A DNA stretch of 64,000 nucleotides from Candidatus Bathyarchaeia archaeon. GTDB lineage: Archaea; Thermoproteota; Bathyarchaeia; Bathyarchaeales; Bathycorpusculaceae. The DNA lies in NCBI GenBank assembly GCA_049522695.1, contig JBEKNP010000001.1, forward strand, positions 4,261 to 68,260, in the 5' to 3' direction. Made by a program: the position numbers and the translations under genes. Positions 1-64,000 of this stretch are shown piece by piece. Positions within the stretch are counted from its first letter, which is position 1; each line of letters opens with the position of its first letter. Below the pieces are notes generated by a model. The model made no database searches. It was not told the DNA's origin and was given only the letters and a program-made list of their open reading frames with translations.

Positions 1-1
1 G

Positions 2-646
2 TACGCCTCGCTCATTGTCGTGCCAGTTACAGCAATAGTAATTGCCCTCGCACAACCAGGCATTGGCACTATATACCAAAACAAATATGCTGAGGCGCCA
101 TTATTTTTGGCGTTGTTGTCAATAACTTATCTTTATACTGCTTTCGGGAATTTGAGCATAAGCAACTTGCTAAACGGGCAAGGATTCACAAAATTCAACA
201 TGAATCTGTCTTTTCTTACCGCCGTGATTGGTTTCCCTGTGGGTTTCCTGTTAATTTCTCACTTCGGCGTCCTAGGATTAATTGCAACTTCCTTAACCGT
301 TGGTCTTCCAAGTGTATTCATAAGTTTACGTTTCATAAAAAAGCGCTTCGATGTATCAGTAGATTGGGAATCTTCCATCAGGATTCTATTTTCTTCATCA
401 ATAACCGCCATCTTAACATACGCTCTTATCTCTCAACTGGCTTTTTCCAACCCGATACGTCTAGTCATAGGCATTGTTGCCTTTGTACTTATTTTAATTC
501 CTGCAATTCTGGTTACTCGAACCATTAACAGGGCTGACCTGAATAGTCTTCGAGAAATTATTAATGTACTCGGACCTCTTCGCAAACCTTTGCTTTTTCT
601 CCTAAATATCATTGAGAAATTAATGACAATCTTTAATGCAAAGTAA
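2..646 (+). CDS. C-terminal part of oligosaccharide/polysaccharide flippase (Wzx-like), 5' truncated by window
   Basis: Frame open from position 2; multiple hydrophobic TM segments; lies just upstream of the rfb operon. Confidence 0.7.
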   Translation, partial: YASLIVVPVTAIVIALAQPGIGTIYQNKYAEAPLFLALLSITYLYTAFGNLSISNLLNGQGFTKFNMNLSFLTAVIGFPVGFLLISHFGVLGLIATSLTVGLPSVFISLRFIKKRFDVSVDWESSIRILFSSSITAILTYALISQLAFSNPIRLVIGIVAFVLILIPAILVTRTINRADLNSLREIINVLGPLRKPLLFLLNIIEKLMTIFNAK

Positions 647-1076
647 ATCAAATCAAAAACAGTGGCGACATTCCCAAGTTAAAGAATATTTAATGTACCA
701 GGCGATCTTCAGTTAAGTTTCCATCTATTTCCGCAGCAAACTTACTCTACTATTTTGCTAGTGCTCTGTACTTACCGCAGTAACTTCCGCCGACATGTGT
801 GCACGTGTAACTAGAGTTAGAGTAGAGATTGCACGCCGAGGTGAATTTGCATTTTATTCCTGGTTTGCGAAAAGACGACCATACATTAGGTTTAAGAGTT
901 GTTTTCGTTTTATATTCCCCTAAAAATAAGCGATCTCTAAGCTGTTATTACTTTTCAATCGCTAATAGGAGTATGTGATTGTACAAATACAGCCACAACT
1001 AAAATTCAAATAAACTTATTTAATTGATAATACTAAATGGTAATTAAAGCAAGCATCCAATGCATTTGTGATTATC

Positions 1077-2135
1077 ATGAAAGCACTTGTTCTCAGCGGT
1101 GGTAAAGGAACCAGACTTAGGCCTTTAACTTTTACTTGCGCTAAACAGCTTATTCCAGTAGCTAATAAGCCCATATTAGGATATGTTCTTGATCAGGTTG
1201 CAGCAACCAAAATTAAAAAGGTTGGTATTATTACTGCGCCTGAGACAGGACAGTTTGTTAAAGATTATGTTAATGACGGCTCAAACTGGAACCTTAACGT
1301 TAACTATATTCCTCAGGAACCGCTTGGTTTAGCTCACGCGGTCAAAACTGCTGGTCGTTTTTTGGGGCAGGATTCTTTCGTCATGTGCCTGGGGGATAAC
1401 GTTACTGGTCAAGGGTTGAATTCATTTGTTAAAAAATTTAAGAGTGAACATCTTGATGCACTTATTATTCTAAAAGAAGTTGAGAACCCATCGAGTTTTG
1501 GTATCGCTCAGCTTGATGACAAGGGTAATATTATCAAGTTGGTGGAGAAGCCTAAAACGCCAATTGGTAACCTTGCTATTATTGGCACTTACCTCTTTTC
1601 TAATAAGGTTCATCAGGCTATAGAAAAAATAAAGCCATCTTGGCGCGGAGAACTGGAAATTACTGATGCAATCCAAGAAATGATTAACATGGGTTTTTCG
1701 GTTAAAGCCGAAATCTTGAATTCTTGGTGGCTTGACACAGGTAAAAAAGACGATATTTTGTCGGCCAATGCGAGAATATTGGATGAATACGCAGAGCGGG
1801 ACATCAAAGGAACAGTAACAAACAGTTGTGTAGATGGCAGGGTTAAGGTCGAACTGGGAGCAAAAATAGTAAATAGTACAGTCAGGGGACCATGCGTAAT
1901 TGGAAAAAACGCGTCGATTGAAAACTCCTTCATTGGACCGTACACAAGCGTTGGCAGTGGCTCAGAAATTATTAATTCTAACCTTGAATATTGTGTTATA
2001 CAAGAAAACGTTGTCGTTAAAGATGTGGAGCGGTTAGAGGATAGTTTAATCGGCAAAAATGCGAAGGTTGCAAGAAATCAAAGGAACAGAACTATAAAGT
2101 TGCACGTGGGCGATTACTCAGAAGTGGAAGTCTAG
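1077..2135 (+). CDS. rfbA: Glucose-1-phosphate thymidylyltransferase (long form)
   Basis: LSGGKGTRLRPLT motif, KQLIPVANKP, WWLDTGK, C-terminal beta-helix-like tail; ATG at 1077 (GTG at 1068 is an alternative). Confidence 0.93.
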   Translation: MKALVLSGGKGTRLRPLTFTCAKQLIPVANKPILGYVLDQVAATKIKKVGIITAPETGQFVKDYVNDGSNWNLNVNYIPQEPLGLAHAVKTAGRFLGQDSFVMCLGDNVTGQGLNSFVKKFKSEHLDALIILKEVENPSSFGIAQLDDKGNIIKLVEKPKTPIGNLAIIGTYLFSNKVHQAIEKIKPSWRGELEITDAIQEMINMGFSVKAEILNSWWLDTGKKDDILSANARILDEYAERDIKGTVTNSCVDGRVKVELGAKIVNSTVRGPCVIGKNASIENSFIGPYTSVGSGSEIINSNLEYCVIQENVVVKDVERLEDSLIGKNAKVARNQRNRTIKLHVGDYSEVEV

Positions 2136-2201
2136 CCCCGAAAGCATGACAACTATTATAAATATTTTTAAAACATATGTTTAGCAAGCAAGTGAGGGAT
2201 A

Positions 2202-2708
2202 TTGACGTTAAAAGGGATAAAAATTAAACCAATATGTCGGTTACCCGACGAGAGAGGCTTCTTTACCGAAGTTATGCGTAAGGATTGGAAAGACTTATTT
2301 GCGGAAGACACAATTGCTCAAGCAAACCTTTCATTAACTTATCTCAACATTATTCGTGCGTGGCATAGGCACCTTAAAGGACAAACGGACTATTTTTTGG
2401 CGTTAAAAGGATTAATAAAAATCTGCGCATTTGATGAGAAAACAGAAGAAATAAACGAGATAATCTCCAGCGCTTTAGACCTGCAATTGGTGCGTATTCC
2501 TGGTCATTATTGGCATGGCTTCAAAGCACTCGGTAATGAACCCGCTATGCTGTTGTACTTCACCACTAACCTCTATGACCCTGCTAATCCCGATGAAGAA
2601 CGCAGGCCGTGGAATGATACGACAATAGTTCCCAAATCTTTAAACGGCAAGAAGGATGATGCACGTGTTGGTAAACCTTGGGACTGGAATTATCCCCCTC
2701 ATAAGTGA
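2202..2708 (+). CDS. rfbC: dTDP-4-dehydrorhamnose 3,5-epimerase family cupin
   Basis: DERGFFTE, RAWHRH and IPGHYWHGF cupin motifs; operon context. Confidence 0.85.
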   Translation: MTLKGIKIKPICRLPDERGFFTEVMRKDWKDLFAEDTIAQANLSLTYLNIIRAWHRHLKGQTDYFLALKGLIKICAFDEKTEEINEIISSALDLQLVRIPGHYWHGFKALGNEPAMLLYFTTNLYDPANPDEERRPWNDTTIVPKSLNGKKDDARVGKPWDWNYPPHK

Positions 2709-2714
2709 TGAATT

Positions 2715-3722
2715 ATGAAATTGTTAGTTACTGGCGGTTTAGGCTTTATCGGAAGCAACTTTTGCAGGTACATACTTGCGCGGTATCCTGATTATGAGTT
2801 GATAAATGTTGATAAGATAGGCATAGGATCTAACCCAGCTAATCTTCTTGATATTGAAAATGACAAAAGGTACACTTTCATAAAGGGTGACATTTGCAAT
2901 CCGCTGCTTATGAACAGGCTAATCCATCAAGTTGATGCTGTTGTAAACATTGCTGCTGAGACTCATGTGGACAGGAGCATTGCTGACCCCTACGTGTTTT
3001 TGCAGAACAATACACTTGGCACATTTACAATTTTAGAGGCGATACGCAGGCATAATCACAAGGCAAGGCTTTTGCATGTGTCCACTGACGAGGTTTACGG
3101 TGAAGCACTTGAAGGCTCATTTACGGAGAATACTCCGCCCAAGCCATCTAATCCTTACTCAGCTTCTAAAGCTGCCGCTGACATGTTTGTGCTATCCTAC
3201 TATAAGACTTATAATTTGAATGTGTCCATCACACGTTGTACGAATAATTTTGGTCCACGCCAACTTCCCGAAAAGCTGATTCCTAAAACCATTATCCGTG
3301 CGCTGAGGGATCTTCCAATACCGATTTATGGGTCTGGTCAAAACATTCGTGATTGGATTTACGTTAAAGATCATTGTGAAGCGATTGCAACGGTTCTTGA
3401 GAAGGGGAATGCTGGAGAAGTATACAATGTTTCAGCTGGGAACGAAATTCCTAACATTGAGATTGCAAAAAGAATTGTCGCGTTGCTTCATAAGCCTGAA
3501 AGTTTGATTACTTTTGTGGAAGATCGTCCTGGGCATGATACAAGATACAGTTTGGATTCTTCAAAAATAAGGTCTACGCTGGATTGGCAAGCTAAGTGTA
3601 GTTTTGAGGGATCTTTGGAGTCGACCGTTCGTTGGTACCTTAAGAATGAGCATTGGTGGACGCCGTTTGCTGCAGAAGTGATTCTTCATCCGACGCCTTG
3701 GAAGCTAGGTGGTCTGCATTGA
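2715..3722 (+). CDS. rfbB: dTDP-glucose 4,6-dehydratase
   Basis: GGLGFIG, AAETHVDRSI, STDEVYG, PYSASK, DRPGHDTRY. Confidence 0.95.
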   Translation: MKLLVTGGLGFIGSNFCRYILARYPDYELINVDKIGIGSNPANLLDIENDKRYTFIKGDICNPLLMNRLIHQVDAVVNIAAETHVDRSIADPYVFLQNNTLGTFTILEAIRRHNHKARLLHVSTDEVYGEALEGSFTENTPPKPSNPYSASKAAADMFVLSYYKTYNLNVSITRCTNNFGPRQLPEKLIPKTIIRALRDLPIPIYGSGQNIRDWIYVKDHCEAIATVLEKGNAGEVYNVSAGNEIPNIEIAKRIVALLHKPESLITFVEDRPGHDTRYSLDSSKIRSTLDWQAKCSFEGSLESTVRWYLKNEHWWTPFAAEVILHPTPWKLGGLH

Positions 3723-4609
3723 AACTTTTAATTACTGGCGCTAGTGGTCTCTACGGCTCCAAACTAGCTGAGCTTGCTGTTGCAAGAAATTTTGAGGTTT
3801 ATTCCTGTGACGTTCAGGAGCTACCGGTTTGTGGTAACTTTGTCAAATTTGACGTTTCAAATAATGAGCTGGTCAATGAAGCGTTTAAACGCGTTAAGCC
3901 TGACGTTGTAGTTCACGCAGCTACCCTGACTGATGTGGATAAATGTGAGTTGAATAAAGAGCTTGCTTGGAAAATAAATGTTGAAGGAACAAAAAATATT
4001 GCAGAAGCAGCTAAGAGCGCCGGATCTTTTTTTATTTATATTTCGACAGATTACGTTTTCAACGGTGAAAAGGGTAACTATAAGGAGTCAGATAAGCCTG
4101 ACCCTATTAATTATTACGGTCTAACCAAACTTAAAGCTGAAGAATTGGTAAAAGCTCAACCAGAATATTTTATTGCACGTTCAAGCGTAATTTACGGTTC
4201 AACTCCTGCTGCTGGAAAAGTAAACTTTGCTCTATGGGTAATCAATACTCTGCGTAAGGGTGAACGTGTAAAGATTGTTACTGACCAGTGGAATACTCCT
4301 ACATTGAACACTAATTTGGCTGAGATGACAATGGAGGTTGTTGAGCGCAGGTTAACTGGAACGTTTCATCTTTGCGGTGCCACACGCGTAAGCAGGTTCC
4401 AGTTGGCAGAATTAATCGCTGAAGCTTTTGGCTTAGATAAGAGCCTGATTGACTCTGCTTTGTCTTCACAGTTTAAGTGGCCTGCAAAACGGCCCATGGA
4501 TTCGTCACTTGATACTTCAAAGGCTCAGCAAATTCTGGGAAACAAGCCACTGGAGATTGGTGAAGCGTTGCAAAGGTTGAAGTTGGAGCTTTTAAGGAAG
4601 AGCCCTTAA
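3719..4609 (+). CDS. rfbD: dTDP-4-dehydrorhamnose reductase
   Basis: LLITGASGLYG, STDYVFNG, YGLTK, AKRP; TTG at 3719 overlaps the rfbB stop. Confidence 0.92.
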   Translation: MKLLITGASGLYGSKLAELAVARNFEVYSCDVQELPVCGNFVKFDVSNNELVNEAFKRVKPDVVVHAATLTDVDKCELNKELAWKINVEGTKNIAEAAKSAGSFFIYISTDYVFNGEKGNYKESDKPDPINYYGLTKLKAEELVKAQPEYFIARSSVIYGSTPAAGKVNFALWVINTLRKGERVKIVTDQWNTPTLNTNLAEMTMEVVERRLTGTFHLCGATRVSRFQLAELIAEAFGLDKSLIDSALSSQFKWPAKRPMDSSLDTSKAQQILGNKPLEIGEALQRLKLELLRKSP

Positions 4610-4668
4610 GTTAGACACAAGTGTTTATGTGTGAGTCTCATATCCTTTTGGTTATTTGGGAAGGCTAG

Positions 4669-5028
4669 ATGAAACCGACCGGTATTAAGCAAATAGCAAG
4701 GCAGCGAATCCAAATATTGTTTGAGCAGGCAAAGCAGGTTTGCAAAACTGATCCGCAGTTAGCCACGCAGTATATCAAGTTCGCAAGGAAGATTGCTATG
4801 GCTGCAAAAATTCGTTTGCCAGTTGAGTTTAGGCGCGAAACCTGTAAAAACTGTAATGCGTTGCTGGTGCAGAGTTATAATTGTCGGGTTAGGATAAAGC
4901 AGAAAAGGGAGCCTCATATCGTAATAACATGTTTAAACTGCGGCAACCAGACTCGTATATTGTTAGGCAAGAAAAAGGAGCAAAAGGAACTTGAGCAAAA
5001 TAACCACCAGAATGAAGCGCCATGTTAG
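4669..5028 (+). CDS. rnp4: Ribonuclease P protein component 4 (Rpp21)
   Basis: IARQRIQILF N-terminus, CKNC...CLNCG zinc ligands. Confidence 0.9.
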   Translation: MKPTGIKQIARQRIQILFEQAKQVCKTDPQLATQYIKFARKIAMAAKIRLPVEFRRETCKNCNALLVQSYNCRVRIKQKREPHIVITCLNCGNQTRILLGKKKEQKELEQNNHQNEAPC

Positions 5029-5290
5029 GCACGTATTGAAAGACGAGAATCCAACCATTTGGGTTGGCAAAGACGGCTTGACTCCTCAGTTGATAAGCGA
5101 AATTGAGAAACAACTGCAGCAAAACAAGATGGTAAAAGTTAGAATTTTGACTGCCGCTTTGCAAGGAGAAAATACAGCTCAGACGATAGCAGCTAAGGCT
5201 GCTGAGCAAACTGGTGCTGCTTTGGTTGAGGTTAGGGGTCACGTGTTTATTCTCTTTAGGAAGCGCAAAGCAGTAGAACCAACTGAATAG
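4991..5290 (+). CDS. yhbY: YhbY/CRM-domain RNA-binding protein
   Basis: PTIWVGKDGLT, MVKVRIL, VEVRGHVFILFR. Confidence 0.9.
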   Translation: MSKITTRMKRHVRHVLKDENPTIWVGKDGLTPQLISEIEKQLQQNKMVKVRILTAALQGENTAQTIAAKAAEQTGAALVEVRGHVFILFRKRKAVEPTE

Positions 5291-5647
5291 ACCTGAAAGT
5301 CAAGAATTCATCATACTCTTTTTTACATGAAAAAATGAATTGTTTATTGCCTTCAAAATCTTTGTGTACGCTTAATATTTAGGCGACCAACGTACACTGC
5401 CAAAGTCGTCACAGAGACCGCGTCCACAGCCGAAAAGAAATTATTTAACTTGCCCGTGCTCCTTCACATTTGACTTGGCTTGTTACCGCTACAATCTGCT
5501 ACGCTTCAGGCTACAGACTTTCCGTTTTCCGTGTTATTAATCATTTGATGCTGTTACTGCCAAGTCTTAGAATAGCTGGAACCAGTTCACGTAAAGCTTA
5601 AATTGTTCAGGCGGCTCTGGATTATGGTTACTTGAGGTTTTACTGAC

Positions 5648-6877
5648 GTGACAAATAACCAGCCTCTGCAGTTGTCTTCCAACGTCAACTGGGTCGGAGT
5701 CAACGACACAGAAACCCCACTTTTCGAAGGACTCTGGCGCATCCCCGAGGGCGTTTCCTACAACTCTTACCTAATTGTAGGCTCAGAAAAAACTGCACTG
5801 ATTGATTCTGTCCACGAGAAGAACGCACTTGAACACTTTGAAAAAATTAGCAAACTGACAGACTTCTTAAACATTGACTATCTGGTCATTAACCACATGG
5901 AGCCTGACCACACAGGTGCCGTATCTGCGCTTCTTACGAAAGCGTCCAACGCAAGAGTGGTTTTTACACCCATTGCCCAAACCATATTTAAAAAGTTCTA
6001 CGGTTTCGACCCCGCAGCAGTCATCGTAAAGGACGAAGCAGCAGAAATTTCCTTAGGAAACAAAACGTTAAGGTTTATTCAAACGCCTTGGCTTCATTGG
6101 CCAGAAACCATGAGCACCTACCTCGTGGAAGACAGGATGTTGTTCTGCTGCGATGCATTTGGCTCCTTCAAAAAACTGCCCGCTGATGCTATATTAGAAT
6201 CCGACATAGACATGGTCAAACAGAATATTTGCGGATGCTCGCAAAAGTACTTTGCCACGGTCTTCAATGGGCAACGCGAATGGATTCTGAAAGCCATAGA
6301 AAAATTTTACAAAATGAACCTCGAAATTGAAGTTTTGGCGCCCAGCCACGGTCCAGTTTACACCGACAATGCCAAGCAAACCATAAGTAAATGGGCTTCT
6401 TGGAGCAAAGGTACCTACACGAAAACTGTTGTCGTGGCATACGATACTATGTATGGAATGACTGCAAAGTGCTTAGATGCAATCGTTAAAGGAGTTAGGG
6501 AAGTAGGAGGCACGGTTCTAAGCTTCAATCTTTCTGAAGACACTGCTGTTGACGCATTAACTGCCTTGGTTGAGGCTCCGGCATTAATTGTTGGTTCGCC
6601 CACATATGAGCATGAGATATTTCCAAAAGTAGTCGATTTCCTGAATCTGCTTAAGACCAAAAAGTTTTCAAACAGATGTGCCAGTGTGTTCGGAAGTTTC
6701 GGCTGGAGCGGAGAAGCCACACGAAAACTATCAGTTGAGCTAACTACTTTGGGTTTCGAACTGGTGGAAAAGCCACTTTCAGTCTTCGGTAGTCCCACAA
6801 AAGAAGACCTTGAGAGGGCAAGTCAACTTGGCAAAGCAGTGGCGGAAAAAGCTTTTTCGAAATATGGCGCTGTGTAA
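5648..6877 (+). CDS. fprA: Flavodiiron protein (FprA, A-type flavoprotein)
   Basis: NHMEPDH, WLHWPE, CDAFG and PSHG diiron ligands; C-terminal flavodoxin domain (GSPTY, FGSFGWSGEA). Confidence 0.92.
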   Translation: MTNNQPLQLSSNVNWVGVNDTETPLFEGLWRIPEGVSYNSYLIVGSEKTALIDSVHEKNALEHFEKISKLTDFLNIDYLVINHMEPDHTGAVSALLTKASNARVVFTPIAQTIFKKFYGFDPAAVIVKDEAAEISLGNKTLRFIQTPWLHWPETMSTYLVEDRMLFCCDAFGSFKKLPADAILESDIDMVKQNICGCSQKYFATVFNGQREWILKAIEKFYKMNLEIEVLAPSHGPVYTDNAKQTISKWASWSKGTYTKTVVVAYDTMYGMTAKCLDAIVKGVREVGGTVLSFNLSEDTAVDALTALVEAPALIVGSPTYEHEIFPKVVDFLNLLKTKKFSNRCASVFGSFGWSGEATRKLSVELTTLGFELVEKPLSVFGSPTKEDLERASQLGKAVAEKAFSKYGAV

Positions 6878-6928
6878 GATAGCCGTTTGCGATTGTGGCG
6901 ACTTTGGTTTTCTTTTAGGTGTGTACAT

Positions 6929-7201
6929 ATGAAATCTACATCATCGCAAAGGCTCGAAAATGCTAACAGAAAACAAAATGCAAAAACAGTCGCTTGTATC
7001 CGATGCGGTGTGTGTTTGCGAGTTTGTTCCCATAACTTGAGTCCAGTTCTAATCAAAGAGGCCTTTGAAAAAGGTAAGAAGGAAAAGCTAAGAGAACTGA
7101 AAGTGGAACTGTGTAACGGCTGTGGAAATTGCAGTTATGTTTGCCCGTCAAGAATCGATCTTAAAAGCTCAGTGCTAAGAGCAAAATCATCGCTGCGTTA
7201 A
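6929..7201 (+). CDS. Small 2x[4Fe-4S] ferredoxin resembling the C-terminal domain of RnfC
   Basis: CIRCGVCLRVC and CNGCGNCSYVCPSRIDL motifs; ATG at 6929 after GGTG. Confidence 0.75.
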   Translation: MKSTSSQRLENANRKQNAKTVACIRCGVCLRVCSHNLSPVLIKEAFEKGKKEKLRELKVELCNGCGNCSYVCPSRIDLKSSVLRAKSSLR

Positions 7202-7284
7202 AAAAGAATTAAAGATCATTTACTATTTCCTCTTAATTCAAGAGTCAATAATCTTGTGTGGGCACTAATTCCTCTCAGAGAATA

Positions 7285-7292
7285 TTTATATT
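7285..7292 (+). promoter_or_regulatory. TATA box of the rps19e transcript
   Basis: TTTATATT about 50 nt upstream of the TTG at 7340. Confidence 0.45.
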
Positions 7293-7339
7293 AGGCTTCA
7301 TTGTTTAACTGCAAGGAAAAACAAAGGATTAGAACAATC

Positions 7340-7804
7340 TTGACTACGCCTCATGACGTTCCAGCTTCAAAATTCATCGACCGGTTAGCTAGGTATCTTA
7401 AGGAAAATGTTGATGAAGTTCAGCCTCTTCCATGGGCAACTTTTGCTAAAACCGGAAATCATGTAGAAAAGCAGCCGCAGAACCCGAACTGGTGGTATAC
7501 TCGAAGTGCATCTATACTTCGCAAAGTTTATGTTTACGGTCCAATCGGATTAGAAAAACTGCGCGCTGATTATGGTGGAAGAAAGAATAATGGTGTTAAA
7601 AAATCACATGTGGTCAAAGCAGGCGGAAACAACATTCGTAAGATTCTGCAGCAACTTGAGACTGCTGGTTTAATTCAAACGGCGAAGCCTCAGGGTAGAC
7701 GAATGACACCTAAAGGTCGTAAGCTGCTTCAGGAAGTTGCTGGAGACTTGTATAAGGAAATAGTTAAGACTGTCCCTGAGCTCAAGAAGTATCAAGGCGA
7801 ATAG
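7340..7804 (+). CDS. rps19e: 30S ribosomal protein S19e
   Basis: WWYTRSASILRKVY, YGGRK, RKILQQLE; start placed at TTG 7340. Confidence 0.95.
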   Translation: MTTPHDVPASKFIDRLARYLKENVDEVQPLPWATFAKTGNHVEKQPQNPNWWYTRSASILRKVYVYGPIGLEKLRADYGGRKNNGVKKSHVVKAGGNNIRKILQQLETAGLIQTAKPQGRRMTPKGRKLLQEVAGDLYKEIVKTVPELKKYQGE

Positions 7805-7809
7805 AAGCA

Positions 7810-8139
7810 ATGTCGGATGACGAGCTTGAGCAAATCCGCAAAAGAAAACTTTCATCTATGCAGCATAGAGTGAGTGATGAGCAGAGACAGTCCCAAGAAG
7901 AAGCGCAGTTTGAAGCTCAAAAGCAGGCGTTGCTGAACAAGATATTGGCCCCTGAGGCTCGGCAAAGGCTAAATAATCTAAAGATGGTTAAGCCTGAATT
8001 TGCAGGGCAAATAGAATTGCAGTTGATTCAGATGGCGCAGACTGGTAAGTTGCCGATTCCATTGTCGGATGATCAGCTCAAGGGAATATTGATTCAGCTT
8101 CAATCACGGAAGCGAGAACCAACAATTAGAAGGATATGA
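7810..8139 (+). CDS. PDCD5/TFAR19-family DNA-binding protein
   Basis: [27 protein letters not shown]; canonical position after rps19e. Confidence 0.92.
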
Positions 8140-8143
8140 AAAT

Positions 8144-8302
8144 ATGGCGCGTGTTAAACCTACGGCGAAAAAACTTAGGCTAGCTAAAGCTGGAAAAGAG
8201 GCAACGTCTGTTCCAACATGGGTAATTGCCCGAACTGACGGTAAAGTTAGAAATAACCCTAAGCAAAGACGAAACTGGCGAACTAGGAAAATAAAGGCGT
8301 AG
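8144..8302 (+). CDS. rpl39e: 50S ribosomal protein L39e (missing from ORF track, 52 aa)
   Basis: Hand translation [52 protein letters not shown]; VPxWV and RRNWR motifs. Confidence 0.93.
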
Positions 8303-8315
8303 GAGAAGTAAAGCA

Positions 8316-8816
8316 TTGGTTAAAGAAGACAAAGAAGAACAACAGAACGCTGAAGACGAAGAAGAAATGCCCGACCTTATTGAAGATGAAACCGCTAAGA
8401 AAGAAGAACCTGTTGAAGAAACGGTAAAAGAGGAGGCTCCAGCTGAAGAGCAACCGGCAAAAGAAGAGGCAGTAGAGGAAGAGGAAGCTAAACCTAAGAA
8501 AAAGAAAGAGGAAGTAGAAATTGTTGAAGAACGAACCTACACGATTCCTCTGCAGAAAGCGCTGGTTAGGCCGCCGAAAAAGCGTGCTCCAAGAGCAATG
8601 CAGCTTGTAAAGATCTTCATAACTAAGCATATGAAACTGGAAATGAAGGTTTCTGAAGAAGAGGAAGAGGAAGAGTTACCCCAGCTTCTAATAAGCCAGG
8701 AAGTTAACGAGAAAATCTGGGATAGAGGCATAGAGAAACCTCCGCGAAAGATTCGTGTTCGAGCAGCTAAAGACAAAGACGGGAACGTAACCGTTTACTT
8801 AGCTGAAGCTCAATAA
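8316..8816 (+). CDS. rpl31e: 50S ribosomal protein L31e with long acidic N-terminal extension
   Basis: Core ERTYTIPL...KKRAPRA...IWDRGIEKPPRKIRVR preceded by ~70 E/K-rich residues. Confidence 0.92.
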   Translation: MVKEDKEEQQNAEDEEEMPDLIEDETAKKEEPVEETVKEEAPAEEQPAKEEAVEEEEAKPKKKKEEVEIVEERTYTIPLQKALVRPPKKRAPRAMQLVKIFITKHMKLEMKVSEEEEEEELPQLLISQEVNEKIWDRGIEKPPRKIRVRAAKDKDGNVTVYLAEAQ

Positions 8817-9306
8817 AATAATTATTTCTTAAATTTTTTTCTTTTATTTTAGTGCTCCGGAAGAGGCTATACTCAATCAGCCAAACCAACAACTAATTTT
8901 TCACCGCCACATTGCTTGCAGGATTTTAGGGCAAAAATGGTGGGTTAAGCGGATTTAGCCAAGTGCCAACGTTGGCAAGGCGCAAAACAGCATGAGACGC
9001 CTTATCATATGTTAGCAGCCAGACCCGCCCAACAACAGGGCTCTTAGCTGATTCTTCTTCTTTCTTGTTATTTGGTTACGATTCTAAAGAATATAAAATA
9101 ATGTTGTCACAAATTGAAGCAACAGCCGCTAAGTTACTAAAACGATTTTGTGCGTAATTGCCCTTTGTGCCTATTCATTCGATTAAATACGCATAACAAT
9201 GTCACCTGATAGGAAATCAGGAAAAAGATAACAAATACCGCTAAAAAACACGACTTGCCAGTGAAAGAAGAGAAAGGCGAAGTAATAATTTATAAACCTA
9301 AAAAGA

Positions 9307-9432
9307 TTAGCATGATACCTTGAAACGATTGCCGCGTTCGGGGCAAGTGTAAACAGTTAAGCTGAAGTGAGAGTTTTCTATTTTCTTATCAGGCGTATCA
9401 AGCTTCTTTCCGCAGTTAGGACAGTTAACCAT
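9307..9432 (-). CDS. Small zinc-ribbon-like protein (41 aa)
   Basis: Hand translation MVNCPNCGKKLDTPDKKIENSHFSLTVYTCPERGNRFKVSC; CPNCG...CPERG pattern. Confidence 0.5.
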   Translation of the reverse strand: MVNCPNCGKKLDTPDKKIENSHFSLTVYTCPERGNRFKVSC

Positions 9433-9771
9433 TAAAAACGCACTTTTAAAAATTTGTCATCTAGGGTAGGGAATATTCATTTACATAGCATGGGTAAAAA
9501 GAATAAAAGGATAGGTGTGACCGACCAAGCAACCACAAATGCTCCGAATGCTCGCTTTCAATTGAACCGATTCATCCACTGCACTTGAAGGATGTTTCAC
9601 CCCTTGGCTTTTTGGCATTTTAGCCTTTTCTATCTATGCTCGATTTATCTAGACATTGTGAATAGGCAAGCAAGAAAAGCAATTTTTAATTGCTAAAACA
9701 GACCACAATCTAAAAAAAGGAGTATGCGTGAAACTTCGCCATTAGAACGTTTCATCAGGAGAAATTAGTTC

Positions 9772-10455
9772 TTGACCGTTTACTTATCCAGCATAGTTGG
9801 GAACTCAAGCATCAGTGTGTACTCGCTGGCCACAGAAAACATAGTGATAATTCCAAGAATGGTACCCAAGGAAAAAGCTCAAGAGTTCGCCGATTGGCTA
9901 AAAACCAAACTTGTCTATTCATCCATTGGCGGCTCAGTTCTTGCAGGTGCATTGGCATGCGCAAACTCGAACGGAATGCTACTTCCAAACTATATCCGAG
10001 AAGAAGAATTAACACAAATAAAATCTGTTTTTGAAGGCAATATCACAATTATGGAAACAAAAAAAACAGCTTATGGCAATCTTGTCTTGACCAACGACAA
10101 GGGTGCAGTGGTTGATCCGCGCTTTAAAGAAAAGGAAATTAAACAAATCTCCGAAACCTTGGGCGTGGAGGTGGTGCCAACAGAAATCGCAGGACTACCC
10201 TATGTCGGCTCCTTAGCTGTTGCAACAAACAAAGGCGTACTAGCTCACCCGTTGCTAAAAGATGAGGAAAGAACAATCTTAGAAAACGTTTTCAAAGTTC
10301 CCGTCGACGTGGGCACAGTTAACTGTGGGGTTCCTTATGTTGGAACTGGCTTACTTGCTAATTCGCACGCTGCCGTGGCTGGTTCTATGACAACAGGACC
10401 CGAGATGTTTATTATTGGGAATGCGCTGGATGTTGTGCAGGAAGATGAAAAATGA
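9772..10455 (+). CDS. eif6: Translation initiation factor 6
   Basis: GNLVLTNDKGAVV, GTVNCGVPYVGTG, TTGPE. Confidence 0.95.
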   Translation: MTVYLSSIVGNSSISVYSLATENIVIIPRMVPKEKAQEFADWLKTKLVYSSIGGSVLAGALACANSNGMLLPNYIREEELTQIKSVFEGNITIMETKKTAYGNLVLTNDKGAVVDPRFKEKEIKQISETLGVEVVPTEIAGLPYVGSLAVATNKGVLAHPLLKDEERTILENVFKVPVDVGTVNCGVPYVGTGLLANSHAAVAGSMTTGPEMFIIGNALDVVQEDEK

Positions 10456-10679
10456 AGGCTTTTAAAGTAACCGGCGAAATTAATAAGCCAAAGCTGGCAA
10501 CTCCATTCGTAAAAGAATTGTTAGCTGACAAAAGCGAGCATGCAGTGGAGAAGGTTTACGCTGAAATAGGCAGCAGACACCGGGTAAAAAGATGCCATAT
10601 TAAAATAATTAATGTTAAAGAAGTTTCTGCAGAGGAAATTGAGAACCCAATCTTAAAGAAAATCGTAAGTGGAGAATAA
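10452..10679 (+). CDS. rpl18a: 50S ribosomal protein L18a/LX
   Basis: MKAFKVTG, EKVYAEIGSRHRVKR. Confidence 0.92.
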   Translation: MKAFKVTGEINKPKLATPFVKELLADKSEHAVEKVYAEIGSRHRVKRCHIKIINVKEVSAEEIENPILKKIVSGE

Positions 10680-11121
10680 GCACTTGGCGCAAGGAAATAA
10701 ACCAGAGGAAGAACTTCGCAAACTCAGCATGGAAATGCAATATCTAGAGCAAACAGCAGACGCATTGCAACAACGCATCAGCATGGTAAACGCAGCTATG
10801 ACAGACTTAACTTACGCTAACATGACTTTGGATGGAATTGAAAAAGAAAAAGAAAACGCTGAACTTTTGGTTCCAATCGGCGGAAGCGCTTACGTAAAAG
10901 CTAAACTTGCAGACACTAACAAGGTAATTGTGGGATTGGGTGCAGGCGTATCCATAGAAAAAACCCTGCTAGAAGCAAAAACAACTCTAAAAGAACGGTT
11001 GAATGAACTGGAAAAAACCATGAACGCCGCTCAGCAACAGTTTACCCAAGTGGCTGACCGAATGAACAAAGGCAGAAGCAGGCTTGAAACTTTGCTTGCT
11101 CCAAGAGAAGGGAAAACTTGA
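10669..11121 (+). CDS. pfdA: Prefoldin alpha subunit
   Basis: LLVPIGGSAYVKA, VIVGLGAGVSIEK, flanking coiled coils. Confidence 0.93.
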   Translation: MENKHLAQGNKPEEELRKLSMEMQYLEQTADALQQRISMVNAAMTDLTYANMTLDGIEKEKENAELLVPIGGSAYVKAKLADTNKVIVGLGAGVSIEKTLLEAKTTLKERLNELEKTMNAAQQQFTQVADRMNKGRSRLETLLAPREGKT

Positions 11122-11125
11122 AGCG

Positions 11126-12031
11126 ATGTTTGAGAAGCTCAAGTCCGGTTTCAAAGGCTTAGTAAACAAAGTTACAACAACAGAACTTAAAGCTGAAAAT
11201 CTAAACCCTATTTTATCAGAGTTCAAAATGAGCCTAGCAGAAAACGATGTGGCTTTTCCAGTAGCAGAAAAAATCAGCAACGACCTTGAAAAGCGCCTAG
11301 TCGGCGTTCAAGTTAAACGCTTGGAAGACAGAAAAAAAATCGTTGAAGAAAACCTCAGACAGGTTCTTTTAGGAGTCATGCTTACCAACAAAAGAATTGA
11401 TTTGCTCAAGTTGGCGGATGAAAAACGCAAGAAGAAAGAGCCCTTCATCTTAATGTTTGTAGGCATTAACGGCACAGGAAAAACCACTACAATCGCAAAG
11501 GTTGCACAGTTTTTCCGGGATAAAGGCTACTCTGTAGTGCTTGCTGGCGCTGACACTTACCGCGCTGGCTCAATTGAGCAGTTAGAGGAGCATGGAAAAC
11601 GTTTAGGCATTCGAGTCATCAAGAGTAATTACGGCGGTGACCCAGCGGCAGTAGCTTTTGACGCTGTAAGCCACGCTAAATCACATGGAATTAACATTGT
11701 TTTAATCGACACTGCTGGTAGAATGCAGACTAATCAAAACTTGATGAATGAACTTGTTAAAGTGAAGCGTGTCGTTGGTCCTGACTTAACTGTTTTAACC
11801 GTTGATTCACTGATTGGTAACGACGCCGTCATGCAAGCGGAAGAATTCAACAAAGCAGTCGGCGTTGACGCCACAATTTTAACAAAAGTGGATGCAGACG
11901 TGAAGGGCGGCTCCGCGCTAAGCGTAACATACGTAACTCAGAAGCCGATTTTGTTCATCGGAGTCGGGCAAACGTATAAGGATTTAGAACTGTTTAACCC
12001 TGAAAAATTCGTCAACATGGTATTACGATAA
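11126..12031 (+). CDS. ftsY: SRP receptor FtsY (NG domain only)
   Basis: GINGTGKTTT, DTYRAG, DTAGR, TKVD, GVGQ motifs; ATG MFEKLK at 11126. Confidence 0.95.
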   Translation: MFEKLKSGFKGLVNKVTTTELKAENLNPILSEFKMSLAENDVAFPVAEKISNDLEKRLVGVQVKRLEDRKKIVEENLRQVLLGVMLTNKRIDLLKLADEKRKKKEPFILMFVGINGTGKTTTIAKVAQFFRDKGYSVVLAGADTYRAGSIEQLEEHGKRLGIRVIKSNYGGDPAAVAFDAVSHAKSHGINIVLIDTAGRMQTNQNLMNELVKVKRVVGPDLTVLTVDSLIGNDAVMQAEEFNKAVGVDATILTKVDADVKGGSALSVTYVTQKPILFIGVGQTYKDLELFNPEKFVNMVLR

Positions 12032-12032
12032 A

Positions 12033-12401
12033 CTACGGCTCCTCAATTTCCACCAGTTCAAAGCGTATTTTGCTTGGATAAACCCAATACGCTTTAATGA
12101 AGTCTTCAATGCTTTGATTCACATCTAAGGCTTCGAAAAAATTGATAAAAGCCTTATCTATGCCGCCCACGTTTTTTGATGTGTACACTCTCAAGTCAGC
12201 CAAATATTTCTTATCGACACTTAGCTTTTGCATCGAAATCATGCCTGGCACCTCTACCGCAAACATCAAATTCGTTAAAACGTCTAAAACGGCAACCTTA
12301 CGTACGCTTTCGTTTTTGGTTTTTACAACAATCAACCGTTTATCAAAAACCCTAAAATTCCAATCACTTTCTATATCTAAAGAAGCCGACATAACTTTCA
12401 C
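12033..12401 (-). CDS. Hypothetical protein (122 aa)
   Basis: Clean ORF convergent with ftsY; no recognised motif. Confidence 0.55.
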   Translation of the reverse strand: MKVMSASLDIESDWNFRVFDKRLIVVKTKNESVRKVAVLDVLTNLMFAVEVPGMISMQKLSVDKKYLADLRVYTSKNVGGIDKAFINFFEALDVNQSIEDFIKAYWVYPSKIRFELVEIEEP

Positions 12402-12719
12402 AATAAAACTAAGCTTTCCAGCTTAAAAAACTTAAAGAATTCTTGCGGAACCGTTTCAATAGTCTCTATAGATTATTTGTGAAACTCTTAAGAATATTGT
12501 AACAACTCTATGTTTTTGCCGAGAGATACGCAGAGCCAACAAAAAACAAGAATGCTTCAGCGAATCAACGTTTAACAAGCCCCAAATAACCCCCCAATTG
12601 GATTCCCCAATCTCTATCCTTCACCTGTTGAACGTTCGATTCGCTGAGCAATCGTTTTAAATCAGTTGCTTAAATTTGCCCTACTAAAAACCAACCGGCA
12701 AGTTTACTTTTGAGTAAGC

Positions 12720-12938
12720 CTAAGGTTTTGATTGTTCTTTTTTACATTTTGATGGGTCACGTAAATTCTGGATTGGCGAATTGCCCGAGTAGCCTAAGGA
12801 CGTTTGAGTTTTTTGTTTATATTTTTTCTCTGCTTCTTTCGCTTTGCTTTCTTTTGCGCTAAGTTCAACGCTTCCCTCAAGCTTACGTATAGTTCTGCCT
12901 AATCTGCGTTGACCTTTTGTTACCGTACATTTTCCCAT
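12720..12938 (-). CDS. Possible small basic hypothetical protein
   Basis: 72-aa K/R-rich ORF; no motif. Confidence 0.3.
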   Translation of the reverse strand: MGKCTVTKGQRRLGRTIRKLEGSVELSAKESKAKEAEKKYKQKTQTSLGYSGNSPIQNLRDPSKCKKEQSKP

Positions 12939-13010
12939 CTTTTGCTCAAGGGTAATTAACGCTAAAGTTAAAAAACCCTTCTAACTACTAGTTGTGTAGG
13001 TGATGTTTTT

Positions 13011-13424
13011 ATGAAAGCAAAAGTTAGAAATATAAAGCAAAAAGTGGTTATTCCAGCCTCTCCGAAAGAAGTTTACGAAGCCTATGTTGACCCGAAAAAG
13101 CACAGCCAATTCACAGGCAGCAAAGCCACAGGCAAAGCAGTGGTCGGCGGCAAATTTACTGCTTGGGACGGGTACATTTTTGGAAAATACCTTGAACTTG
13201 ACGATGGAAAACGTGTTGTTCAGGAGTGGACCTCGACCGATTTTCCAAAAGGCGCTGGTCCTTCAAGGTTAGAGTTATGTTTCAATAAGGTACCTGAAGG
13301 AACAGAACTTGTTATGGTGCATTCGGGCGTTCCAGAAGAGCAGGCGGATGAAACTGCTGAGGGCTGGATGGAGTGGTATTGGAATCCGCTGAAAAAGTAC
13401 TTTAGCAATCAATCAAAAGCTTAA
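13011..13424 (+). CDS. SRPBCC/AHSA1 (activator of Hsp90 ATPase homolog 1-like) protein
   Basis: ASPKEVYEAY, GGKFTAWDGYIFG, VQEW, GWMEWYW. Confidence 0.88.
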   Translation: MKAKVRNIKQKVVIPASPKEVYEAYVDPKKHSQFTGSKATGKAVVGGKFTAWDGYIFGKYLELDDGKRVVQEWTSTDFPKGAGPSRLELCFNKVPEGTELVMVHSGVPEEQADETAEGWMEWYWNPLKKYFSNQSKA

Positions 13425-13438
13425 TTGGAAAAAGTCAT

Positions 13439-14692
13439 TTAAGACGAATTTGGCAATACAAGTTTTTTGTTCTTTCCTTTCTTATCTTTGTCTATGCCTG
13501 AAAGGAAAAAGACGGCGGCTGAAACAGCCAGCAACACTGTTAGCGATATGAACATTCCATTGTAACGCAAAACCGATGCGAGGATTACGCCACTTATTAT
13601 GGGTCCAAGCACTTGCCCAACATCCATCATGGTGCTCAAAAAACCCATCGACGTGCCTACTAAGCTTTGGGGAGTTAGCTCGCACATCAAAGGCGCGGTG
13701 GAGGAGATTACCATTGCAAAGCCAAAGCCGTACCCAATTGAAATTGCAAGCAACAGCGGAAACTGCGTGGTGAATGGAACAAAAAACAAGAGTATGCCGC
13801 TGACTATGCAGCCTACAAAGATAGGTATGCTTCTGCTGCTTCTATCAGAAAAGCGCCCTATTATGGGTCTAGACAAAATCAAAGACACAATCTGCATACC
13901 CATAACCACAGAAACAACCAACGCATTAAAACCTGCCACTTCAATCATGTACTGCACCAAATAAAATTCCACCACACCGTAAACGTAGTATTGGCATGCT
14001 TGAACAAAACTTACAATCAAAGCACCCCTATTACGAGCGACCTCAACCCATCCCCGGAGTATCCTGCCCTTGGTCATCTTTGCTTTAGCAGGCGCCACAA
14101 CAGCTGTTTTACTTTCAGAAAGCAAAAGCAAGGCAATTACAAACGATGTGACACCTGCAATGCCAACCGCCAAGTATAACGTGTGGTAACCATAGTTAGT
14201 AACGAACAATATGGAGCCGCCCAAGAAAGGGGCAGCTCCTCTACCTATGGCTGTCGCCGAGTCGAAGATGGAGATGCGCTCGCCCCTATTTGCAGGGTAC
14301 CGCTCAGCAATTGAAGCTTCAGCTACAGGAACAAAAATCGCCGTCGCAAAGCCATGATAGAAGCGCACAAGCGCCAGCTGCCACCACACCGTTACAAACA
14401 GATAAAGGAATGGGGCGGAAGCGAAAACAAATGTGGCGAAAATGAGCATCTTTCTTCTGCCAAAGACATCTGACAGCGAAGCTGCCGGAAGGCTTACCAG
14501 TATGCCTGGAACAGTGGAGGCAGCCGCAATTACGCCGGTTAAGTCAGCTGGTGTTCCTAGTCTTATGGCAAAGGGGTTCAGCACTGGATCCTTTGACAGG
14601 GTTGAGCTTAAGATGGCAAACGCGCCCACTATACATATAACCCAGAAGTACCGAGTGGTTACCTTAGCGATTTTTCGCAGTTGCATTGACAA
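13439..14692 (-). CDS. MFS transporter
   Basis: Motif A (SLSDVFGRRKM) and second-half GRFSDRSSR; about 12 hydrophobic segments. Confidence 0.9.
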   Translation of the reverse strand: MSMQLRKIAKVTTRYFWVICIVGAFAILSSTLSKDPVLNPFAIRLGTPADLTGVIAAASTVPGILVSLPAASLSDVFGRRKMLIFATFVFASAPFLYLFVTVWWQLALVRFYHGFATAIFVPVAEASIAERYPANRGERISIFDSATAIGRGAAPFLGGSILFVTNYGYHTLYLAVGIAGVTSFVIALLLLSESKTAVVAPAKAKMTKGRILRGWVEVARNRGALIVSFVQACQYYVYGVVEFYLVQYMIEVAGFNALVVSVVMGMQIVSLILSRPIIGRFSDRSSRSIPIFVGCIVSGILLFFVPFTTQFPLLLAISIGYGFGFAMVISSTAPLMCELTPQSLVGTSMGFLSTMMDVGQVLGPIISGVILASVLRYNGMFISLTVLLAVSAAVFFLSGIDKDKKGKNKKLVLPNSS

Positions 14693-14919
14693 TCAACTAA
14701 TAACTTTTTGATAATGTGATATTTTGGCTTTTGCTTGCTAACGGCTGGACAACCGAGAAGACACACAAAAATTATCCGATACTAAAGCGAGGAGACAATT
14801 TTGCCGTTATGACAATGAGAAGGTTGCTTGCTGCCTTTATACAATTTATCGACAGCTAAAGCCGTAGCTTTAGTGTTACCTGGCTTTGAATAAAAACAAC
14901 CAATTTTCGGCATAAATTT

Positions 14920-15480
14920 TCACTTCACAATTTCCCTAATTATGCCATTAACCATTATCTTGGCGTTGTAGACGTATTCTAAATATTTTAGTCCCTGCTC
15001 CTGGTCCTCTTCGGTGAAGGCTTCTACCCCGTCTTTGACTATTACTATGTTGTACCCTCTGAAGAAAGCGTCAGCAGCCGTGTGACGCACGCATATGTGC
15101 GTATGCAACCCGCCCAGAACTACGGTTCTTACGCCTTCACCATTGTAGAGGCTCCGCAGAAGCGAATCTAAGCCTGTCTCGAAAAAGCCACTGTAAGTTC
15201 GCTTCTCCACAATTTAGTCTTTGCCTTCTTCAGGCTTAAGCTCAGCAATAACCTCTGCGCCAACCGAGCCTTTTATGGCATGGTTGCCCCATTTCCGCGT
15301 CACCTCAACGTCTTGCGGGTAATGAGCGTCGTTGCTTTAGATGACGGGCACCTCGTTTTTGCGTGCAGCCACAACAAGCCTCTGCAACTGTGGAATAACG
15401 GTTTTGGCACGCTCAACTTCTAATGTTCCAGTGACGAAGTCGTTTAGCATGACAACGATTAGGATAGTTGGGTTATCCAA
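14920..15480 (-). pseudogene. Isochorismatase/cysteine hydrolase family pseudogene
   Basis: Single frame from TTG 15480 with in-frame TAA at 15337-15339 and 15214-15216; catalytic-Asp motif reads IVVMLNDF instead of IVDMLNDF; KRTYSGF and HTHICVRHTAADAF retained. Confidence 0.85.
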
Positions 15481-15532
15481 AAATTTCACTCTCAACTAAA
15501 CAAAACTCACGAACGGACATTTTAGTTTTACT

Positions 15533-16624
15533 TTAAAGTTTTGCTTCTAACGAGTAGGATCCAATGGTAAGTTTCTCAGCGCCATCATGCGTGACGAAGA
15601 CGGTATCTTCGATTCTGACTCCGCCGTAACCTGGCAAGTAAATTCCAGGTTCATCCGTCACCACGTTGCCTGCTTCTAACGTGTCTTTGCTGTCGGTGCT
15701 CAAGGTTGGTGCTTCATGAATTTCCAAGCCTACACCGTGCCCCAGGTTGTGAACGAAAAACTCTCCATAACCACCTGCTTCAATTGCCTGCCTAGCTACG
15801 GCATCGACTTCCTTGGCTGGAATTTTGGGTTTTATGGTTTGGAAGGCTTTTTGATGCGCAAGTTTGACTGTTTTATAGATTTTTCTTTGTTTTTCGGAAG
15901 GTTTTCCTGCTGTGAAGGTTCGAGTCATATCTGAACGGTAGAAGTTGCAGGTTGCGCCTAAATCAACAACCACCAAGTCGCCTTCACGGATTGTTCTGTC
16001 TGAGCAGGAACCATGAGGAAAAGCTGAGGCGGCTCCTGAGGCAATAATGGTGTCAAAGCTGGTTCCGTCAGAGCCTTTCTTGCGCATTGCATACTCGATT
16101 TCGGCTGCCGCTTGCTTCTCTTTTACCCCTGATTTTATGGTTTCAAACGCTACTTGCATGCCTATACTTGCTAAATTGCAGGCCTCATGGATGTTCTGGA
16201 TTTCTTGATGATCTTTGATTTTTCGCATCTCGCGAAGGAGGTTGCCGGCTGGTTCGAGTTTTTCTTCGCTACCGAATGCCTTGGCAAGGGCACGCCAACT
16301 TTCAATTGGCAGAGTGTCCACGGCAAATTTGCTTGGATTCTTGGAGGCTGTTTTGTTAGCGATTTTTTCCATTAGGTTTTCGCCTCGTTTGAGGAGTTCC
16401 ACCGTTAACCCCTTGGTTTCTGCTTTTGCCTGCTCGTAATTAACTGCTGAAACGTACAGGACGCTTTCGCCTTGTTCGGGAATTAGCAGTGCGGTTGCTC
16501 CTGGGAAGCTTGTGAAGTAGGTTAAGTTGATGCCGTTAAAAATTAGAAAAAAATTGAATTTTCCTTCTTTAAATGCTGATTGCTTGAGAGCGTTTATTCT
16601 GTTCAAGGTTTGTTCGCCTAACAA
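15533..16624 (-). CDS. Xaa-Pro aminopeptidase/prolidase (M24)
   Basis: DLG, SDMTRT, HNLGHGVGLEIHE, EPGIY, GVRIED metal ligands. Confidence 0.93.
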   Translation of the reverse strand: MLGEQTLNRINALKQSAFKEGKFNFFLIFNGINLTYFTSFPGATALLIPEQGESVLYVSAVNYEQAKAETKGLTVELLKRGENLMEKIANKTASKNPSKFAVDTLPIESWRALAKAFGSEEKLEPAGNLLREMRKIKDHQEIQNIHEACNLASIGMQVAFETIKSGVKEKQAAAEIEYAMRKKGSDGTSFDTIIASGAASAFPHGSCSDRTIREGDLVVVDLGATCNFYRSDMTRTFTAGKPSEKQRKIYKTVKLAHQKAFQTIKPKIPAKEVDAVARQAIEAGGYGEFFVHNLGHGVGLEIHEAPTLSTDSKDTLEAGNVVTDEPGIYLPGYGGVRIEDTVFVTHDGAEKLTIGSYSLEAKL

Positions 16625-16766
16625 AAGAGGGAATGTTTTTGGTCGGTTTAAGGGTTCGCTTCATTTTTGCGTTATGTAACTAAAAACAAGTCGGTTTTAA
16701 CCGTGAAATTTTAAACGAATCAGCCATTAACTTAATATAGTTTTCAGTTAAATCCCGTAACTAGGA

Positions 16767-18677
16767 ATGAGGGAAGAATGCATGTTTGCTTATGCAGGAA
16801 AAATTTTACATGTTAACCTCACAACTGGAGAAATAAAAACCGAGCCATTATCAGAAGATATGGCTAAACAGTACATCGGCGGAATAGGTTTAGGTATCCG
16901 GTTACTTATGGACAATTCAAAAGCAGGCACTGATGCCTTTGACCCAGATAACCCGTTGATTTACTGCTCTGCTCCACTTAGCGGCACCATGGGTCCAACA
17001 GCCGGAAACGGTTACGCTGTTGTTTCCAAGTCACCTGCCACTGGCGGAGTAGGCGAAGCCAAAGCACACGGGTTCTTTGGTCCAGACCTTAAACGTGCAG
17101 GGTACGATGCAGTTGTCATCACGGGTAAAGCACCAAAATTATCTTATCTTTGGATTGACGATGATAAAGTCGAAATCCGAAACGCTGAATACCTAAAGTA
17201 CGCAACAGTAAACGATACTGATAACAAGATCCGAGATGAACTCGGCGACTTTTACATCCGCGTTTCAGCGATCGGCGAAGCGGGAGAAAAACTTTGCCGT
17301 TTTGCCGCAATCATAAATGATGAGTTCCGAGCCATTGGACGCACAGGCATGGGCGGAGTTATGGGCTCTAAAAACCTAAAGGCAGTCGCTGTCCGCGGAA
17401 CACATGATGTTAATGTAGCAAACCTTGAAGGATTCAAAGAATTTATCAAAATGATTCATGAACGCATGAAGGGTCCATCCACCAAGAAATACAAAACTTT
17501 AGGCACACCCGAAAACGTTTTGGTTTTAAACTCGCTATCAGCCCTTGCAACGAGAAACTGGACTAACGCAACCTTTGAAGGCGCAGACAAAGTTAGTGGT
17601 GAATACTTAAACGAGCATTATGTTAAGAAAATTGTTGGCTGCGCAACATGCGGTATGCGTTGCGACCACATTGCAGTTGTGCCGGAAGGACCATACAAGG
17701 GTTCAACTTCACGATTAGAGTTCGAGTGTCTCTGGAGCATGGGACCACTATGCGGCGTTGACCGTTTAGACGCAGTTATTGAAGCTATGCGCATTACAAA
17801 CGAGTACGGTATGGATGGCATATCAATCGGCGTCGTTGTTGCCTTTGCAATGGATCTCTATGAGCATGGCGTAATTACAAAGGAGCAAACTGACGGAATT
17901 GATTTACACTTCGGAAATGCTGAAGCGCTCATAGCCATGATTCATAAAATCGGCAAACGCGAAGGCTGGCTTGGCAATATATTAGCTGAAGGTGTAGCTA
18001 AAGCCGCAGAATTAATCGGCGGAGACGCATACAAGTACGCTTGCCACATTAAAGGCTTAGAATTACCAGGCTATGACCTGAGAACCTTAAAAACTGCGGC
18101 ACTTGGCTTTAGCGTCTCGTTCCGTGGTGCATGTCACCTCAGAAACGGCGCTTACTCACCTGACGTTAAAGGCAAAGTCAACCGTTTCAAAATCGAAAAA
18201 GGCAGGGGCAAAATAATCACTGATGAGAGCCTCATGTATAACATTATTGACTCACTCATTGTATGTAAATTCAGCAGAGGCACATACTATGATGGATGGA
18301 AAGACCTAGCCAACTACTATACACTGGCAACGGGAATCCCAATCACTGTTGAAGAAATGGCTAAAGACGGTGACAGAATCGAAAACTTGGCAAGACTCTT
18401 CAACATCCGAGAAGGCAAAGGCACACGCAAATACGATGATGTACCCTACAAAATAAAGAATTTCCCAGTGCCTGATGAGGGACCAGCTAAAGGCGCCTGC
18501 GTTAACGACGAAGAAATGGCTGTAGGCTTAGATGACTATTATGCTTCAAGAGGATGGACAGTTGACGGTATTCCAACGGTTGAACGCTTGCAACAGGTAG
18601 GTTTAGGCGACTTAGCCTACATTGCCGAGAACGCAATGAAAGCTGCGCAAGAAGCTAAACCTCAAGGAGGAAACTAA
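16767..18677 (+). CDS. aor: Tungsten-family aldehyde:ferredoxin oxidoreductase
   Basis: SKSPATG, GRTGMGGVMGSKNLKA, CATCGMRC [4Fe-4S], RGACH, YYASRGW; true start may be the second ATG (MFAYAG). Confidence 0.92.
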   Translation: MREECMFAYAGKILHVNLTTGEIKTEPLSEDMAKQYIGGIGLGIRLLMDNSKAGTDAFDPDNPLIYCSAPLSGTMGPTAGNGYAVVSKSPATGGVGEAKAHGFFGPDLKRAGYDAVVITGKAPKLSYLWIDDDKVEIRNAEYLKYATVNDTDNKIRDELGDFYIRVSAIGEAGEKLCRFAAIINDEFRAIGRTGMGGVMGSKNLKAVAVRGTHDVNVANLEGFKEFIKMIHERMKGPSTKKYKTLGTPENVLVLNSLSALATRNWTNATFEGADKVSGEYLNEHYVKKIVGCATCGMRCDHIAVVPEGPYKGSTSRLEFECLWSMGPLCGVDRLDAVIEAMRITNEYGMDGISIGVVVAFAMDLYEHGVITKEQTDGIDLHFGNAEALIAMIHKIGKREGWLGNILAEGVAKAAELIGGDAYKYACHIKGLELPGYDLRTLKTAALGFSVSFRGACHLRNGAYSPDVKGKVNRFKIEKGRGKIITDESLMYNIIDSLIVCKFSRGTYYDGWKDLANYYTLATGIPITVEEMAKDGDRIENLARLFNIREGKGTRKYDDVPYKIKNFPVPDEGPAKGACVNDEEMAVGLDDYYASRGWTVDGIPTVERLQQVGLGDLAYIAENAMKAAQEAKPQGGN

Positions 18678-18678
18678 A

Positions 18679-19188
18679 ATGGTGCGACCACAAGACAGAA
18701 AATTCGTAACAGCAGACCCAGAGAAATGCATAGGCTGCTGCGTTTGCGAATACGCCTGCAGCATGGTTAACGAGAAAACCTTCAATCCGACTAAATCACG
18801 AATACGCGCTATGCGCATGGGACCACTTGTGAATCTGGCAGTTACCTGCAGGCACTGTGAAGATCCAGCATGCGTAGCTGCGTGCCCAAGAGACGCGCTC
18901 TCGCAGGAAGAGAACAGTGGAATAATCCGTGTTGACGAGAACGCTTGCAACGGTTGCGGATGGTGCATCAGCGCATGCCAATTCGGTGCCATGAACATGC
19001 ATCCAGACAAGAAAATCGTGTTCACATGCAACAGCTGCACAGACAACGAAACAAAAGAGCCTCAATGCGTCCAATGGTGCCCTGAAGAAGCATTAACATA
19101 CGTTACTGCAGAAACTTTGGCGCAGAAATACAGACAAAAAGCTGTCAAGAACCTGTTCCAAACAGCAGAAGCCAGTAAAGCAAAATAA
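18679..19188 (+). CDS. Four-cluster 4Fe-4S protein (DmsB/CooF-type), AOR partner
   Basis: CIGCCVCEYAC, CRHCEDPACVAACP, CNGCGWCISAC, CNSC...CVQWCP. Confidence 0.9.
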   Translation: MVRPQDRKFVTADPEKCIGCCVCEYACSMVNEKTFNPTKSRIRAMRMGPLVNLAVTCRHCEDPACVAACPRDALSQEENSGIIRVDENACNGCGWCISACQFGAMNMHPDKKIVFTCNSCTDNETKEPQCVQWCPEEALTYVTAETLAQKYRQKAVKNLFQTAEASKAK

Positions 19189-19248
19189 GCTCAATTTAGC
19201 GCTTTTAAAACGCTCTCTTTTTAATTTTTTTCCTCTCATTCCAAGTCG

Positions 19249-21306
19249 TTATGTTGTTTTCTGTATTATCATACCTTTCGTGTAAGGAACAAACTCCCTA
19301 ATCTGCTCAATCGACGTTTTTCCAGTTTTCTCCCGTTGCTCTTTTGGCAGCTTGAGCATTAGAGATTTAAGAATTTGCTGCAAAAGCTCCTTGCCAGTCG
19401 ATTCACCAGGCGCAAGAACAACGTAAGTTTTAGTTTTCGCTTTCACGGCATCTATAGGTCCGCCGACAAAACAGGTTTCCTCATCTACAATTATGCCAAC
19501 GGCGACCTTTAGCGTTACGCTTCGTGTCCAGTTGCGTTTGCCAACAACTGCGAAGGCACCATGGGGAACGGATTCTCCTGAAGGGCCACTTTTGCTTAGC
19601 TGGTCGAGTTTAACCCAGTAAACGTCGGCTGAACCAGCGTTTTCACGCCAAGCACGCGAAAACGACGCCGCGAACTCGCCGGCTTCACGAAGCGTCTGCT
19701 CACTTATGGTTTTGCCTTCAGCCTTAACGACTACAAACGGGGCGCCTGAAATTTCAGCATGAAAAACCACATCCTCCTGTGCAGTATACTTTTTAACGAG
19801 CACTTCATTGCTCACACTGTCTTTGCCAGCAACCACCAAGAACGAGTCTGAGGAGGTGAACCAGCGGAATTTTTCATACCATTCTTTATTCTCCCTCTCC
19901 ATCTTGCGTTTGGAGAGCGCTTCCATAATTTCCGCTGGCTTGAGGCTCTTTAACTCTTCGGCGGCGCTTAGCTCCCTCTCAATTTTGGCTAACTTTTTCT
20001 TTGAATCCTCAAGCGCCGTTAATGCGCCAGCGGATTTTTGTTTCGCTTTTTTCCCGCGTTCATAATATTCATTAGCATTCTCAAAAAGTGAATGCCGCAT
20101 GTTAATGCTAAACTGCAAGTTATTCATGTAAAGGTTAAGTGCAAGGTTGCGTCCATCAAAAGATTCAATGTAAACTTCGGGTACTTTGCCGGTTTTTTTA
20201 GCCGCTAATGCGTCATTGATTACTATGTTCCAGTCTTTACCCGCCATGTTTGCGTTCAGAAGCTTGTCTTGGAATGCTTGAAGCTCGTTGAAGTGAGCGT
20301 AAATTGTATCGCCAATTAGTTTGTCCCGTTCCGCTTTGGCTTCATCTTCATGTATGGATTTTTCTTGGTCAGCAACCACCCGTTTTAGCCGTTCTGCTTC
20401 CTGCTTTAACTTATCAACTTCAACGCTGGCAAGCGCGCTTTCAGCCGTGGTTACCCGAAGGTAAAATTCATCTAACGCTTGATTAAAACTACTATAAACT
20501 TGAGTTTTGAAACCTTCATAGCGCTTAAGCTTGAAAGGAACAACATCTAAAAAGCCTCCATCCTCGTCGAGAATTATGCATGGTTCAAAATTGCCCGCTG
20601 AAACCTTTGAAAGAAAACTTTGAAGAACATCAAAAACCGCCTTAATTTCCATGTCTGTTAAGTTTTTGCATGGCTTAGCTTTGTCGACGCCAGCTCTAAG
20701 CAATACTTCTTCGGCGTAAACTCCACCGATGCCTAACAAACGGGCTGTTGTCCTGACAACCTCAGCTTCACCCGCATTTTTGAGGGCTTCCTCCAGTTCG
20801 GGTAGGGAAACTTTGAAGGGGTTCTTGCCGCTTGGAGGAGGAAACACCAAGACTTCGTTGCGCAAGATGTTGCGGTCACGCATGCGTTTAAAGAATAGAG
20901 CCTGCCAAATCATGTTTTTCTCGTTTGTTAAGATGACGTTGCCTTCGCCGAAAAGCTCCACAACAAGCTTAAGCAATCCTTCTTTAGTCTTAAAACTCAC
21001 CGTTACAATTCTTTCAAACTCGTACTGGTCAATGCTCACTACCCATGCTCCACGCAAATACTTTCTTAGTGACATGCAAAATGCTGGCGGAGCAGCTGGG
21101 CTTTCCTGTGCGTAAACGGTTGAGTGCAATCTTCGTCCTGCCTCAATGACCAATCGTATTGGTGGCAGGTTAATTTTGTGAAGCTTAAAAATCAATGTTT
21201 TCTCGCCAAGCTGATAAATGTTGTTAACTCTTGACTCAGCGATTAATCCCTTTAGTTCACTGATTGCCGCGGCAATATCAAAGCTTGTGAATTCCTTTTT
21301 GCGCAA
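19249..21306 (-). CDS. rqcH: Ribosome quality-control protein Rqc2/NFACT
   Basis: FTSFDIAAAISEL, FCMSLRKYL, ELFGEGN, WYEKFRWF, FHAEISGAP. Confidence 0.9.
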   Translation of the reverse strand: MRKKEFTSFDIAAAISELKGLIAESRVNNIYQLGEKTLIFKLHKINLPPIRLVIEAGRRLHSTVYAQESPAAPPAFCMSLRKYLRGAWVVSIDQYEFERIVTVSFKTKEGLLKLVVELFGEGNVILTNEKNMIWQALFFKRMRDRNILRNEVLVFPPPSGKNPFKVSLPELEEALKNAGEAEVVRTTARLLGIGGVYAEEVLLRAGVDKAKPCKNLTDMEIKAVFDVLQSFLSKVSAGNFEPCIILDEDGGFLDVVPFKLKRYEGFKTQVYSSFNQALDEFYLRVTTAESALASVEVDKLKQEAERLKRVVADQEKSIHEDEAKAERDKLIGDTIYAHFNELQAFQDKLLNANMAGKDWNIVINDALAAKKTGKVPEVYIESFDGRNLALNLYMNNLQFSINMRHSLFENANEYYERGKKAKQKSAGALTALEDSKKKLAKIERELSAAEELKSLKPAEIMEALSKRKMERENKEWYEKFRWFTSSDSFLVVAGKDSVSNEVLVKKYTAQEDVVFHAEISGAPFVVVKAEGKTISEQTLREAGEFAASFSRAWRENAGSADVYWVKLDQLSKSGPSGESVPHGAFAVVGKRNWTRSVTLKVAVGIIVDEETCFVGGPIDAVKAKTKTYVVLAPGESTGKELLQQILKSLMLKLPKEQREKTGKTSIEQIREFVPYTKGMIIQKTT

Positions 21307-21456
21307 TACTTACACCATCATACGTCTCCTTGTTATATTGAAACTTGATTAAAATAACCTTTTCAGTAAAAATTCGCAACTGCCTAATAAAGAGGATTTG
21401 GAAGGCAGAAATGTCTAATATCTAGGCATGTTTTTTAAGTAAGAATAAAATATACT

Positions 21457-21768
21457 GTGCCAAGGATTAGATATGCCATGACACCTATAGTACAACTTTA
21501 CTGGATAAGAGTCGCGTTAGGCATAACTGCGGGAGCATCAAGTGCAGTAGTCGCTATTCTGATAGGTAACACGGGTATCGACACTCTTCTTAACAGTTTC
21601 ACAATAGCCCTAATAATTTACTTATTATCCTATTACGTTTTGAAAGCAGTGTACAAAAACAAGATAGAGAAACAATCAAAAATATTAAGCACAGCCGTAG
21701 CCATGTACTTTTTCGCTTGGTTACCCTTCTTTATCTTATTTTACACTATGATAAAAATTTACGTGTAA
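21457..21768 (+). CDS. Three-TM membrane protein resembling EMC6/Rab5ip
   Basis: LYWIRVALGITAG (TM1), IALIIYLLSYY (TM2), YFFAWLPFFILFYT (TM3). Confidence 0.55.
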   Translation: MPRIRYAMTPIVQLYWIRVALGITAGASSAVVAILIGNTGIDTLLNSFTIALIIYLLSYYVLKAVYKNKIEKQSKILSTAVAMYFFAWLPFFILFYTMIKIYV

Positions 21769-21782
21769 TCTTAAAATAAAAT

Positions 21783-22244
21783 TTATTCATCTTCACTTTT
21801 CTGGAAGAAATTGGCAATCGTAGCTTGACTCTTGTCGCTTTTTAGGGTTTCTATTTTTTCTTCTTCAGTTGCTTTATCATTCACATTTTGTTGGCTTGGA
21901 ATATTCATCCGTGTTAAAATGCGCATGCAGTCTGACCAAGCTGAGAAGTATCCGCGGTCAAAATCTCCATGCAGGCCGTTGCGCATGTGGTCAAGAAACT
22001 CTTTTCTGTAACCATGCAAAGCTACTGAATCGCTCAAGTCAAGTTTTGAAAAGAACGCGTAGTCGTCAGTAGCACCATTTTTCCGTGAAAGATACATTCC
22101 ATATAATGCTCGGAAGTATCCTCTGTTCCATTCTGTTTTCTGCATTTTTTGCTTGATTCGTTCCAACTCCCGTTCAGCTTCAGTGAATTGCCTGCTGACT
22201 ATGAGTTGGAAGTACCGTGTGACTAGAGCTTGTAGTATTGGCAT
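21783..22244 (-). CDS. Hypothetical helical protein with internal RGYFxA repeat
   Basis: Starts 4 nt after the radA stop; EWNRGYFRAL and DFDRGYFSAW. Confidence 0.7.
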   Translation of the reverse strand: MPILQALVTRYFQLIVSRQFTEAERELERIKQKMQKTEWNRGYFRALYGMYLSRKNGATDDYAFFSKLDLSDSVALHGYRKEFLDHMRNGLHGDFDRGYFSAWSDCMRILTRMNIPSQQNVNDKATEEEKIETLKSDKSQATIANFFQKSEDE

Positions 22245-22247
22245 GTT

Positions 22248-23303
22248 TTAGCGTCCGCGACTTTTGCTTGCTTTCTCTGCTTTCTCTTCTTCAGAGATAT
22301 CTTCTATTCCGTTTTCGGTTACTTTAAGTATTTCCTCGCCTTCAGGCAAATACGGGCTTGAAACTAGCCTTGCAATTCGCGTGGGTCCATGAGGTGCTCT
22401 TCGTAAGTAGATGCGTGTGTGGCTTGTGTGGCCGACGATGTTTCCGCCGATTGGGTGGATTGCATCGCCGAAGAATTGGTCTGGTTTAGCCATTACTTGG
22501 TTGGTAACAACTGCTGCCGCGTTGAATGCTCTGGCTAAAGCGATTAGTTTGTGCATGTGCTTGTTTAGTTTTTGTTGTCTTGAAGCTAACATTTCTCTTC
22601 CGAGATATTCACTTCTGAAATGTGCTGTTAATGAGTCGACTATGATTAGTTTGATGTTGTTCGCCTTGATTATTTCATCAGCGTTTTCGAGAAGGAACAT
22701 TTGGTGGTCTGAAGTATATGCTTCAGCGTAAATGATTTTTTTTGCCACTTTTTCAGGGTCTAAGCCTAAGAATTTGGCCATTTGCACTATACGTTCAAGC
22801 CTGAAAGTGTTCTCTGTATCCACGTACAATGCGGCGCCGTTGAGTCCACCTCGCTCTGGAGGCAACTGAACGTTTACACAAAGCTGATGGCATATTTGGC
22901 TTTTTCCACTGCCGTATTCGCCGTAAAATTCTGTTATAGTTTGGGTTTCTAAGCCGCCATCTACTAATTTGTCTAAGGCTTTGCTGCCTGTGCTTAATCG
23001 TAAGACGCTTTGGCGCATTTTGAAAAGTTCATCTGCTCGGACGAAGGCAATTCCGATGGATGAGCGTGCTGCTTGTATTATTTGGAAAGCCTTTTTTTCG
23101 CTTACTCCAACTGGGTCTAGCTCTCGTGCTGTAGCCATGGCTAACGATTCCACAGTGTGGTAGCCGAGTTCTCGGAGTTTTTGGGCTGTGGCTGGACCAA
23201 CTCCTGGAAGGTCTTCTATGAACTCGTATTTTCTCTGGTCTGGTTCTTCTGTTTCTGTTTCGTTTTGGTTTTCAACGTCTTCGGCTTCAGTCATTATGTT
23301 CAC
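22248..23303 (-). CDS. radA: DNA repair and recombination protein RadA
   Basis: HhH DLPGVG, GEYGSGKSQ Walker A, IIVDSLTAHFRSEY, GGNIVGHTS. Confidence 0.97.
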   Translation of the reverse strand: MNIMTEAEDVENQNETETEEPDQRKYEFIEDLPGVGPATAQKLRELGYHTVESLAMATARELDPVGVSEKKAFQIIQAARSSIGIAFVRADELFKMRQSVLRLSTGSKALDKLVDGGLETQTITEFYGEYGSGKSQICHQLCVNVQLPPERGGLNGAALYVDTENTFRLERIVQMAKFLGLDPEKVAKKIIYAEAYTSDHQMFLLENADEIIKANNIKLIIVDSLTAHFRSEYLGREMLASRQQKLNKHMHKLIALARAFNAAAVVTNQVMAKPDQFFGDAIHPIGGNIVGHTSHTRIYLRRAPHGPTRIARLVSSPYLPEGEEILKVTENGIEDISEEEKAEKASKSRGR

Positions 23304-23388
23304 ACTTTGAACATGATGTAACGCATGGCTATTTAAAATAACCTAAAAAAAGGATTATTTGCCTAGTGGAGAGGTAAGTGAAAGTGAC

Positions 23389-24732
23389 TTATTGACCTAA
23401 TCCTATGGCGATAAATTTCATTTTTTTATTGAAAGTTTCTGGATCATAGATTCTTCTTCCATCAATCAGTATAGGTTTCTTCATGTTAGCTGTGAAATCT
23501 GCAGGGGTGAGCCTCTTAAATTCAGGCCATTCTGTTACAATTATGCAACAGTCCACGTTTTTGATGCAGTCAAGTGCCGAAGTGGCGTACTGGATTTTGT
23601 TGTTAAAAATGGTTTTTGCGGTGGATATGGCGACTGGGTCGTAGGCGATTATGTTGGCGCCTTCTTTAAGTAGCTGTTTTATTATGGGGATGACTCGGGC
23701 TTCTCTCATATCGTCCGTGTCAGGTTTGAAAGCCAAGCCTAAGATAGCTATTTTTTTGCCTTCCAGGTCGCCGAGTTGTTGTTTGCAGAACTGGACGGCT
23801 TTGAGGGGTTGAGTATGGTTTACGTTTTCGACGGATTCTAAGAGTTCAGGAGTGTAATCTAAGGCTTTTGAGGAGGCAATAAGGGCTTTTACGTCTTTGG
23901 GGAAGCATGAGCCGCCGTAACCTAACCCTGCGTCTAGGAATAGGGACCCTATGCGTTTGTCTAGTCCCATGGCTGTTGCCACATCTTTCACGTCTGCACC
24001 GGGTATTTTCTCGCATATGTTCGCGATAGTGTTTATGAAGCTGATTTTTGTAGCTAACATGGCGTTGCTAGAGTATTTTATGAGTTCAGCTGTGGAAACT
24101 GTGGTTCTAATTATTGGAGGTACATGAGCGCTGTAGAAGTCTTTGTATAACTCTTCCAAGGCATCGCCTGATTGTTTATCGTACGAGCCGATAACTACAC
24201 GGTCGGCGTTTAATGTGTCTTGGAATGCTGAGCCCTGACGAAGAAATTCTGGGTTCATGCATAAACCGAAACCTATACCGCATCTTTTTTTTGATTCTTT
24301 TTCGAGGATGGGTTTGACGGTGCTCTGGGTTGTTCCCGGTACGACGGTGCTTTTAATTATGGTAACATGGTAGTGGTTCTTTTGTCTTAGCGCTTTGCCT
24401 ATGTCATGCGCGGCCGATTTTATGTATTTGAGGTCTATGCTACCGTTCGGTTTGCTTGGAGTACCAACTGTTACAAAAGTCAAGTCTGATTCATACACGG
24501 CTTTTTCTGTTTGGTTAACTAGGCATTTCAAATTGCCTCTTTGAACGCTGGCCTTTAGTTTTTCCTGGAGACCAGGTTCATGGAACGGGGGGACGCCTTG
24601 GTTTATTTTTTTGGCTTTCTCGCTGTCTACTTCTGAAGCTACGACGCTATAGCCTTTACTTGAGAATCCAACTGCCGTGCATAATCCTACGTACCCAACG
24701 CCTATAACTGAGATTTTTGGTTGTTTTTTCAA
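23389..24732 (-). CDS. ugd: UDP-glucose/GDP-mannose dehydrogenase
   Basis: GVGYVG, VGTPS, KSTVVPGT, NPEFLRQG, GYGGSCFPKD, GLAFKPDTDDMRE. Confidence 0.95.
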   Translation of the reverse strand: MKKQPKISVIGVGYVGLCTAVGFSSKGYSVVASEVDSEKAKKINQGVPPFHEPGLQEKLKASVQRGNLKCLVNQTEKAVYESDLTFVTVGTPSKPNGSIDLKYIKSAAHDIGKALRQKNHYHVTIIKSTVVPGTTQSTVKPILEKESKKRCGIGFGLCMNPEFLRQGSAFQDTLNADRVVIGSYDKQSGDALEELYKDFYSAHVPPIIRTTVSTAELIKYSSNAMLATKISFINTIANICEKIPGADVKDVATAMGLDKRIGSLFLDAGLGYGGSCFPKDVKALIASSKALDYTPELLESVENVNHTQPLKAVQFCKQQLGDLEGKKIAILGLAFKPDTDDMREARVIPIIKQLLKEGANIIAYDPVAISTAKTIFNNKIQYATSALDCIKNVDCCIIVTEWPEFKRLTPADFTANMKKPILIDGRRIYDPETFNKKMKFIAIGLGQ

Positions 24733-24821
24733 GTGATAAGCCTCAACTGTTAAATGTTAATTTTGATTAATCTGTCATATTAAATATATATGGGTTAAGT
24801 GAAGAAGAAGGTAAGGAACGC

Positions 24822-25694
24822 TTGATGATTCGCAAAGTTATTATCCCAGCTGCAGGTTTAGGAACACGGCTGTTTCCGGCTACTAAAGAGCAGCCTAAAG
24901 AGATGCTTCCAATTTTCAGCAAGACCGCACAGGGTGAAATGGTAGTAAAGCCAGTCGTGCAACTAGTTTTCGAGCAATTATATGATGCTGGGCTTCGTGA
25001 ATTCTGTTATATTGTGGGCAGAGGTAAACGGGGAATAGAAGACCATTTCACTCCTGATGCGCATTGCATTAGAACGCTTGAAGGCATGGGCAAAAACGGG
25101 CAAGCGTCTGATCTTGAGGTTTTTTATGAGAAACTTGAGACTTCGACTACCATGTGGGTTAATCAGCCTGAACCGAAAGGGTTTGGAAACGCGGTTTTAT
25201 TGGCTCAACCCTTCGTGCAGAACGAAAGTTGCTTGGTGCATGCGGGAGATAGCTGCATAATATCGAAAGATATGGATTACATAAAGAAGCTGCTTGAAGC
25301 CTTTGAGCGGTTTAATTCGGATGCTACATTTCTTGTGATGGAAATTGAGAATCCCAAGCAGTACGGAATCGTTGAAGGAAACGAGGTAGAAGGGGGAATA
25401 ATAAAAGTAAAGTCGGTAGTTGAGAAACCCGAAAAGCCCAAGACCAACTGGGCAATTATGGCAATGTATGTTTTTCGCCCCATTATTTTTAAAGCCTTAG
25501 AGACGACAGAGCCTGGAAAGAACGGGGAAATCCAGCTTACCGATTCAATACAGAAGCTTATTGATTGGGGCTTGAAAGTGCACGCTGTAAAGCTGGACAA
25601 GAGCTATGAACACTTGGATATCGGCAGTCCTGAAAGATATTGGCAAGCCCTAGAATTGTCGTATCAACAGTTTTGTAAGAGACCAAACATATGA
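24822..25694 (+). CDS. galU: UTP-glucose-1-phosphate uridylyltransferase
   Basis: PAAGLGTRLFPATKEQPKEMLP, QPEPKGFGNAV, GEIQLTD. Confidence 0.88.
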   Translation: MMIRKVIIPAAGLGTRLFPATKEQPKEMLPIFSKTAQGEMVVKPVVQLVFEQLYDAGLREFCYIVGRGKRGIEDHFTPDAHCIRTLEGMGKNGQASDLEVFYEKLETSTTMWVNQPEPKGFGNAVLLAQPFVQNESCLVHAGDSCIISKDMDYIKKLLEAFERFNSDATFLVMEIENPKQYGIVEGNEVEGGIIKVKSVVEKPEKPKTNWAIMAMYVFRPIIFKALETTEPGKNGEIQLTDSIQKLIDWGLKVHAVKLDKSYEHLDIGSPERYWQALELSYQQFCKRPNI

Positions 25695-26692
25695 AAGACA
25701 AAATAATCAGCGAAGATCTTGAAAAGATAAAGAGCGCCGCTGACAAAGACGCCTTTACAGAAAAGAAAGTGCTCGTTTCCGGTGGGGCAGGGTTTATTGG
25801 CAGTTGGCTTTGCGATGTGCTGGTAGCTTTTGGCGCTGATGTGACAGCTGTGGATGACCTGTCCACTGGAAGGATCAAAAACATTGACCATTTAACCAAA
25901 AACCCGCTTTTCAAGTTTGTAAAGTCTGATGTTTGCGCGTTCGAGAGCAAGCAAAAGTTTGATTTTATTTTTCACATGGCGGGACATGCGTCGCCTGATG
26001 AATATCAAGCGCATCCAATTGAGACCTTACAAACTAGCGCTTTAGGTAGTTTTAGTATGTCGGAGTTAGCTAGGAAAAATGATGCTACATTGTTGTTTGC
26101 TTCAACTTCGGAGGTTTATGGTGACACAGAGGTTATTCCTACACCTGAGAGTTATTGGGGAAAAGTTAACCCCATTGGGCCTAGATCATGTTACGACGAA
26201 GGAAAGCGGTTTGCCGAAGCTTTGCTAATGGCTTATGAAAAGCAATATGGGTTGGATGTCAGAGTGCCAAGAATCTTCAATTCTTATGGTCCGCGCTTGC
26301 GAGAGGATGGCTTGTATGGCAGGGCTATTTCACGTTTTATCTTGCAAGCTTTGACTAATCAGCCCATAACAGTTTATGGGAATGGAAAACAAACCCGCTC
26401 CTTCTGCTATATAACCGATACAGTAACATGTTTATTGTTGCTGATAGTTGCTTCCAATGTCAAGGGCGAAGTCGTGAATGTTGGCAATGCTCAGGAAGTG
26501 ACTGTTTTGGAGCTTGCACAAAAGATTAAAGACATAACTAAATGCACATCACCTATTACGTTCCATCCGCTGCCGAAGGATGACCCGAAAAGACGCTGCC
26601 CAGACACAACCAAACTGGAGAGGCTCATCGGGTGGAAACCGAATGTATGCTTTGAGGAAGGGCTAAAAAGAACTGTATCGTGGTTTTTATAA
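25691..26692 (+). CDS. uxs: UDP-glucuronate decarboxylase (UDP-xylose synthase)
   Basis: GGAGFIGS, STSEVYG, VNPIGPRSCYDEGKR, RIFNSYGPR, LPKDDPKRRCPD. Confidence 0.92.
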   Translation: MKDKIISEDLEKIKSAADKDAFTEKKVLVSGGAGFIGSWLCDVLVAFGADVTAVDDLSTGRIKNIDHLTKNPLFKFVKSDVCAFESKQKFDFIFHMAGHASPDEYQAHPIETLQTSALGSFSMSELARKNDATLLFASTSEVYGDTEVIPTPESYWGKVNPIGPRSCYDEGKRFAEALLMAYEKQYGLDVRVPRIFNSYGPRLREDGLYGRAISRFILQALTNQPITVYGNGKQTRSFCYITDTVTCLLLLIVASNVKGEVVNVGNAQEVTVLELAQKIKDITKCTSPITFHPLPKDDPKRRCPDTTKLERLIGWKPNVCFEEGLKRTVSWFL

Positions 26693-27013
26693 AAGAAGTA
26701 AAGTCAGATACCCAAACCGTAATTATGATTGTAGCAGGGTCTTTATCCGATTCCATAACTGTGTAATCATTTTCGTCCATTTGAGAAAAATTGTATATTT
26801 TTGCTGGAAGCTTGATCAAATAATTATCTTGGTGAACGGCCACTGATACATGTATTTTAGTAAGAGCATTTTCTTCTAAACTTTCCAAGGGCTTGACGAT
26901 AAAACGAAATTGTTAGCATCGACGTTGAAAAGAATCAAAGTTCTCGGCAACTTTACGCTGCCAGCGACTTTCTTATCAACGTCTATCAGTCGTTGCTTAA
27001 CAATTTCGGGCAT
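26625..27013 (-). pseudogene. Possibly frameshifted hypothetical gene
   Basis: MPEIVKQRLIDV... from ATG 27013 joins the ESLEENAL... frame if 1 nt is added near 26890; 3' end uncertain. Confidence 0.3.
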
Positions 27014-27079
27014 GTTGTGCTCCTAACAATGGTTTCGCATGGGCTGTTTTCCAAGTCCACTCAGAGTAGTTTCATCCAC

Positions 27080-27303
27080 TCAGAGCAGTTCCAAAAACTC
27101 TTCCCTTGTAATACCTGCTTGCCTGAGTATTGATTTCAGGGTTCTCTTGCTACTTCTGAATGACCAGGAACGATAACAATAAGAACTTTGTTTGTTTCCT
27201 TCTTCTTCAATTTCACGTGGCTTCCTTTTCTTCCCTCAACAGTAAAGCCTGCTTTGGTTAAGGCTTTAATTACCTTTCGACCTGAGATTACGGGTAGGGC
27301 CAC
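27080..27303 (-). pseudogene. hicA: HicA toxin, frameshifted
   Basis: MALPVISGRKVIKAL...GSH...VPGH then aga-gaa-ccc-TGA; restoring one G gives RGTLKSILRQAGITREEFLELL. Confidence 0.85.
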
Positions 27304-27562
27304 GTACGTCCACCTTAACTATAGTTACGATGGGAACTTCAGCTTCAGAAGGCTTTTCTATATTCTCATCTTCCAAATACAATTCAAGCGCCTCCTTTAG
27401 ATTTGCTAAAGCTTCTTCAATACTTTTACCCTGGCTTGCCACATCAAACTCAGGATACAAGGCTACATAAAGCCGACCATCTCTCCGAACAACCGCTGAA
27501 AGCTCCAAGCTATCGCTGATTTGCATAAATCTTTTCACATTCAACATGATACATACCTTCAA
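27266..27562 (-). CDS. hicB: Short HicB-type antitoxin (start uncertain)
   Basis: YVALYPEFDVASQGKSIEEALANLKEALELYLE motif; overlaps the hicA start. Confidence 0.85.
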   Translation of the reverse strand: MKVCIMLNVKRFMQISDSLELSAVVRRDGRLYVALYPEFDVASQGKSIEEALANLKEALELYLEDENIEKPSEAEVPIVTIVKVDVRGPTRNLRSKGN

Positions 27563-27630
27563 AATAAACTTTCACTAAAACATTAGCAGATGCACGATGA
27601 TTTTTGTTTTTTGTTTGGCTAAAAAAATTG

Positions 27631-27681
27631 TTTGTTTTTTGGGTTGCTTATTTGAAGCAAAGCTTAAATCATTTGCAGGTT
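27631..27681 (+). repeat. 51-bp conserved block, copy A (inverted homolog at 56301-56351)
   Basis: TTTGTTTTTTGGGTTGCTT-N22-TTTGCAGGTT; same spacing as the reverse complement of 56301-56351. Confidence 0.75.
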
Positions 27682-27760
27682 GCGTATTAAAAAGATCTAA
27701 AACGTATTAAAACGTCCTAGAAAGTTCCTGTTCGTCCGAAAAAGGTTTGGAAAGGTTGAG
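27681..27760 (+). repeat. Degenerate 10-bp-period array A
   Basis: tgcgtattaa/aaagatctaa/aacgtattaa/aacgtcctag/aaagttcctg/ttcgtccgaa/aaaggtttgg/aaaggttgag. Confidence 0.5.
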
Positions 27761-27767
27761 GTTTAGG

Positions 27768-27932
27768 TTGCCGTTAATATGTAGAGTTACTTTTGATACG
27801 ATGTTGCAGAAGCAAAATCGCCTACAGGTTCCCAAGCTGGTGCGGCGGCAATATAAAGTGGAGGCGTCTGAGGTCTTAAGAGCCACCGTATATGTCGTTG
27901 GTTTGTTTGGTAATAGGGAGCGTTTTTTGGCT
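27768..27932 (+). pseudogene. Truncated AbrB/MazE-like (swapped-hairpin) gene, copy A
   Basis: MPLICRVTFDTMLQKQNRLQVPKLVRRQYKVEASEVLRATV...ERFLA, then runs into unrelated sequence; xQVPK.VR pattern typical of AbrB folds. Confidence 0.55.
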
Positions 27933-28035
27933 AGTGCGTTCTCAGTATATTTCTCTTATTTGGTTAGGTTCCTATTATCGCAAAGCTTATCAAATTCGAA
28001 CTACCTGAACGCCAGTTGCCATAGGAGAATAAACG

Positions 28036-28485
28036 GTGATTTCCAAGGTTAAAAAGAATGGTTTCATTCCTTCCGTTCTCTATAACAAAATATTGAGGTT
28101 GATGCCCATTGTATCGGTTGAAGCTGTAATAGTAATGGGCAATGCACTCTTGTTTCTAAAGAGGAAAAATCAGCCAGCTAAGGGGCAATGGTGGTTCCCT
28201 GGAGGCAGAATACATAAAGGCGAATCTTTTGAGGAAACGCTGTACCGCGAAGTCAAAGAAGAAACGAACCTAGAGATAAGCTCCTGCAAATTCATCAATG
28301 TCTACTCGAGAGTGTTCTCAGAGCGGCATGATATAACCATAGCCTACATATGCAAATGTAAAGAGGGCACCATAAAATTAGACAGCGAACACTCAGAGTA
28401 CAAACTGTTTAGAACCATGCCGACTGACTTGCACCCATACCTGCTAGAAACCATACGAGACTCAAAATGGAAAAAAGAATTGTAG
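28036..28485 (+). CDS. NUDIX hydrolase, GDP-mannose mannosyl hydrolase-like (copy 1)
   Basis: NQPAKGQWWFPGGRIHKGESFEETLYREVKEET Nudix box. Confidence 0.88.
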   Translation: MISKVKKNGFIPSVLYNKILRLMPIVSVEAVIVMGNALLFLKRKNQPAKGQWWFPGGRIHKGESFEETLYREVKEETNLEISSCKFINVYSRVFSERHDITIAYICKCKEGTIKLDSEHSEYKLFRTMPTDLHPYLLETIRDSKWKKEL

Positions 28486-28511
28486 TACCATTCAGCACCG
28501 TTCTGATGGTT

Positions 28512-28654
28512 CTATTTGCCTAAGCCTATGGCAGTAAATTTGAGTTTTTGGCTGAAGACTTCTGGATTGTAGATTCGTTCGCCGTCGAAGAGTGCGGGTT
28601 GCTTCATGTTTATGATGAACTCTTCGGACGTGATGCTTTGAATTCGCCCCATTC
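28512..28654 (-). pseudogene. 3'-end remnant of a second ugd gene
   Basis: EWGEFKASRP/EFIINMKQPALFDGERIYNPEVFSQKLKFTAIGLGK* (one frameshift) versus the intact ugd end EWPEFKRLTPADFTANMKKPILIDGRRIYDPETFNKKMKFIAIGLGQ*. Confidence 0.85.
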
Positions 28655-28698
28655 GACATCTTAAAATATAAAGTTACCAAGTGATATATGGTGATTTC

Positions 28699-28908
28699 AT
28701 GCCTGAAGGTGTTCTCTTGACTGATAACGACAGGGTTCTACTTGTGAAGGTGAGCAGCCTGCTTGAGGAAATAGTTGAGACTTTCAGCATATTGGAAGAT
28801 AGAAAAGCTATGTCATGTTTAAAGCAAGCAGAAAAAGATGTCAAAGCTGGAAGAGTTAGAGACTATGATGAATTTCTAAGGGAGCTGAAAAAAGCTGGAG
28901 AAATATAA
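28699..28908 (+). CDS. RelB-like antitoxin
   Basis: ETFSILED...LKQAEKDVKAGRVRDYDEFL pattern; overlaps the relE remnant. Confidence 0.75.
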   Translation: MPEGVLLTDNDRVLLVKVSSLLEEIVETFSILEDRKAMSCLKQAEKDVKAGRVRDYDEFLRELKKAGEI

Positions 28909-29149
28909 ACTTAGTTACAAGGACTTTTGAAAAAAATTTTCGAGCTCTTGACATCCAAACAAAAAGGAGAATAGATTCAACAATAAAAATGCTTGAAATT
29001 GACCCTTATGTTGGCAAGCCTCTGCGTGAAAATCTTGCGGGTAAGTGGTCACTTAGAGTCAGCGACTACAGAATCATCTACGAGATAAATGAAAATGAGA
29101 AAATAATAATGCTCTATGATACTGAGAATGGAAGAAAGTCTACAAATAA
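28895..29149 (+). pseudogene. RelE/ParE-family toxin with two frameshifts
   Basis: VTRTFEKNFRALD...DPYVGKPLRENLAGKWSLRVSDYRIIYEI; N-terminal KYKL and C-terminal KKVYK lie in other frames; no in-frame start. Confidence 0.82.
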
Positions 29150-29159
29150 AAGTAATAGA

Positions 29160-29295
29160 TAGGCTACAACAAGGTTAATGTTGTTGGTGGCAAGCTCGCA
29201 GGCTAAGGCGAAAAATTGTAAACGTTGGCAACGCTCAAGAAGTCACATACATGAGCTGGCAAAGAAAGTCAAAGAAATTACAAGATGCCAATCAC
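29160..29295 (+). pseudogene. Internal remnant of a second uxs gene
   Basis: LLVASSQAK/IVNVGNAQEVT/HELAKKVKEITRCQS (frameshifted) versus intact uxs LLIVASNVKGEVVNVGNAQEVTVLELAQKIKDITKCTS. Confidence 0.8.
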
Positions 29296-29432
29296 ATAAA
29301 ACGGTGCAAGTCCAACCTCAAATAAAAAAAGTACCGCTCAAAAACAAACAAACCACAGCAAACGAGCTATTTTTCGGATTAAGCTCTTAGGAAGATAGCA
29401 GATACATCGAATATGTTTAAGAAAAATGAATT

Positions 29433-29918
29433 TTATGCTAAAATTTGTTGCTTTAGATCTTTTTCATCTTTTGTAATGTGATATGTTTCTAACCCCATTT
29501 TATTGCTTGTTTTGGCGAGTTTTTCATCTGCGGTTATTAACGCATCGCTTTTGCTGTGCTTGCAAGTGGCTATTTGGAGTGCATCTGCTTCGTAGACGTG
29601 GTTGGTTATCACAGTGTCCCAAGTATCAGTGAGGACGGGTGTGTGTATGGGAATAACCTCTATGGCTTCGAGGCGCATTAGTTTTACGAGTTCATTGGCG
29701 AAATTTTTCAGTGTTTGGCTGAACTCTTCTTCGGTTAGCCAGGCTTTTCTGCGCCTTTCGTGGAGAACTCCTAATGCTTCTCCGATATTCCACAGCGAGA
29801 TAGATATTGTAAGTTCGCCTGTTTCGGCTTTATCGAAGATAATGTCGGTTGTTTCGGTGCCCGGTTCTGTCACATACCGCTTCAGTATGACGCTAGTGTC
29901 GAGGTAAAGTTTCCGCAA
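29433..29918 (-). CDS. vapC: VapC/PIN-domain toxin (intact)
   Basis: LYLDTSV, E in WNIGEAL, YEADALQIA and TADEKL: acidic tetrad present. Confidence 0.9.
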   Translation of the reverse strand: MRKLYLDTSVILKRYVTEPGTETTDIIFDKAETGELTISISLWNIGEALGVLHERRRKAWLTEEEFSQTLKNFANELVKLMRLEAIEVIPIHTPVLTDTWDTVITNHVYEADALQIATCKHSKSDALITADEKLAKTSNKMGLETYHITKDEKDLKQQILA

Positions 29919-30189
29919 CTCTTCTGCGCCTCATCTCTTTCACGATTTCCTTTGCTGGCGGTCCCTTGAGCGTAGTTCTTGTTTGTTTTATTTCCTGTGA
30001 AGAAGTTGTCCCCTTCACTGCGATGCCGGTTTTCTTAAACGCTGAAAGGATTTCGTCTTCCATGATTGTGGCTCGCAGGAGCTCTTCAACTTCGCTGCTT
30101 ATTTTTCGCAGGTTTCCGTGCTTCTGGAATACCTGCGTTTTAAATTTCAACCACACCGAATCATCCACGTAGACGCTTACTTTAGTCAA
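29893..30189 (-). CDS. RHH-type antitoxin (VapB-like)
   Basis: MTKVSVYVDDSVWLKFK RHH start; overlaps the PIN gene start. Confidence 0.8.
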   Translation of the reverse strand: MTKVSVYVDDSVWLKFKTQVFQKHGNLRKISSEVEELLRATIMEDEILSAFKKTGIAVKGTTSSQEIKQTRTTLKGPPAKEIVKEMRRRRVAETLPRH

Positions 30190-30207
30190 CTCTATACCTC
30201 TAAACTG

Positions 30208-30221
30208 GTTTACTGGTAAAC
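30208..30221. promoter_or_regulatory. Candidate autoregulatory operator of vapBC
   Basis: GTTTAC-TG-GTAAAC inverted repeat 19-32 nt upstream of the antitoxin start. Confidence 0.5.
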
Positions 30222-30246
30222 AGACATATAGGATTTTCGGAATGGA

Positions 30247-30336
30247 CTTGCTGAGTGGAAGCCAAACGTGGGCTTTGAAGAAGAACTCGAGAGAGCAATA
30301 ATGTGGTTTGTGCCAAAAAACGCAGCATATAGATAG
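30247..30336 (+). pseudogene. 3'-end remnant of a second uxs gene
   Basis: LAEWKPNVGFEEELERAIMWFVPKNAAYR* versus intact uxs LIGWKPNVCFEEGLKRTVSWFL*. Confidence 0.8.
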
Positions 30337-30602
30337 AGCAAGAAAAACGGAAAAATACGCATAAACCTGTCTGACCCTAACTATTCAGAGTCCCCATTTC
30401 CCGTTACAGTTTTCAAGCGTACAAACCACAAGAAGCAGAAAGCACCTATCACCTAACATATTAAACATTCAGGGCATTTGAGAAAAAGCCGAGACGCAAC
30501 TGTTGAGAACTGGAGCGATTCGACGGAAGGAGACTTTAAAGACTTAAAGTTTTATATATGCAGGTTCCTATAACCCAGTAAACTTTATAAAAGTGACTAA
30601 AG

Positions 30603-31319
30603 ATGGCGCTGAAAATTCGAACTGCTGTAGTGCTTGTGGGTGGGTCGGGGTTGCGCATGCGCCCTCTTACGGAAGACCTGCCCAAATGCATGATTCCCTT
30701 GCGCGGAAAACCTCTCCTGTACTGGACGCTCACCTGGCTTCGGGACCACGGCTTTGACCACGTGGTTCTTGGTGTATCTCACCGCAAAGAAGTAGTGATC
30801 AACTACGTTAAAGAAAACCCGCTGGGAATCAAAGTGGATTTCAGTGAGCATACACAGGAAGGTGAAACGGGAGAAGGCTTTCGGCTTGCCATCAAAAGGC
30901 ACGTAAACGACGAGAACTTCCTCGCCATGAACGGCGACGAACTGACCAATATGAATCTTGAGAAATTCGTCGATTTTCACTTTGCACAAAAAGGCATAGC
31001 AACAATAGCCGTGTCGCCCATGCGGTCACCATTCGCCGTTCTTGAGCTAAACGGAAACGATATCGTGGAATTCAAAGAGAAACCCTTACTTGAAGACAAG
31101 GTCATAAACGCAGGTATCTATGTTTTCAATCACGCTATTTGTGACTACTTGCCCATTACAGGCTCCATTGAGAAAACTGCGTTTCCTGCGCTCGCAGAAA
31201 AACGACTTCTCAAAGGATACCGGCTGGGCAAGGGTGAACGTTGGCTAACCATTAATAGCGTTAAAGATTTATCTATAGCCGAAAAAGAGTTTGAATCAAT
31301 ACGAGGTCTCAAAAAATGA
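30603..31319 (+). CDS. Sugar-phosphate nucleotidyltransferase (mannose-1-P guanylyltransferase-like)
   Basis: LVGGSGLRMRPLTEDLPKCMIP, MNGD, INAGIY. Confidence 0.8.
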   Translation: MALKIRTAVVLVGGSGLRMRPLTEDLPKCMIPLRGKPLLYWTLTWLRDHGFDHVVLGVSHRKEVVINYVKENPLGIKVDFSEHTQEGETGEGFRLAIKRHVNDENFLAMNGDELTNMNLEKFVDFHFAQKGIATIAVSPMRSPFAVLELNGNDIVEFKEKPLLEDKVINAGIYVFNHAICDYLPITGSIEKTAFPALAEKRLLKGYRLGKGERWLTINSVKDLSIAEKEFESIRGLKK

Positions 31320-32272
31320 AAGTTCTCATTACAGGTATACTGGGTTTCATAGGAAGCAATCTGGCAGAGAAACTTGTGACCAACGGGGACGAGGTTTACG
31401 GTCTTGTCCGTCGCGTAGCAAGCAGAAACTTGGATGCCCTTGGCGAAACAGTCAAAGACGTAACATTAGTATCAGGAGACATTACAGACTATGCGTCCAC
31501 CCGAAACGCCCTGAAAATCGCAAACCCAGACGTTGTTTTTCACTTAGCTGCCCTGAGTCCAGTTCGCGATTCTTTTGAGCGCCCATTCGAGTATCAACAG
31601 GCAAATTTTACAGGCACAATGAACGTAGCTCACGCTCTATTAGAACTGCCTGATCCCCAAAAGCGGAAGTTGATTGCCGCCTCAACCGCCGAAGTGTACG
31701 GTATACAGGGTAATGAACCGCTAAAAGAGACGCTTACACTGAAGCCGTCAAGTCCTTACGCCGTAACCAAGGCTGCAGGCGACTTGTACTTGCAGATGAT
31801 GTTCAACTCGTTCGATCTGCACGGCACCGTGATGAGACCAACTAACTCGTACGGCAGGAAATTTGAGAAGAATTTCATGGTTGAATACCTCATTACTCAG
31901 ATGTTGAAGGGCGAAAGTCTGTATATTGGCGCTCCTGACTCCGTGAGGGATTACATGTATGTGGACGACCACGTAAATGCTTATGTGCTTGTCGCCAAAA
32001 ACCCAAAGGCAAATGGACAGGTTTACAATGCGGGTACCGGGATCGGCGTAACAAATGGGCAACTGGCTGAAATGATAGCTCAGAAGGCAGGATACGACAC
32101 TAAGAAGATAAAGTTCGGTTCCTATCCTCCGGGCTACCCGCTTAGACCCTTATCATCTGACCAACCCTACCTTGTGCTCGACGCCACGAAAATCAAGAAA
32201 GACATCAACTGGTCATCAAAGTACAATCTAAGCGAAGGATTAGACAAAGTAATCGCGAACCTCAAAAACTGA
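31316..32272 (+). CDS. Extended SDR, GDP-sugar dehydratase/reductase family
   Basis: GILGFIG, HLAALSPV, STAEVYG, SPYAVTK, RPTNSYG, RDYMYV. Confidence 0.8.
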   Translation: MKVLITGILGFIGSNLAEKLVTNGDEVYGLVRRVASRNLDALGETVKDVTLVSGDITDYASTRNALKIANPDVVFHLAALSPVRDSFERPFEYQQANFTGTMNVAHALLELPDPQKRKLIAASTAEVYGIQGNEPLKETLTLKPSSPYAVTKAAGDLYLQMMFNSFDLHGTVMRPTNSYGRKFEKNFMVEYLITQMLKGESLYIGAPDSVRDYMYVDDHVNAYVLVAKNPKANGQVYNAGTGIGVTNGQLAEMIAQKAGYDTKKIKFGSYPPGYPLRPLSSDQPYLVLDATKIKKDINWSSKYNLSEGLDKVIANLKN

Positions 32273-32547
32273 AGTACCAAGGTGACCAAGTGGGTAGAAA
32301 ATACGGCGGTGAAGCATCGATTCAGCTTTAGGCAACTTAAGAAGCAACGCCATAGCAAAAATGACCAACATAAAAACCAACCATATAAACTAAAGAGAAA
32401 CTCGAAGATTCCAATCCTTTGCTATTTGGACAAATGGATCGAACATTATCAGGGTATTTCTCTCATGGTTCGGTGCCTCATACCGCAAAATTTATCAAAT
32501 TCGAACAAACTCCCATAAACGCAATCTGCGATAGGAGAATAAAATGG

Positions 32548-33047
32548 GTGAGTTCAGAGATTAAAAAAATGGTTCCATTCCTTCTGTTCGCTTCGAGCAA
32601 ATAATGAAGTTGATGCACATTGTATCGGTTGAAGCTGTAATAGTAATGGGCAATGCACTCTTGTTTTTAAAGAGGAAAAATCAGCCAGCTAAGGGGCAAT
32701 GGTGGTTCCCTGGAGGCAGAATACATAAAGGCGAATCTTTTGAGGAAACGCTGTACCGCGAAGTCAAAGAAGAAACAGGTCTGCAAATAATCGCCCATAG
32801 CTTTATAGGCGTATACTCAAGGGTTTTTCCTGAAAGACACGGCATAACAATAATTTACTTATGTAAATGCAAAGGCCCAGTAACACTTGACAACGAACAC
32901 TCAGAGTACAAACTGTTTAAAAACACCCCGTCCGATTTGCATCCTTACCTGCTTGAAACCATAAAAGATTCAGAATGGGAAAAAATCTGTAATACCATAC
33001 GAATTAGTTTACGTTATATTCCCTTTAATTGCAGTTTTCACTGTTGA
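32548..33047 (+). pseudogene. NUDIX hydrolase copy 2, 5' frameshift in an A7 run (can restart at ATG 32604)
   Basis: Alignment with copy 1 requires A8 at 32563-32569 but only 7 A are present; 159-nt core almost identical to 28107-28265. Confidence 0.7.
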
Positions 33048-33128
33048 CACCGAGAGTATCTTGTTGTTAAGAATGCCCTCGCATTAAAATTATGGATACA
33101 GTTGATTCAGCAAGTTTGAATAAATGAC

Positions 33129-34094
33129 TTAATTAAATTTCGGTTGATTCTGGTACCATTTAATTGTCTTTTGCAATCCAGTGAGAAGGTCTGTCTTTGC
33201 TTCAAAGCCGAATTCGTTTTTTGCCCTTGTTATATCTAGAAATCTTCGTGGTTGACCGTCGGGTCGTGAAGTATCCCAAGTTATTTTTCCCTCGAAACCT
33301 GTGATTTTGGCGACCATCTCAACTAGTTTTTTAATTGTTATTTCTTTTCCTGAACCGAGGTTGACTGGAGCTGGTTTGTCATATTTTTCGGTGGCTGCTA
33401 AAATTCCTTCAGCGGCGTCTTCTACATATAGGAATTCACGGGATGCGCTACCCGTTCCCCATATTGTTACTTGTTTTTCTCCTTTTTCCATCGCTTCGGT
33501 AAATTTTCTGACAAAGGCGGGTATAACGTGTGATGATTCTAGATCGAAATTGTCGCCTGAACCGTAGAGGTTTACTGGAAGCAAATAAATAATATTCATG
33601 CCATATTGCTGCCTGTAAGCTTGTGCCATTACAAGAAGCGCTTTCTTGGCTATGCCATAGGGAGCATTTGTTTCTTCAGGATACCCATTCCAAAGGTCAT
33701 CCTCTTTAAACGGCGTAGGCGTAAACTTTGGATAAGCGCATACCGTTCCGAGCTGAACGAATTTCTTCACTTTGGCAAGGCGCGCTGCCTCCATAAGTTG
33801 AGCGCCCATCATAATATTATCGTAGAACAGCGTTCCCGGATATTTTTGGTTAAATCCAATACCGCCTACGCGTGCAGCTAAATGAATAATTACGTCAGTG
33901 TTTTCCACAACTTTTTGGCAATTGGCCCAAACCCTTAAGTCTAAAAATTCGTGCTTCGGAATGTATATTTGGCTTGCTGAAACGCCTCGTTTTTGTAACA
34001 AGTTTTCAACTATATGTGTACCTAAAAATCCAGCTCCACCGGTTAGCAATATTTTTTTATTTTCCCAGAAATCTGTCAATCTATTTTCCACCAT
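33129..34094 (-). CDS. fcl: GDP-L-fucose synthase
   Basis: [54 protein letters not shown]. Confidence 0.92.
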
Positions 34095-35173
34095 CGGTTT
34101 GGAAATCCTTTTCTCAAGATCGCATCACCTTCACCTACGGGTTTTAATCCAGCTTTTCGCATGTCTGCATCAACCATAATTTTGACCAGGTCTTTGAAAC
34201 AAATCTTAGGTTTCCAACCAAAAATTTTCCTGATTTTACTTGAATCAGCTAACAAATCATCAGTTTCAGTCGGCCTAAAATATTTTTGGTCAACTCGTAC
34301 ATAGTCTTCCCAGCTCAGACCAACGTAAGAAAATGCTTGTTCAACGAATTCTCGTACAGAATGCTGTTCTCCAGTTCCAACTACGAAATCGTCTGCTTTT
34401 TCCTGTTGAAGAATTTGCCACATTATTTCAACATATTCTGGAGCAAACCCCCAGTCGCGCTTTGGCTCAAGATTACCAAGATAAAGGAATTGTTGTTTTT
34501 TGGCGATAATGTTGGCAATAGCCATGGTGATTTTTCTGGTAACAAATATTTCACCTCTACGCGGAGATTCATGGTTAAAAAGAATACCATTGCACGCAAA
34601 CAGTCCATAGCCAAGGCGATAGTTTTTTGTCATCCAATAAGCGTAAACTTTGGCCACAGCATAAGGACTTGTTGGACTAAAAATGGTCTTTTCATTTTGA
34701 GGTGAAGGAGCGCTTCCGAACATTTCGCTGCTCGAAGCTTGATAAAATTTAACATGATTACCGCTTCGTCTAACCGACTCCAATATTCTGGTTGTTCCAA
34801 GAGCAGTAACGTTCCCTGTATATTCGGGCATACTAAAACTCACATTAACATGACTCTGAGCACCCAAATGATAGATTTCATCAGGTTTTACGTTATACAA
34901 GATATTAGAAATCTGCTCTGAATCAGACAAATCACCATAATGAAGAAAAAGACGCGCATTAGGTTCATGAGGGTCAACATATAAGTGTTCTAATCTGCTT
35001 GTGTTAAAGGTGCTTGCCCTTCGAATTATACCGTGAACTTCATAGCTTTTTGAAAGCAAAAACTCAGTTAAATAAGATCCATCTTGACCGGTAATCCCAG
35101 TAAGAAACGCTCTTTTCAAATCAAAGCCTTCGTCAATCATTATGTGAATTATTAAAAGTATTAAAATTTGCAC
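34076..35173 (-). CDS. gmd: GDP-mannose 4,6-dehydratase (start probably downstream of 35173)
   Basis: [43 protein letters not shown]. Confidence 0.95.
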
Positions 35174-35421
35174 AATTTATAGGCTTCCTTTATAGAGTGC
35201 TTTTAAGATTTTAAAAACTTAAGAATGTCTTGGACGTACCTACTTTGCTCAGTGCCTAAACACTGCAAAATATAAACTAACGCATTTATCCTGTTTAAAT
35301 CGATTTTATTTTTTTATTCGTTGCCACTGAAATAACCGCAATACTTTTGTTTCATAGGTTATAATAGATTGGTAATAAGTACAGAAATGGAATAGTTTCC
35401 TCGGATGGAGATTCACTCGCA

Positions 35422-36198
35422 ATGAAAAAAAGTGCTGTAAAAGTAGTTTTATTATGTGGTGGAAAAGGAACGCGTCTAAGAGAAGAAACAGCATTTAAAC
35501 CAAAATGTCTAGTGGAAATTGGAGGAAAACCAATTCTATGGCATATAATGAAAATCTACTCTCATTTTGGTTTCAATAATTTTGTCATTTGTTTGGGATA
35601 TAAAGGAGATATGATAAGAGACTATTTTCAAAATTATTGTCTTTATAATAACGATACGACAATTGAAGTAGCGAAAAAAGAAATATACTTTGAAAATCGT
35701 ACATCAGAAGATTGGAATGTTACCCTTGCGGAAACAGGTGAAGAAACAAATACCGGTGGTAGAATAAAAAAGATAGAAAAATACATTGATACAGCCTTCT
35801 TCTTGGCTACGTACGGAGACGGAGTTGCTGACATAAACATATCCAATCTAATTAAATATCATCTAGAAAACCATAAAATTGCAACTTTAACGGGTTTACA
35901 TCCGACATCAAAATATGGCATCTTACAAATTGATAATGAGGGAACAGTCACATATTTCAAGGAAAAACCGACTCTAAAAGAGTGGGTTTCAGGCGGATTC
36001 TTTGTTTTCAACAAAAGAATATTCAATTACCTCACCGAAAGCTGTATTTTAGAAAGAGAACCATTTGAACATTTAGTAAAAGATAAAGAACTAAACGTTT
36101 ACAAACATGAAGGATTCTGGGGATCAATGGACACTTATAAGGATCTAGAATACCTAAACGATGTATGGCAAACGCAGAAAAAATGGAAAATGTGGTAA
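35422..36198 (+). CDS. rfbF: Glucose-1-phosphate cytidylyltransferase
   Basis: GGKGTRLREET..KPK..VEIGGKPILWHIM, TNTGGRIK, HEGFWGSMDT. Confidence 0.92.
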   Translation: MKKSAVKVVLLCGGKGTRLREETAFKPKCLVEIGGKPILWHIMKIYSHFGFNNFVICLGYKGDMIRDYFQNYCLYNNDTTIEVAKKEIYFENRTSEDWNVTLAETGEETNTGGRIKKIEKYIDTAFFLATYGDGVADINISNLIKYHLENHKIATLTGLHPTSKYGILQIDNEGTVTYFKEKPTLKEWVSGGFFVFNKRIFNYLTESCILEREPFEHLVKDKELNVYKHEGFWGSMDTYKDLEYLNDVWQTQKKWKMW

Positions 36199-37214
36199 GT
36201 GTTGAAGAAATGAGCACAAAAAGCGATTTCTGGACTGAACGTAACGTATTAGTAACAGGGGCTTCTGGCTTCCTCGGTAGTTATCTTGCTGAGAAACTAG
36301 TTAAATCAGACGCGAACGTTATGGCGATAATCAGAGACAACGTTCCAAAATCAAAGTTATATGAGCAAAATATTTACAATAACATAACTGCAATAAGGGG
36401 AGATGTTAGAGACTACTTCCTTCTTCAAAGAGTGTTAAACGAATATGAAATTGAAGTTGTTTTTCATCTTGCAGCTCAAACAATAGTTCAAGTAGCCAAT
36501 AGGTCCCCACTCTCAACATTCGAAACAAACATGAACGGAACTTGGAACCTGTTGGAAGCTGCTAGAAATTCAGAGACTGTTAAAAGAATAATAGTAGCAT
36601 CCACCGATAAAGCCTATGGAGAAAAAAAGCAACTACCCTATTTTGAAACAGATGTGCTCAAGGCTACTCATCCATATGATCTTTCGAAGGCTGCAGCAGA
36701 TATGCTGTGTCAAGGGTATGCTGCAACTTACAAACTTCCAATTGGTATAACACGCTGTGGCAATCTTTACGGTGGAGGGGACCTGAACTTTAACAGAGTT
36801 GTACCACAAACAATAAGACACATTTATTTTAACGAGAATCCAATTATCCGAAGCGATGGAACCTTTCTTAGGGATTACTTCTATGTCGAAGATGCGGTTG
36901 ATGCGTACATTGTGTTTGCTGAGAACCTTTTGGAGAAAAAGCTTGAAGGAGAAGCTTTCAACTTTGGGACTGAGAAACCAGTTAGCGTAATAGATTTGGT
37001 TAATAAAATAATCAAAATTTCGGGCAAAGAAAATTTAAAGCCAATAATCAAAAACTGTGCAAAAGGAGAAATAAAAGATCAATATTTGTCATGCAAAAAA
37101 GCCCACGCTGTTCTACATTGGAAACCTAAACACACACTCGACGAGGGACTTGAAAAAACTCATAGATGGTATGAGAAATGGTTCCTAAAATATGGAAATC
37201 TAATTATTGAGTGA
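36165..37214 (+). CDS. rfbG: CDP-glucose 4,6-dehydratase-like SDR
   Basis: FWTERNVLVTGASGFLG, AAQTIV, STDKAYG, PYDLSK, RCGNLYGGGD; follows rfbF. Confidence 0.8.
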   Translation: MANAEKMENVVSVEEMSTKSDFWTERNVLVTGASGFLGSYLAEKLVKSDANVMAIIRDNVPKSKLYEQNIYNNITAIRGDVRDYFLLQRVLNEYEIEVVFHLAAQTIVQVANRSPLSTFETNMNGTWNLLEAARNSETVKRIIVASTDKAYGEKKQLPYFETDVLKATHPYDLSKAAADMLCQGYAATYKLPIGITRCGNLYGGGDLNFNRVVPQTIRHIYFNENPIIRSDGTFLRDYFYVEDAVDAYIVFAENLLEKKLEGEAFNFGTEKPVSVIDLVNKIIKISGKENLKPIIKNCAKGEIKDQYLSCKKAHAVLHWKPKHTLDEGLEKTHRWYEKWFLKYGNLIIE

Positions 37215-38184
37215 TAGAATGGAGCAAGATTACAGTTACTTACAAGATAAAAAGATACTGATAACTGGTGGATTAGGATTCGTAGGAGTAAATCTGGTAA
37301 AAAAACTCTTAGCAATGGACATAGAACCAACAATAATGGATTTTACATCAGATTTAAGAAGCATAGATAAACACTACATACCATTTGATCTTGATTCTTT
37401 GCCCTTTTACAACATTGACATAAGGCAAAGCGAAAAAGTTGTCGCCATAGTTCAAAACATATCGCCAGATTTCGTAATACACTTAGCAGGAATGACAAAT
37501 TTAGAAAAGACTTTTGAAAAAGCAGAACTCGCTATTGACATAAATCTAAAAGGTTCATTAGCCATCTTAAAAGGGTCCAAAAAAACAAATCTTAACAATT
37601 TTGTGTTCTTAAGTACAAGTGACATATATGGTGGAATTAATCCACCTTTTAGAGAAGACCAACTGGCCCAACCTGCTTCACCCTATTCTGCAAGCAAAGC
37701 AGCAACCGAGATGTTTTTAATCATGTTTTATAATGTTTACAAGATTCCAGTCACTATTTTAAGAAGCTTTAATCTTTATGGTAAATACCAACCACCAGAA
37801 AGAGTCATTCCCTTCATCATCAAGAAATTGTTAAATAACGAAGAAGTACCATTAACCAAAGGCGAACAAAAAAGAGAATTCAATTATGTTGACGATTTGT
37901 TGGATGCTATATTGAGATCACTATTTTTTAAGAACAGTCAAGGTAAAATACTAAATATAGGATCCGGGCTATCCATAAGCATAAAAGAAATTGCCATGTG
38001 TATTGCAAAAAAAATAGGAAAAGTCGACAAACTAAAAATAGGAGCATTACAATACAGAGAAAACGAAATATGGGATATGTATTGCGATAATTCATTGGCA
38101 CGTAACATCTTAAATTGGGAACCAAAGGTATCACTTGACGAAGGTTTAGAAAAGACAATAGAATGGTATAGGAGCATAAAATGA
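37207..38184 (+). CDS. NAD-dependent epimerase/reductase (CDP-deoxysugar reductase-like)
   Basis: GGLGFVG, STSDIYG, SPYSASK, RSFNLYG, REFNYV. Confidence 0.75.
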   Translation: MSDRMEQDYSYLQDKKILITGGLGFVGVNLVKKLLAMDIEPTIMDFTSDLRSIDKHYIPFDLDSLPFYNIDIRQSEKVVAIVQNISPDFVIHLAGMTNLEKTFEKAELAIDINLKGSLAILKGSKKTNLNNFVFLSTSDIYGGINPPFREDQLAQPASPYSASKAATEMFLIMFYNVYKIPVTILRSFNLYGKYQPPERVIPFIIKKLLNNEEVPLTKGEQKREFNYVDDLLDAILRSLFFKNSQGKILNIGSGLSISIKEIAMCIAKKIGKVDKLKIGALQYRENEIWDMYCDNSLARNILNWEPKVSLDEGLEKTIEWYRSIK

Positions 38185-38999
38185 GCGATAAACCCGATTT
38201 AAAACCGAATCTTCTGGTTTCAGTGATTATTCCAACTTTCAACTCAGAAAAACAATTACCCATATGTTTAGAGTCCATAAAAAACCAAACTTATCAAAAT
38301 ATCGAGCTAATTATCGCAGACGGATTCTCAACTGATAAAACTGTTGAAATTGCGGTCCAATATAAAGCAAAAGTATTACAAAAAAGCTGTCCATTTACTG
38401 AAAGAAGAAATTATGGAGCAACTATAGCGCAAGGAGACATTTATTACCATATGGATTCGGACATGATATTGCCTAAAGAATTAATAGAAACAGCGGTAAA
38501 ACAAATCGTTGGTGGATACGACGGAGTAATTATTCCACAACGGTTCTTGGGCGAAGGCTTTTTCGGCAAGTGCAAAGAACTAGAAGTTTTGAGCAGTACA
38601 AATGACGACAAACTAAAAATCTGTAGATTCATGAAAAAAACAGTTTTTGACGCTATAGGAGGATACGACGAGTCTCTCGAAGCAGGTGAGGATTGGGACA
38701 TCACACAAAGGATCGAAGAAAACTATCGACTAGTAAGGATAAATGTGTACGTTATTCACGGCTGGGGAAAATATAACCTGAGCAAATGGGTAAGTAAAAT
38801 GTATTATTATGGGAAAACCGTAAAAGAATATCAGGTTAAGCATAAGAATTATTCAAAGTATCAATGGAGCCCGCTCAGATTTTTTTTGATAGACTATTCA
38901 ATGCTCATAGATGATCCATTACATGCTTGCGGCCTAATTTTCATTAAATCTTGCGAGTTTTTCTCAGGATTTGTTGGACTACTAAACAATTCAGGATGA
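38181..38999 (+). CDS. Glycosyltransferase family 2
   Basis: SVIIPTFNSE, IIADGFSTD, RNYG, DSD, EDWD. Confidence 0.9.
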   Translation: MSDKPDLKPNLLVSVIIPTFNSEKQLPICLESIKNQTYQNIELIIADGFSTDKTVEIAVQYKAKVLQKSCPFTERRNYGATIAQGDIYYHMDSDMILPKELIETAVKQIVGGYDGVIIPQRFLGEGFFGKCKELEVLSSTNDDKLKICRFMKKTVFDAIGGYDESLEAGEDWDITQRIEENYRLVRINVYVIHGWGKYNLSKWVSKMYYYGKTVKEYQVKHKNYSKYQWSPLRFFLIDYSMLIDDPLHACGLIFIKSCEFFSGFVGLLNNSG

Positions 39000-39102
39000 T
39001 AATTATAAATCTGAATAAAAAAAGCATTAATTTCCTTTAAATTTTTGATGCAAATCAAGGAAGTAGCAACTAACATAAAAGCGCTTACTAAATTATTTTA
39101 GT

Positions 39103-40152
39103 CTATTTTTGGTTGACACAGTTCTCATAATTTGAATAGAGTCTTGATAATAAGGTAATTATTTCTTTCTCGGAGATTAAATTGGATAAATCTGAAGTAT
39201 AGACTACACTACCTTTGGCAGGCTTTGCAGTTTCTTTCAATCTTCCTGGATGAGGATTTATAATGTAATATTTTTCGGTTTCAACGACATTTGCTGCTTC
39301 AGTGGCGGTCATTAGTTCTTCATGCATTTTTTCACCGGGGTTAGCGCCTGTTTTTATGATTTTAATCGTTTGGCTGTCTTTATTATAAAGTTCTGAAAAA
39401 AAGACTCTACAAGCTTTAATTAAAGTGTTAACTTTAACCGCATTCATTTTAAGTACAAAAATTTCTCCAGAATTTGCTAATTCGGCAGCGTGTAAAACTA
39501 ACTTAGCTGCGTCAGAAGGTAACATTATGAATCTAGTCATTTCAGGATTTGTTACGGTTAATGGACATCCGCTTTTCACTTGTCTATCGAAAATAAGAAC
39601 AGCAGAACCTCTGCTGCCAAGCACGTTACCAAACCGAACAACAGAAAAAATCGGTCTGCTCGTCGATTTGCTTGAGCTTACTACTAGCCGTTCTCCTAGT
39701 AGTTTGGTCGTGCCTAAAACACTTATTGGATTAACAGACTTATCTGTACTAATGAAAACAAACTTTTTAATTCCATATTTAATGGCGCATTCAGCCGTTA
39801 TCTGTGTGCCGAGTACGTTTGTTGAAATAGCTTCATATGGATTACCTTCGCAGAAATCTACATGCTTCCTCGCAGCTGCGTGAAAAACATAATCACAATC
39901 TTTGATTACTGATTCGATACTGCGAGTGTCCGTAACATCTCCTAGCTTATAAAGTACTTCCGGATGCATACGTAGTAGGCTTCGAGCTTCAAAAAGTCCA
40001 TTCTCGTCATTATCAAAAAGAAGAATTTTTTTAGGTTTATAATTAAGAAGAGTTTTAGCGAGTTCCAAACCAATAGAACCTGTTCCGCCGGTTACTAGAA
40101 TCGTTGAATCTGTATAAACAGAGTTCTCAGATTTAGTTAATAACATGCACAC
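39103..40152 (-). CDS. UDP-GlcNAc 4,6-dehydratase family (PseB/CapD/FnlA-like)
   Basis: GTGSIG, AAARKHV, STDKSVNP, VRFGNVLGSRGS, PGEKMHEEL. Confidence 0.88.
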   Translation of the reverse strand: MCMLLTKSENSVYTDSTILVTGGTGSIGLELAKTLLNYKPKKILLFDNDENGLFEARSLLRMHPEVLYKLGDVTDTRSIESVIKDCDYVFHAAARKHVDFCEGNPYEAISTNVLGTQITAECAIKYGIKKFVFISTDKSVNPISVLGTTKLLGERLVVSSSKSTSRPIFSVVRFGNVLGSRGSAVLIFDRQVKSGCPLTVTNPEMTRFIMLPSDAAKLVLHAAELANSGEIFVLKMNAVKVNTLIKACRVFFSELYNKDSQTIKIIKTGANPGEKMHEELMTATEAANVVETEKYYIINPHPGRLKETAKPAKGSVVYTSDLSNLISEKEIITLLSRLYSNYENCVNQK

Positions 40153-40338
40153 TACCCTTCTTTCTTTAACTCATGTAAAGCGCTCAATATTTTAACTTTG
40201 TGTGTGCCACGAAAATTACAATTCTAATTTCTTCACTTGAGCTTATTGATGTTACATGCTTATCTTAAAAACCTGTATTAAATATAGTGCTATTCAAAAC
40301 CGTCATACTTTTATTTCGCAGATTAGCTTTTTACGATC

Positions 40339-41067
40339 ATGGACGCTAAAAAGTTGTTATCATTCTCGAATGCCCGAATCGTGTTAAATGAGCCATCAAC
40401 GATACCAGCTTTTCTGCGAGGAGGCAAAACCGAGGCTTACCGGGAAGCGTTACGAAAACTATTAGAGAACCTATCTCAGAGTGACTTAAAAGAGATAGGT
40501 GACTTATTGGAAAAATCTAATTCAATTTCTTCAGCAGCTTTCCCAAGAAAAATGGCTTTCTATAAAAGTGGCAGCGAATTTACCAATATTTTGATGCTGT
40601 ACTACCTTATCCGCCTTGAGAAACCACAACTAATCATAGAAACTGGTGTATGGACAGGAAAGACAAGCTGGACTATACTGCAAGCTTTAGCAGATAATGG
40701 ATCAGGTCATCTTATATCAGTGGACCTGGGAGTCAAATATATTTGTACTTCGCAGTTACCTATCAAAGAAATAGGCGGGTTTGTACCACAACGTCTACGT
40801 AGTTATTGGACATTAGAGATTGGCGATGCAGTGAAACTTGTTCCGGCCCTACTCAAGGAACACGGACCAATAGACATGTTTTACCACGATAGCGATCATA
40901 GTTATGAACATATGAAGTTTGAATTCACAACTGCCTACCAACATGTCAAGAACAACGGAATAATAAGCAGTGATGACATCAGCTTAAGCAATGCATGGAA
41001 GGAGTTTAGTCGCTCTCTAAGAGACCATTACGAAATTGACTATCTATTTGGATATGGACATAAATAA
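40339..41067 (+). CDS. Class I SAM-dependent methyltransferase (Methyltransf_24-like)
   Basis: IETGVWTGKTS, IDMFYHDSDHSY, DD. Confidence 0.8.
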   Translation: MDAKKLLSFSNARIVLNEPSTIPAFLRGGKTEAYREALRKLLENLSQSDLKEIGDLLEKSNSISSAAFPRKMAFYKSGSEFTNILMLYYLIRLEKPQLIIETGVWTGKTSWTILQALADNGSGHLISVDLGVKYICTSQLPIKEIGGFVPQRLRSYWTLEIGDAVKLVPALLKEHGPIDMFYHDSDHSYEHMKFEFTTAYQHVKNNGIISSDDISLSNAWKEFSRSLRDHYEIDYLFGYGHK

Positions 41068-41571
41068 ACGAAATTAGCAGGCAGATCAAAGAGCCACGAA
41101 TAGTGACCACCTCTGCCGGCTTTACGTACGCTCTGAACTTTATTTTGCCGGAGATTTTTAACCAGGGTCCGGTTTCTTATTAATCTGTTTTTTAAAATTT
41201 GACAATTATACTGATACACATGAGTCCCTGTAGTTATATAAAAAATATTGTTTAGGATTAGCAAATTTAATCCCTTTTTCTATCCTTTTTACAACAAAAC
41301 GTGCTAAGAAAAATAAATTACAAAGGTAACTTGGTAAATAAACGAAAACACAGGTACTTCTGCAAAAAGTCAATACCGCATCTTGGCAAGATGGATATAC
41401 CCGATTAAATTGCATCAGAAAATAAGCTTTGAAACAAAGGACTAAGAAAGCTTTGTCCTAAAGCCAAGGTTATCCAAAGTTTTTCATAACCCTTTAGAGA
41501 AGGCTGAATAGTTTGATTTTGCCCTTAAAAGAGCCAAACATGTGTTTGCCATCATCAACGTTATGTCAAAC

Positions 41572-42309
41572 TTACATTATCAATCCGCCATCTACAGAAA
41601 GCACGGCACCATTGACAAAACTGGCCTCATCCGAAGCAAGATACAAGTAAGCGTATGCAATATCTTTTGACGCTCCAAGCCTACCGAGAGGTGTTTTCTC
41701 TTTCATTGTTTGGAGAATCTTTTCAGGTACATTCAAAGTCATAGGTGTAATTATAAAACCAGGTGCTACCGCATTAACTCTTATTCCTTTCCTTCCAAGT
41801 TCCTTTGCCAAAGCCTTAGTCATTCCAATGAGTCCAGCTTTAGCAGCAGCGTAATTACATTGACCTATGTTGCCATATAATCCTATTATAGAAGATGCAT
41901 TAATAATTACACCTTGTCCCTGATTGATCATAACTTCGGTTACAGACTGTATGCAATTGAAAACTCCTGTAAGGTTGATTTCAATGACGCGATCCCATTG
42001 TTCTTTTGTCATTTTTAACATCAGGGCATCTTGGGTAATGCCTGCATTGTTTACCAACACGTCAATTCGACCGTATTTTTCTAAAGTAGTGTCAACCAGC
42101 TGTTTTAGTTGTTCTCTATTCGAGACATCTATCTTAACAAAAAATCCGTCTCCCATTTTCTTAATTTTCGCTACTGTTTCTTCGCCGTCTTTTTCATTTA
42201 TGTCTGCGACGACAACCTTAGCACCTTCTTTAGAAAACAGGAGTGCAGTTTCTTTGCCAATACCGCTTGCAGCTCCAGTGATAATTACAACTTTATTCTC
42301 AAGCCTCAT
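41572..42309 (-). CDS. fabG: 3-oxoacyl-ACP/acetoacetyl-CoA reductase (FabG/PhaB-like SDR)
   Basis: TGAASGIG, NNAGITQDA, GNIGQCNYAAAKAG, VAPGFIITPM, VDGG. Confidence 0.85.
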   Translation of the reverse strand: MRLENKVVIITGAASGIGKETALLFSKEGAKVVVADINEKDGEETVAKIKKMGDGFFVKIDVSNREQLKQLVDTTLEKYGRIDVLVNNAGITQDALMLKMTKEQWDRVIEINLTGVFNCIQSVTEVMINQGQGVIINASSIIGLYGNIGQCNYAAAKAGLIGMTKALAKELGRKGIRVNAVAPGFIITPMTLNVPEKILQTMKEKTPLGRLGASKDIAYAYLYLASDEASFVNGAVLSVDGGLIM

Positions 42310-42614
42310 TTTTATTCACACTTTCAATTTGCACTCTGGTCTATCCGATTTCAGGCTTAAAGGTGGATATTAATATATTTATGACGCACAAAACTATATA
42401 CATAAATTAGAGTTCCCTAAGCCCTAACTATGGATCTTTCAAAACTCAGTCATAATCTTCAGTTCACAATGTATGCCGTTGAAAGTTTTCAAGTTCGCAG
42501 TTTGATACTCAAATATACGAGATAGAAAAAGATGAAAGATTTAATTCAGGATAAAGAGACGGTAAAAAAGCAATTTATATTCTTAATATATTCTATAGGA
42601 GAAACAGGAGTAAA

Positions 42615-43586
42615 ATGAGAATTCATATTGCATCAAAAGATGAAATATCGACTGATCATCTAAGGAACATTCTTACAGCCAACAAGTTTCTTCCTTATGC
42701 AGAATACGGTATTTCAATTGATTGCCTAATTAATTATATTGTTAGAAATATCCAAGATTCTCTTGAAAAGGGTTCTTTTGTTCTTGTAGCAGAAGAAAAA
42801 AATAACATTCTCGGACTACTTGTCGGGGGAAAATCGGAATGGGATTCTAAACATTTCGGAATAGAGATAGCCATCATAAGGTATCTTTTCACTTCAGGAG
42901 ATTATTATGAAAGAAGACAATGCGCAAAAGAGTTATTGGCCAGCTTATCCGCAATCTCCAAATTTAAGCTTGTAATTTCACGGTCGCATACAGAAGACAT
43001 TCCTCTTGTTCATGCAATAGAGGATAGCTCCTTTCAGCTAATGGACACATTAGTTACTTACTATTTTGATTTTAAGAATAAAATTAGTGATTTTAAAGAA
43101 TCATGCAAAATTGAACCTTTAAAAGATGAGATGCCTGAATTAAAAAGGATTGCCAAAACAAGCTTCTCAGAGGCGAGTGTTGCAACAGATCACTTCCATG
43201 CAGACCATCGTTTGAATGAAGCAAAAAGTGACTCTTTATATGAACAGTGGGTAGAAGAGACCAGCAAAGATAAAGACAACGTTGTCTTAGTTGCAAAAAT
43301 CGATAACCGTCCAGTCGGATTCACCACGGGCAAAATAAATAACCAACTAAATAACTACTCAAACAAAAAAATAGGCTCACTAATTCTATCAGCGGTTTCC
43401 CTTGAATATAGACAAGCTCATGTTTATACAAGCATGATACAAACTGGATTAAGATGGTTTTCAGATAAGGTCGATATTGTTGATCTTGGAACCCAGATCG
43501 GTAATTATTCAGTACAAATCGCTTGGCAAAAATTAGGTTTTAGGATTGTAAGTTCCCGATACACCTGGCACAAATGGGTTGATTAA
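42615..43586 (+). CDS. Tandem GNAT acyltransferase (WecD-like aminosugar N-acyltransferase)
   Basis: SEWDSKHFG, DHFHADHRL, LYEQW, GTQIGNYSVQIAWQKLGFR. Confidence 0.75.
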   Translation: MRIHIASKDEISTDHLRNILTANKFLPYAEYGISIDCLINYIVRNIQDSLEKGSFVLVAEEKNNILGLLVGGKSEWDSKHFGIEIAIIRYLFTSGDYYERRQCAKELLASLSAISKFKLVISRSHTEDIPLVHAIEDSSFQLMDTLVTYYFDFKNKISDFKESCKIEPLKDEMPELKRIAKTSFSEASVATDHFHADHRLNEAKSDSLYEQWVEETSKDKDNVVLVAKIDNRPVGFTTGKINNQLNNYSNKKIGSLILSAVSLEYRQAHVYTSMIQTGLRWFSDKVDIVDLGTQIGNYSVQIAWQKLGFRIVSSRYTWHKWVD

Positions 43587-43660
43587 TCAAATTAATCTCG
43601 GTGCTCAATGTTAATGTTTTAGTGTTCGTAGCGAATGAGTGCTAATGTCTATTCAGTCGT

Positions 43661-46600
43661 TTAAATCCTATGGGAAGAAAGCTGTATTGTGCTTTTTTGT
43701 TTCAACTTTTTAGACCGCGCTCTGACTTTCAAAATTGAATAACAAATCAGCGCACAAACTATTACACCCGTTATTATTGATACACCAATTCCCAAGACAA
43801 AGTTGGTCTGTGGCTCATAGTAAAGCAACAAAGTAAAACTGTATGTCCCATTGGCATCTTGAGTTATCATATGTTGATCGGCAAGGGCGGTCAAGTTTAC
43901 GTACCAGCTGTTGGCATATCCGTTCAGAAGGAAGTGGTCATTGCCAAGAACTGAGGTACTTAGTAGTGGGGTGAGGTCATGTGAATCGGGGAAAGGAGTG
44001 CTTGCCTGCTCCAATTCAGTGCTTCCTGCGTAATTTCTGACGGGTGGGGCATCTCCTAATGTTTGTGTAGGTACTACATATAATTGCCAACCTTCTTGAT
44101 AACTTTCAAGGAAGTTCAAGAAGAACGGTCCTGATGCGTTTTCTGCATTTACCAACAACTTTCCAGGCTGGATTTGACGGAAAACCAACGTTGGTGCGAT
44201 GGAATTATTCTCAGGCATGTCTGTAGAAACCAAAGCAAGATCAAACTCTATCGGAGTCACTTTGACATTTAGTGCATTAGCGATGTCCTGCCTAAAGTTG
44301 GCATCAAGAGAAGTGTCGGTTAAAAGTTGTTCAAGACTGCTATAAGTGTTGGTTTCAAAGCTGAGTTTTACTACCCAAGTCCCATTATTGAGTCGATACA
44401 CAGGAGTATTTTCGACAATAATATTTGCTGGCAACTCGTCTTCTGTAATTCCATTAGGGAAAGTAAGTTGTACTTGCTGAGGAATATCTGAACTTGTCAC
44501 CAGGTTACCAGCGTCAAGATTAACACTGCCGATCTCGTACCAGCCATTTCCCACCGAGTTAAACTCACTTACTGGTACCGTTTGATTACCAAAAACTAAT
44601 TGCTTGCCAGCGTAAGGATTGGATGACGCATTCGTTGTCCCAGAATTACCTAAATTCATGTATATGTCAAAAAGTCCGGAGTTTTGAATGTCATCGACGT
44701 AATAGGTTAACGCGCGATCTGATGTCGTAACATTAGTTAGCTCCTGAACAGTCGCATTATCCTGCGCTATGGCTGATTTATCAGGAATAACGCTAGATTG
44801 TTGCAGAGCCAGGTCATTTTGGGCTTCTGCAAGATCTTGATCCGCTAAAATTGGCACGTATATGTCTTTGCCGTTAATGTTGGGAATAATTGCTGAGGAT
44901 GACGTGGAGCCGTTACTAACGTAGTCATAAGAAGTGTTGTAGTTGTTCAAGGATGCAAGAACTTCCAGTCGGGAGGTAACATAAGTGGTGCCCAAGAACG
45001 TGTCGTAGTTGTTAGTAGCGTAGACGTTGGCTGGAGAATTGGCATAAATCAAAGGCATAAAGTTATTCACATCGTAGATAGTAACGTTTCCGAAAGTTTG
45101 AGCATCGCTAATAAGACCTAAGTTACTTAGGGTACTGTAGAGGTCGTTGTATCTCTGCCAGTCATTGTCGTTTAGTTGGTAGGAATAATCTCCAGCCATA
45201 TCCTTGCTAAGCATTATCTGACCAACGTTAGATTTTTCTAATAGATAGTCAAAGTACCTGACTCTATCGACGTTAATTGTCGCGTTAGGAGTAGTATTGT
45301 CAGCAAAAATCGGACTGCCAGTAACCGGTGTTACTGGAATATCGGATTCGAAATCGACTTCGTTTTGTATTGCGTTAATAATATTATTGTCATATATGTC
45401 GCTACCAGTATACGAGCGTTCAAGCACAGGTTTGTTAAGTTCAACGCCGTCGAAAGTAATCCCGAAGTATCCCCATGAGTATCGATTTGTATATGATATC
45501 GATGGAAGATTCAAAATCTTGTATGAGACTGGATCGGCTTTTACATAGGCCGCAAGTTGTTGATAGTATGATGGAATATTGAAGAACCCTGGGGTATACA
45601 GTAGTTGGCCCGAGTAAGCTGGGTATGCATCAACTATCAAGGCAGTTACCAGCACAATGACGATTACTTTTTTGATCACTGATTTCTTTTTCAGAGAGTG
45701 AAAAGTTCTTGAAAACGTAAAGGTCCCAAAAGACTTCTTACCTATGGAAATCTTCCGAAGAGAGGTTCTCCTCAGAGAGGGTAGAATTCTTGAAAATGTA
45801 TAGGCTCCACTGATGCTTAAGGACGTGACTAACGCTGGCGCTATAATACCATAAGGGGTTCTGAGTATAACAAATTCTGATATATGCGTCATCAACCAAA
45901 TAAATATTCCACCGAATGGATCTCTGACACCTTTCATCAAGAAAAGGAATAAAATAGATATAATTCCTAAGCATAAGAGTCTACGCCTTAACAGATTTGA
46001 CTCTTTGAACAGCAAGCTTGCAAATGCAGCAACAGGAAGCAGAAAACTGCTCAGTACAAACACAGGGTTGTAGGTGAACAATGGGTAATATCGGTAACCA
46101 TATTGTCCAATAAAACCCGGCATTTCTATTATTTGATTCCAATTTCCTGTTCCGATCGTTCTAAATCCGTATAGCAACTGCGAGAAATCTCTGTTTTGCA
46201 GATTTAGTGAAAATACAGAAATCGTGTATATCTTGTCTGTGGCTGAAACTTGAAAATAAGGACTGAAAACCGTGTGCACGACAGCCCATATTAGAGGAAG
46301 AGATATTAGAACAAAAAGAAAACCTGTTAGAATAACCGTTACGACATCTTGCCGTTTATTATGACTCTCAACTAAAACATAGTAGAGAATATATAATCCC
46401 CCAAGTGCCAATGGGAAGATAGCAAAAGGCAATCCTATGAATCCACCCCAATTAAGATAAAACAGCACAAGAAGCACGAGCCAAAACCGTTTCTTGCCAG
46501 TCTGCAACAAAAGAAGAACTGCCGAGGTAATCAGTGCACTTGTGATCCAAGGCCAGACTTCAAGGAAAAGGGGATAAAAAACTTCGAGGTACATACCAAA

Positions 46601-47062
46601 ACTCGTGGCCGCAAGCAATCCTGCAAAGAAAGCAATTAAGTTTCTTCGGGGATCCCGATAAAAAATCGAATATGCCAACACAGCCACAGATAAACTTGGC
46701 AATATAAAGAGCAGCATATTAATGGTGAAATTCATTTGAAGAGCACTAAACCCAATGGCTGATAGAAAAGAGAAGAACAGCAAGGGAACCGCATACCCGG
46801 CTTCAGTGCCTAGTTCGACCCCGAATCCTCGAGTTTGTTGCCACATTGAGAATCTCTCCAAGAATTCTTGCCATGGATGCAACTCAATGTTACTGATATC
46901 GGTAAATGTGTAAAATCGCCCATATCCAAAATTAATCAGAAAAAAAACTACCATGATAATAGCAAGCAAGATAAACCAGAAATACTCAGAGAGAAATCGT
47001 GTAATGCGAACAGTAAGCACATGCAATACTGCATTCAAATCTTTCAACGTGTTACACCACAC
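43661..47062 (-). CDS. Large polytopic membrane protein, GT-C/AftD/YfhO-like, with extracellular domain and C-terminal TM anchor
   Basis: About 480-aa multi-TM N-terminus, IPSYY...YKILNLP motif, many N-x-S/T sequons, final TM followed by a basic tail. Confidence 0.65.
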   Translation of the reverse strand: MWCNTLKDLNAVLHVLTVRITRFLSEYFWFILLAIIMVVFFLINFGYGRFYTFTDISNIELHPWQEFLERFSMWQQTRGFGVELGTEAGYAVPLLFFSFLSAIGFSALQMNFTINMLLFILPSLSVAVLAYSIFYRDPRRNLIAFFAGLLAATSFGMYLEVFYPLFLEVWPWITSALITSAVLLLLQTGKKRFWLVLLVLFYLNWGGFIGLPFAIFPLALGGLYILYYVLVESHNKRQDVVTVILTGFLFVLISLPLIWAVVHTVFSPYFQVSATDKIYTISVFSLNLQNRDFSQLLYGFRTIGTGNWNQIIEMPGFIGQYGYRYYPLFTYNPVFVLSSFLLPVAAFASLLFKESNLLRRRLLCLGIISILFLFLMKGVRDPFGGIFIWLMTHISEFVILRTPYGIIAPALVTSLSISGAYTFSRILPSLRRTSLRKISIGKKSFGTFTFSRTFHSLKKKSVIKKVIVIVLVTALIVDAYPAYSGQLLYTPGFFNIPSYYQQLAAYVKADPVSYKILNLPSISYTNRYSWGYFGITFDGVELNKPVLERSYTGSDIYDNNIINAIQNEVDFESDIPVTPVTGSPIFADNTTPNATINVDRVRYFDYLLEKSNVGQIMLSKDMAGDYSYQLNDNDWQRYNDLYSTLSNLGLISDAQTFGNVTIYDVNNFMPLIYANSPANVYATNNYDTFLGTTYVTSRLEVLASLNNYNTSYDYVSNGSTSSSAIIPNINGKDIYVPILADQDLAEAQNDLALQQSSVIPDKSAIAQDNATVQELTNVTTSDRALTYYVDDIQNSGLFDIYMNLGNSGTTNASSNPYAGKQLVFGNQTVPVSEFNSVGNGWYEIGSVNLDAGNLVTSSDIPQQVQLTFPNGITEDELPANIIVENTPVYRLNNGTWVVKLSFETNTYSSLEQLLTDTSLDANFRQDIANALNVKVTPIEFDLALVSTDMPENNSIAPTLVFRQIQPGKLLVNAENASGPFFLNFLESYQEGWQLYVVPTQTLGDAPPVRNYAGSTELEQASTPFPDSHDLTPLLSTSVLGNDHFLLNGYANSWYVNLTALADQHMITQDANGTYSFTLLLYYEPQTNFVLGIGVSIITGVIVCALICYSILKVRARSKKLKQKSTIQLSSHRI

Positions 47063-47064
47063 CG

Positions 47065-48225
47065 TTACTTGTTGCTATCAGCTGCTAGTACTTCAGCTAT
47101 AGCCCCATCAAAGATGTGATTCCAATCAAATTGTTTAGAGTACTCAAAGGCATTACTCCGATACTCTTCTAACAGAGGTTCATTCGTAAGTAAGGTAACA
47201 ATCGCTTTTGCCAGTTCATCAGCATCATATCTGATAACTATACCGCATCGTCGTCGCTGGATTTCATAAGCATTATACGGTACATTCGTCAAAATAACAG
47301 GTAGACCAGACGCCAAATAGTTTTTTATTTTTCCGGGATCAGCGTAGCGAGTCCAAGTGTCAGTCTTCATATCATATGGAGCAACTGCACAAGCGCAATG
47401 TGATGATAATTCTTCCATTTCTTCATCGCTCTTGTATCCTACAAAAAGGACATAATTTTCGATTCCAAGTTCTTTTACCAGACATCTTAGTGCGGGCTCG
47501 TAATTGCCTTTTCCTATGACCAGGAATTCAAAATCAATTATCGCCTTTCTAATTTCGGGAATAGCTTTCAGAACTAGCTGAACACCTTGCTTTTCAAGCA
47601 AATGGCCAACGAATAATACGCGGTGCCTATGAATTTTTTCTATAGGTAATTTTACTCTTCGACTTGTCCAAATTCCTATCGGCACAATCCGTTGCGGACG
47701 TTTTGACTTGATTCCGTACATTTTTTCTCTTAATTTTTCAATTCTAGGAGATATGTTCCAAGCAAAATCACAATTCTTCAGAGCAAAACGATTTTCCTGG
47801 AAATATATCATATTCTTCCAACTGGCGCTGAAACGTAAGTTAGGAACAAAATCACCAGCCCAAAACACGGTTTTATCTACTCTGCGCAACTTTTTCAAAA
47901 TTATCCCAGGCAAAGCATCGAATCCACTAAGACCAATTGAGATATCCCATCTTTCTCCTGTTCGCAGAATACTAAACATAGCAAACATGAAATCCTTAAG
48001 CATAACAATTAGTTCGGGCGTATCTCTGTAGTTCCTGCTATTCCATCTTTTCACTATGGCACCATTCTGATGCTCTTCGTAGAAAGACCGTCTATTTGGA
48101 CTATCTGCAAAATCATGCCATATAAACAATACTCGATCGTAGCGCTTATCCAGATATTCTACAAGGTCGTCTTGGGTGGAAGCAGTGAATTTATGTGTAA
48201 CTACGAGAAAACTCTTCGCAACCAT
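47065..48225 (-). CDS. Glycosyltransferase family 4 (GT-B)
   Basis: FVGHLLEKQGV, PGKIKNYLASGLPVI, GIVI, FDW. Confidence 0.85.
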   Translation of the reverse strand: MVAKSFLVVTHKFTASTQDDLVEYLDKRYDRVLFIWHDFADSPNRRSFYEEHQNGAIVKRWNSRNYRDTPELIVMLKDFMFAMFSILRTGERWDISIGLSGFDALPGIILKKLRRVDKTVFWAGDFVPNLRFSASWKNMIYFQENRFALKNCDFAWNISPRIEKLREKMYGIKSKRPQRIVPIGIWTSRRVKLPIEKIHRHRVLFVGHLLEKQGVQLVLKAIPEIRKAIIDFEFLVIGKGNYEPALRCLVKELGIENYVLFVGYKSDEEMEELSSHCACAVAPYDMKTDTWTRYADPGKIKNYLASGLPVILTNVPYNAYEIQRRRCGIVIRYDADELAKAIVTLLTNEPLLEEYRSNAFEYSKQFDWNHIFDGAIAEVLAADSNK

Positions 48226-48228
48226 TTG

Positions 48229-49074
48229 CTATCGGACTCGTTTAGAGCACGGGACTGGACCATCAATCCAAAGTTGTAGTTTCAATGTAAAGGTTAGTAG
48301 AAAGAGATTCGTTACAGTTTGAATTAATTTTACTTTGCTCTTCCGTCCTGGCGGCTCTGTCACACGTACTGGAACCTCCCTTATCGACATATTTGCCCTA
48401 TCTGCGAGAAGCATGAGCTCAGTGTTAAAGAACCACCCATCACTCGTTAGGTAAGGCAATAGAGCGATAAACGCCTCCTTTCTCACCGCCTTTATTCCGC
48501 AAATATCACTATATTCGTATGAAAACAACAGCTTAATCCAGTAATGAAACGCTCTAGAAAGAAGACGCCTTAATGGCTTTGCGTCGGTACATGATCCAAC
48601 CGTAAAACGGGACCCAAAACAAACATCATATCCCTCTTGAGCCGCTTGAATTACCCGTTTCACATCATCAAAATCAAAAGGAAGGTCACCATCTATATGG
48701 CATTGAATGTCGGCACTACTGTTTTCCCAAGCTACCTTAAGCGCGATACCAACGCCCTTGCGATCTATTCTAAGGTATTTGACCTCCGGATATGATTCCG
48801 CTAACATCTGACCTATTTTCGGAGTCATATCTGTTGAAAAATTATCAGCAATAACAATCTCCCATTTGCATTCGAATGCTGATTTCATGAAAGAGAGCAG
48901 TCTTAGAACATTCTGCTCCAAAACTGATTCCTCGTTATAAACGGGAAGCACAATTGACAAGCTTTCATTATTCATAGTCATGTGAAACGATTTCATGGAT
49001 TCATAGGAACATCCTGTACTAGCGGACAATAATCCCAATTCAGGCGTTCCCAAAGAGCACTTTCTCATGATCAC
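48229..49074 (-). CDS. GT2, dolichol-phosphate sugar synthase-like
   Basis: SIVLPVYNEE, ADNFSTD, GVGIAL, DGD, GSRF, DICGIKA, FFNTEL. Confidence 0.85.
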   Translation of the reverse strand: MIMRKCSLGTPELGLLSASTGCSYESMKSFHMTMNNESLSIVLPVYNEESVLEQNVLRLLSFMKSAFECKWEIVIADNFSTDMTPKIGQMLAESYPEVKYLRIDRKGVGIALKVAWENSSADIQCHIDGDLPFDFDDVKRVIQAAQEGYDVCFGSRFTVGSCTDAKPLRRLLSRAFHYWIKLLFSYEYSDICGIKAVRKEAFIALLPYLTSDGWFFNTELMLLADRANMSIREVPVRVTEPPGRKSKVKLIQTVTNLFLLTFTLKLQLWIDGPVPCSKRVR

Positions 49075-50135
49075 TTACTCAAACTCCCCACAACGAGTGC
49101 CACAGGCATCGTTTATTACAATGGTGGGCGAGTTACAGCGAAAGAATTTGGATTTACACTGATGCATACGCCTTATAATTCTTCTATGAATATTCGCCCA
49201 GTCCCAGCTTGGTGTTAACGAGTTTAGATTTGTCAAAAGATCACGAACCGCCTCAATATTTTCATTACGTAAACTCCTCACTGGCTTTTCTGTTGTTTAT
49301 GCTTCTTGGACTATAAAGTTTGTGTATATAAGCACTTAAAAAAGTTAGTGGCAAAAAAACAAGAAATAAGGTTTCAAATATTTGTTGATCATCAGAATTT
49401 TTTTCTTTCTTTAATAAGATCCCCATTTTGGTATTTCGCCTCTTTCTTTATTTAGAAAATCCAGCAAAAAGGTATCTCAGGATCAATTTTACTATAAAGC
49501 AATGAGATACTAAGCAAAGTAACCTGACGGAAAGCTCGAGTCGAGTTCATGACGCAAAATTCAAAAAAAATCGATTAAACTAATTCAAATTCACTTCATC
49601 AAGTATTTTCCTATTTGTTGTAGTCGAACAACTACACAGTTTTTTGTAAATATTTAAAAAACTTTTTTTGACTTATAGGTCACCTTGATAAAATAAGTGA
49701 CTGACTAAGATGAGTTTTAATGCACTCTATAAGAACTGATGCTAAATGAACCTCAATTGCAAAAACGTGGCATTAGCGAAAGGAAGAAACAGAAATGACC
49801 ATAAAAATAATAAAAATAATTAAGAAATGGCGGTTCAAGAATAGAAACTTTGTATACCCACAATGCATGAATGTTTTTCCTAAAAAAACTGCGACGACAA
49901 GCGGAGATAGAGGAACCGCATATGGTATTCATGTTCATTGTAAAAAGTGCGGGCAGATAGTTGCATATAGCAATTAAAGAGTTAAAGTTTTCAGTCTAAC
50001 TTGCCGCTTTATGAAAAAGCAGTTTGGCGGTTTTTCATTAATTTTAAGAGAAAAAATCAGGCATGGTTTCAGCGAGCTAATAACATTAAACCGATCAAGT
50101 TTAACGTTATTCAATTTGGCCTAGGAAAAAAATAC

Positions 50136-51302
50136 TTATGTTTTTTGGGCTCTTTCCTTTGCACGTTTTATTTCATTCACAACTTGATTAATTTGATCCT
50201 CGGTTATTGTGGGAAATATGGGTAAAGATAAAATTTCATTATATATTTGTTCTGCAACAGGGAAATCACCAATGCTGTGATGTACTAGATTTTTATAGAA
50301 TGTCAATAAATGCAACGGCGTATAATGGACACTTAACCCTATTTTCTTCTCGGAGAGTTCCAAGAATAACTTATTCCTACTAATACCAAACTTTTTTTCG
50401 AGAACCCTAATGACATATAAATGGTATGAATGTGTTCTATCTTTCGCTTCAAATGGCGTGATAATTCCGTCAATTTCCTTTAGACGATCTGAATATTGGT
50501 TTGCAGCATTGACTCGTAGTCTGTTAATATCGCTCAATCTTTTTAATTGTGATGTGCCTAGTACGGCTTGAACCTCATTTAACCTGTAATTATAGCCTAA
50601 ATCTATTACGTCATAATACCATGCAGCCCCACTCTCTCGATCGACAGCACTTCGTGTCATTCCATGTTCTCGCAGGATTTTAGCTCTTCTAAATAGATCT
50701 TCGTTATTTGTAACGAACATCCCCCCCTCAAGGGTAGTTAAAATCTTAGTTGGATAAAAACTGAAGCAACCTATGGTACCGATGGTTCCAGCTTTCCTTT
50801 TCAGATAGGTTGCACCAACTGTATGAGCACAATCCTCAACCACGGGCAGCTTATGATCTTTAGCAATCTCCATTATTTCTTTCATGTCGCATGGCTGTCC
50901 ACCATAATGAACTACTATAATGGCTTTAGTTTTTTCAGAAATTTTATCAATGATTGATTTTGGTGAAATATTATATGTTTTTTCATCGATGTCAGCGAAA
51001 ACAGGCTTTGCCCCACAGAAAATAGGTGCATTGGCCGTCGCGGCAAAAGTTAAGACCGGAACAATAACTTCGTCGCCAGGACCAATATCCAATACTCTCA
51101 TGGCTAAGTGTAATGCGGCTGTGCAACTATTAACGGAAATAGCGTACTTTGAACCGATAACATTTGCGAAGAGCCCTTCAAATTCAACCGCTTTTGGTCC
51201 CCCAGTTAACCAACGGGATTGTAAAGCATTATAGACAGCTTCTTTATCTGCATCGTTTATCCAGGGAGCAAAGAACGGAATACCATCTTTATTTATAGCC
51301 AC
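50136..51302 (-). CDS. DegT/DnrJ/PseC-type PLP sugar aminotransferase
   Basis: NSCTAALHLA, EDCAH, SFYPTKILTTLEGG (Schiff-base Lys), GYNYRL. Confidence 0.92.
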   Translation of the reverse strand: MAINKDGIPFFAPWINDADKEAVYNALQSRWLTGGPKAVEFEGLFANVIGSKYAISVNSCTAALHLAMRVLDIGPGDEVIVPVLTFAATANAPIFCGAKPVFADIDEKTYNISPKSIIDKISEKTKAIIVVHYGGQPCDMKEIMEIAKDHKLPVVEDCAHTVGATYLKRKAGTIGTIGCFSFYPTKILTTLEGGMFVTNNEDLFRRAKILREHGMTRSAVDRESGAAWYYDVIDLGYNYRLNEVQAVLGTSQLKRLSDINRLRVNAANQYSDRLKEIDGIITPFEAKDRTHSYHLYVIRVLEKKFGISRNKLFLELSEKKIGLSVHYTPLHLLTFYKNLVHHSIGDFPVAEQIYNEILSLPIFPTITEDQINQVVNEIKRAKERAQKT

Positions 51303-51537
51303 AGCCTCACTCTCAAGTGTAAGTTTTACATTGAATTATGATTAAGATGACTGATTGTTATTAACCCTTCCACCCAGCCATGCTTCACAAATAGTAGGTG
51401 AATGCAAGTAGGGCTCGCAGTCTTAAGAAAAGCCATATCATAACTTAATCGGCTTACGTAAAACTTCAGCCTCACTGGTCTCGTCATAATCCAAACAAAG
51501 CACCTAATTTAAAATTACAACTGTAAACTCAAGTGGC

Positions 51538-51849
51538 CTATTGCATATCTGGCGAATCATCACGTCTTTTACGATATTTTATAAAGCAAATAAGCTGTAG
51601 AATAACTCCAGCAATCAACGCGTAATAGGCATAAATAGCCAATGAATCTGCCAAGGATGACAAACCGATAAAAGAACAAACAGCCGTTGCCATTAAAAAT
51701 AATATGCATAACCCTATTAATGGAAGACCCCAATTCGCTTCAATGTATCCTTTAAAAGAGGTAAGAAATTTCTTAAGGTAACGGTCATCCATAATTCGCA
51801 CACTAATAATGCTTATAAAGCGGTAAAGCGAGAATTTAAAATTTTCCAT
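51538..51849 (-). CDS. Small two-TM membrane protein
   Basis: NWGLPLI...LAIYAYYALIAGVILQL hydrophobic pair. Confidence 0.6.
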   Translation of the reverse strand: MENFKFSLYRFISIISVRIMDDRYLKKFLTSFKGYIEANWGLPLIGLCILFLMATAVCSFIGLSSLADSLAIYAYYALIAGVILQLICFIKYRKRRDDSPDMQ

Positions 51850-52062
51850 GATTTAACCTAAATTGCTTTGGACAAAGCTATAATCAAAAAACCAAAACGT
51901 CCTCACTATATGTAATTAACGTCCTGTTCCTTTGTTAACTTTATTGCTAATTAGCAACAAGAAAATCATTGCCCAATCAACAAGAGCTTTGGCTATATTG
52001 CTAATCACATTTGAAATTTTAGTCGAATTTTTTAAGGCTATCAGATTTTGAACCTTACTAAG

Positions 52063-53586
52063 TTAACTTGGAGCATAGCTGTAAATAGCCATCTTTCCAC
52101 TGCTATAGACTTCATGAAATGACGGTGACACAGTTGGTTGCCCATACCACCCTTGCCCATTTACCCACCATATAAGGTATATTTGGCTATGCCCTTCTTG
52201 AGTAGCGGTCGTTGCCGCATTGACAGGGTCGCCAAATCCGTAGTTCATGACCTGATTACTGTTAAGAGTCAACAACGCCCAACCATAAAACGCTGTATGC
52301 GTAAGCAAAAGCGCACTGCTATTCAAGTTATTTTTGAACCATTGTAGGGCGTTGACTGTGTCATGGCAGTCAGTTATCGATATCGTATTCTGCAACATCG
52401 AAATTGGGATTTGATTCGCGTAACTGTTGAAATGCTCCGAATTAAAGTAAAAGAAGGGGTTTTCCGAAGTCATAAAAATGAAGCCAAAGCTTAGAATAGC
52501 CGTTGATAAAATAAGGTATAATACCGCAATTCTGTGCACAGTAAACTTAAAACTTTTCCATTTAATTGATTTAAGCCTGCTTAAAGCGTCTGTTGCGTAA
52601 AATGCAAGCGGATAAGTAAGTAGTAATACCCATCGATAAGGGCTTACAGAAGAGAGTGGAATAAACAACAAAATAAAACTCAAAAGAAGCCAAGACCTGA
52701 GCTGAAGATTCCCAAATCGCCAAAGACCTACCGCCACCAAGGGCAACAAAGGCAAGAAACAATACAAAAAGAAACCCCCTTCACTTATCAACATAGATTG
52801 ATAGGAAGCAAAACCAGTCCAACTAGCCAAAGACGACGAATTTATTGAGTAACCAAGGACGCCAGACTTTGCCACACCACTTAAATAAACGATTACAAAA
52901 TAGACCGCAGCAGGCAAAGAAACCACAACCAGATCAATTGACCACTTAAAATCTCTACGGAACACGCTATAGGCAACTGTACCAATTATAGCTCCAAACA
53001 TGAGTACCGCTACAAGCTGATGGGATAAAACCACAGCTATCATTGCTAACGAGAGAACAACATAGTGCTTCCAAGAACTGTCCTTCCGGTTGATAAGAGA
53101 CATAAGCAACGTAAGGACCACAAAAAAGAAAACTAAACTAAGCTCTTCTCGAAGTTGATCCCAAGACGCTCTTAAAGCCACAAAATAAATTGTCCCTAAA
53201 AGAGCAACAAACGTACTTTTAGTTGGCGACCACCCCAACCCCCTTTTTGCATATGCAAATATTGACAGCCCTAAGAAACCGAGAAGCAGCGGCGAAATAA
53301 TTTTAAGCGCAAAAACCGGTGACCCGCCTACACCAACTATTAACATTAGTATCGAGTAGAACAGTGGCGCAGTTGCGAGAAAGTTCCAAAGGTTAATGCC
53401 ATTATGTAGCCATAGCAAAGTATCTGGAACATAAACACCTAGGGTATCGAAGCCAAGGATATAGGGCCCCATTAAAATCTCAGGTATAAACCTCACAGCT
53501 AATGGTATAACAAATGCGAGAGCGGGAAAAATAATATAACGATTGCGGGTAAGCCAATCCTTTAGAGGATTATGAATATGCGGCAC
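52063..53586 (-). CDS. Polytopic membrane protein, putative GT-C glycosyltransferase
   Basis: First-loop GFDT..Y acidic motif, about 12 TM, short soluble C-terminal domain. Confidence 0.55.
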   Translation of the reverse strand: MPHIHNPLKDWLTRNRYIIFPALAFVIPLAVRFIPEILMGPYILGFDTLGVYVPDTLLWLHNGINLWNFLATAPLFYSILMLIVGVGGSPVFALKIISPLLLGFLGLSIFAYAKRGLGWSPTKSTFVALLGTIYFVALRASWDQLREELSLVFFFVVLTLLMSLINRKDSSWKHYVVLSLAMIAVVLSHQLVAVLMFGAIIGTVAYSVFRRDFKWSIDLVVVSLPAAVYFVIVYLSGVAKSGVLGYSINSSSLASWTGFASYQSMLISEGGFFLYCFLPLLPLVAVGLWRFGNLQLRSWLLLSFILLFIPLSSVSPYRWVLLLTYPLAFYATDALSRLKSIKWKSFKFTVHRIAVLYLILSTAILSFGFIFMTSENPFFYFNSEHFNSYANQIPISMLQNTISITDCHDTVNALQWFKNNLNSSALLLTHTAFYGWALLTLNSNQVMNYGFGDPVNAATTATQEGHSQIYLIWWVNGQGWYGQPTVSPSFHEVYSSGKMAIYSYAPS

Positions 53587-53746
53587 CTTTTATTCTCCAG
53601 ATTTATGGACAAGTATAGATGAGATTGTATTAAACTTTGATTGTATGTCTAAATGCCTTGTGCTTGTAAAAGATGTGACACCCTTTAAAAAAATGCCAGA
53701 ATTAAAAAGTGGTCAGCTGGTTGCTCAGATTCCATGTTTTCAGGTG

Positions 53747-55276
53747 CTATGGATTATTCTGTACGCCGTAGAGTGCGGCGTCTAAGATTAAACCATTCGT
53801 GTTACTGCCAATATTTTGAACTAAAGTTCCATTATTGTCTGCACCGTCAGAGTAACCTTTTGTGGGGGTTGGAAGGCTTTTCTCAAGATCGTCAACCATG
53901 TTGCGAGCAAACGCCGTGTTATACAAAGCGAGGAAACTAAATGCTATTTTATTATAGAAAACAGGACTCATGCCTAAATGTTTGTTTTGTGCACTGTTCA
54001 ATATTGTCCAGGTATCGCCATTAGGCAAAACAACATACTCGTATATGAAGCCTGAAGGACTATTTCCTTCACTAAAAGCCGCATAATGCCCCGTCGCATT
54101 ATAATAGGCTTCACTAGCCAAATAGACTTGCTTCGCCAAAGCTATTAGTTGAGAACTATTGTTGTTAAGTTCAAAAACTGAACAATAAAGCGGGTCACCT
54201 GTAATTGTGGCTTTAGGCAACGAAACATTGCCATACGTTGTTACATTTCCAGCTGACAAAATATTTTTCAGTATTGTACTTGGAGCATTAGTAAGACTAT
54301 GGAAGAAGCTTGCGAAACCGCTCCAGCAATAGTAAGCATAAATACTAGTTGATGTCTGGCTATCAGCCGCAACTTCTGGCACCAAAGCAGTATAGTTCGA
54401 TCTGTTACCAGATTCATCGTAAACTATGTTATTTATTTGTGGTGCTAAACTACTATTGAAAGTCCTAAGATTGTTGAGAGCAACAAACAACCTTCCCGTA
54501 TCAATAAGATCAACGATTTCCGGAGATGACATAAAAGAATCATCTTTTCCAGTTGCAGCATCGTAGAACTGGTACGGATAACTAGCATTGTTAAGAGGCC
54601 GAGTTTCCAGGAAAGTTAAAACATCAGCTATTCTTGCAGAAAAGTTCCAAGCGCTATCATTACCAATTAAACCTAGTTTCTGCGCGTCAATGACAGCTTG
54701 GATATAAACACCTAAATCCCAATCAGTGAAATAGGTATAGTCTGTACCTCCAGCGTAAGGAAGCCCAGTATGTGGATCAACACCTACGCCAGGCTGAAAA
54801 TATGCCCAAGCATTCGCCGCCACCTGCAGCCAGACAGCACTGGTGATAGTTTGAGCAGACTCTATTAAGCCAGGAAGCTTAGGCGGACCTGGATTAATGG
54901 CTTGAGACAAACTTGAACCCGTCTGTTTTGACGGTTGAGCTGTGGCTGGCGATGAGGTACCATTCTCGTGATTTGTGGCAGTGGGTGAGGGAGTGGGCGA
55001 CGGAGTGGGTGACGGAGTCTCTGTCGAGTTATCGCTGCTTTGCGGCTCAACATTAGCCTTGGTAACGCTTTGTTTTGGCAAAAACGCAAAAACAGAAATC
55101 AACAAAACGGCTACAATCGCAACAGCTATCAGGCACTTTGCTTTCCTGCTAAACCGCCAGTGATTTAGCCGAAAAAAATCTTTTTTTGACTCAGCTTTAA
55201 GAGATGTCTCTAAGGAAACTAGCCAAACTAATGGAAGAGAGCAAATTTTTTTGAAATTAATTAAAGCATTTGTCAT
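53747..55276 (-). CDS. Membrane-anchored DUF3131/glycoamylase-like protein (putative (alpha/alpha)6 glycosidase)
   Basis: N-terminal TM, Pro/Thr/Ser linker, then AWAYF...TGL...TDWDLGVYI.A...A.KLGLI and IDTGRL. Confidence 0.65.
   Translation of the reverse strand: MTNALINFKKICSLPLVWLVSLETSLKAESKKDFFRLNHWRFSRKAKCLIAVAIVAVLLISVFAFLPKQSVTKANVEPQSSDNSTETPSPTPSPTPSPTATNHENGTSSPATAQPSKQTGSSLSQAINPGPPKLPGLIESAQTITSAVWLQVAANAWAYFQPGVGVDPHTGLPYAGGTDYTYFTDWDLGVYIQAVIDAQKLGLIGNDSAWNFSARIADVLTFLETRPLNNASYPYQFYDAATGKDDSFMSSPEIVDLIDTGRLFVALNNLRTFNSSLAPQINNIVYDESGNRSNYTALVPEVAADSQTSTSIYAYYCWSGFASFFHSLTNAPSTILKNILSAGNVTTYGNVSLPKATITGDPLYCSVFELNNNSSQLIALAKQVYLASEAYYNATGHYAAFSEGNSPSGFIYEYVVLPNGDTWTILNSAQNKHLGMSPVFYNKIAFSFLALYNTAFARNMVDDLEKSLPTPTKGYSDGADNNGTLVQNIGSNTNGLILDAALYGVQNNP
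54980..55018 (-). repeat. 12-bp tandem repeat encoding a TPSP linker
   Basis: agtgggtgaggg/agtgggcgacgg/agtgggtgacgg. Confidence 0.85.
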
Positions 55277-55434
55277 TGTAACAGGACTGTCTCTTTTCAG
55301 GTTAGTGTAATTCCTCTTTCTCTGAAGAGTAGAAATACACGATTTCTAAAACAACCATAGTAAAAGAGAGATTTAAAACTATGTGGCAAAGAAATTCAAA
55401 ACTGACTATTTTTTTTAATTAAAAAACATACAGC

Positions 55435-55950
55435 TCAACCCAAGTTTATTGAGTAGTGCTTGCTATGTTCCTTTCGCTTTTGCGCCAACAATTCTTCCAC
55501 TAATTGTATTGTTTTTTTGGAATAGATTAGAGCAACTATTTTGTTCCAATCAAAGTCTTTTCTTGAATTATATGTGGATATTCTTCTTTGGAAAACATGA
55601 CTAGCTTGTCTGAACCGTGCAGAATTCGGAAGTCTCAGAGGGGTTGTCTGGGTGTTCATGGTGAGTGCTTGTGATTTCACAAACTTGCCTAATGAAATAG
55701 TCAGGGTATCCAAGCTTTTTAAGGAGGGCTGTTGCAATTTGTGGACCTTTTTCGTATTGTTCCTTCAGATGTTTCCTTCAATGTCATGCAGAATGATTGA
55801 AGTCAATGTTAACTCGTGTATTTCCGGTTGACCACAAATACCTTTTGTGCTACGTTCAAGACCCTTCCGGTATGTGCTACATCGAAATCGTTTATTTCTA
55901 AATAGGGGTGTTGCCGACTCAAACAATCTGTCAACAATTATTTTTCAACA
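55435..55950 (-). pseudogene. HD-domain phosphohydrolase pseudogene
   Basis: Fragments in several frames: FDVAHTGRVL, SIILHDI, EKGPQIA..LLKKLGYP, THHEHP, SDKL. Confidence 0.7.
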
Positions 55951-56154
55951 CCGTTAACTCTTTAGGTAATCTTTCTGCACGCTTATTTAGCTCTTCATTC
56001 TATTCAACCTGTTTGTTTAGGGCCTCACCCAGCAGATTGTTCCGACAATTGCTACAGCTTTCATAGAACAAAAATATCCACAAGCAAGCTTCACTGTTGC
56101 AACTTTGCGTCCCATCAATTGCCCTTTGTAATAAGTTGAAGCAGTAGTAGCTCA

Positions 56155-56235
56155 TTAAGAATAAACGACACTTTTCTGCACTTTAATGCATCCCTCAAGA
56201 GGCCTTTTGAATGTTACGCTTCCAGTTAAAGGCAT
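56155..56235 (-). pseudogene. Truncated AbrB/MazE-like gene, copy B
   Basis: MPLTGSVTFKRPLEGCIKVQKSVVYS*; aligns with copy A at MPL, VTF, L and Q. Confidence 0.5.
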
Positions 56236-56300
56236 ACTTACCGCGACTTTTCTTGACTTTTTTTTGACTTATATTGACTCTTATTGACTTATTTTAACTT
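56235..56300. repeat. Helically phased (T)TGACT array B
   Basis: GACT-like cores start at 56235, 56245, 56255, 56266, 56276, 56286 and 56296 (10-11 bp spacing). Confidence 0.8.
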
Positions 56301-56351
56301 AACCTGCAAACAATTCAAACCCTAAAACAAAAAAGCAACCCAAAACACAAA
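56301..56351 (-). repeat. 51-bp conserved block, copy B
   Basis: Reverse complement TTTGTGTTTTGGGTTGCTT-N22-TTTGCAGGTT. Confidence 0.75.
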
Positions 56352-56625
56352 GCAAAAAATTCCGCGCCAAAAAGAATAGTCAATAAAGTCACAACCACAA
56401 CATTAAGGCATGCCACGAGAAAGCACAAAGCGTTCTTAGCTTAAAAAAGCCCGTCAAATATAACTGCATGTTTAGTGGAATTTAACCTCTAAAGGTTTAA
56501 GCAAAGTAGCCATTAGTTATTGCTAAGCTATTGACATTTACTGTGGCTGGCCAATTGTAGTAACAGCCGCTTCACTTTGAATTCTTATTTAGAAGCATTG
56601 CATTTTGTTTTAGTCGTGAAACATA

Positions 56626-57972
56626 TTGTTGAAGGATGCTTGGGCAATTGCCATTGAAACCCTAAGCTGGATGGAAATGCAAAAACTAAGCGAACGCTTA
56701 GCTCTAGCGAGAACAATAAAGCAGCTTGGCGCAAGCGACCCCAATGCTATTCGCTTTGCTTACGGGTTAGTGGTTGAAACTACACGACACAAAAACCTCA
56801 TCGACAAATTAATCAACACTATGGTAGCGCCTAAAAAAATCGGCGAGTACAATTTAGGCATCCAATCTTTTCTGAGACTTTATGTTTATCAAACGCGTGT
56901 CGCCAAGAACTGGGCTAAAATTAACTTGCAAGAAGCTGAAAGCATCGCAAGCCTTGGCAGATCCATTTTAGGCTGGGAGACCGTGCGGGAAGTTGAGCCA
57001 ATTTTGGGCTTTTTGCTGACGCGCCAGCTGGAGCCAATTTTGAAAACGGCAAGCGAAGTGGAGAAAGTTAGCTTGCAAACTTTTCATCCTTCGTGGTTTG
57101 TTAGGTATTGTTATGGGCTTTTTGGACGTAATGAAGCAGTTGCCTTCTTGGAGGGAAGTGTAAATCCGCCGCCCACATACATCCGAGTCAATACTCTGAC
57201 GGCAACAAAAGAGACAGTTGCGAAGAAACTTGAGGCAGAAGGCGTTAAACTAGAAAATGCTGAACCGCTAAAATACACCTACAAAATAGGGGAAATGAAA
57301 AAACCGCTAAACACTTTGCCCAGCTACAAAGAAGGCTTATTTTACATTCAAGATAAAGCAAGCTGCTTCGCCGCACAAGCCGCAGACCCCAAACCCGGCA
57401 GCAGGGTTTTTGATGTTTGCGCTGCACCCGGCGCTAAAACAACGTATTTGGCTCAGCTAATGCACAACGAAGGCAGCATAGCCTCGGTTGATTTTTCAAA
57501 TAGAAGAATGAAAGTATGGAAAAAAGAAGTCGCACGCATGGGAGCCAAAATTGCTGAACCCGTAATCGCCGATGCTTGTGCACCCTTACCCTTCAACACG
57601 CAAGCAGACTTGGTGATTTTGGATCCGCCATGCACAAGCACAGGTGTCTTCGCTAAGCAGCCCTCAGCAAAATGGCGCCTAAGGCCAAAGTCAATTGAGA
57701 AAATGGCGGCAATCCAATGGAAAATGATTAACAGCTGTGCCGAAAAAGTCGCAGCTGGCGGAGCATTGACTTACTCTACATGCAGTATAACAGTAGAAGA
57801 GAACGAAATGATAATTGAGCGGTTTCTAAAGTGGCATTCAGAATTCTCATTAGCGGAGATAATGCCGAAACTTGGTTTGCCTGGACTGCGAGGACTAACA
57901 AAGTGCCAACGGCTTTATCCGCAACTTCACCAATGCAACGGCTTCTTCATAGCAAAGCTTCAGAAAGAATGA
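56626..57972 (+). CDS. RsmB/NOP2-family RNA m5C methyltransferase with NusB-like N-terminus
   Basis: IRVNTL, FYIQDKAS, DVCAAPGAKT, LDPPCTSTG, YSTCS, GFFIAKL. Confidence 0.92.
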   Translation: MLKDAWAIAIETLSWMEMQKLSERLALARTIKQLGASDPNAIRFAYGLVVETTRHKNLIDKLINTMVAPKKIGEYNLGIQSFLRLYVYQTRVAKNWAKINLQEAESIASLGRSILGWETVREVEPILGFLLTRQLEPILKTASEVEKVSLQTFHPSWFVRYCYGLFGRNEAVAFLEGSVNPPPTYIRVNTLTATKETVAKKLEAEGVKLENAEPLKYTYKIGEMKKPLNTLPSYKEGLFYIQDKASCFAAQAADPKPGSRVFDVCAAPGAKTTYLAQLMHNEGSIASVDFSNRRMKVWKKEVARMGAKIAEPVIADACAPLPFNTQADLVILDPPCTSTGVFAKQPSAKWRLRPKSIEKMAAIQWKMINSCAEKVAAGGALTYSTCSITVEENEMIIERFLKWHSEFSLAEIMPKLGLPGLRGLTKCQRLYPQLHQCNGFFIAKLQKE

Positions 57973-57986
57973 GGCAAGCGAAAAAT

Positions 57987-58568
57987 CTAAGTTGGAGCTC
58001 CAAAATCGCCAAGTGTTCTTTGAGGCGTTTCCTTGGTGAATAGTGGGTAGGTTATTCTTGTTCCTTCCACATGCGCCATCTCGTTGAGCTCATGTTTAAT
58101 GCAGCTGGTTGAGCTTATGATGTGTTCCACTTTAACATGCCGTACCACGAGTGCGTCTGAGAGGAGGCTTCGGTGGCACCGCCAAGGCAACGCTTCAGCG
58201 CACATTAACGCTAAACAGTTCTCTCGTGAGAGGGCGATGATTTTTAGCAGGTTGTCCGTGAACTCTTTGGTCTGCATGTAATCAGCGTAGCCTCTGAAGC
58301 TGCTGTTTCGCCATGCTAAGTTTACGGAGTCATGTTTTGGTCTGCGCAAGCCGCCGATGTCTGGCATATGAATGTATTTTACGCCGTAGGGTTTGAGTGT
58401 GCTTGGCAGGGTTTCCTCGTTGAACTGAGGGTTATGCCTGCTGCAGGGAACCGTGCGCACATCCACCACCAAAGTGGCACCGTAAGCTTTGAGCAACTCA
58501 ACGAACTCGGCGAGCGTTCTAGTGGAGTGCCCGATTGTAAGGATAGTTAATTCTGATGCTTTAGCCAA
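57987..58568 (-). CDS. DUF488 family protein
   Basis: TIGHSTR, DVRTVPCSRHNPQFN, LMCAEALPWRCHRSL. Confidence 0.88.
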   Translation of the reverse strand: MAKASELTILTIGHSTRTLAEFVELLKAYGATLVVDVRTVPCSRHNPQFNEETLPSTLKPYGVKYIHMPDIGGLRRPKHDSVNLAWRNSSFRGYADYMQTKEFTDNLLKIIALSRENCLALMCAEALPWRCHRSLLSDALVVRHVKVEHIISSTSCIKHELNEMAHVEGTRITYPLFTKETPQRTLGDFGAPT

Positions 58569-58654
58569 ACTCGCTCCTTCCCAGTACTAGATGAGCGGAG
58601 ATAAAATATAAGAATTAAACCGGGTCTTGCCGTGAACAGCGCTTGAGCTTGGAG

Positions 58655-59323
58655 CTATTTTTTTCTTGATTTTTCCAGTTGGCAGAGCATTTCAAACATT
58701 ACTTTTGCTACAACGACTGCTGTTACTCCTTGGTTGTAAATTGGCGCAATCTTCATTACATCAAAGCCTAACACGCGTTTATCGCACAAGGCACAAGCAA
58801 TGTATAGTAGGGCGGTTGTGGTGATTCCTTCAGGCTCAGGGTTCTGCACTGCAGGAGCAAATGCCGGGTCAAGTACGTCCATGTCTACTGTTAAATACAC
58901 GCTTTCGTATAGCAGAAGCTACTGTTTTAACTGTTTAGCAATCCGATTTGAGCCTTGCTTGATTATTTGCTGAGAAGTAAAAAAAACTCTACCCCAGCCT
59001 TCTTGGAAAAAGATAGTTTCTCCTTGCACGCTGAGCGCGTGCCAACCGCAAAGATTTTCGCCGGCTTCACTTCCCCCACTTATCAACTGCATAAACGTGG
59101 TATGAGAGAGCGTTGAACCTAAAAATTCGCAACGCAAATCCAAATAAGCATTAAATCTTATAACCGCTGTTTTCGCTGCCCTAGCGCCTAAACCCTTCGC
59201 AACTCCAAGCGTAATCGTGTGTTCTCCGCCTAAAACTACTGGCATTTTCCCAGCAGCCAAAATATCCTCAACCACAAGTCTAGTTATGTCAACCGTTTTC
59301 TGGGCATCAGTTGACACATGCAA
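58655..59323 (-). pseudogene. speB: Agmatinase (ureohydrolase) pseudogene lacking its N-terminus
   Basis: LGGEHTIT, FNAYLDLR (metal ligands D and H mutated), SHTTF, LTVDMDVLDPAFAP, PEPEG; several frameshifts. Confidence 0.82.
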
Positions 59324-59329
59324 GTCACC

Positions 59330-59863
59330 AGTTTTTCGGCTAAAGCGTACAAATCGCCCTTTATACGTTTTTCTAAGCCTACAGGTATTATTAGTTTTAC
59401 CCTGCGTCCCAGAACAGCGGGCAAGGCTAAACCTATGTTTCCAGCTTTCGGGTGACCAATTAGGATAGCTGTTTGTTTATGCTCTAAATCCAAAGCATTT
59501 GCGCCTTTTAAGATAACGTCGCCTTCTTTGAGAGAGTCAACTACGTCCTCTATTGTTTTGCCTTTTTGCCAACCGCCTTGGGTTATCACTACGTTGCCTA
59601 GAAATCTGCTTTCGTCAGCTAGTTGCCCTTCCACAGTTACGGTTTTGTTCGGAGGCAGGGTTATTCCGCAGAAAAAATGTTTTCTAGAGAAATCATGAAA
59701 TTTTCTAGGTTTTTGGTATTTCTTCCGCGATGTAGCCGTTTGTTGTTCCAGCAACAGTTACGAGCGTGTCATCTTTAATCGCATTTAAAATTGCGGGGTA
59801 ATTTGCTAATGCTTTGGCGATTAAATGTTTTCCTGCAGAAGGTGTAATGAGGAACTGTTTCAC
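59330..59863 (-). pseudogene. Hypothetical gene, frameshifted and 3'-truncated by fusion into the speB remnant
   Basis: [18 protein letters not shown]...[10 protein letters not shown] then frameshift; LKGANAL and IIPVGLEK downstream. Confidence 0.6.
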
Positions 59864-59994
59864 TTCAGTTAACTCCTTTTTACACTTAGCGTGTATTCTG
59901 CAGTGAATTATAATAATTGCGATTTGAAGAAAGATGATAAAAAATAAAAAAAGAAAAATATAAAGACAAAGTTAAAGATGTTCAGCTGGTGAGC

Positions 59995-60135
59995 TTAATA
60001 TCTTCTTGGTGGTCTTCGTTTTGCGTAGCACTCACGGCAATAAACTGGCCTGGAGCCGTCTGGCTTGAAAGGAACGTCACATTCTTTTCCGCAGTCAGCG
60101 CAGGTTGCCTTGTGCATTTCTCTGTTATTATACAT
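59995..60135 (-). CDS. Stand-alone CxxC-x17-CxxC zinc-ribbon protein (46 aa, missing from ORF track)
   Basis: MYNNREMHKATCADCGKECDVPFKPDGSRPVYCRECYAKRRPPRRY; AGGAG RBS upstream. Confidence 0.88.
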   Translation of the reverse strand: MYNNREMHKATCADCGKECDVPFKPDGSRPVYCRECYAKRRPPRRY

Positions 60136-60162
60136 TCGCTATTTCAACTCCTACTACATTTG

Positions 60163-60218
60163 CTGTGCAAAAGTTGCTTCTTGCACAGTACCTTTAACGT
60201 GCTCTCCATGCTTATAAA
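60163..60218 (-). promoter_or_regulatory. TATA box plus 5'-leader hairpin of the CxxC-x17-CxxC gene
   Basis: TTTATAAG at 60218-60211; CTGTGCAA...TTGCACAG 8-bp stem at 60163-60188. Confidence 0.55.
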
Positions 60219-60491
60219 TTGAATGCTTACTATTTTTAGATTAAACATCAAATTGTTATTTCAAACCTTTTCTAAATAGAAAGGGCAAATAAAAAAGAGT
60301 ATTTTGAACATTGTTTCATTATGATAACTTAAGGTTTGAAATTTCCTTAAAAATTCAGGAAAAATGGCTTTTTTACATTCAAGCTAATATAGGTACTCCT
60401 CGTTATATTGTAGATATTCGAGATATTTGAGAGAAAGTATAAACACTTTGCCTGCTTTTTCTCTTAACTCTAATGATATGGGAGAGGGAAT

Positions 60492-61139
60492 TTGAGACAG
60501 AAAAAATCAACATTAGGAGAGCACATTGCTCTTCTTTCAGTAAAACACAACATTTACCCCTCTGAAGTCTTCCAGGCACTTATTAAAGCAAGAGACGACG
60601 GAAAAGCTGTCTGCGGCAACCTTGCAGTTGAATATCGGGGTAAGGTGAAAGATGAAATAATTTTTCTAATAAAAAAAGACAATAACGCTGTGGCTCAGTT
60701 CAGAGTTGATGAACAATTTCTGTTGAGGAAGGATAATCCGTTCGAAAGCTGGATGAGCACTGATAAAATATGCAAAAAAATCGCTAAACAAAATACAGAA
60801 TCAGTTTTCACTGCGATTCACGATTTGAGAGCTTGTATGAAAAGGGTTAACGTTAAGGCCGAGGTTCTCGAGATTCCTAAGCCAGTGCAGGTTCACACGC
60901 AGTTTGGCAATACTATCAGGGTAGTTAACGCTTTGGTTGGAGACGAAACAGGAAAAATCAAACTCTGCCTATGGGAAGGACAAATCAACTCTGTCGCTGT
61001 TGGAAACAGCATTGAAATAAAGAATTCACATATATGCGTTTTTAGAGGCGAGAAGCAACTGCGTCTTGGAAAAAAAGGAGTTATCAGCATATTACAAAGC
61101 CCTGCTGAAGTATTAAGCAGCAGAGTCACAGTAGGATAA
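60492..61139 (+). CDS. Single-stranded nucleic-acid-binding protein (C-terminal OB fold) with ~105-aa N-terminal domain
   Basis: VNVKAEVLE, VGDETGKIKLCLW, FRGEKQLRLGK. Confidence 0.82.
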   Translation: MRQKKSTLGEHIALLSVKHNIYPSEVFQALIKARDDGKAVCGNLAVEYRGKVKDEIIFLIKKDNNAVAQFRVDEQFLLRKDNPFESWMSTDKICKKIAKQNTESVFTAIHDLRACMKRVNVKAEVLEIPKPVQVHTQFGNTIRVVNALVGDETGKIKLCLWEGQINSVAVGNSIEIKNSHICVFRGEKQLRLGKKGVISILQSPAEVLSSRVTVG

Positions 61140-61222
61140 TCCATTACTTCTATTTCTTTTTGGAGGACTATTTTTATACATGAATTAAGCATTGCGTTGA
61201 AAGAAGTGAGGTCACCAATACT

Positions 61223-61870
61223 TTGACACTTATTGTTGATGACGCAGGCAGCGGTGACTTACTTTTCGGCGTAGTAGTCGGCGCTTACCGAGAAGAAACA
61301 GGTGAATTCAAATACGATTTGATCGACGTAAGGTTCTACCAAGAAATCTTCCGCGAAAAAGAGTACCTGCAAGAATCCTCACGCATCGTTTCTAAGCTTG
61401 TCGCATGGTTTAACCTCAAGCCGGAAGAGGAAATCCACATTTGTCAAGGTTGCATCTTTGACGTGGCCGCTGAGGAACTCCGCAAAGTTTACGGAGAAGA
61501 CCGCGTTAAACGAGTCAGAGTCGTTGGCGAAGCGCAGAGACTAACAGAAATTGCTTACCTGGATGAAATCCGTAACTTAGGCTACGAGCCATTAGCTGAA
61601 CGTGAAGAAAAAAGAGGCAAAAGCTTCTTTCACATGATGCGTTGGCTTAAAGACAACCCTGAAATGCTTCGTTACGCCAAGACAGGTTGGCCACGCCTCA
61701 AGAACTACCATTTGTTTAGTCAATATCACCAAGAGCCAGTTTACGCTGCAGTTTGTAGTGATTGTGGCTGTGAATGCAAAGTGCCGTTTCAACCTCGTGC
61801 AGATCGACCTGTGTACTGTCAGAAATGCTGGCTAGTCCACAAATCTAACAGGAACGGCGCAAAAAAATAA
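61223..61870 (+). CDS. RNase HII-like fold protein fused to C-terminal CxxC-x17-CxxC
   Basis: IVDDAGSG resembles the RNase HII GVDEAGRG motif; KTGW; CSDC-x17-CQKC. Confidence 0.6.
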   Translation: MTLIVDDAGSGDLLFGVVVGAYREETGEFKYDLIDVRFYQEIFREKEYLQESSRIVSKLVAWFNLKPEEEIHICQGCIFDVAAEELRKVYGEDRVKRVRVVGEAQRLTEIAYLDEIRNLGYEPLAEREEKRGKSFFHMMRWLKDNPEMLRYAKTGWPRLKNYHLFSQYHQEPVYAAVCSDCGCECKVPFQPRADRPVYCQKCWLVHKSNRNGAKK

Positions 61871-62026
61871 CGCATTAATCTTATCATTTAATACTTTGGG
61901 TACGTTTGATGCTGGACATGAACGTATTATTTGATTATAACTCAAGCGTGTATGTGCTTTTCTTCGGCTTCCTAGCCGCTGGGCAGTACTGTTGATTGCC
62001 CGCCGTAAAGCACCGACTAAACGGCG

Positions 62027-62209
62027 TCTGAAGGGTTAATTGCGGCAAAACTCAGAATGATTAAGGCAACCATGCCACCTGAACGCGCAAATAAAGACAA
62101 AGAAGATATTAAGGCAATTTTAGCCTTCACCAAATTGAATATTATCGCTGTCAGAAAATAGGCGCAAAAAGATAAAACACTTGAAATACTAGATGCTTTA
62201 ACCGCATAG
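62027..62209 (+). pseudogene. C-terminal remnant of a nucleotidyltransferase-fold (AbiEii-like) gene
   Basis: SEGLIAAKLRMIKATMPPERANKDKEDIKAIL with in-frame TAG; no start. Confidence 0.45.
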
Positions 62210-62257
62210 TTCTTAGGCTTGAATGCTTAAATATGCTTTTTACCTATTGTCTAGTGG

Positions 62258-62781
62258 TTGTGTTTTTGTTTGACTTCTAATAGTCATATCAAGCACGACG
62301 ATGTCGTTTGGTTGGGAAAGCTGTGGGTTGTCCCAGCGGCTATTATTCGCACGGTCACTGTTTTTGTGGTTGCAGTCCTATTTATCTGGCTTGAAATTTC
62401 CTTCGGCGTTTTTCATACTATTTTGCTGGATTACCAGTTTTTGCTTGGACGATTTTGACGTCCGTTGTTATTTGGCCGCTCAGCATGTTGGGGCTACTGG
62501 TTTTTTGGGCCTCCCATATTTATGTGCTACGGAATGATGGAATAGAAATTCGACGTGGCATCATTAGGTTGCATTCGTTTGTTGTCACGCCGATGGGTTT
62601 TCGAGATTTGCTAGTTTACCAGTCTGTTGGCGGCAGAATCTTTGGCAATGGAGATATAACGCTTAATTCTCAGGGTAAACGCCAAACCAAACTTTTGCGG
62701 GTCCGCTCATCATTCGCTGTAGCTGACACAATCCGGGACATAATGGGCAAGCCTCTTGTCCGTGTGGATACTCGCGTTTAG
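62258..62781 (+). pseudogene. Membrane protein with bacterial PH (bPH_2)-like domain, one frameshift
   Basis: VWLGKLWV...TM frame joins the AGLPVFAWTILT...GIEIRRGII...YQSVGGRIFGNGDI frame if a T is added near 62418. Confidence 0.6.
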
Positions 62782-63000
62782 AACATGCCGTTTTTATTTG
62801 CAGTTTGGGCGGAACAGGAGACATTACGTCGCAGTGCTCCACTAGCTTGCCATCTCCTGCTCGGAAGACTGCATCGCTTACAAGACATGTACTGAATGCA
62901 AGAAGCGCTGCTAATCTGCTCTCTATGTATATTCATGCATGTTACATATTCTTATAAGCAGATTTCACTGATGCTCAAAGCTCTAAAAGGAGGCGGAAAA

Positions 63001-63126
63001 ATGCTGAGTAGAGATTGTGATGGCTGCACGCTCCAGCACATGTGCAGTGAACGCTACAGGCGTGTAAGCAAAGACGAGAAAGTGTATTGTCCAGATGGAA
63101 CAGCCCATTTAGTAGACCAAAACTAA
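63001..63126 (+). CDS. Small Cys-rich protein (41 aa)
   Basis: MLSRDCDGCTLQHMCSERYRRVSKDEKVYCPDGTAHLVDQN; strong AGGAGG RBS upstream of ATG 63001. Confidence 0.6.
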   Translation: MLSRDCDGCTLQHMCSERYRRVSKDEKVYCPDGTAHLVDQN

Positions 63127-63216
63127 CCCTCAACCTTTCTTAATTTATTTCTGATCATTTTTGGGCAAAGGCAGAAATGTAAGCAATTTCTCAATTATTC
63201 GCTGCATGGTGATTGT

Positions 63217-63747
63217 GTGGATAAGGCGGATTTTTTGTTGTGGAGTCGCAAATACGATAAAAGCTTCGGTTGGCAGGCGCAGAGGGAGCGGGAGTTAGGC
63301 TCTAAATTTCGAAAGGCGAAAGCGTTAACACTGGCTGATTTAGCGCAAGTTGTTGAGTGGAAGTTCAAAGAAGCGCCTGAGAAGAAAACGCGGGTTTTAG
63401 CGTTAGTGGCTCGAAACGATGAGGCGGCTGTTAATCGTCTTTCAAGTCAAGCTCTAAGCATTCCTTCTTGCGAAGATGCCTATCGGATGAACTGTCTCAC
63501 GCTCTTGGAAGGCGTCAGTCCAGTGTTAGTCAGTGTTATCCTCGCGTTTTTTGACCCTAAACATTACGGCATCCTAGACGTAGCAGTATGGAAGGCGCTG
63601 CTTGGCAATCCACCGCCCAACCTGTTAACAACTCAGAATTACCTAAAACTGCTAACGGCAATAAGGAAAACAGCTGCCAAACAAAACCTCGACGTAAGAG
63701 TAATTGACAAAGCGCTCTACAAAAAAAGCCTCGACGAGTCAAGTTAA
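63217..63747 (+). CDS. Helix-hairpin-helix (HhH-GPD-like) protein, possible DNA glycosylase
   Basis: VVEWK, LTLLEGVSPVLVSVIL, DPKHYGILDVAVWKAL, IDKALY. Confidence 0.6.
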   Translation: MDKADFLLWSRKYDKSFGWQAQRERELGSKFRKAKALTLADLAQVVEWKFKEAPEKKTRVLALVARNDEAAVNRLSSQALSIPSCEDAYRMNCLTLLEGVSPVLVSVILAFFDPKHYGILDVAVWKALLGNPPPNLLTTQNYLKLLTAIRKTAAKQNLDVRVIDKALYKKSLDESS

Positions 63748-63861
63748 CTTAAACTTTAAATTTTTATTTTTGCTTCAGTATTGTTACTAGTTCTGGGAGG
63801 GTTACTGTCACTCAACTTGCCTTTCCCAACAAAAGAAAGAAAGGCACCTTAACCCCAAAAC

Positions 63862-64000
63862 TGCATGCATTGAACAGTAGCGGCGGATCACTGCGGTTTG
63901 ACGTCCAGACTCCGCCTGGAAGCCTCAAGCCCTACGCTCTTACCCGCGCCCCCTTGAGCGCATAACGTCCAAACTTAGGTTGCTCTCTCCCGAGCCTAGC
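63862..64000 (-). ncRNA. ffs: Signal recognition particle (7S) RNA, 3' portion; 5' part lies beyond the window
   Basis: Minus strand GCUAGG-CUC-GGGA-GAG-AGCAAC fits helix 8 (GNRA loop plus AGG/AGCA internal loop), followed by GGACGU..GCGCUCA.GGGGGCGCGGG as in archaeal helix 5; GC-rich and non-coding; 3' end approximate. Confidence 0.8.

Follow-up and report, generated by a model that had tools for sequence, protein, structure and literature searches.

A predicted CoA-based route to an N-(3-hydroxyacyl) amino-deoxysugar in a glycan island of a Bathyarchaeia archaeon

What might a FabG/PhaB-like reductase do beside an N-acyltransferase in a cluster of archaeal sugar genes? Positions 39103-51302 of the window (the whole 64,000-nucleotide stretch analysed, to which all coordinates refer) lie within a glycan island of low GC content in a Bathyarchaeia archaeon. 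The first-pass annotation had recognized a dehydratase, an aminotransferase, a tandem GNAT, a methyltransferase and a divergent FabG/PhaB-like reductase here; all were found where it had placed them, and every gene it named is an intact ORF in the ORF list. It had also proposed that the reductase supplies the acyl donor of the GNAT. With a probability of roughly 65%, the island would encode a CoA-dependent pathway whose product is a 4-amino-4,6-dideoxy-HexNAc bearing an N-(3-hydroxyacyl) group, most likely N-[(R)-3-hydroxybutyryl]. Such a product would be a 2-acetamido-4-acylamido-2,4,6-trideoxyhexose of the bacillosamine or 6-deoxy-altrosamine type. The genome, a 96.5%-complete MAG in 130 contigs, comes from a soil or peat archaeon; kinship searches, which put it in a class with many Bathyarchaeota genomes, support the archaeal origin.

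The reductase (41572..42309, minus strand) is a classical SDR of 245 aa, predicted to be a PhaB-type 3-oxoacyl-CoA (acetoacetyl-CoA) reductase. It was matched by FabG models and scored above two curated FabG equivalog cut-offs (NF004198, 318 against 296; TIGR01830, 303.5 against 297.75) and under that for acetoacetyl-CoA reductase (TIGR01829, 249.8 against 302.1). Glucose 1-dehydrogenase models also scored well, and the best solved relative was 4nbu. P0008 and P0097, the latter from Methanoperedens, share 81% and 78% identity with the SDR, and the genes for both lie in phaE-phaC-SDR(-thiolase) operons. PhaB of Methanoperedens has been taken as an acetoacetyl-CoA reductase (PMC13079737). Fixed differences between the SDR and the PHA-operon clade occur at only 6 of 245 positions, none of them catalytic. 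Judged by sequence, the SDR is orthologous to the archaeal PHA-operon reductases and PhaB-like. Asp36, after β2, is an NADH-type cofactor residue and the enzyme is probably NADH-dependent, unlike classical PhaB, which uses NADPH.

The absence of ACP or other fatty-acid genes nearby, remarked on at first pass, extends further: none was found between 31 and 58 kb in the window, and the ACP profile (PF00550) had 0 matches in the 96.5%-complete genome. KAS and PHA synthase (PhaC) are absent from the genome, as are MaoC and an L003-type thiolase by tblastn. The SDR is single copy, with no second close copy in the genome; one contig terminates 480 bp past ETF-alpha, at exactly the point where a relative has a MaoC-SDR pair, so a second copy may have been lost from the assembly. 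With no ACP, PHA synthase or second copy, the SDR appears to have no other obvious role in this genome, and its clade was found in just 1 of the family's 151 genomes. It is most likely the supplier of (R)-3-hydroxybutyryl-CoA. Thiolase-like genes, candidates for the source of acetoacetyl-CoA, do occur in the genome. The ORF adjoining one of them is presumably a fused zinc-ribbon/HMG-CoA-synthase-like protein, and archaeal thiolase is thought to pass acetoacetyl-CoA into HMG-CoA synthase. Such channelling makes the supply of free acetoacetyl-CoA uncertain.

The acyltransferase gene (42615..43586, plus strand) encodes a predicted tandem GNAT of 323 aa, distantly WecD-like, with PF00583 at residues 204-309. 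An AlphaFold model (pLDDT 93) has a genuine two-domain tandem GNAT architecture, resembling MshD, VipF and MAB_4324, and Foldseek matched it to tandem GNATs and also to WecD (2fs5, TMt 0.83). WecD/RffC is a dTDP-fucosamine acetyltransferase. The WecD equivalog profile scored weakly (45 bits, cut-off 219), solved structures were 12-17% identical, and a phmmer search of all PDB sequences returned no match with E under 0.07. The GNAT belongs to a small new acyltransferase family, with only 40 members among 5.8 billion proteins. Of 31 loci, 16 have a DegT gene no more than 2.5 kb from the GNAT, and of 17 loci, 13 have one within 6.6 kb; in the window the two are 6.5 kb apart. From the WecD-like fold and profile and the proximity of DegT, the acceptor is most likely an amino sugar. 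Like WecD, the GNAT is partnered with a DegT aminotransferase, but its predicted donor is other than acetyl-CoA; it most likely N-acylates the 4-amino group of a UDP-sugar with a 3-hydroxyacyl group.

The start codons of the divergent SDR and GNAT genes are separated by 305 bp (42310..42614), presumably a shared promoter region. The pair was found on four further contigs, two of them near-identical, and thus at three distinct loci (L001, L002 and L116/L117). All keep the divergent layout, with gaps of roughly 160-540 bp, and an adjoining 4,6-dehydratase, while the remaining neighbours vary. The GNAT-linked reductases are monophyletic (SH-aLRT 96). The first-pass annotation had suggested looking for co-occurrence of this SDR clade with GNAT/DegT in glycan loci; it was found, the linked copies form one clade and the pair has stayed together in relatives.

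Two syntenic Bathyarchaeota loci differ at this position. In L009 (GNAT 74-75% identical) an unrelated FabG-like SDR, 31% identical, fills the same slot. L010 (GNAT 67% identical) has no SDR at the locus, but a MaoC hydratase gene lies downstream of its GNAT, 215 bp away. In these loci the predicted supplier gene has been exchanged rather than lost. Among 25 non-redundant GNAT loci (at least 29% identity, full flanks), 15 had an SDR (FabG/PhaB-like) and/or MaoC (PhaJ-like) gene within 1 kb of the GNAT, as had 1 of 11 more distant GNATs. The density of SDR/MaoC genes was 0.295 per kb within 1 kb of the GNAT and 0.0036 beyond 2 kb, an enrichment of about 80-fold, and the linkage is scattered across several deep GNAT subclades. 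FabG/acetoacetyl-CoA reductase models scored best on all neighbouring SDRs tested and R-specific enoyl-CoA hydratase models on all MaoC proteins tested. PhaB-type reductases and PhaJ-type hydratases share (R)-3-hydroxyacyl-CoA as their product. This family-wide linkage, together with the PhaB similarity and the single clade, argues for the proposed supply of the acyl donor by the reductase. About 40% of GNAT-family loci, the WbqC-linked and some NeuB-linked groups, have neither SDR nor MaoC, so a tie to hydroxyacyl donors does not hold for every member of the family.

The sugar itself would be built from UDP-GlcNAc. The first enzyme, a predicted UDP-GlcNAc 4,6-dehydratase (Pen/CapD/PseB-like; 39103..40152, minus strand, 349 aa), belongs to Polysacc_synt_2 (PF02719, E 9e-92) and would form UDP-4-keto-6-deoxy-HexNAc. 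PseB (239 bits) and FnlA (207 bits) profiles were both under cut-off; the best PDB match was Pen/CapD (6bwc, 237 bits), and the best solved relatives (6bwc, CapE, FnlA, PglF and PseB) are UDP-GlcNAc 4,6-dehydratases. It is 81-83% identical in the syntenic loci L001, L009, L010 and L116. The keto group would then be converted to a 4-amino group by a predicted PLP-dependent sugar C4 aminotransferase of the DegT family (PseC/ArnB-like; 50136..51302, minus strand, 388 aa; PF01041, E 3e-124). The PseC model scored 400.5 bits, under its cut-off of 423.5, and the best PDB match was ArnB (1mdo, 253 bits); syntenic copies in L009 and L010 are 79-83% identical. Acetoacetyl-CoA from an archaeal thiolase would be reduced by the PhaB-type enzyme to (R)-3-hydroxybutyryl-CoA, and, as the gene linkage suggests, the GNAT would move the 3-hydroxybutyryl group onto the 4-amino group. 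The length of the acyl chain and the sequence in which reduction and transfer occur are both predicted.

A SAM-dependent methyltransferase (Methyltransf_24; 40339..41067, plus strand, 242 aa; PF13578, E 2.9e-17) would methylate the product, and its target may be a sugar hydroxyl or the acyl 3-OH. It had no sequence match in NCBIfam or the PDB; copies 76-77% identical are found at the equivalent position in L009, L010, L108 and L116/117. NeuB/PseI is absent from the genome, so the product would not be carried on to a nonulosonic acid and probably stays a 4-acylamino-2-acetamido-trideoxyhexose. Neither PseG nor PseF was found in the island.

Transfer of the sugar is the most speculative part of the scheme. 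A GT2 resembling polyprenyl-phosphate sugar synthases (AglJ/ArnC/Dol-P-hexose transferase-like; 48229..49074, minus strand; PF00535), with weak NCBIfam matches to AglJ, ArnC and DPhHxTase_Halo, may place it on dolichyl phosphate. This protein is 73-82% identical in L001, L009 and L010. A GT4-type glycosyltransferase (Glycos_transf_1; 47065..48225, minus strand; PF13692, PF00534), 80-81% identical in L009 and L010, and a polytopic membrane protein of 1133 aa (43661..47062, minus strand) may assemble or attach the surface glycan. The latter, 64-65% identical and syntenic in the same two loci, has a sub-threshold GT-C (AftD-like) match (PF11847, 23.1 bits against a cut-off of 26) and is a candidate extracytoplasmic transferase for a lipid-linked sugar.

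The closest known system is the ACP-based viosamine island of P. syringae pv. tabaci (vioA, vioB, vioS, vioR, acp, vioM, vioT), which makes dTDP-N-(3-hydroxy-1-oxobutyl)-2-O-methylviosamine for flagellin (Yamamoto et al. 2011, PMC3927599). That N-3-hydroxybutyryl groups decorate bacterial sugars had been noted at first pass, but this close precedent, with its FabG-like VioR (PMC3927599), had been omitted. Likened by description, both islands have a C4 aminotransferase, an N-acyltransferase and a FabG-like reductase, which in VioR is dedicated to the 3-hydroxybutyryl group, as is predicted for the archaeal counterpart. They also share a methyltransferase (about 241 aa in the viosamine island), a very large transferase (1,173 and 1,133 aa) and, by prediction for the archaeon, a product class, the N-3-hydroxybutyryl 4-amino-4,6-dideoxyhexoses. 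In P. syringae the C4 unit is built on an ACP with a KAS III (vioS and acp), whereas the archaeon lacks ACP and KAS and has a PhaB-type CoA reductase. The bacterial sugar is dTDP-viosamine, whereas a UDP-GlcNAc-derived 2-acetamido sugar is predicted for the archaeon, whose acyltransferase is a tandem GNAT.

FdhC/QdhC 3-hydroxybutanoyltransferases are known from E. coli O103, Salmonella O55, Acinetobacter and Hafnia, and QhbA/QhbB/Gdr of Acinetobacter K loci serve UDP-D-QuiNAc4N(3-hydroxybutyryl) (PMC4869667, PMC3726653, PMC3628348). These N-acyltransferases attach an (R)-3-hydroxybutanoyl group to a nucleotide-linked amino-deoxy sugar, as predicted for the GNAT, but their loci have been described without a dedicated 3-hydroxybutyryl-CoA supplier (PMC4869667, PMC3726653, PMC3628348). 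Gdr-QhbB-QhbA (UDP-GlcNAc 4,6-dehydratase, 4-aminotransferase, acyltransferase) parallels the dehydratase, aminotransferase and GNAT steps. No sequence kinship of these bacterial transferases with the 323-aa tandem-domain GNAT, whose family numbers about 40, was detected by phmmer against the PDB. In polyhydroxyalkanoate synthesis, (R)-3-hydroxyacyl-CoA classically arises by way of either PhaB or PhaJ (MaoC-type R-specific enoyl-CoA hydratase); the likeness lies in the identity of the SDR to the archaeal PHA-operon reductases and in the MaoC genes of GNAT relatives, but the consumer there is a polymerase and here, by prediction, a sugar N-acyltransferase. In bacteria, pseudaminic acid is made by PseB, PseC, PseH, PseG, PseI and PseF, with Pse5Ac7(R3Hb) as a variant. 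A dehydratase resembling PseB and an aminotransferase resembling PseC are present in the island, where the GNAT takes the place of PseH, but NeuB/PseI is missing and the PseB and PseC models are under cut-off.

Four other readings were weighed. It is unlikely that the same product arises in the reverse order, with the GNAT transferring acetoacetyl and the SDR then reducing N-acetoacetyl on the nucleotide sugar. Gene content is compatible with both orders, and in P. syringae dTDP-N-acetoacetylviosamine is given as the precursor of the 3-hydroxy form and deletion of the FabG-like vioR abolishes mVio (PMC3927599). However, the few, non-catalytic differences from PHA-operon PhaB suggest that a CoA-thioester substrate has been kept, and MaoC, an enoyl-thioester enzyme that would be useless after acetoacetyl transfer, takes the place of the SDR in many relatives. 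Also improbable is an incidental linkage, in which the GNAT is an acetyl-CoA N-acetyltransferase forming a di-N-acetyl bacillosamine-like sugar and the SDR a 3-hydroxyacyl-CoA dehydrogenase of general metabolism. WecD, the nearest characterized GNAT relative, is an acetyltransferase, SDR/MaoC is missing from many family loci, and in a related genome a sister SDR clade is grouped with MaoC, ETF and thiolase genes. Against this stand recurrence of the pair, with SDRs that are monophyletic, at three distinct loci, refilling of the slot by a non-orthologous SDR or MaoC, and the enrichment beside the GNAT. Moreover, absence of the SDR clade from 150 of 151 family genomes indicates that it is not housekeeping, and the genome lacks beta-oxidation-like partner genes.

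Another acyl group, either a longer 3-hydroxyacyl or, where MaoC and SDR coexist, crotonyl/enoyl or 3-oxoacyl, is very unlikely. Chain length is unreadable from sequence, and L047, L049, L060, L078 and L084, which carry both genes, could run two steps; however, the genome lacks fatty-acid synthesis or beta-oxidation genes for longer 3-oxoacyl-CoAs, the closest SDR orthologues belong to PHB-type operons, and SDR-only and MaoC-only loci both lead to a 3-hydroxy thioester. Least of all is the SDR expected to act directly on the sugar, reducing or dehydrogenating a nucleotide sugar or sugar acid, with no connection to the acyl donor. Classical SDRs do include sugar dehydrogenases, glucose 1-dehydrogenase models fit this one, and a homologue, P0108, is named L-rhamnose 1-dehydrogenase in a public database. 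However, the FabG cut-offs passed and the PHA-operon orthology speak against a sugar-nucleotide type, near-relative reductases sit in MaoC/thiolase clusters, and replacement by MaoC is sensible for acyl-thioester chemistry only.

A CoA-based supply of the 3-hydroxyacyl group would place a bioplastic-precursor enzyme next to a new sugar acyltransferase family in an archaeal island. At first pass no such modification was known in archaea, and none of the papers searched joins hydroxybutanoyl sugars with archaea; if the prediction is true, a 3-hydroxybutyryl amino-sugar decoration known in bacteria would extend to archaea, for which it is not known to have been reported. In L002 the GNAT-reductase pair lies inside a Pse-like NeuB cluster (cytidylyltransferase, NeuB/PseI-like synthase), where it would yield a 7-N-hydroxybutyryl nonulosonic acid.

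The cassette at 39103-51302 contains every gene that the first-pass annotation had named, as revealed by ORF listing and profile scans. It includes a Polysacc_synt_2 enzyme of 349 aa (39103-40152, - strand), the putative dehydratase, and a Methyltransf_24 protein (40339-41067, + strand). These are followed by the reductase, a classical SDR of 245 aa (41572-42309, - strand), and, divergent from it, a GNAT of 323 aa (42615-43586, + strand). Beyond the GNAT lie a membrane protein of 1133 aa with a sub-threshold GT-C match (43661-47062), a GT4 (47065-48225), an ArnC/AglJ-like GT2 (48229-49074) and a DegT aminotransferase (50136-51302), all on the - strand. Within 48229-51302, the GT2 weakly matches ArnC, AglJ and Dol-P-hexose transferases. 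The gap between GT2 and DegT (49075-50135) is 1 kb of AT-rich DNA with no listed ORF of at least 80 aa; an ORF of about 60 codons can be seen by eye at approximately 49796-49978, and its CxxC...CxxC spacing is that typically seen in zinc ribbons.

Around the cassette, 33-55 kb of the window forms a glycan island, which also holds a GDP-mannose dehydratase, several epimerases, a nucleotidyltransferase, another GT2 and a DUF3131 protein. Its G+C content is 35-37% (including 34000-44000), against 40-46% over most of the remaining window, which fits an accessory, horizontally exchanged island. The closest solved structures to the dehydratase are UDP-GlcNAc 4,6-dehydratases (Pen/CapD 6bwc, CapE, FnlA, PglF and PseB), and its score is below the PseB equivalog cut-off (239 versus 407.75). 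The DegT aminotransferase is nearest to the PseC model, yet below the equivalog cut-off (400.5 bits versus 423.5), and its nearest solved structure is ArnB. No match to the methyltransferase was obtained in a sequence search of PDB and NCBIfam; it is kept in the cassette relatives L009, L010, L108 and L116/117.

The reductase has intact SDR motifs, with TGAASGIG (11-18), NNAG (87-90) and the catalytic Asn-Ser-Tyr-Lys residues N112, S140, Y153 and K157. It matched Pfam adh_short and adh_short_C2 with E values of 1e-66 to 1e-74. Two curated FabG equivalog cut-offs are exceeded (NF004198, 318.1 > 296; TIGR01830, 303.5 > 297.75), and those for acetoacetyl-CoA reductase are not reached (TIGR01829, 249.8 versus 302.1; NF009546, 215.9 versus 418). 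The sequence has an Asp after beta-strand 2, which usually indicates NAD(H). The closest solved structure is 4nbu, which we take to show an NADH-FabG in a crystal with acetoacetyl-CoA.

Among 5.8 billion proteins, thousands of homologues of the reductase were found; those of named source at 78-82% identity were attributed mainly to Methanoperedens, ANME-2 and Bathyarchaeia. They fall into three groups, identities being to the reductase of the window. In the PHA-operon group, P0008 (81%) and P0097 (78%, Methanoperedens) are each encoded directly after phaE and phaC, and a thiolase gene directly follows that for P0097, which thus lies where a PHA operon has its PhaB gene. The same PhaB assignment has been used for Methanoperedens (PMC13079737). 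The acyl-CoA metabolism group is represented by P0071 (79%, Bathyarchaeia), whose gene is flanked by those for a MaoC dehydratase and a thiolase, with ETF genes adjoining. Members of the glycan group (P0004, 90%; P0005, 86%; P0006, 84%) have the same context as in the window, divergent from a GNAT of the same family and beside a 4,6-dehydratase. In a quick IQ-TREE maximum likelihood tree with SH-aLRT (this and the GNAT tree were run in quick mode only), the three groups form separate clades (SH-aLRT 96-98) within one clade with 100% support. The glycan-linked and PHA-operon clades are separated by six fixed differences in 245 positions, none of them catalytic; thus the reductase of the window is very probably still an acetoacetyl-CoA/3-oxoacyl-CoA reductase. 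Identity within the reductase clade is approximately 78-82% between Methanoperedens/ANME-2 PHA operons and Bathyarchaeia, where the genes lie in MaoC/ETF/thiolase clusters or glycan cassettes, which suggests recent movement between archaeal phyla. One member of the clade was binned as Methylomirabilis.

According to its predicted model, which is confident (pLDDT 93, pTM 0.89), the GNAT is a genuine two-domain (tandem) GNAT, as had been claimed from the sequence. Its Foldseek neighbours include the tandem GNATs MAB_4324, VipF, MshD and a clostridial glucosamine N-acetyltransferase, together with the dTDP-fucosamine acetyltransferase WecD (2fs5; E 6e-14, TMt 0.83). The model has both the WecD-type architecture, in which an extra N-terminal domain precedes the GNAT catalytic domain, and the WecD fold, and the gene resembles that for WecD in having a sugar C4 aminotransferase as its genomic partner. 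Scores are below the curated WecD/RffC cut-offs (NF008212, 45.3 versus 219; TIGR02382, 23.9 versus 195). A phmmer search of all PDB chains with the GNAT gave nothing below E 0.07. The family is small, with 40 proteins among the 5.8 billion searched. Its members are now annotated as 'RimI-like' or hypothetical, and the locus provides a functional handle on them.

The GNAT alignment was used to fetch loci, 19 from genomes and 75 from metagenomes, and these were searched with the window proteins and one MaoC protein. Two syntenic Bathyarchaeota loci show a swap of the putative supplier gene. In L009 the frame of the cassette is kept (dehydratase 81%, methyltransferase 76%, GNAT 74%, DegT 79%, with the large membrane protein, GT4 and GT2), and the slot of the PhaB-like gene is taken by an unrelated FabG-like SDR with 31% identity. 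L010 has the same frame without an SDR, and here a MaoC hydratase is encoded 215 bp downstream of the GNAT. Among more distant GNATs, at 30-40% identity, it is very common to find a same-strand MaoC gene 41-215 bp upstream, an SDR of the FabG-like type 26-630 bp away, or the two together. All neighbouring SDRs scanned best match FabG/acetoacetyl-CoA reductase models and all neighbouring MaoC proteins best match models of R-specific enoyl-CoA hydratases.

After removal of near-duplicates, linkage was counted in loci with full flanks and a GNAT identity of at least 29%. An SDR and/or MaoC gene was within 1 kb of the GNAT in 15 of 25 non-redundant loci, compared with one of 11 more distant, mostly bacterial loci. 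SDR/MaoC genes occurred at a density of 0.295 per kb at distances up to 1 kb from the GNAT, and of only 0.0036 per kb where these loci extend further than 2 kb from it. In the GNAT tree, linked members are found in several deep subclades of a single 50-member clade and are lacking from the bacterial outgroups, and the supplier genes beside the GNAT have several independent origins. Linked loci in named genomes (L009, L010 and L020) are all from Bathyarchaeota. (R)-3-hydroxybutyryl-CoA is classically made in two ways, by reduction of acetoacetyl-CoA with PhaB-type enzymes or by hydration of crotonyl-CoA with PhaJ/MaoC-type enzymes. This common product is the simplest explanation for retention of either an SDR or a MaoC gene beside the GNAT. 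Of 31 loci, 16 have a DegT gene within 2.5 kb of the GNAT, and of 17 loci, 13 have one within 6.6 kb, which supports an amino sugar as the acceptor. The co-occurrence of this SDR clade with GNAT and DegT in glycan loci, which the first-pass annotation had proposed as a check, was found.

In the proposed pathway, UDP-GlcNAc would be dehydrated to a 4-keto-6-deoxy sugar, which would then be transaminated at C4. The PhaB-type reductase encoded next door would make (R)-3-hydroxybutyryl-CoA, the putative donor (supported by gene linkage) with which the tandem GNAT would N-acylate the 4-amino sugar. The methyltransferase may add a methyl group at an unspecified position, and the predicted end product is 2-acetamido-4-(3-hydroxybutanoylamino)-2,4,6-trideoxyhexose, possibly methylated. 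Acyl chain length, stereochemistry, methylation site and the acceptor glycoconjugate are as we infer them. That the reductase supplies the acyl donor to the GNAT had been suggested at the outset, and comparative genomics supports it through PHA-operon kinship, supplier swap and neighbour linkage; we put the probability of the whole mechanism, including this supply, at approximately 0.65. In the related locus L002 the GNAT-reductase pair is followed by genes for a PseB-like dehydratase, a PseC-like aminotransferase, a cytidylyltransferase and a NeuB/PseI-like synthase, and here the acyl group at N-4 would end up at N-7 of a pseudaminic-type acid, a parallel to the bacterial Pse5Ac7(R3Hb) (PMC3726653). 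In the genome from which the window comes (2.8 Mb, 96.5% complete), PF03102 (NeuB) is absent and tblastn with the L002 NeuB also gave nothing. A pseudaminic acid pathway was accordingly rejected for this genome, and the product should stay the trideoxyhexose. From the ArnC/AglJ-like GT2, the GT4, the membrane protein with its sub-threshold GT-C match and the ArnB-near DegT, we infer only that delivery could be Arn-like, with dolichyl phosphate taking up the acylated sugar, which would then be flipped and passed on outside. The arrangement recalls the bacterial Arn (aminoarabinose) pathway, in which N-acylation precedes loading on a polyprenyl phosphate and transfer outside.

Other readings concern the order of the steps and the role of the reductase. 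The same sugar could be formed with reduction and transfer in the other order, which seems to us improbable. As for the reductase, the genome search revealed one close copy only, and its clade is present in one of 151 genomes of the same family, this genome alone; the enzyme is therefore neither a housekeeping paralogue nor a local duplicate. The GNAT is similarly patchy, occurring in seven of 401 genomes of the class, and both behave as accessory, island-borne genes. A role in PHA synthesis was rejected since PHA synthase (PhaC) is absent from the genome. An ACP-dependent FabG role was likewise rejected because a PF00550 search of the 96.5%-complete genome found no ACP; the same search matched 11 of 14 control genomes. 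No ketoacyl synthase is encoded within the glycan island.

For the favoured reading, in which the reductase supplies the GNAT, the precursor acetoacetyl-CoA could be provided by thiolase-like genes present in the genome. The ORF adjoining one of these looks like a fused zinc-ribbon/HMG-CoA synthase. Neither a MaoC nor a thiolase of the type found in a relative was detected in the genome by tblastn. One of its contigs, C89 (1-2244), carries ETF beta and alpha genes whose counterparts in a related MAG, at 96.6% identity, stand ahead of a MaoC-SDR-GDH-thiolase block. C89 ends 480 bp after the ETF-alpha gene, and these 480 bp are apparently non-coding and without MaoC. The block has either been lost from the genome or been missed in assembly, and with the contig ending at this point a lost second copy of the SDR is conceivable.

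The well-known bacterial N-(3-hydroxybutanoyl) amino sugars include Fuc3N(R3Hb), Qui3N(R3Hb), QuiNAc4N(3Hb) and Pse5Ac7(R3Hb), with FdhC, QdhC and QhbA as transferases, and in the papers cited here no dedicated donor-supply gene is described for the loci of these enzymes (PMC4869667, PMC3726653, PMC3628348). The closest precedent is the viosamine island of P. syringae, which encodes an aminotransferase, an acyltransferase, KAS III, ACP, the FabG-like VioR and the methyltransferase VioM; its product is dTDP-N-(3-hydroxy-1-oxobutyl)-2-O-methylviosamine, and deletion of vioR abolishes this sugar (PMC3927599). Islands for flagellin glycosylation in enterobacteria have likewise been reported to contain FabG genes together with ACPs (PMC4875605). 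The cassette at 39.1-51.3 kb matches the viosamine island by gene content in its clustered aminotransferase, N-acyltransferase, FabG-like reductase and methyltransferase. However, whereas that island has KAS III and ACP, the archaeal cassette is ACP-free and would work at the CoA level, starting from UDP-GlcNAc, with a reductase recruited from the PHA-type clade, for which relatives have a MaoC hydratase, and an acyltransferase from a new tandem-GNAT family. A literature search for hydroxybutanoyl or hydroxybutyryl sugars in archaeal glycans found no paper, which is absence of evidence only.

Bathyarchaeia are one of the most abundant uncultured groups of archaea in sediments and peat. To our knowledge, archaeal surface glycans have been described from a handful of cultivated species only, and we know of none from Bathyarchaeia. 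For the surface chemistry of this group the locus, whose four soluble enzymes lend themselves to expression in E. coli, predicts one specific sugar that is cheaply testable. A wider proposal, which we regard as evenly balanced, is that Bathyarchaeia and relatives have a new family of tandem-GNAT sugar N-acyltransferases with an exchangeable CoA-level supplier (PhaB-like, unrelated FabG-like, PhaJ/MaoC-like, or two of these). The supplier here would have been drawn from the Methanoperedens-PHA clade (approximately 80% identity, two phyla) into a mobile glycan cassette. The archaeal surface would then carry N-(3-hydroxybutyryl) amino sugars, or 7-N-hydroxybutyryl nonulosonic acids in some relatives, as the first of their kind in archaea, and their synthesis would need no ACP. 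If this is true, PhaB/PhaJ-type storage-polymer enzymes can feed glycan tailoring where ACP-based fatty-acid synthesis is absent. A supplier gene that is swapped while the acyltransferase stays would be a clear example of the co-option of such enzymes as acyl-donor suppliers, and an archaeal 'FabG' annotation should not be taken as fatty-acid synthesis.

Several related loci differ in detail. In L001 (ERZ25039528 contig), the most closely related locus, many genes are broken up (three pieces for DegT, two for the GNAT, and fragmented epimerases); these look like products of a frameshift-rich long-read assembly and not real pseudogenes. A denser block at L049:8761-13089, also found in L047 and L060, encodes MaoC, a WbmS-like polysaccharide deacetylase, the GNAT, a small hexapeptide transferase, a FabG-like SDR and a second hexapeptide acyltransferase; as hydratase and reductase are both present, these loci may carry out a more complex acyl chemistry. 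One Bathyarchaeota GNAT subclade (36-39% identity) has neither SDR nor MaoC within 1 kb (L011, L030 and, by ORF position, L013). No other acyl-CoA supplier was seen in L011, L030 and L046, which have WbqC-like, GT4, PMT_2 and methyltransferase genes instead. In L011 (11070-11780) and L030 (7224-7949) a WbqC-like protein (PF08889, E 1e-74) is encoded directly after the GNAT, and this WbqC-linked subclade may represent a different acyl or modification system.

Follow-up and report, generated by a model that had tools for sequence, protein, structure and literature searches.

The protein X215 probably represents a previously undescribed family within the RNase H-like superfamily, and is probably a nucleic-acid enzyme. 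RNase H-like enzymes carry out much of the cutting and joining of nucleic acids in cells and in mobile elements. On balance, and with modest confidence, we favor an explanation in which X215 belongs to an undescribed RNase H-like family, acts as a putative metal-dependent phosphodiester enzyme, and uses a zinc ribbon as its targeting part. No paper describing the core family or its domain accessions was found in the literature, nor any report of a CxxC-x17-CxxC fusion to an RNase H-like core.

In the favored explanation, the core of X215 is an RNase H-like domain of ~165 aa, nearest to type 2 RNase H in the strand-loop-strand motif DD(A/S)GxG. Residues D6, D7, C74 and E109 would be catalytic, and the enzyme would act on a nucleic-acid phosphodiester with the help of metal, distinct from the housekeeping RNase HII. 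The C-terminal ribbon and the basic tail would form the substrate-binding or targeting part. A free 46-aa ribbon protein, from a multi-copy and highly conserved family, may act with or against the fused ribbon, but it also has a separate life of its own.

The locus and its predicted promoters

Positions refer to the window, the whole stretch of 64,000 nucleotides of Bathyarchaeia DNA that was analyzed. An earlier note on this DNA had described a 46-aa microprotein, an N-terminally extended SSB, and a DDAGSG protein with a second CxxC-x17-CxxC domain, and all three ORFs were found where it had placed them. The features of the locus are:

58655-59863, minus strand: pseudogene remnants, one from a conserved 257-aa gene whose copy here is frameshifted and lacks its 3' end, the other an arginase-like piece interrupted by an in-frame stop (tblastn, frame translations)
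59995-60135, minus strand: micro46, a 46-aa CxxC-x17-CxxC zinc-ribbon protein with the basic tail KRRPPRRY (ORF; PF23477 E 2e-20, TIGR04272 E 8e-21)
60164-60187, minus strand: conserved hairpin of 10 bp in the micro46 leader, at its 5' end, TGTGCAAGAA...CTTTTGCACA in RNA sense (RNAalifold, 32 loci)
60211-60221, minus strand: TATA-box-like element of micro46, CTTATAAATTG on the plus strand, nearly invariant in intergenic alignments of 15 and 9 loci
60383-60393, plus strand: TATA-box-like element of the SSB-like gene, GCTAATATAGG, with an invariant block CTAATATAGGTA in 15 loci
60429-60463, plus strand: purine tract GAGAGAAAG and pyrimidine tract GCTTTTTCTC of the SSB leader, both invariant in 24 loci
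60492-61139, plus strand: SSB215, 215 aa, a 100-aa N-terminal extension followed by an OB fold at residues ~105-200 (PF21473 E 4e-10)
61162-61178, plus strand: BRE/TATA-like element of X215, GGAGGACTATTTTTATA, conserved in SSB-bearing loci
61223-61732, plus strand: X215 core, residues 1-170, unannotated, predicted RNase H-like fold (AF2, Foldseek, invariant residues, hhalign)
61739-61834, plus strand: C-terminal CxxC-x17-CxxC zinc ribbon of X215, residues 173-204 (PF23477 E 4e-14, TIGR04272 E 4e-14)

The X215 gene (61223-61870) encodes 215 aa with an N-terminus that reads MTLIVDDAGSGDLLFG, and the basic tail that follows the ribbon extends to 61867. The three genes had been described as intact amid pseudogenes, which is correct for the upstream side only. 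There, an intact L016 ortholog matches the remnant of the 257-aa gene in two frames, with the match stopping at residue 178 (tblastn), and the in-frame stop of the arginase-like remnant is visible in frame translations. On the downstream side, however, the genes appear intact and are kept in relatives.

The three TATA-like elements probably serve as promoters of micro46, SSB215 and X215, in which case the genes would be separate transcription units with one conserved TATA box each. Transcription is predicted to begin near 60190 on the minus strand (micro46) and near 60415 and 61200 on the plus strand. An operon of SSB215 and X215 was rejected because the TATA part of the X215 element is conserved in loci without the SSB gene as well.

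Both leaders contain conserved sequence. In the micro46 hairpin, four pairs have compensatory changes, 97.2% of the alignment cells are paired and 21 cells are compensatory; 0 of 500 shuffles matched this. The G-U pairs are compatible with the mRNA strand only, and the leader recurs at the micro46 paralog in the same genome (C43:2581-2781). No report of a conserved 5'-leader hairpin was found in the literature. The two tracts of the SSB leader may pair as a hairpin or serve to mask the Shine-Dalgarno site; the sole change among the 24 loci is G/A, with pairing kept, and there is no informative covariation because the arms are invariant. A search of Rfam with 59800-62300 (E up to 1) found no match to known RNA elements. 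A defense or phage origin was rejected, as neither the three proteins nor two distant homologs matched anything in PADLOC or PHROGs.

Fold and conserved residues of the X215 core

No Pfam, NCBIfam, PADLOC or PHROGs model matches the 170-aa core. Its AF2 model (pLDDT 95.6, pTM 0.90) has the topology b1-b2-b3-a-b4-a-b5-a followed by a C-terminal helical sub-domain, with a five-stranded mixed sheet. Strands are predicted at residues 2-8, 17-23, 28-34, 70-74 and 95-98, and helices at 47-62, 77-90 and 103-118. All Foldseek matches of the model fall in the RNase H-like superfamily, with the highest query-normalized TM-score (0.50-0.54) for Bst-RNase HIII. The predicted structure thus assigns the core to the RNase H-like fold with high confidence, and the fold check proposed in the earlier note came out in its favor.

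The core contains the motifs DDAGSG (6-11), C74-x-G76, Q105...E109, W141 and K153-T-G-W156. Ten residues – D6, D7, G9, G11, C74, Q105, E109, W141, K153 and W156 – are invariant in the family, as taken from 30-52 sequences that are 22-81% identical. D6 and D7 lie on strand 1, C74 ends strand 4, Q105 and E109 are on the helix after strand 5, and W141, K153 and W156 are located in the C-terminal helical sub-domain. Two parts of the carboxylate set of the superfamily, D6/D7 of strand 1 and E109 of the helix, are present and invariant, while strand 4 ends in Cys. Asp is the usual residue at this position in RNase H-like nucleases. The earlier remark that the later carboxylates were not obvious stands for the RNase HII motifs, but not for E109, which is conserved family-wide.

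The chemistry of X215 may differ, since the replacement of a catalytic Asp by Cys does not suit a two-metal nuclease. The core could instead be an RNase H-fold protein that is not a nuclease – a binder without catalytic activity, or an enzyme with other chemistry, such as one that depends on Cys or works on a small phosphorylated metabolite. A paralog of X215 in the same genome has Ala in place of D7, and genes for nucleic-acid functions are not reliably found nearby. In Hermodarchaeota, 5 members of one cluster have the core fused to an isopentenyl phosphate kinase, a fusion that speaks against a nucleic-acid role. However, D6 and D7 on strand 1 and E109 on the helix that follows strand 5 occupy canonical nuclease positions. 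Zinc-binding or basic additions to the C-terminus of the core have also been gained repeatedly: Clostridia have a different CxxC...HxxC ribbon, and elsewhere there are long basic tails. One family member has an intein-like insertion immediately after the GxG motif, a kind of site that is typical of nucleic-acid enzymes. We therefore regard a non-nuclease function as unlikely and prefer the nucleic-acid enzyme. An invariant Cys in place of a catalytic Asp in a conserved family would widen the known chemistry or regulation of the RNase H fold.

Some members of the family have an N-terminal extension of ~85 aa. The idea that this is an RNase HIII-type N-terminal domain was dropped because searches with the extension of 14 family representatives returned nothing from Pfam (E up to 10) or, with a profile, from the PDB.

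The zinc ribbon, the SSB-like protein and gene order

Both ribbons at the locus score well above the cut-offs of the domain models, 27 bits for PF23477 and 36 bits for TIGR04272. micro46 scores 72.6 and 73.5 bits, respectively, and the ribbon of X215 scores 52.6 and 52.0 bits. The four Cys of the X215 ribbon are at the exact spacing and are invariant in 25 orthologs. Across the related loci that possess it, micro46 is 83-100% identical. There are three PF23477 copies in the 2.8 Mb genome, and two of them are within 1.9 kb of each other at this locus, which by our estimate would be expected by chance in roughly 0.4% of cases.

The core family is small, and its distribution is patchy. It is found in half of the Bathyarchaeia, some other Thermoproteota, Asgard archaea and Clostridia; it is missing from the other half of the Bathyarchaeia and is therefore not essential. 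The fusion of core and ribbon is not confined to this genome, as a survey suggested by the earlier note showed: it occurs in 1794 database proteins and in at least 116 species genomes. The fusion is monophyletic and lies within one Bathyarchaeia family, and it is in this family that the ribbon would have become joined to the core.

SSB215 has an OB fold (PF21473 40.1 bits, cut-off 24) and matches Sulfolobus SSB (1o7i and 2mna, E 8e-13) and human SOSS-B1 (E 2e-4) in the PDB. The NCBIfam SSB/RPA equivalogs are all under their cut-offs, the best with 77 bits vs 188. It is one of three paralogs in the genome; the two other full-length copies, on C12 and C74, are not near any ribbon gene. In 31 of 80 loci, micro46 and X215 have an SSB gene between them, and the order micro46/SSB/X215 was seen in 30 of the 80. 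In nine loci without the SSB gene, micro46 remains the divergent neighbor of X215. SSB215 is a paralog that was inserted between the two other genes in this lineage, and not a necessary part.

The earlier note had proposed that micro46, the SSB-like protein and X215 work as a three-part system in RNA or R-loop handling or in the cold or stress response, with the free ribbon as a possible competitor or regulator of the fused one. The closeness of the two PF23477 copies, the gene order shared by the 30 loci and the persistence of micro46 in the nine SSB-less loci all fit this idea, as does family f40, in which an unfused core adjoins a divergent microprotein; ssDNA binding by the OB fold would also fit an R-loop role. 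Against it are the three separate predicted promoters, and the absence of SSB215 from most loci together with the location of its paralogs. The microprotein is nearby in 37 of the 54 loci with an X215 at least 75% identical, but below 75% identity the synteny vanishes, exactly as it does for the unrelated neighbors dn176 and dn76. Five of the seven fused copies in an even sample have no microprotein inside 1.5 kb (flank up to 2.5 kb). Finally, the microprotein family is multi-copy, 25 of the 61 genomes that lack the core have it, and six genomes possess the core but no microprotein gene. The three-gene idea is supported in part and weakly, and we think it doubtful that the three genes work as one unit.

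Other arrangements were also compared. In 6 of 62 metagenome loci the microprotein lies no more than 3 kb away. The idea that a split form (unfused core, adjacent microprotein) is widespread was rejected: it was found only in one genus and in its 99%-identical metagenome copy, and was absent from 46 other unfused relatives. No recurrent neighbor was found for the distant homologs (Clostridia, Jordarchaeales, a bacterial N-extended member and unfused Bathyarchaeia).

What survives of the proposed shared-domain system is the link between core and ribbon. The fusion and the recurrent adjacency of a free ribbon gene, in several arrangements, suggest that this link is real. It is conceivable, if rather speculative, that the two form a two-part nucleic-acid processing system with an Asp-Asp-Cys-Glu site, possibly using a soft metal or redox-sensitive, in which the ribbon is supplied in cis (by fusion) or in trans (as the abundant microprotein) and the free ribbon tunes substrate access. 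The family would also offer a first way into the function of the CxxC-x17-CxxC small zinc proteins, which are among the most confidently detected small proteins of Methanosarcina. The Clostridia homologs are from named isolates whose genomes are sequenced (for example Oxobacter pfennigii and Thermanaerosceptrum fracticalcis), and these could make experiments easier than in uncultured archaea.

Comparison with known systems

Among the known enzymes, type 2 RNase H (RNase HII/HIII, PF01351) shares with X215 the RNase H-like fold with a C-terminal helical sub-domain. The strand-1 acidic pair, the A-G-x-G sequence and a second hydrophobic strand are also in common, with DDAGSG in X215 aligned to DEAGRG in RNase HII. 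The earlier note had recognized this first motif, and the similarity is above chance: hhalign of the X215 family against RNase HII scores 32.9, while 199 column shuffles have a mean of 13.0 and a maximum of 25.6. The similarity spans only 39 columns, with an HH probability of 36%, and in a search of the PDB with the family profile the RNase HII entries 1eke (E 0.13) and 1uax (E 3.4) are weak, non-significant matches.

X215 is not a member of RNase HII, however; the fold and the first motif of the RNase HII-like protein described earlier are upheld, and the membership is not. Neither PF01351 nor the NCBIfam RNase HII equivalents match X215 or 10 family members, while the same PF01351 model detects the genome's own RNase HII (C18:25860-26462) with E 4e-48. 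No conserved DSK-like lysine motif is found after strand 3 in the family. In the D-E-D-D set of RNase HII, with equivalences assigned by topology, positions 1 and 2 correspond to D6 and D7, the third Asp is replaced by the invariant C74, and the fourth residue may be represented by E109. The GRG motif keeps its two glycines, G9 and G11, in all or nearly all members, but S, W, T, V or I takes the place of the R between them. The core is also shorter (170 aa vs ~200-300 aa), and its conserved Q...E, W and KTGW motifs are foreign to RNase HII.

X215 could still be a genuine but divergent type 2 RNase H – one more enzyme of the RNase HII/HIII kind, cleaving RNA:DNA hybrids or single embedded ribonucleotides. 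The retained glycines, a similarity that exceeds all shuffles and the top TM-score of RNase HIII are in line with this, as is the spacing of 35 residues from C74 to E109, compared with a corresponding 30 in the Thermococcus enzyme. The missing PF01351 match and DSK motif, the invariant Cys and the short alignment all count against it, and all 31 Thermoproteota sampled, this genome among them, possess a canonical RNase HII; we consider such an enzyme very improbable.

The catalytic cores of retroviral integrases and DDE enzymes have the best Foldseek E-values (5e-4, ~120 residues aligned), and the 35 residues between the end of strand 4 and the Glu of the following helix recall the D,D35E motif. 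Their identity to X215 is 12-16%, and X215 has Cys for the second D. Membership in the DDE transposases or integrases was rejected on the basis of this Cys, the 1-2 copies per genome, the stable synteny in related loci and the lack of a PHROGs match; the resemblance is at the superfamily level only.

The crenarchaeal SSB (Sulfolobus SSB, PF21473) and human SOSS-B1 are homologous to the OB domain of SSB215. SSB215 differs from them in an unmatched 100-aa N-terminal domain and in the lack of a flexible acidic C-terminal tail; its C-terminus ends in SPAEVLSSRVTVG. The closest known relatives of the ribbon are small proteins of M. mazei that belong to TIGR04272/PF23477; they are abundant, and zinc binding was measured for two homologs by ICP-MS (PMC12704099). 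Both micro46 and the tail of X215 fit the same domain model as these proteins.

Genes and leaders at the locus

The source genome, from the Bathyarchaeia, is 96.5% complete and totals 2.8 Mb over 130 contigs. The earlier note had described three open reading frames – a stand-alone CxxC-x17-CxxC zinc-ribbon microprotein (micro46), an OB-fold protein (SSB215) and a protein with a second such ribbon (X215). All three were present at the coordinates listed here, and their domain matches were confirmed.

Features of the locus (window coordinates) and paralogs elsewhere in the genome
58655-59863, minus strand: two decayed genes, the upstream neighbours of the locus
59995-60135, minus strand: micro46, 46 aa; PF23477 (72.6 bits) and TIGR04272 (73.5 bits), both well over cut-offs
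60164-60187, minus strand: micro46 leader hairpin, 10 bp, at the predicted mRNA 5' end
60492-61139: SSB215, OB fold at residues ~105-200
61223-61870: X215, starting MTLIVDDAGSGDLLFG; residues 173-204 form the second CxxC-x17-CxxC domain (52.6 bits)
C12:39140-39751 and C74:354-965: SSB215 paralogs, 53% and 49% identical
C52:8024-8575, minus strand: second X-core paralog, 183 aa, without ribbon

The ribbon domain occurs only three times in this genome, and as two of the copies lie within 1.9 kb of each other, chance is an unlikely explanation. The OB fold of SSB215 has a homologue in the Sulfolobus SSB (PDB 1o7i, E 8e-13); its similarity to human SOSS-B1 is weaker. All cut-offs of the NCBIfam SSB/RPA equivalogs are far above the score of SSB215, and the 100-aa domain ahead of its OB fold had no match in searches. 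Residues 1-170 of X215, the core, matched no model in Pfam, NCBIfam, PADLOC or PHROGs.

The micro46 leader hairpin has four compensatory pairs, and 97.2% of cells are paired – values matched by none of 500 shuffles. Its G-U pairs are compatible with the mRNA strand only, and an invariant ribosome-binding region, AGGAGTTGAAA, lies downstream. The same leader is found upstream of a paralog on another contig (C43, 2581-2781); the hairpin is common to both gene paralogs and might have a stabilising or an autoregulatory role. The SSB215 leader (60429-60463) contains invariant purine and pyrimidine tracts, GAGAGAAAG and GCTTTTTCTC, that could pair with each other; the pyrimidine tract could alternatively pair with the ribosome-binding site GGGAGAGGG (60480-60489), making a translational switch possible. 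No covariation was seen in these tracts.

The pseudogenes next to the locus on the upstream side proved to be genuine gene remnants. In one, a frameshift and a truncation at residue 178 have disrupted a conserved 257-aa gene of which three related loci (L005, L010, L016) have intact copies; the other is an arginase/agmatinase-like remnant with no N-terminus and an in-frame stop. A 76-aa Cys-rich protein (dn76, 62896-63126) is conserved beside X215 in many relatives and has at least six scattered copies in the genome (C62, C127, C44, C36, C47, C69).

Gene arrangement and a possible link between core and ribbon

Eighty loci were retained for X215 (62-93% identity), nearly all labelled Bathyarchaeota or Bathyarchaeia. 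Of the 54 loci with an X215 at least 75% identical, 37 have a stand-alone micro gene no more than 4 kb upstream; none of the 17 below 75% does. The synteny of dn176 and dn76, two unrelated genes on the downstream side, is lost in the same way. The SSB gene lies between micro46 and X215 in 30-31 of the 80 loci. It is missing in 9, where micro46 is divergent from X215 at a distance of ~300 nt; in 8, an intervening stretch of >1 kb sets it apart from X215. SSB215 is itself one of three full-length paralogs in its genome; the other two have the same 100-aa N-terminal domain and OB fold, and neither is close to a ribbon gene. Intergenic alignments show a conserved TATA-like element for each of the three genes, which are therefore three separate transcription units. 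Loci that have the SSB gene conserve the X215 element, and those that lack this gene still keep the TATA part. Separate promoter-like elements, frequent absence of the SSB and synteny no deeper than that of unrelated neighbours speak against a three-gene module; SSB215 is weakly indicated as a member.

Among 121 evenly drawn Bathyarchaeia genomes, 79 have ribbon genes and 60 have the core family, which is hence accessory, not essential. Core and ribbon occur together in 54 genomes and are both missing from 36; 25 have only the ribbon and 6 only the core. By this co-occurrence, the microprotein is independent of the core. Sixty-three core genes were typed in the even sample, and the 7 that are fused to a ribbon are all in the GTDB family of the window and are monophyletic in the tree. 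An unfused ortholog is found in three genomes of a single genus from another family; ~330 nt upstream of it is a divergently oriented 55-aa CxxC-x17-CxxC gene. This pair is kept in only one of 62 metagenome relatives of the unfused ortholog, one that is 99% identical. Six of the 62 nevertheless have a ribbon gene no further than 3 kb away, with four or five different arrangements among them; the chance expectation for such proximity is roughly estimated at <1%. Given their fusion and a proximity that is loose but recurrent, core and ribbon are plausibly linked in function; we regard this link as tentative, a little short of even odds. Of the shared-domain link first suggested, the core-ribbon part gains some support from these observations, and the SSB part is weak.

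The core family and its domain additions

A protein collection contained 1794 homologues of X215; the best 120 of these (81-98% identity) all have the ribbon, and X215 is encoded in the genomes of at least 116 species. A core-only search of 1.84 billion representatives showed a small wider family, with 190 clusters passing an E-value limit of 1e-3; its distant members are 23-40% identical across the entire 160 residues. None of 10 members tested had a Pfam match within the core. The named members belong to Bathyarchaeia, Jordarchaeales, Hermodarchaeota and Clostridia (among them Thermanaerosceptrum, Oxobacter and Sporosalibacterium), and 23 of 151 sampled Thermoproteota genomes encode the core, 14 of them outside class Bathyarchaeia. 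D6, D7, G9, G11, G16, C74, Q105, E109, W141, K153 and W156 are invariant in 30-52 diverse sequences. Two core paralogs per genome are frequent, in many Bathyarchaeia. The C52 paralog has IDASGWG as its first motif, with Ala replacing the second Asp, and reads C-S-E at the C-x-G position of the family.

Most of the 77 full-length representatives at 50% identity are core only (52) or have an N-terminal extension (14). The CxxC-x17-CxxC ribbon is found in one (the Bathyarchaeia clade), a different CxxC...HxxC ribbon in four, and long basic proline-rich tails in several. One is fused to isopentenyl phosphate kinase: five near-identical Hermodarchaeota proteins from separate samples (P0198 and P0392-P0395, 442-450 aa) have the X core N-terminally fused to the kinase (AA_kinase, E 2e-43). 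Recurrent gain of zinc ribbons and basic tails would fit a polyanionic substrate; the kinase fusion fits neither such a substrate nor a nucleic-acid role. No recurrent partner genes were seen in the neighbourhoods examined of distant core homologues. In a 575-aa metagenome protein (P0208), ~350 residues that include a LAGLIDADG-like domain and have intein-like ends are inserted exactly after GxG, splitting the core motif into ...IDDSGWG and SLVGGTGIG; this position suggests that the motif is a critical site.

Predicted fold and possible activity

AlphaFold2 modelled the core from a 52-sequence alignment with a pLDDT of 95.6 and a pTM of 0.90. The predicted elements are b1(2-8), b2(17-23), b3(28-34), a(47-62), b4(70-74), a(77-90), b5(95-98) and a(103-118), an RNase H-like topology, followed by a predicted helical sub-domain at 131-168. 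In PDB, Foldseek matched the core to the catalytic cores of retroviral integrases, at E about 5e-4 and TM about 0.43, and to RNase HIII of Bacillus, at E 1-3e-3; the top query-normalised TM-score (0.50-0.54) was with RNase HIII. Matches in a viral structure library were all of the RNase H-like superfamily. The structural comparison raised by the earlier note returned an RNase H-like fold.

The likeness to RNase HII holds for the first motif and does not extend to membership. The X family profile aligned to RNase HII sequences in PDB at motif I only, with non-significant E values (1eke, 0.13; 1uax, 3.4). Compared profile to profile, the family and 23 RNase HII sequences of Thermoproteota aligned over 39 columns (score 32.9, probability 36%), pairing IDDSGwG..GGv.IG with VDEAGRG..GPlVIA, and 199 column shuffles all scored lower (mean 13.0, sd 2.5, maximum 25.6). 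X215 has no RNase HII model match, no DSK motif and a Cys at the third Asp. Nor is it the RNase HII of the genome – the canonical enzyme is encoded at C18:25860-26462, and was found in 31 of 31 Thermoproteota sampled.

The fold, motifs, fusions, gene arrangement and phyletic pattern are what the analysis shows. As an overall reading we slightly favour X215 as a metal-dependent RNase H-like nucleic-acid enzyme with a candidate targeting ribbon. D6, D7 and E109, with C74, would make up a metal site on its RNase H-like scaffold, through which it would act on a nucleic-acid phosphodiester; W141, K153 and W156 belong to the helical sub-domain, which may help to hold the substrate, and the ribbon and basic tail would be a tether or targeting part. 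The free microprotein is a general small zinc protein and may share the enzyme's target or compete for it. Judged from topology alone, the model places D6 and D7 on the first strand, C74 where the fourth ends, and Q105 and E109 on the helix past the fifth. RNase H-like nucleases have carboxylates at these three places, whereas in the X family the middle place is an invariant Cys, which might point to another metal, to redox control or to other chemistry.
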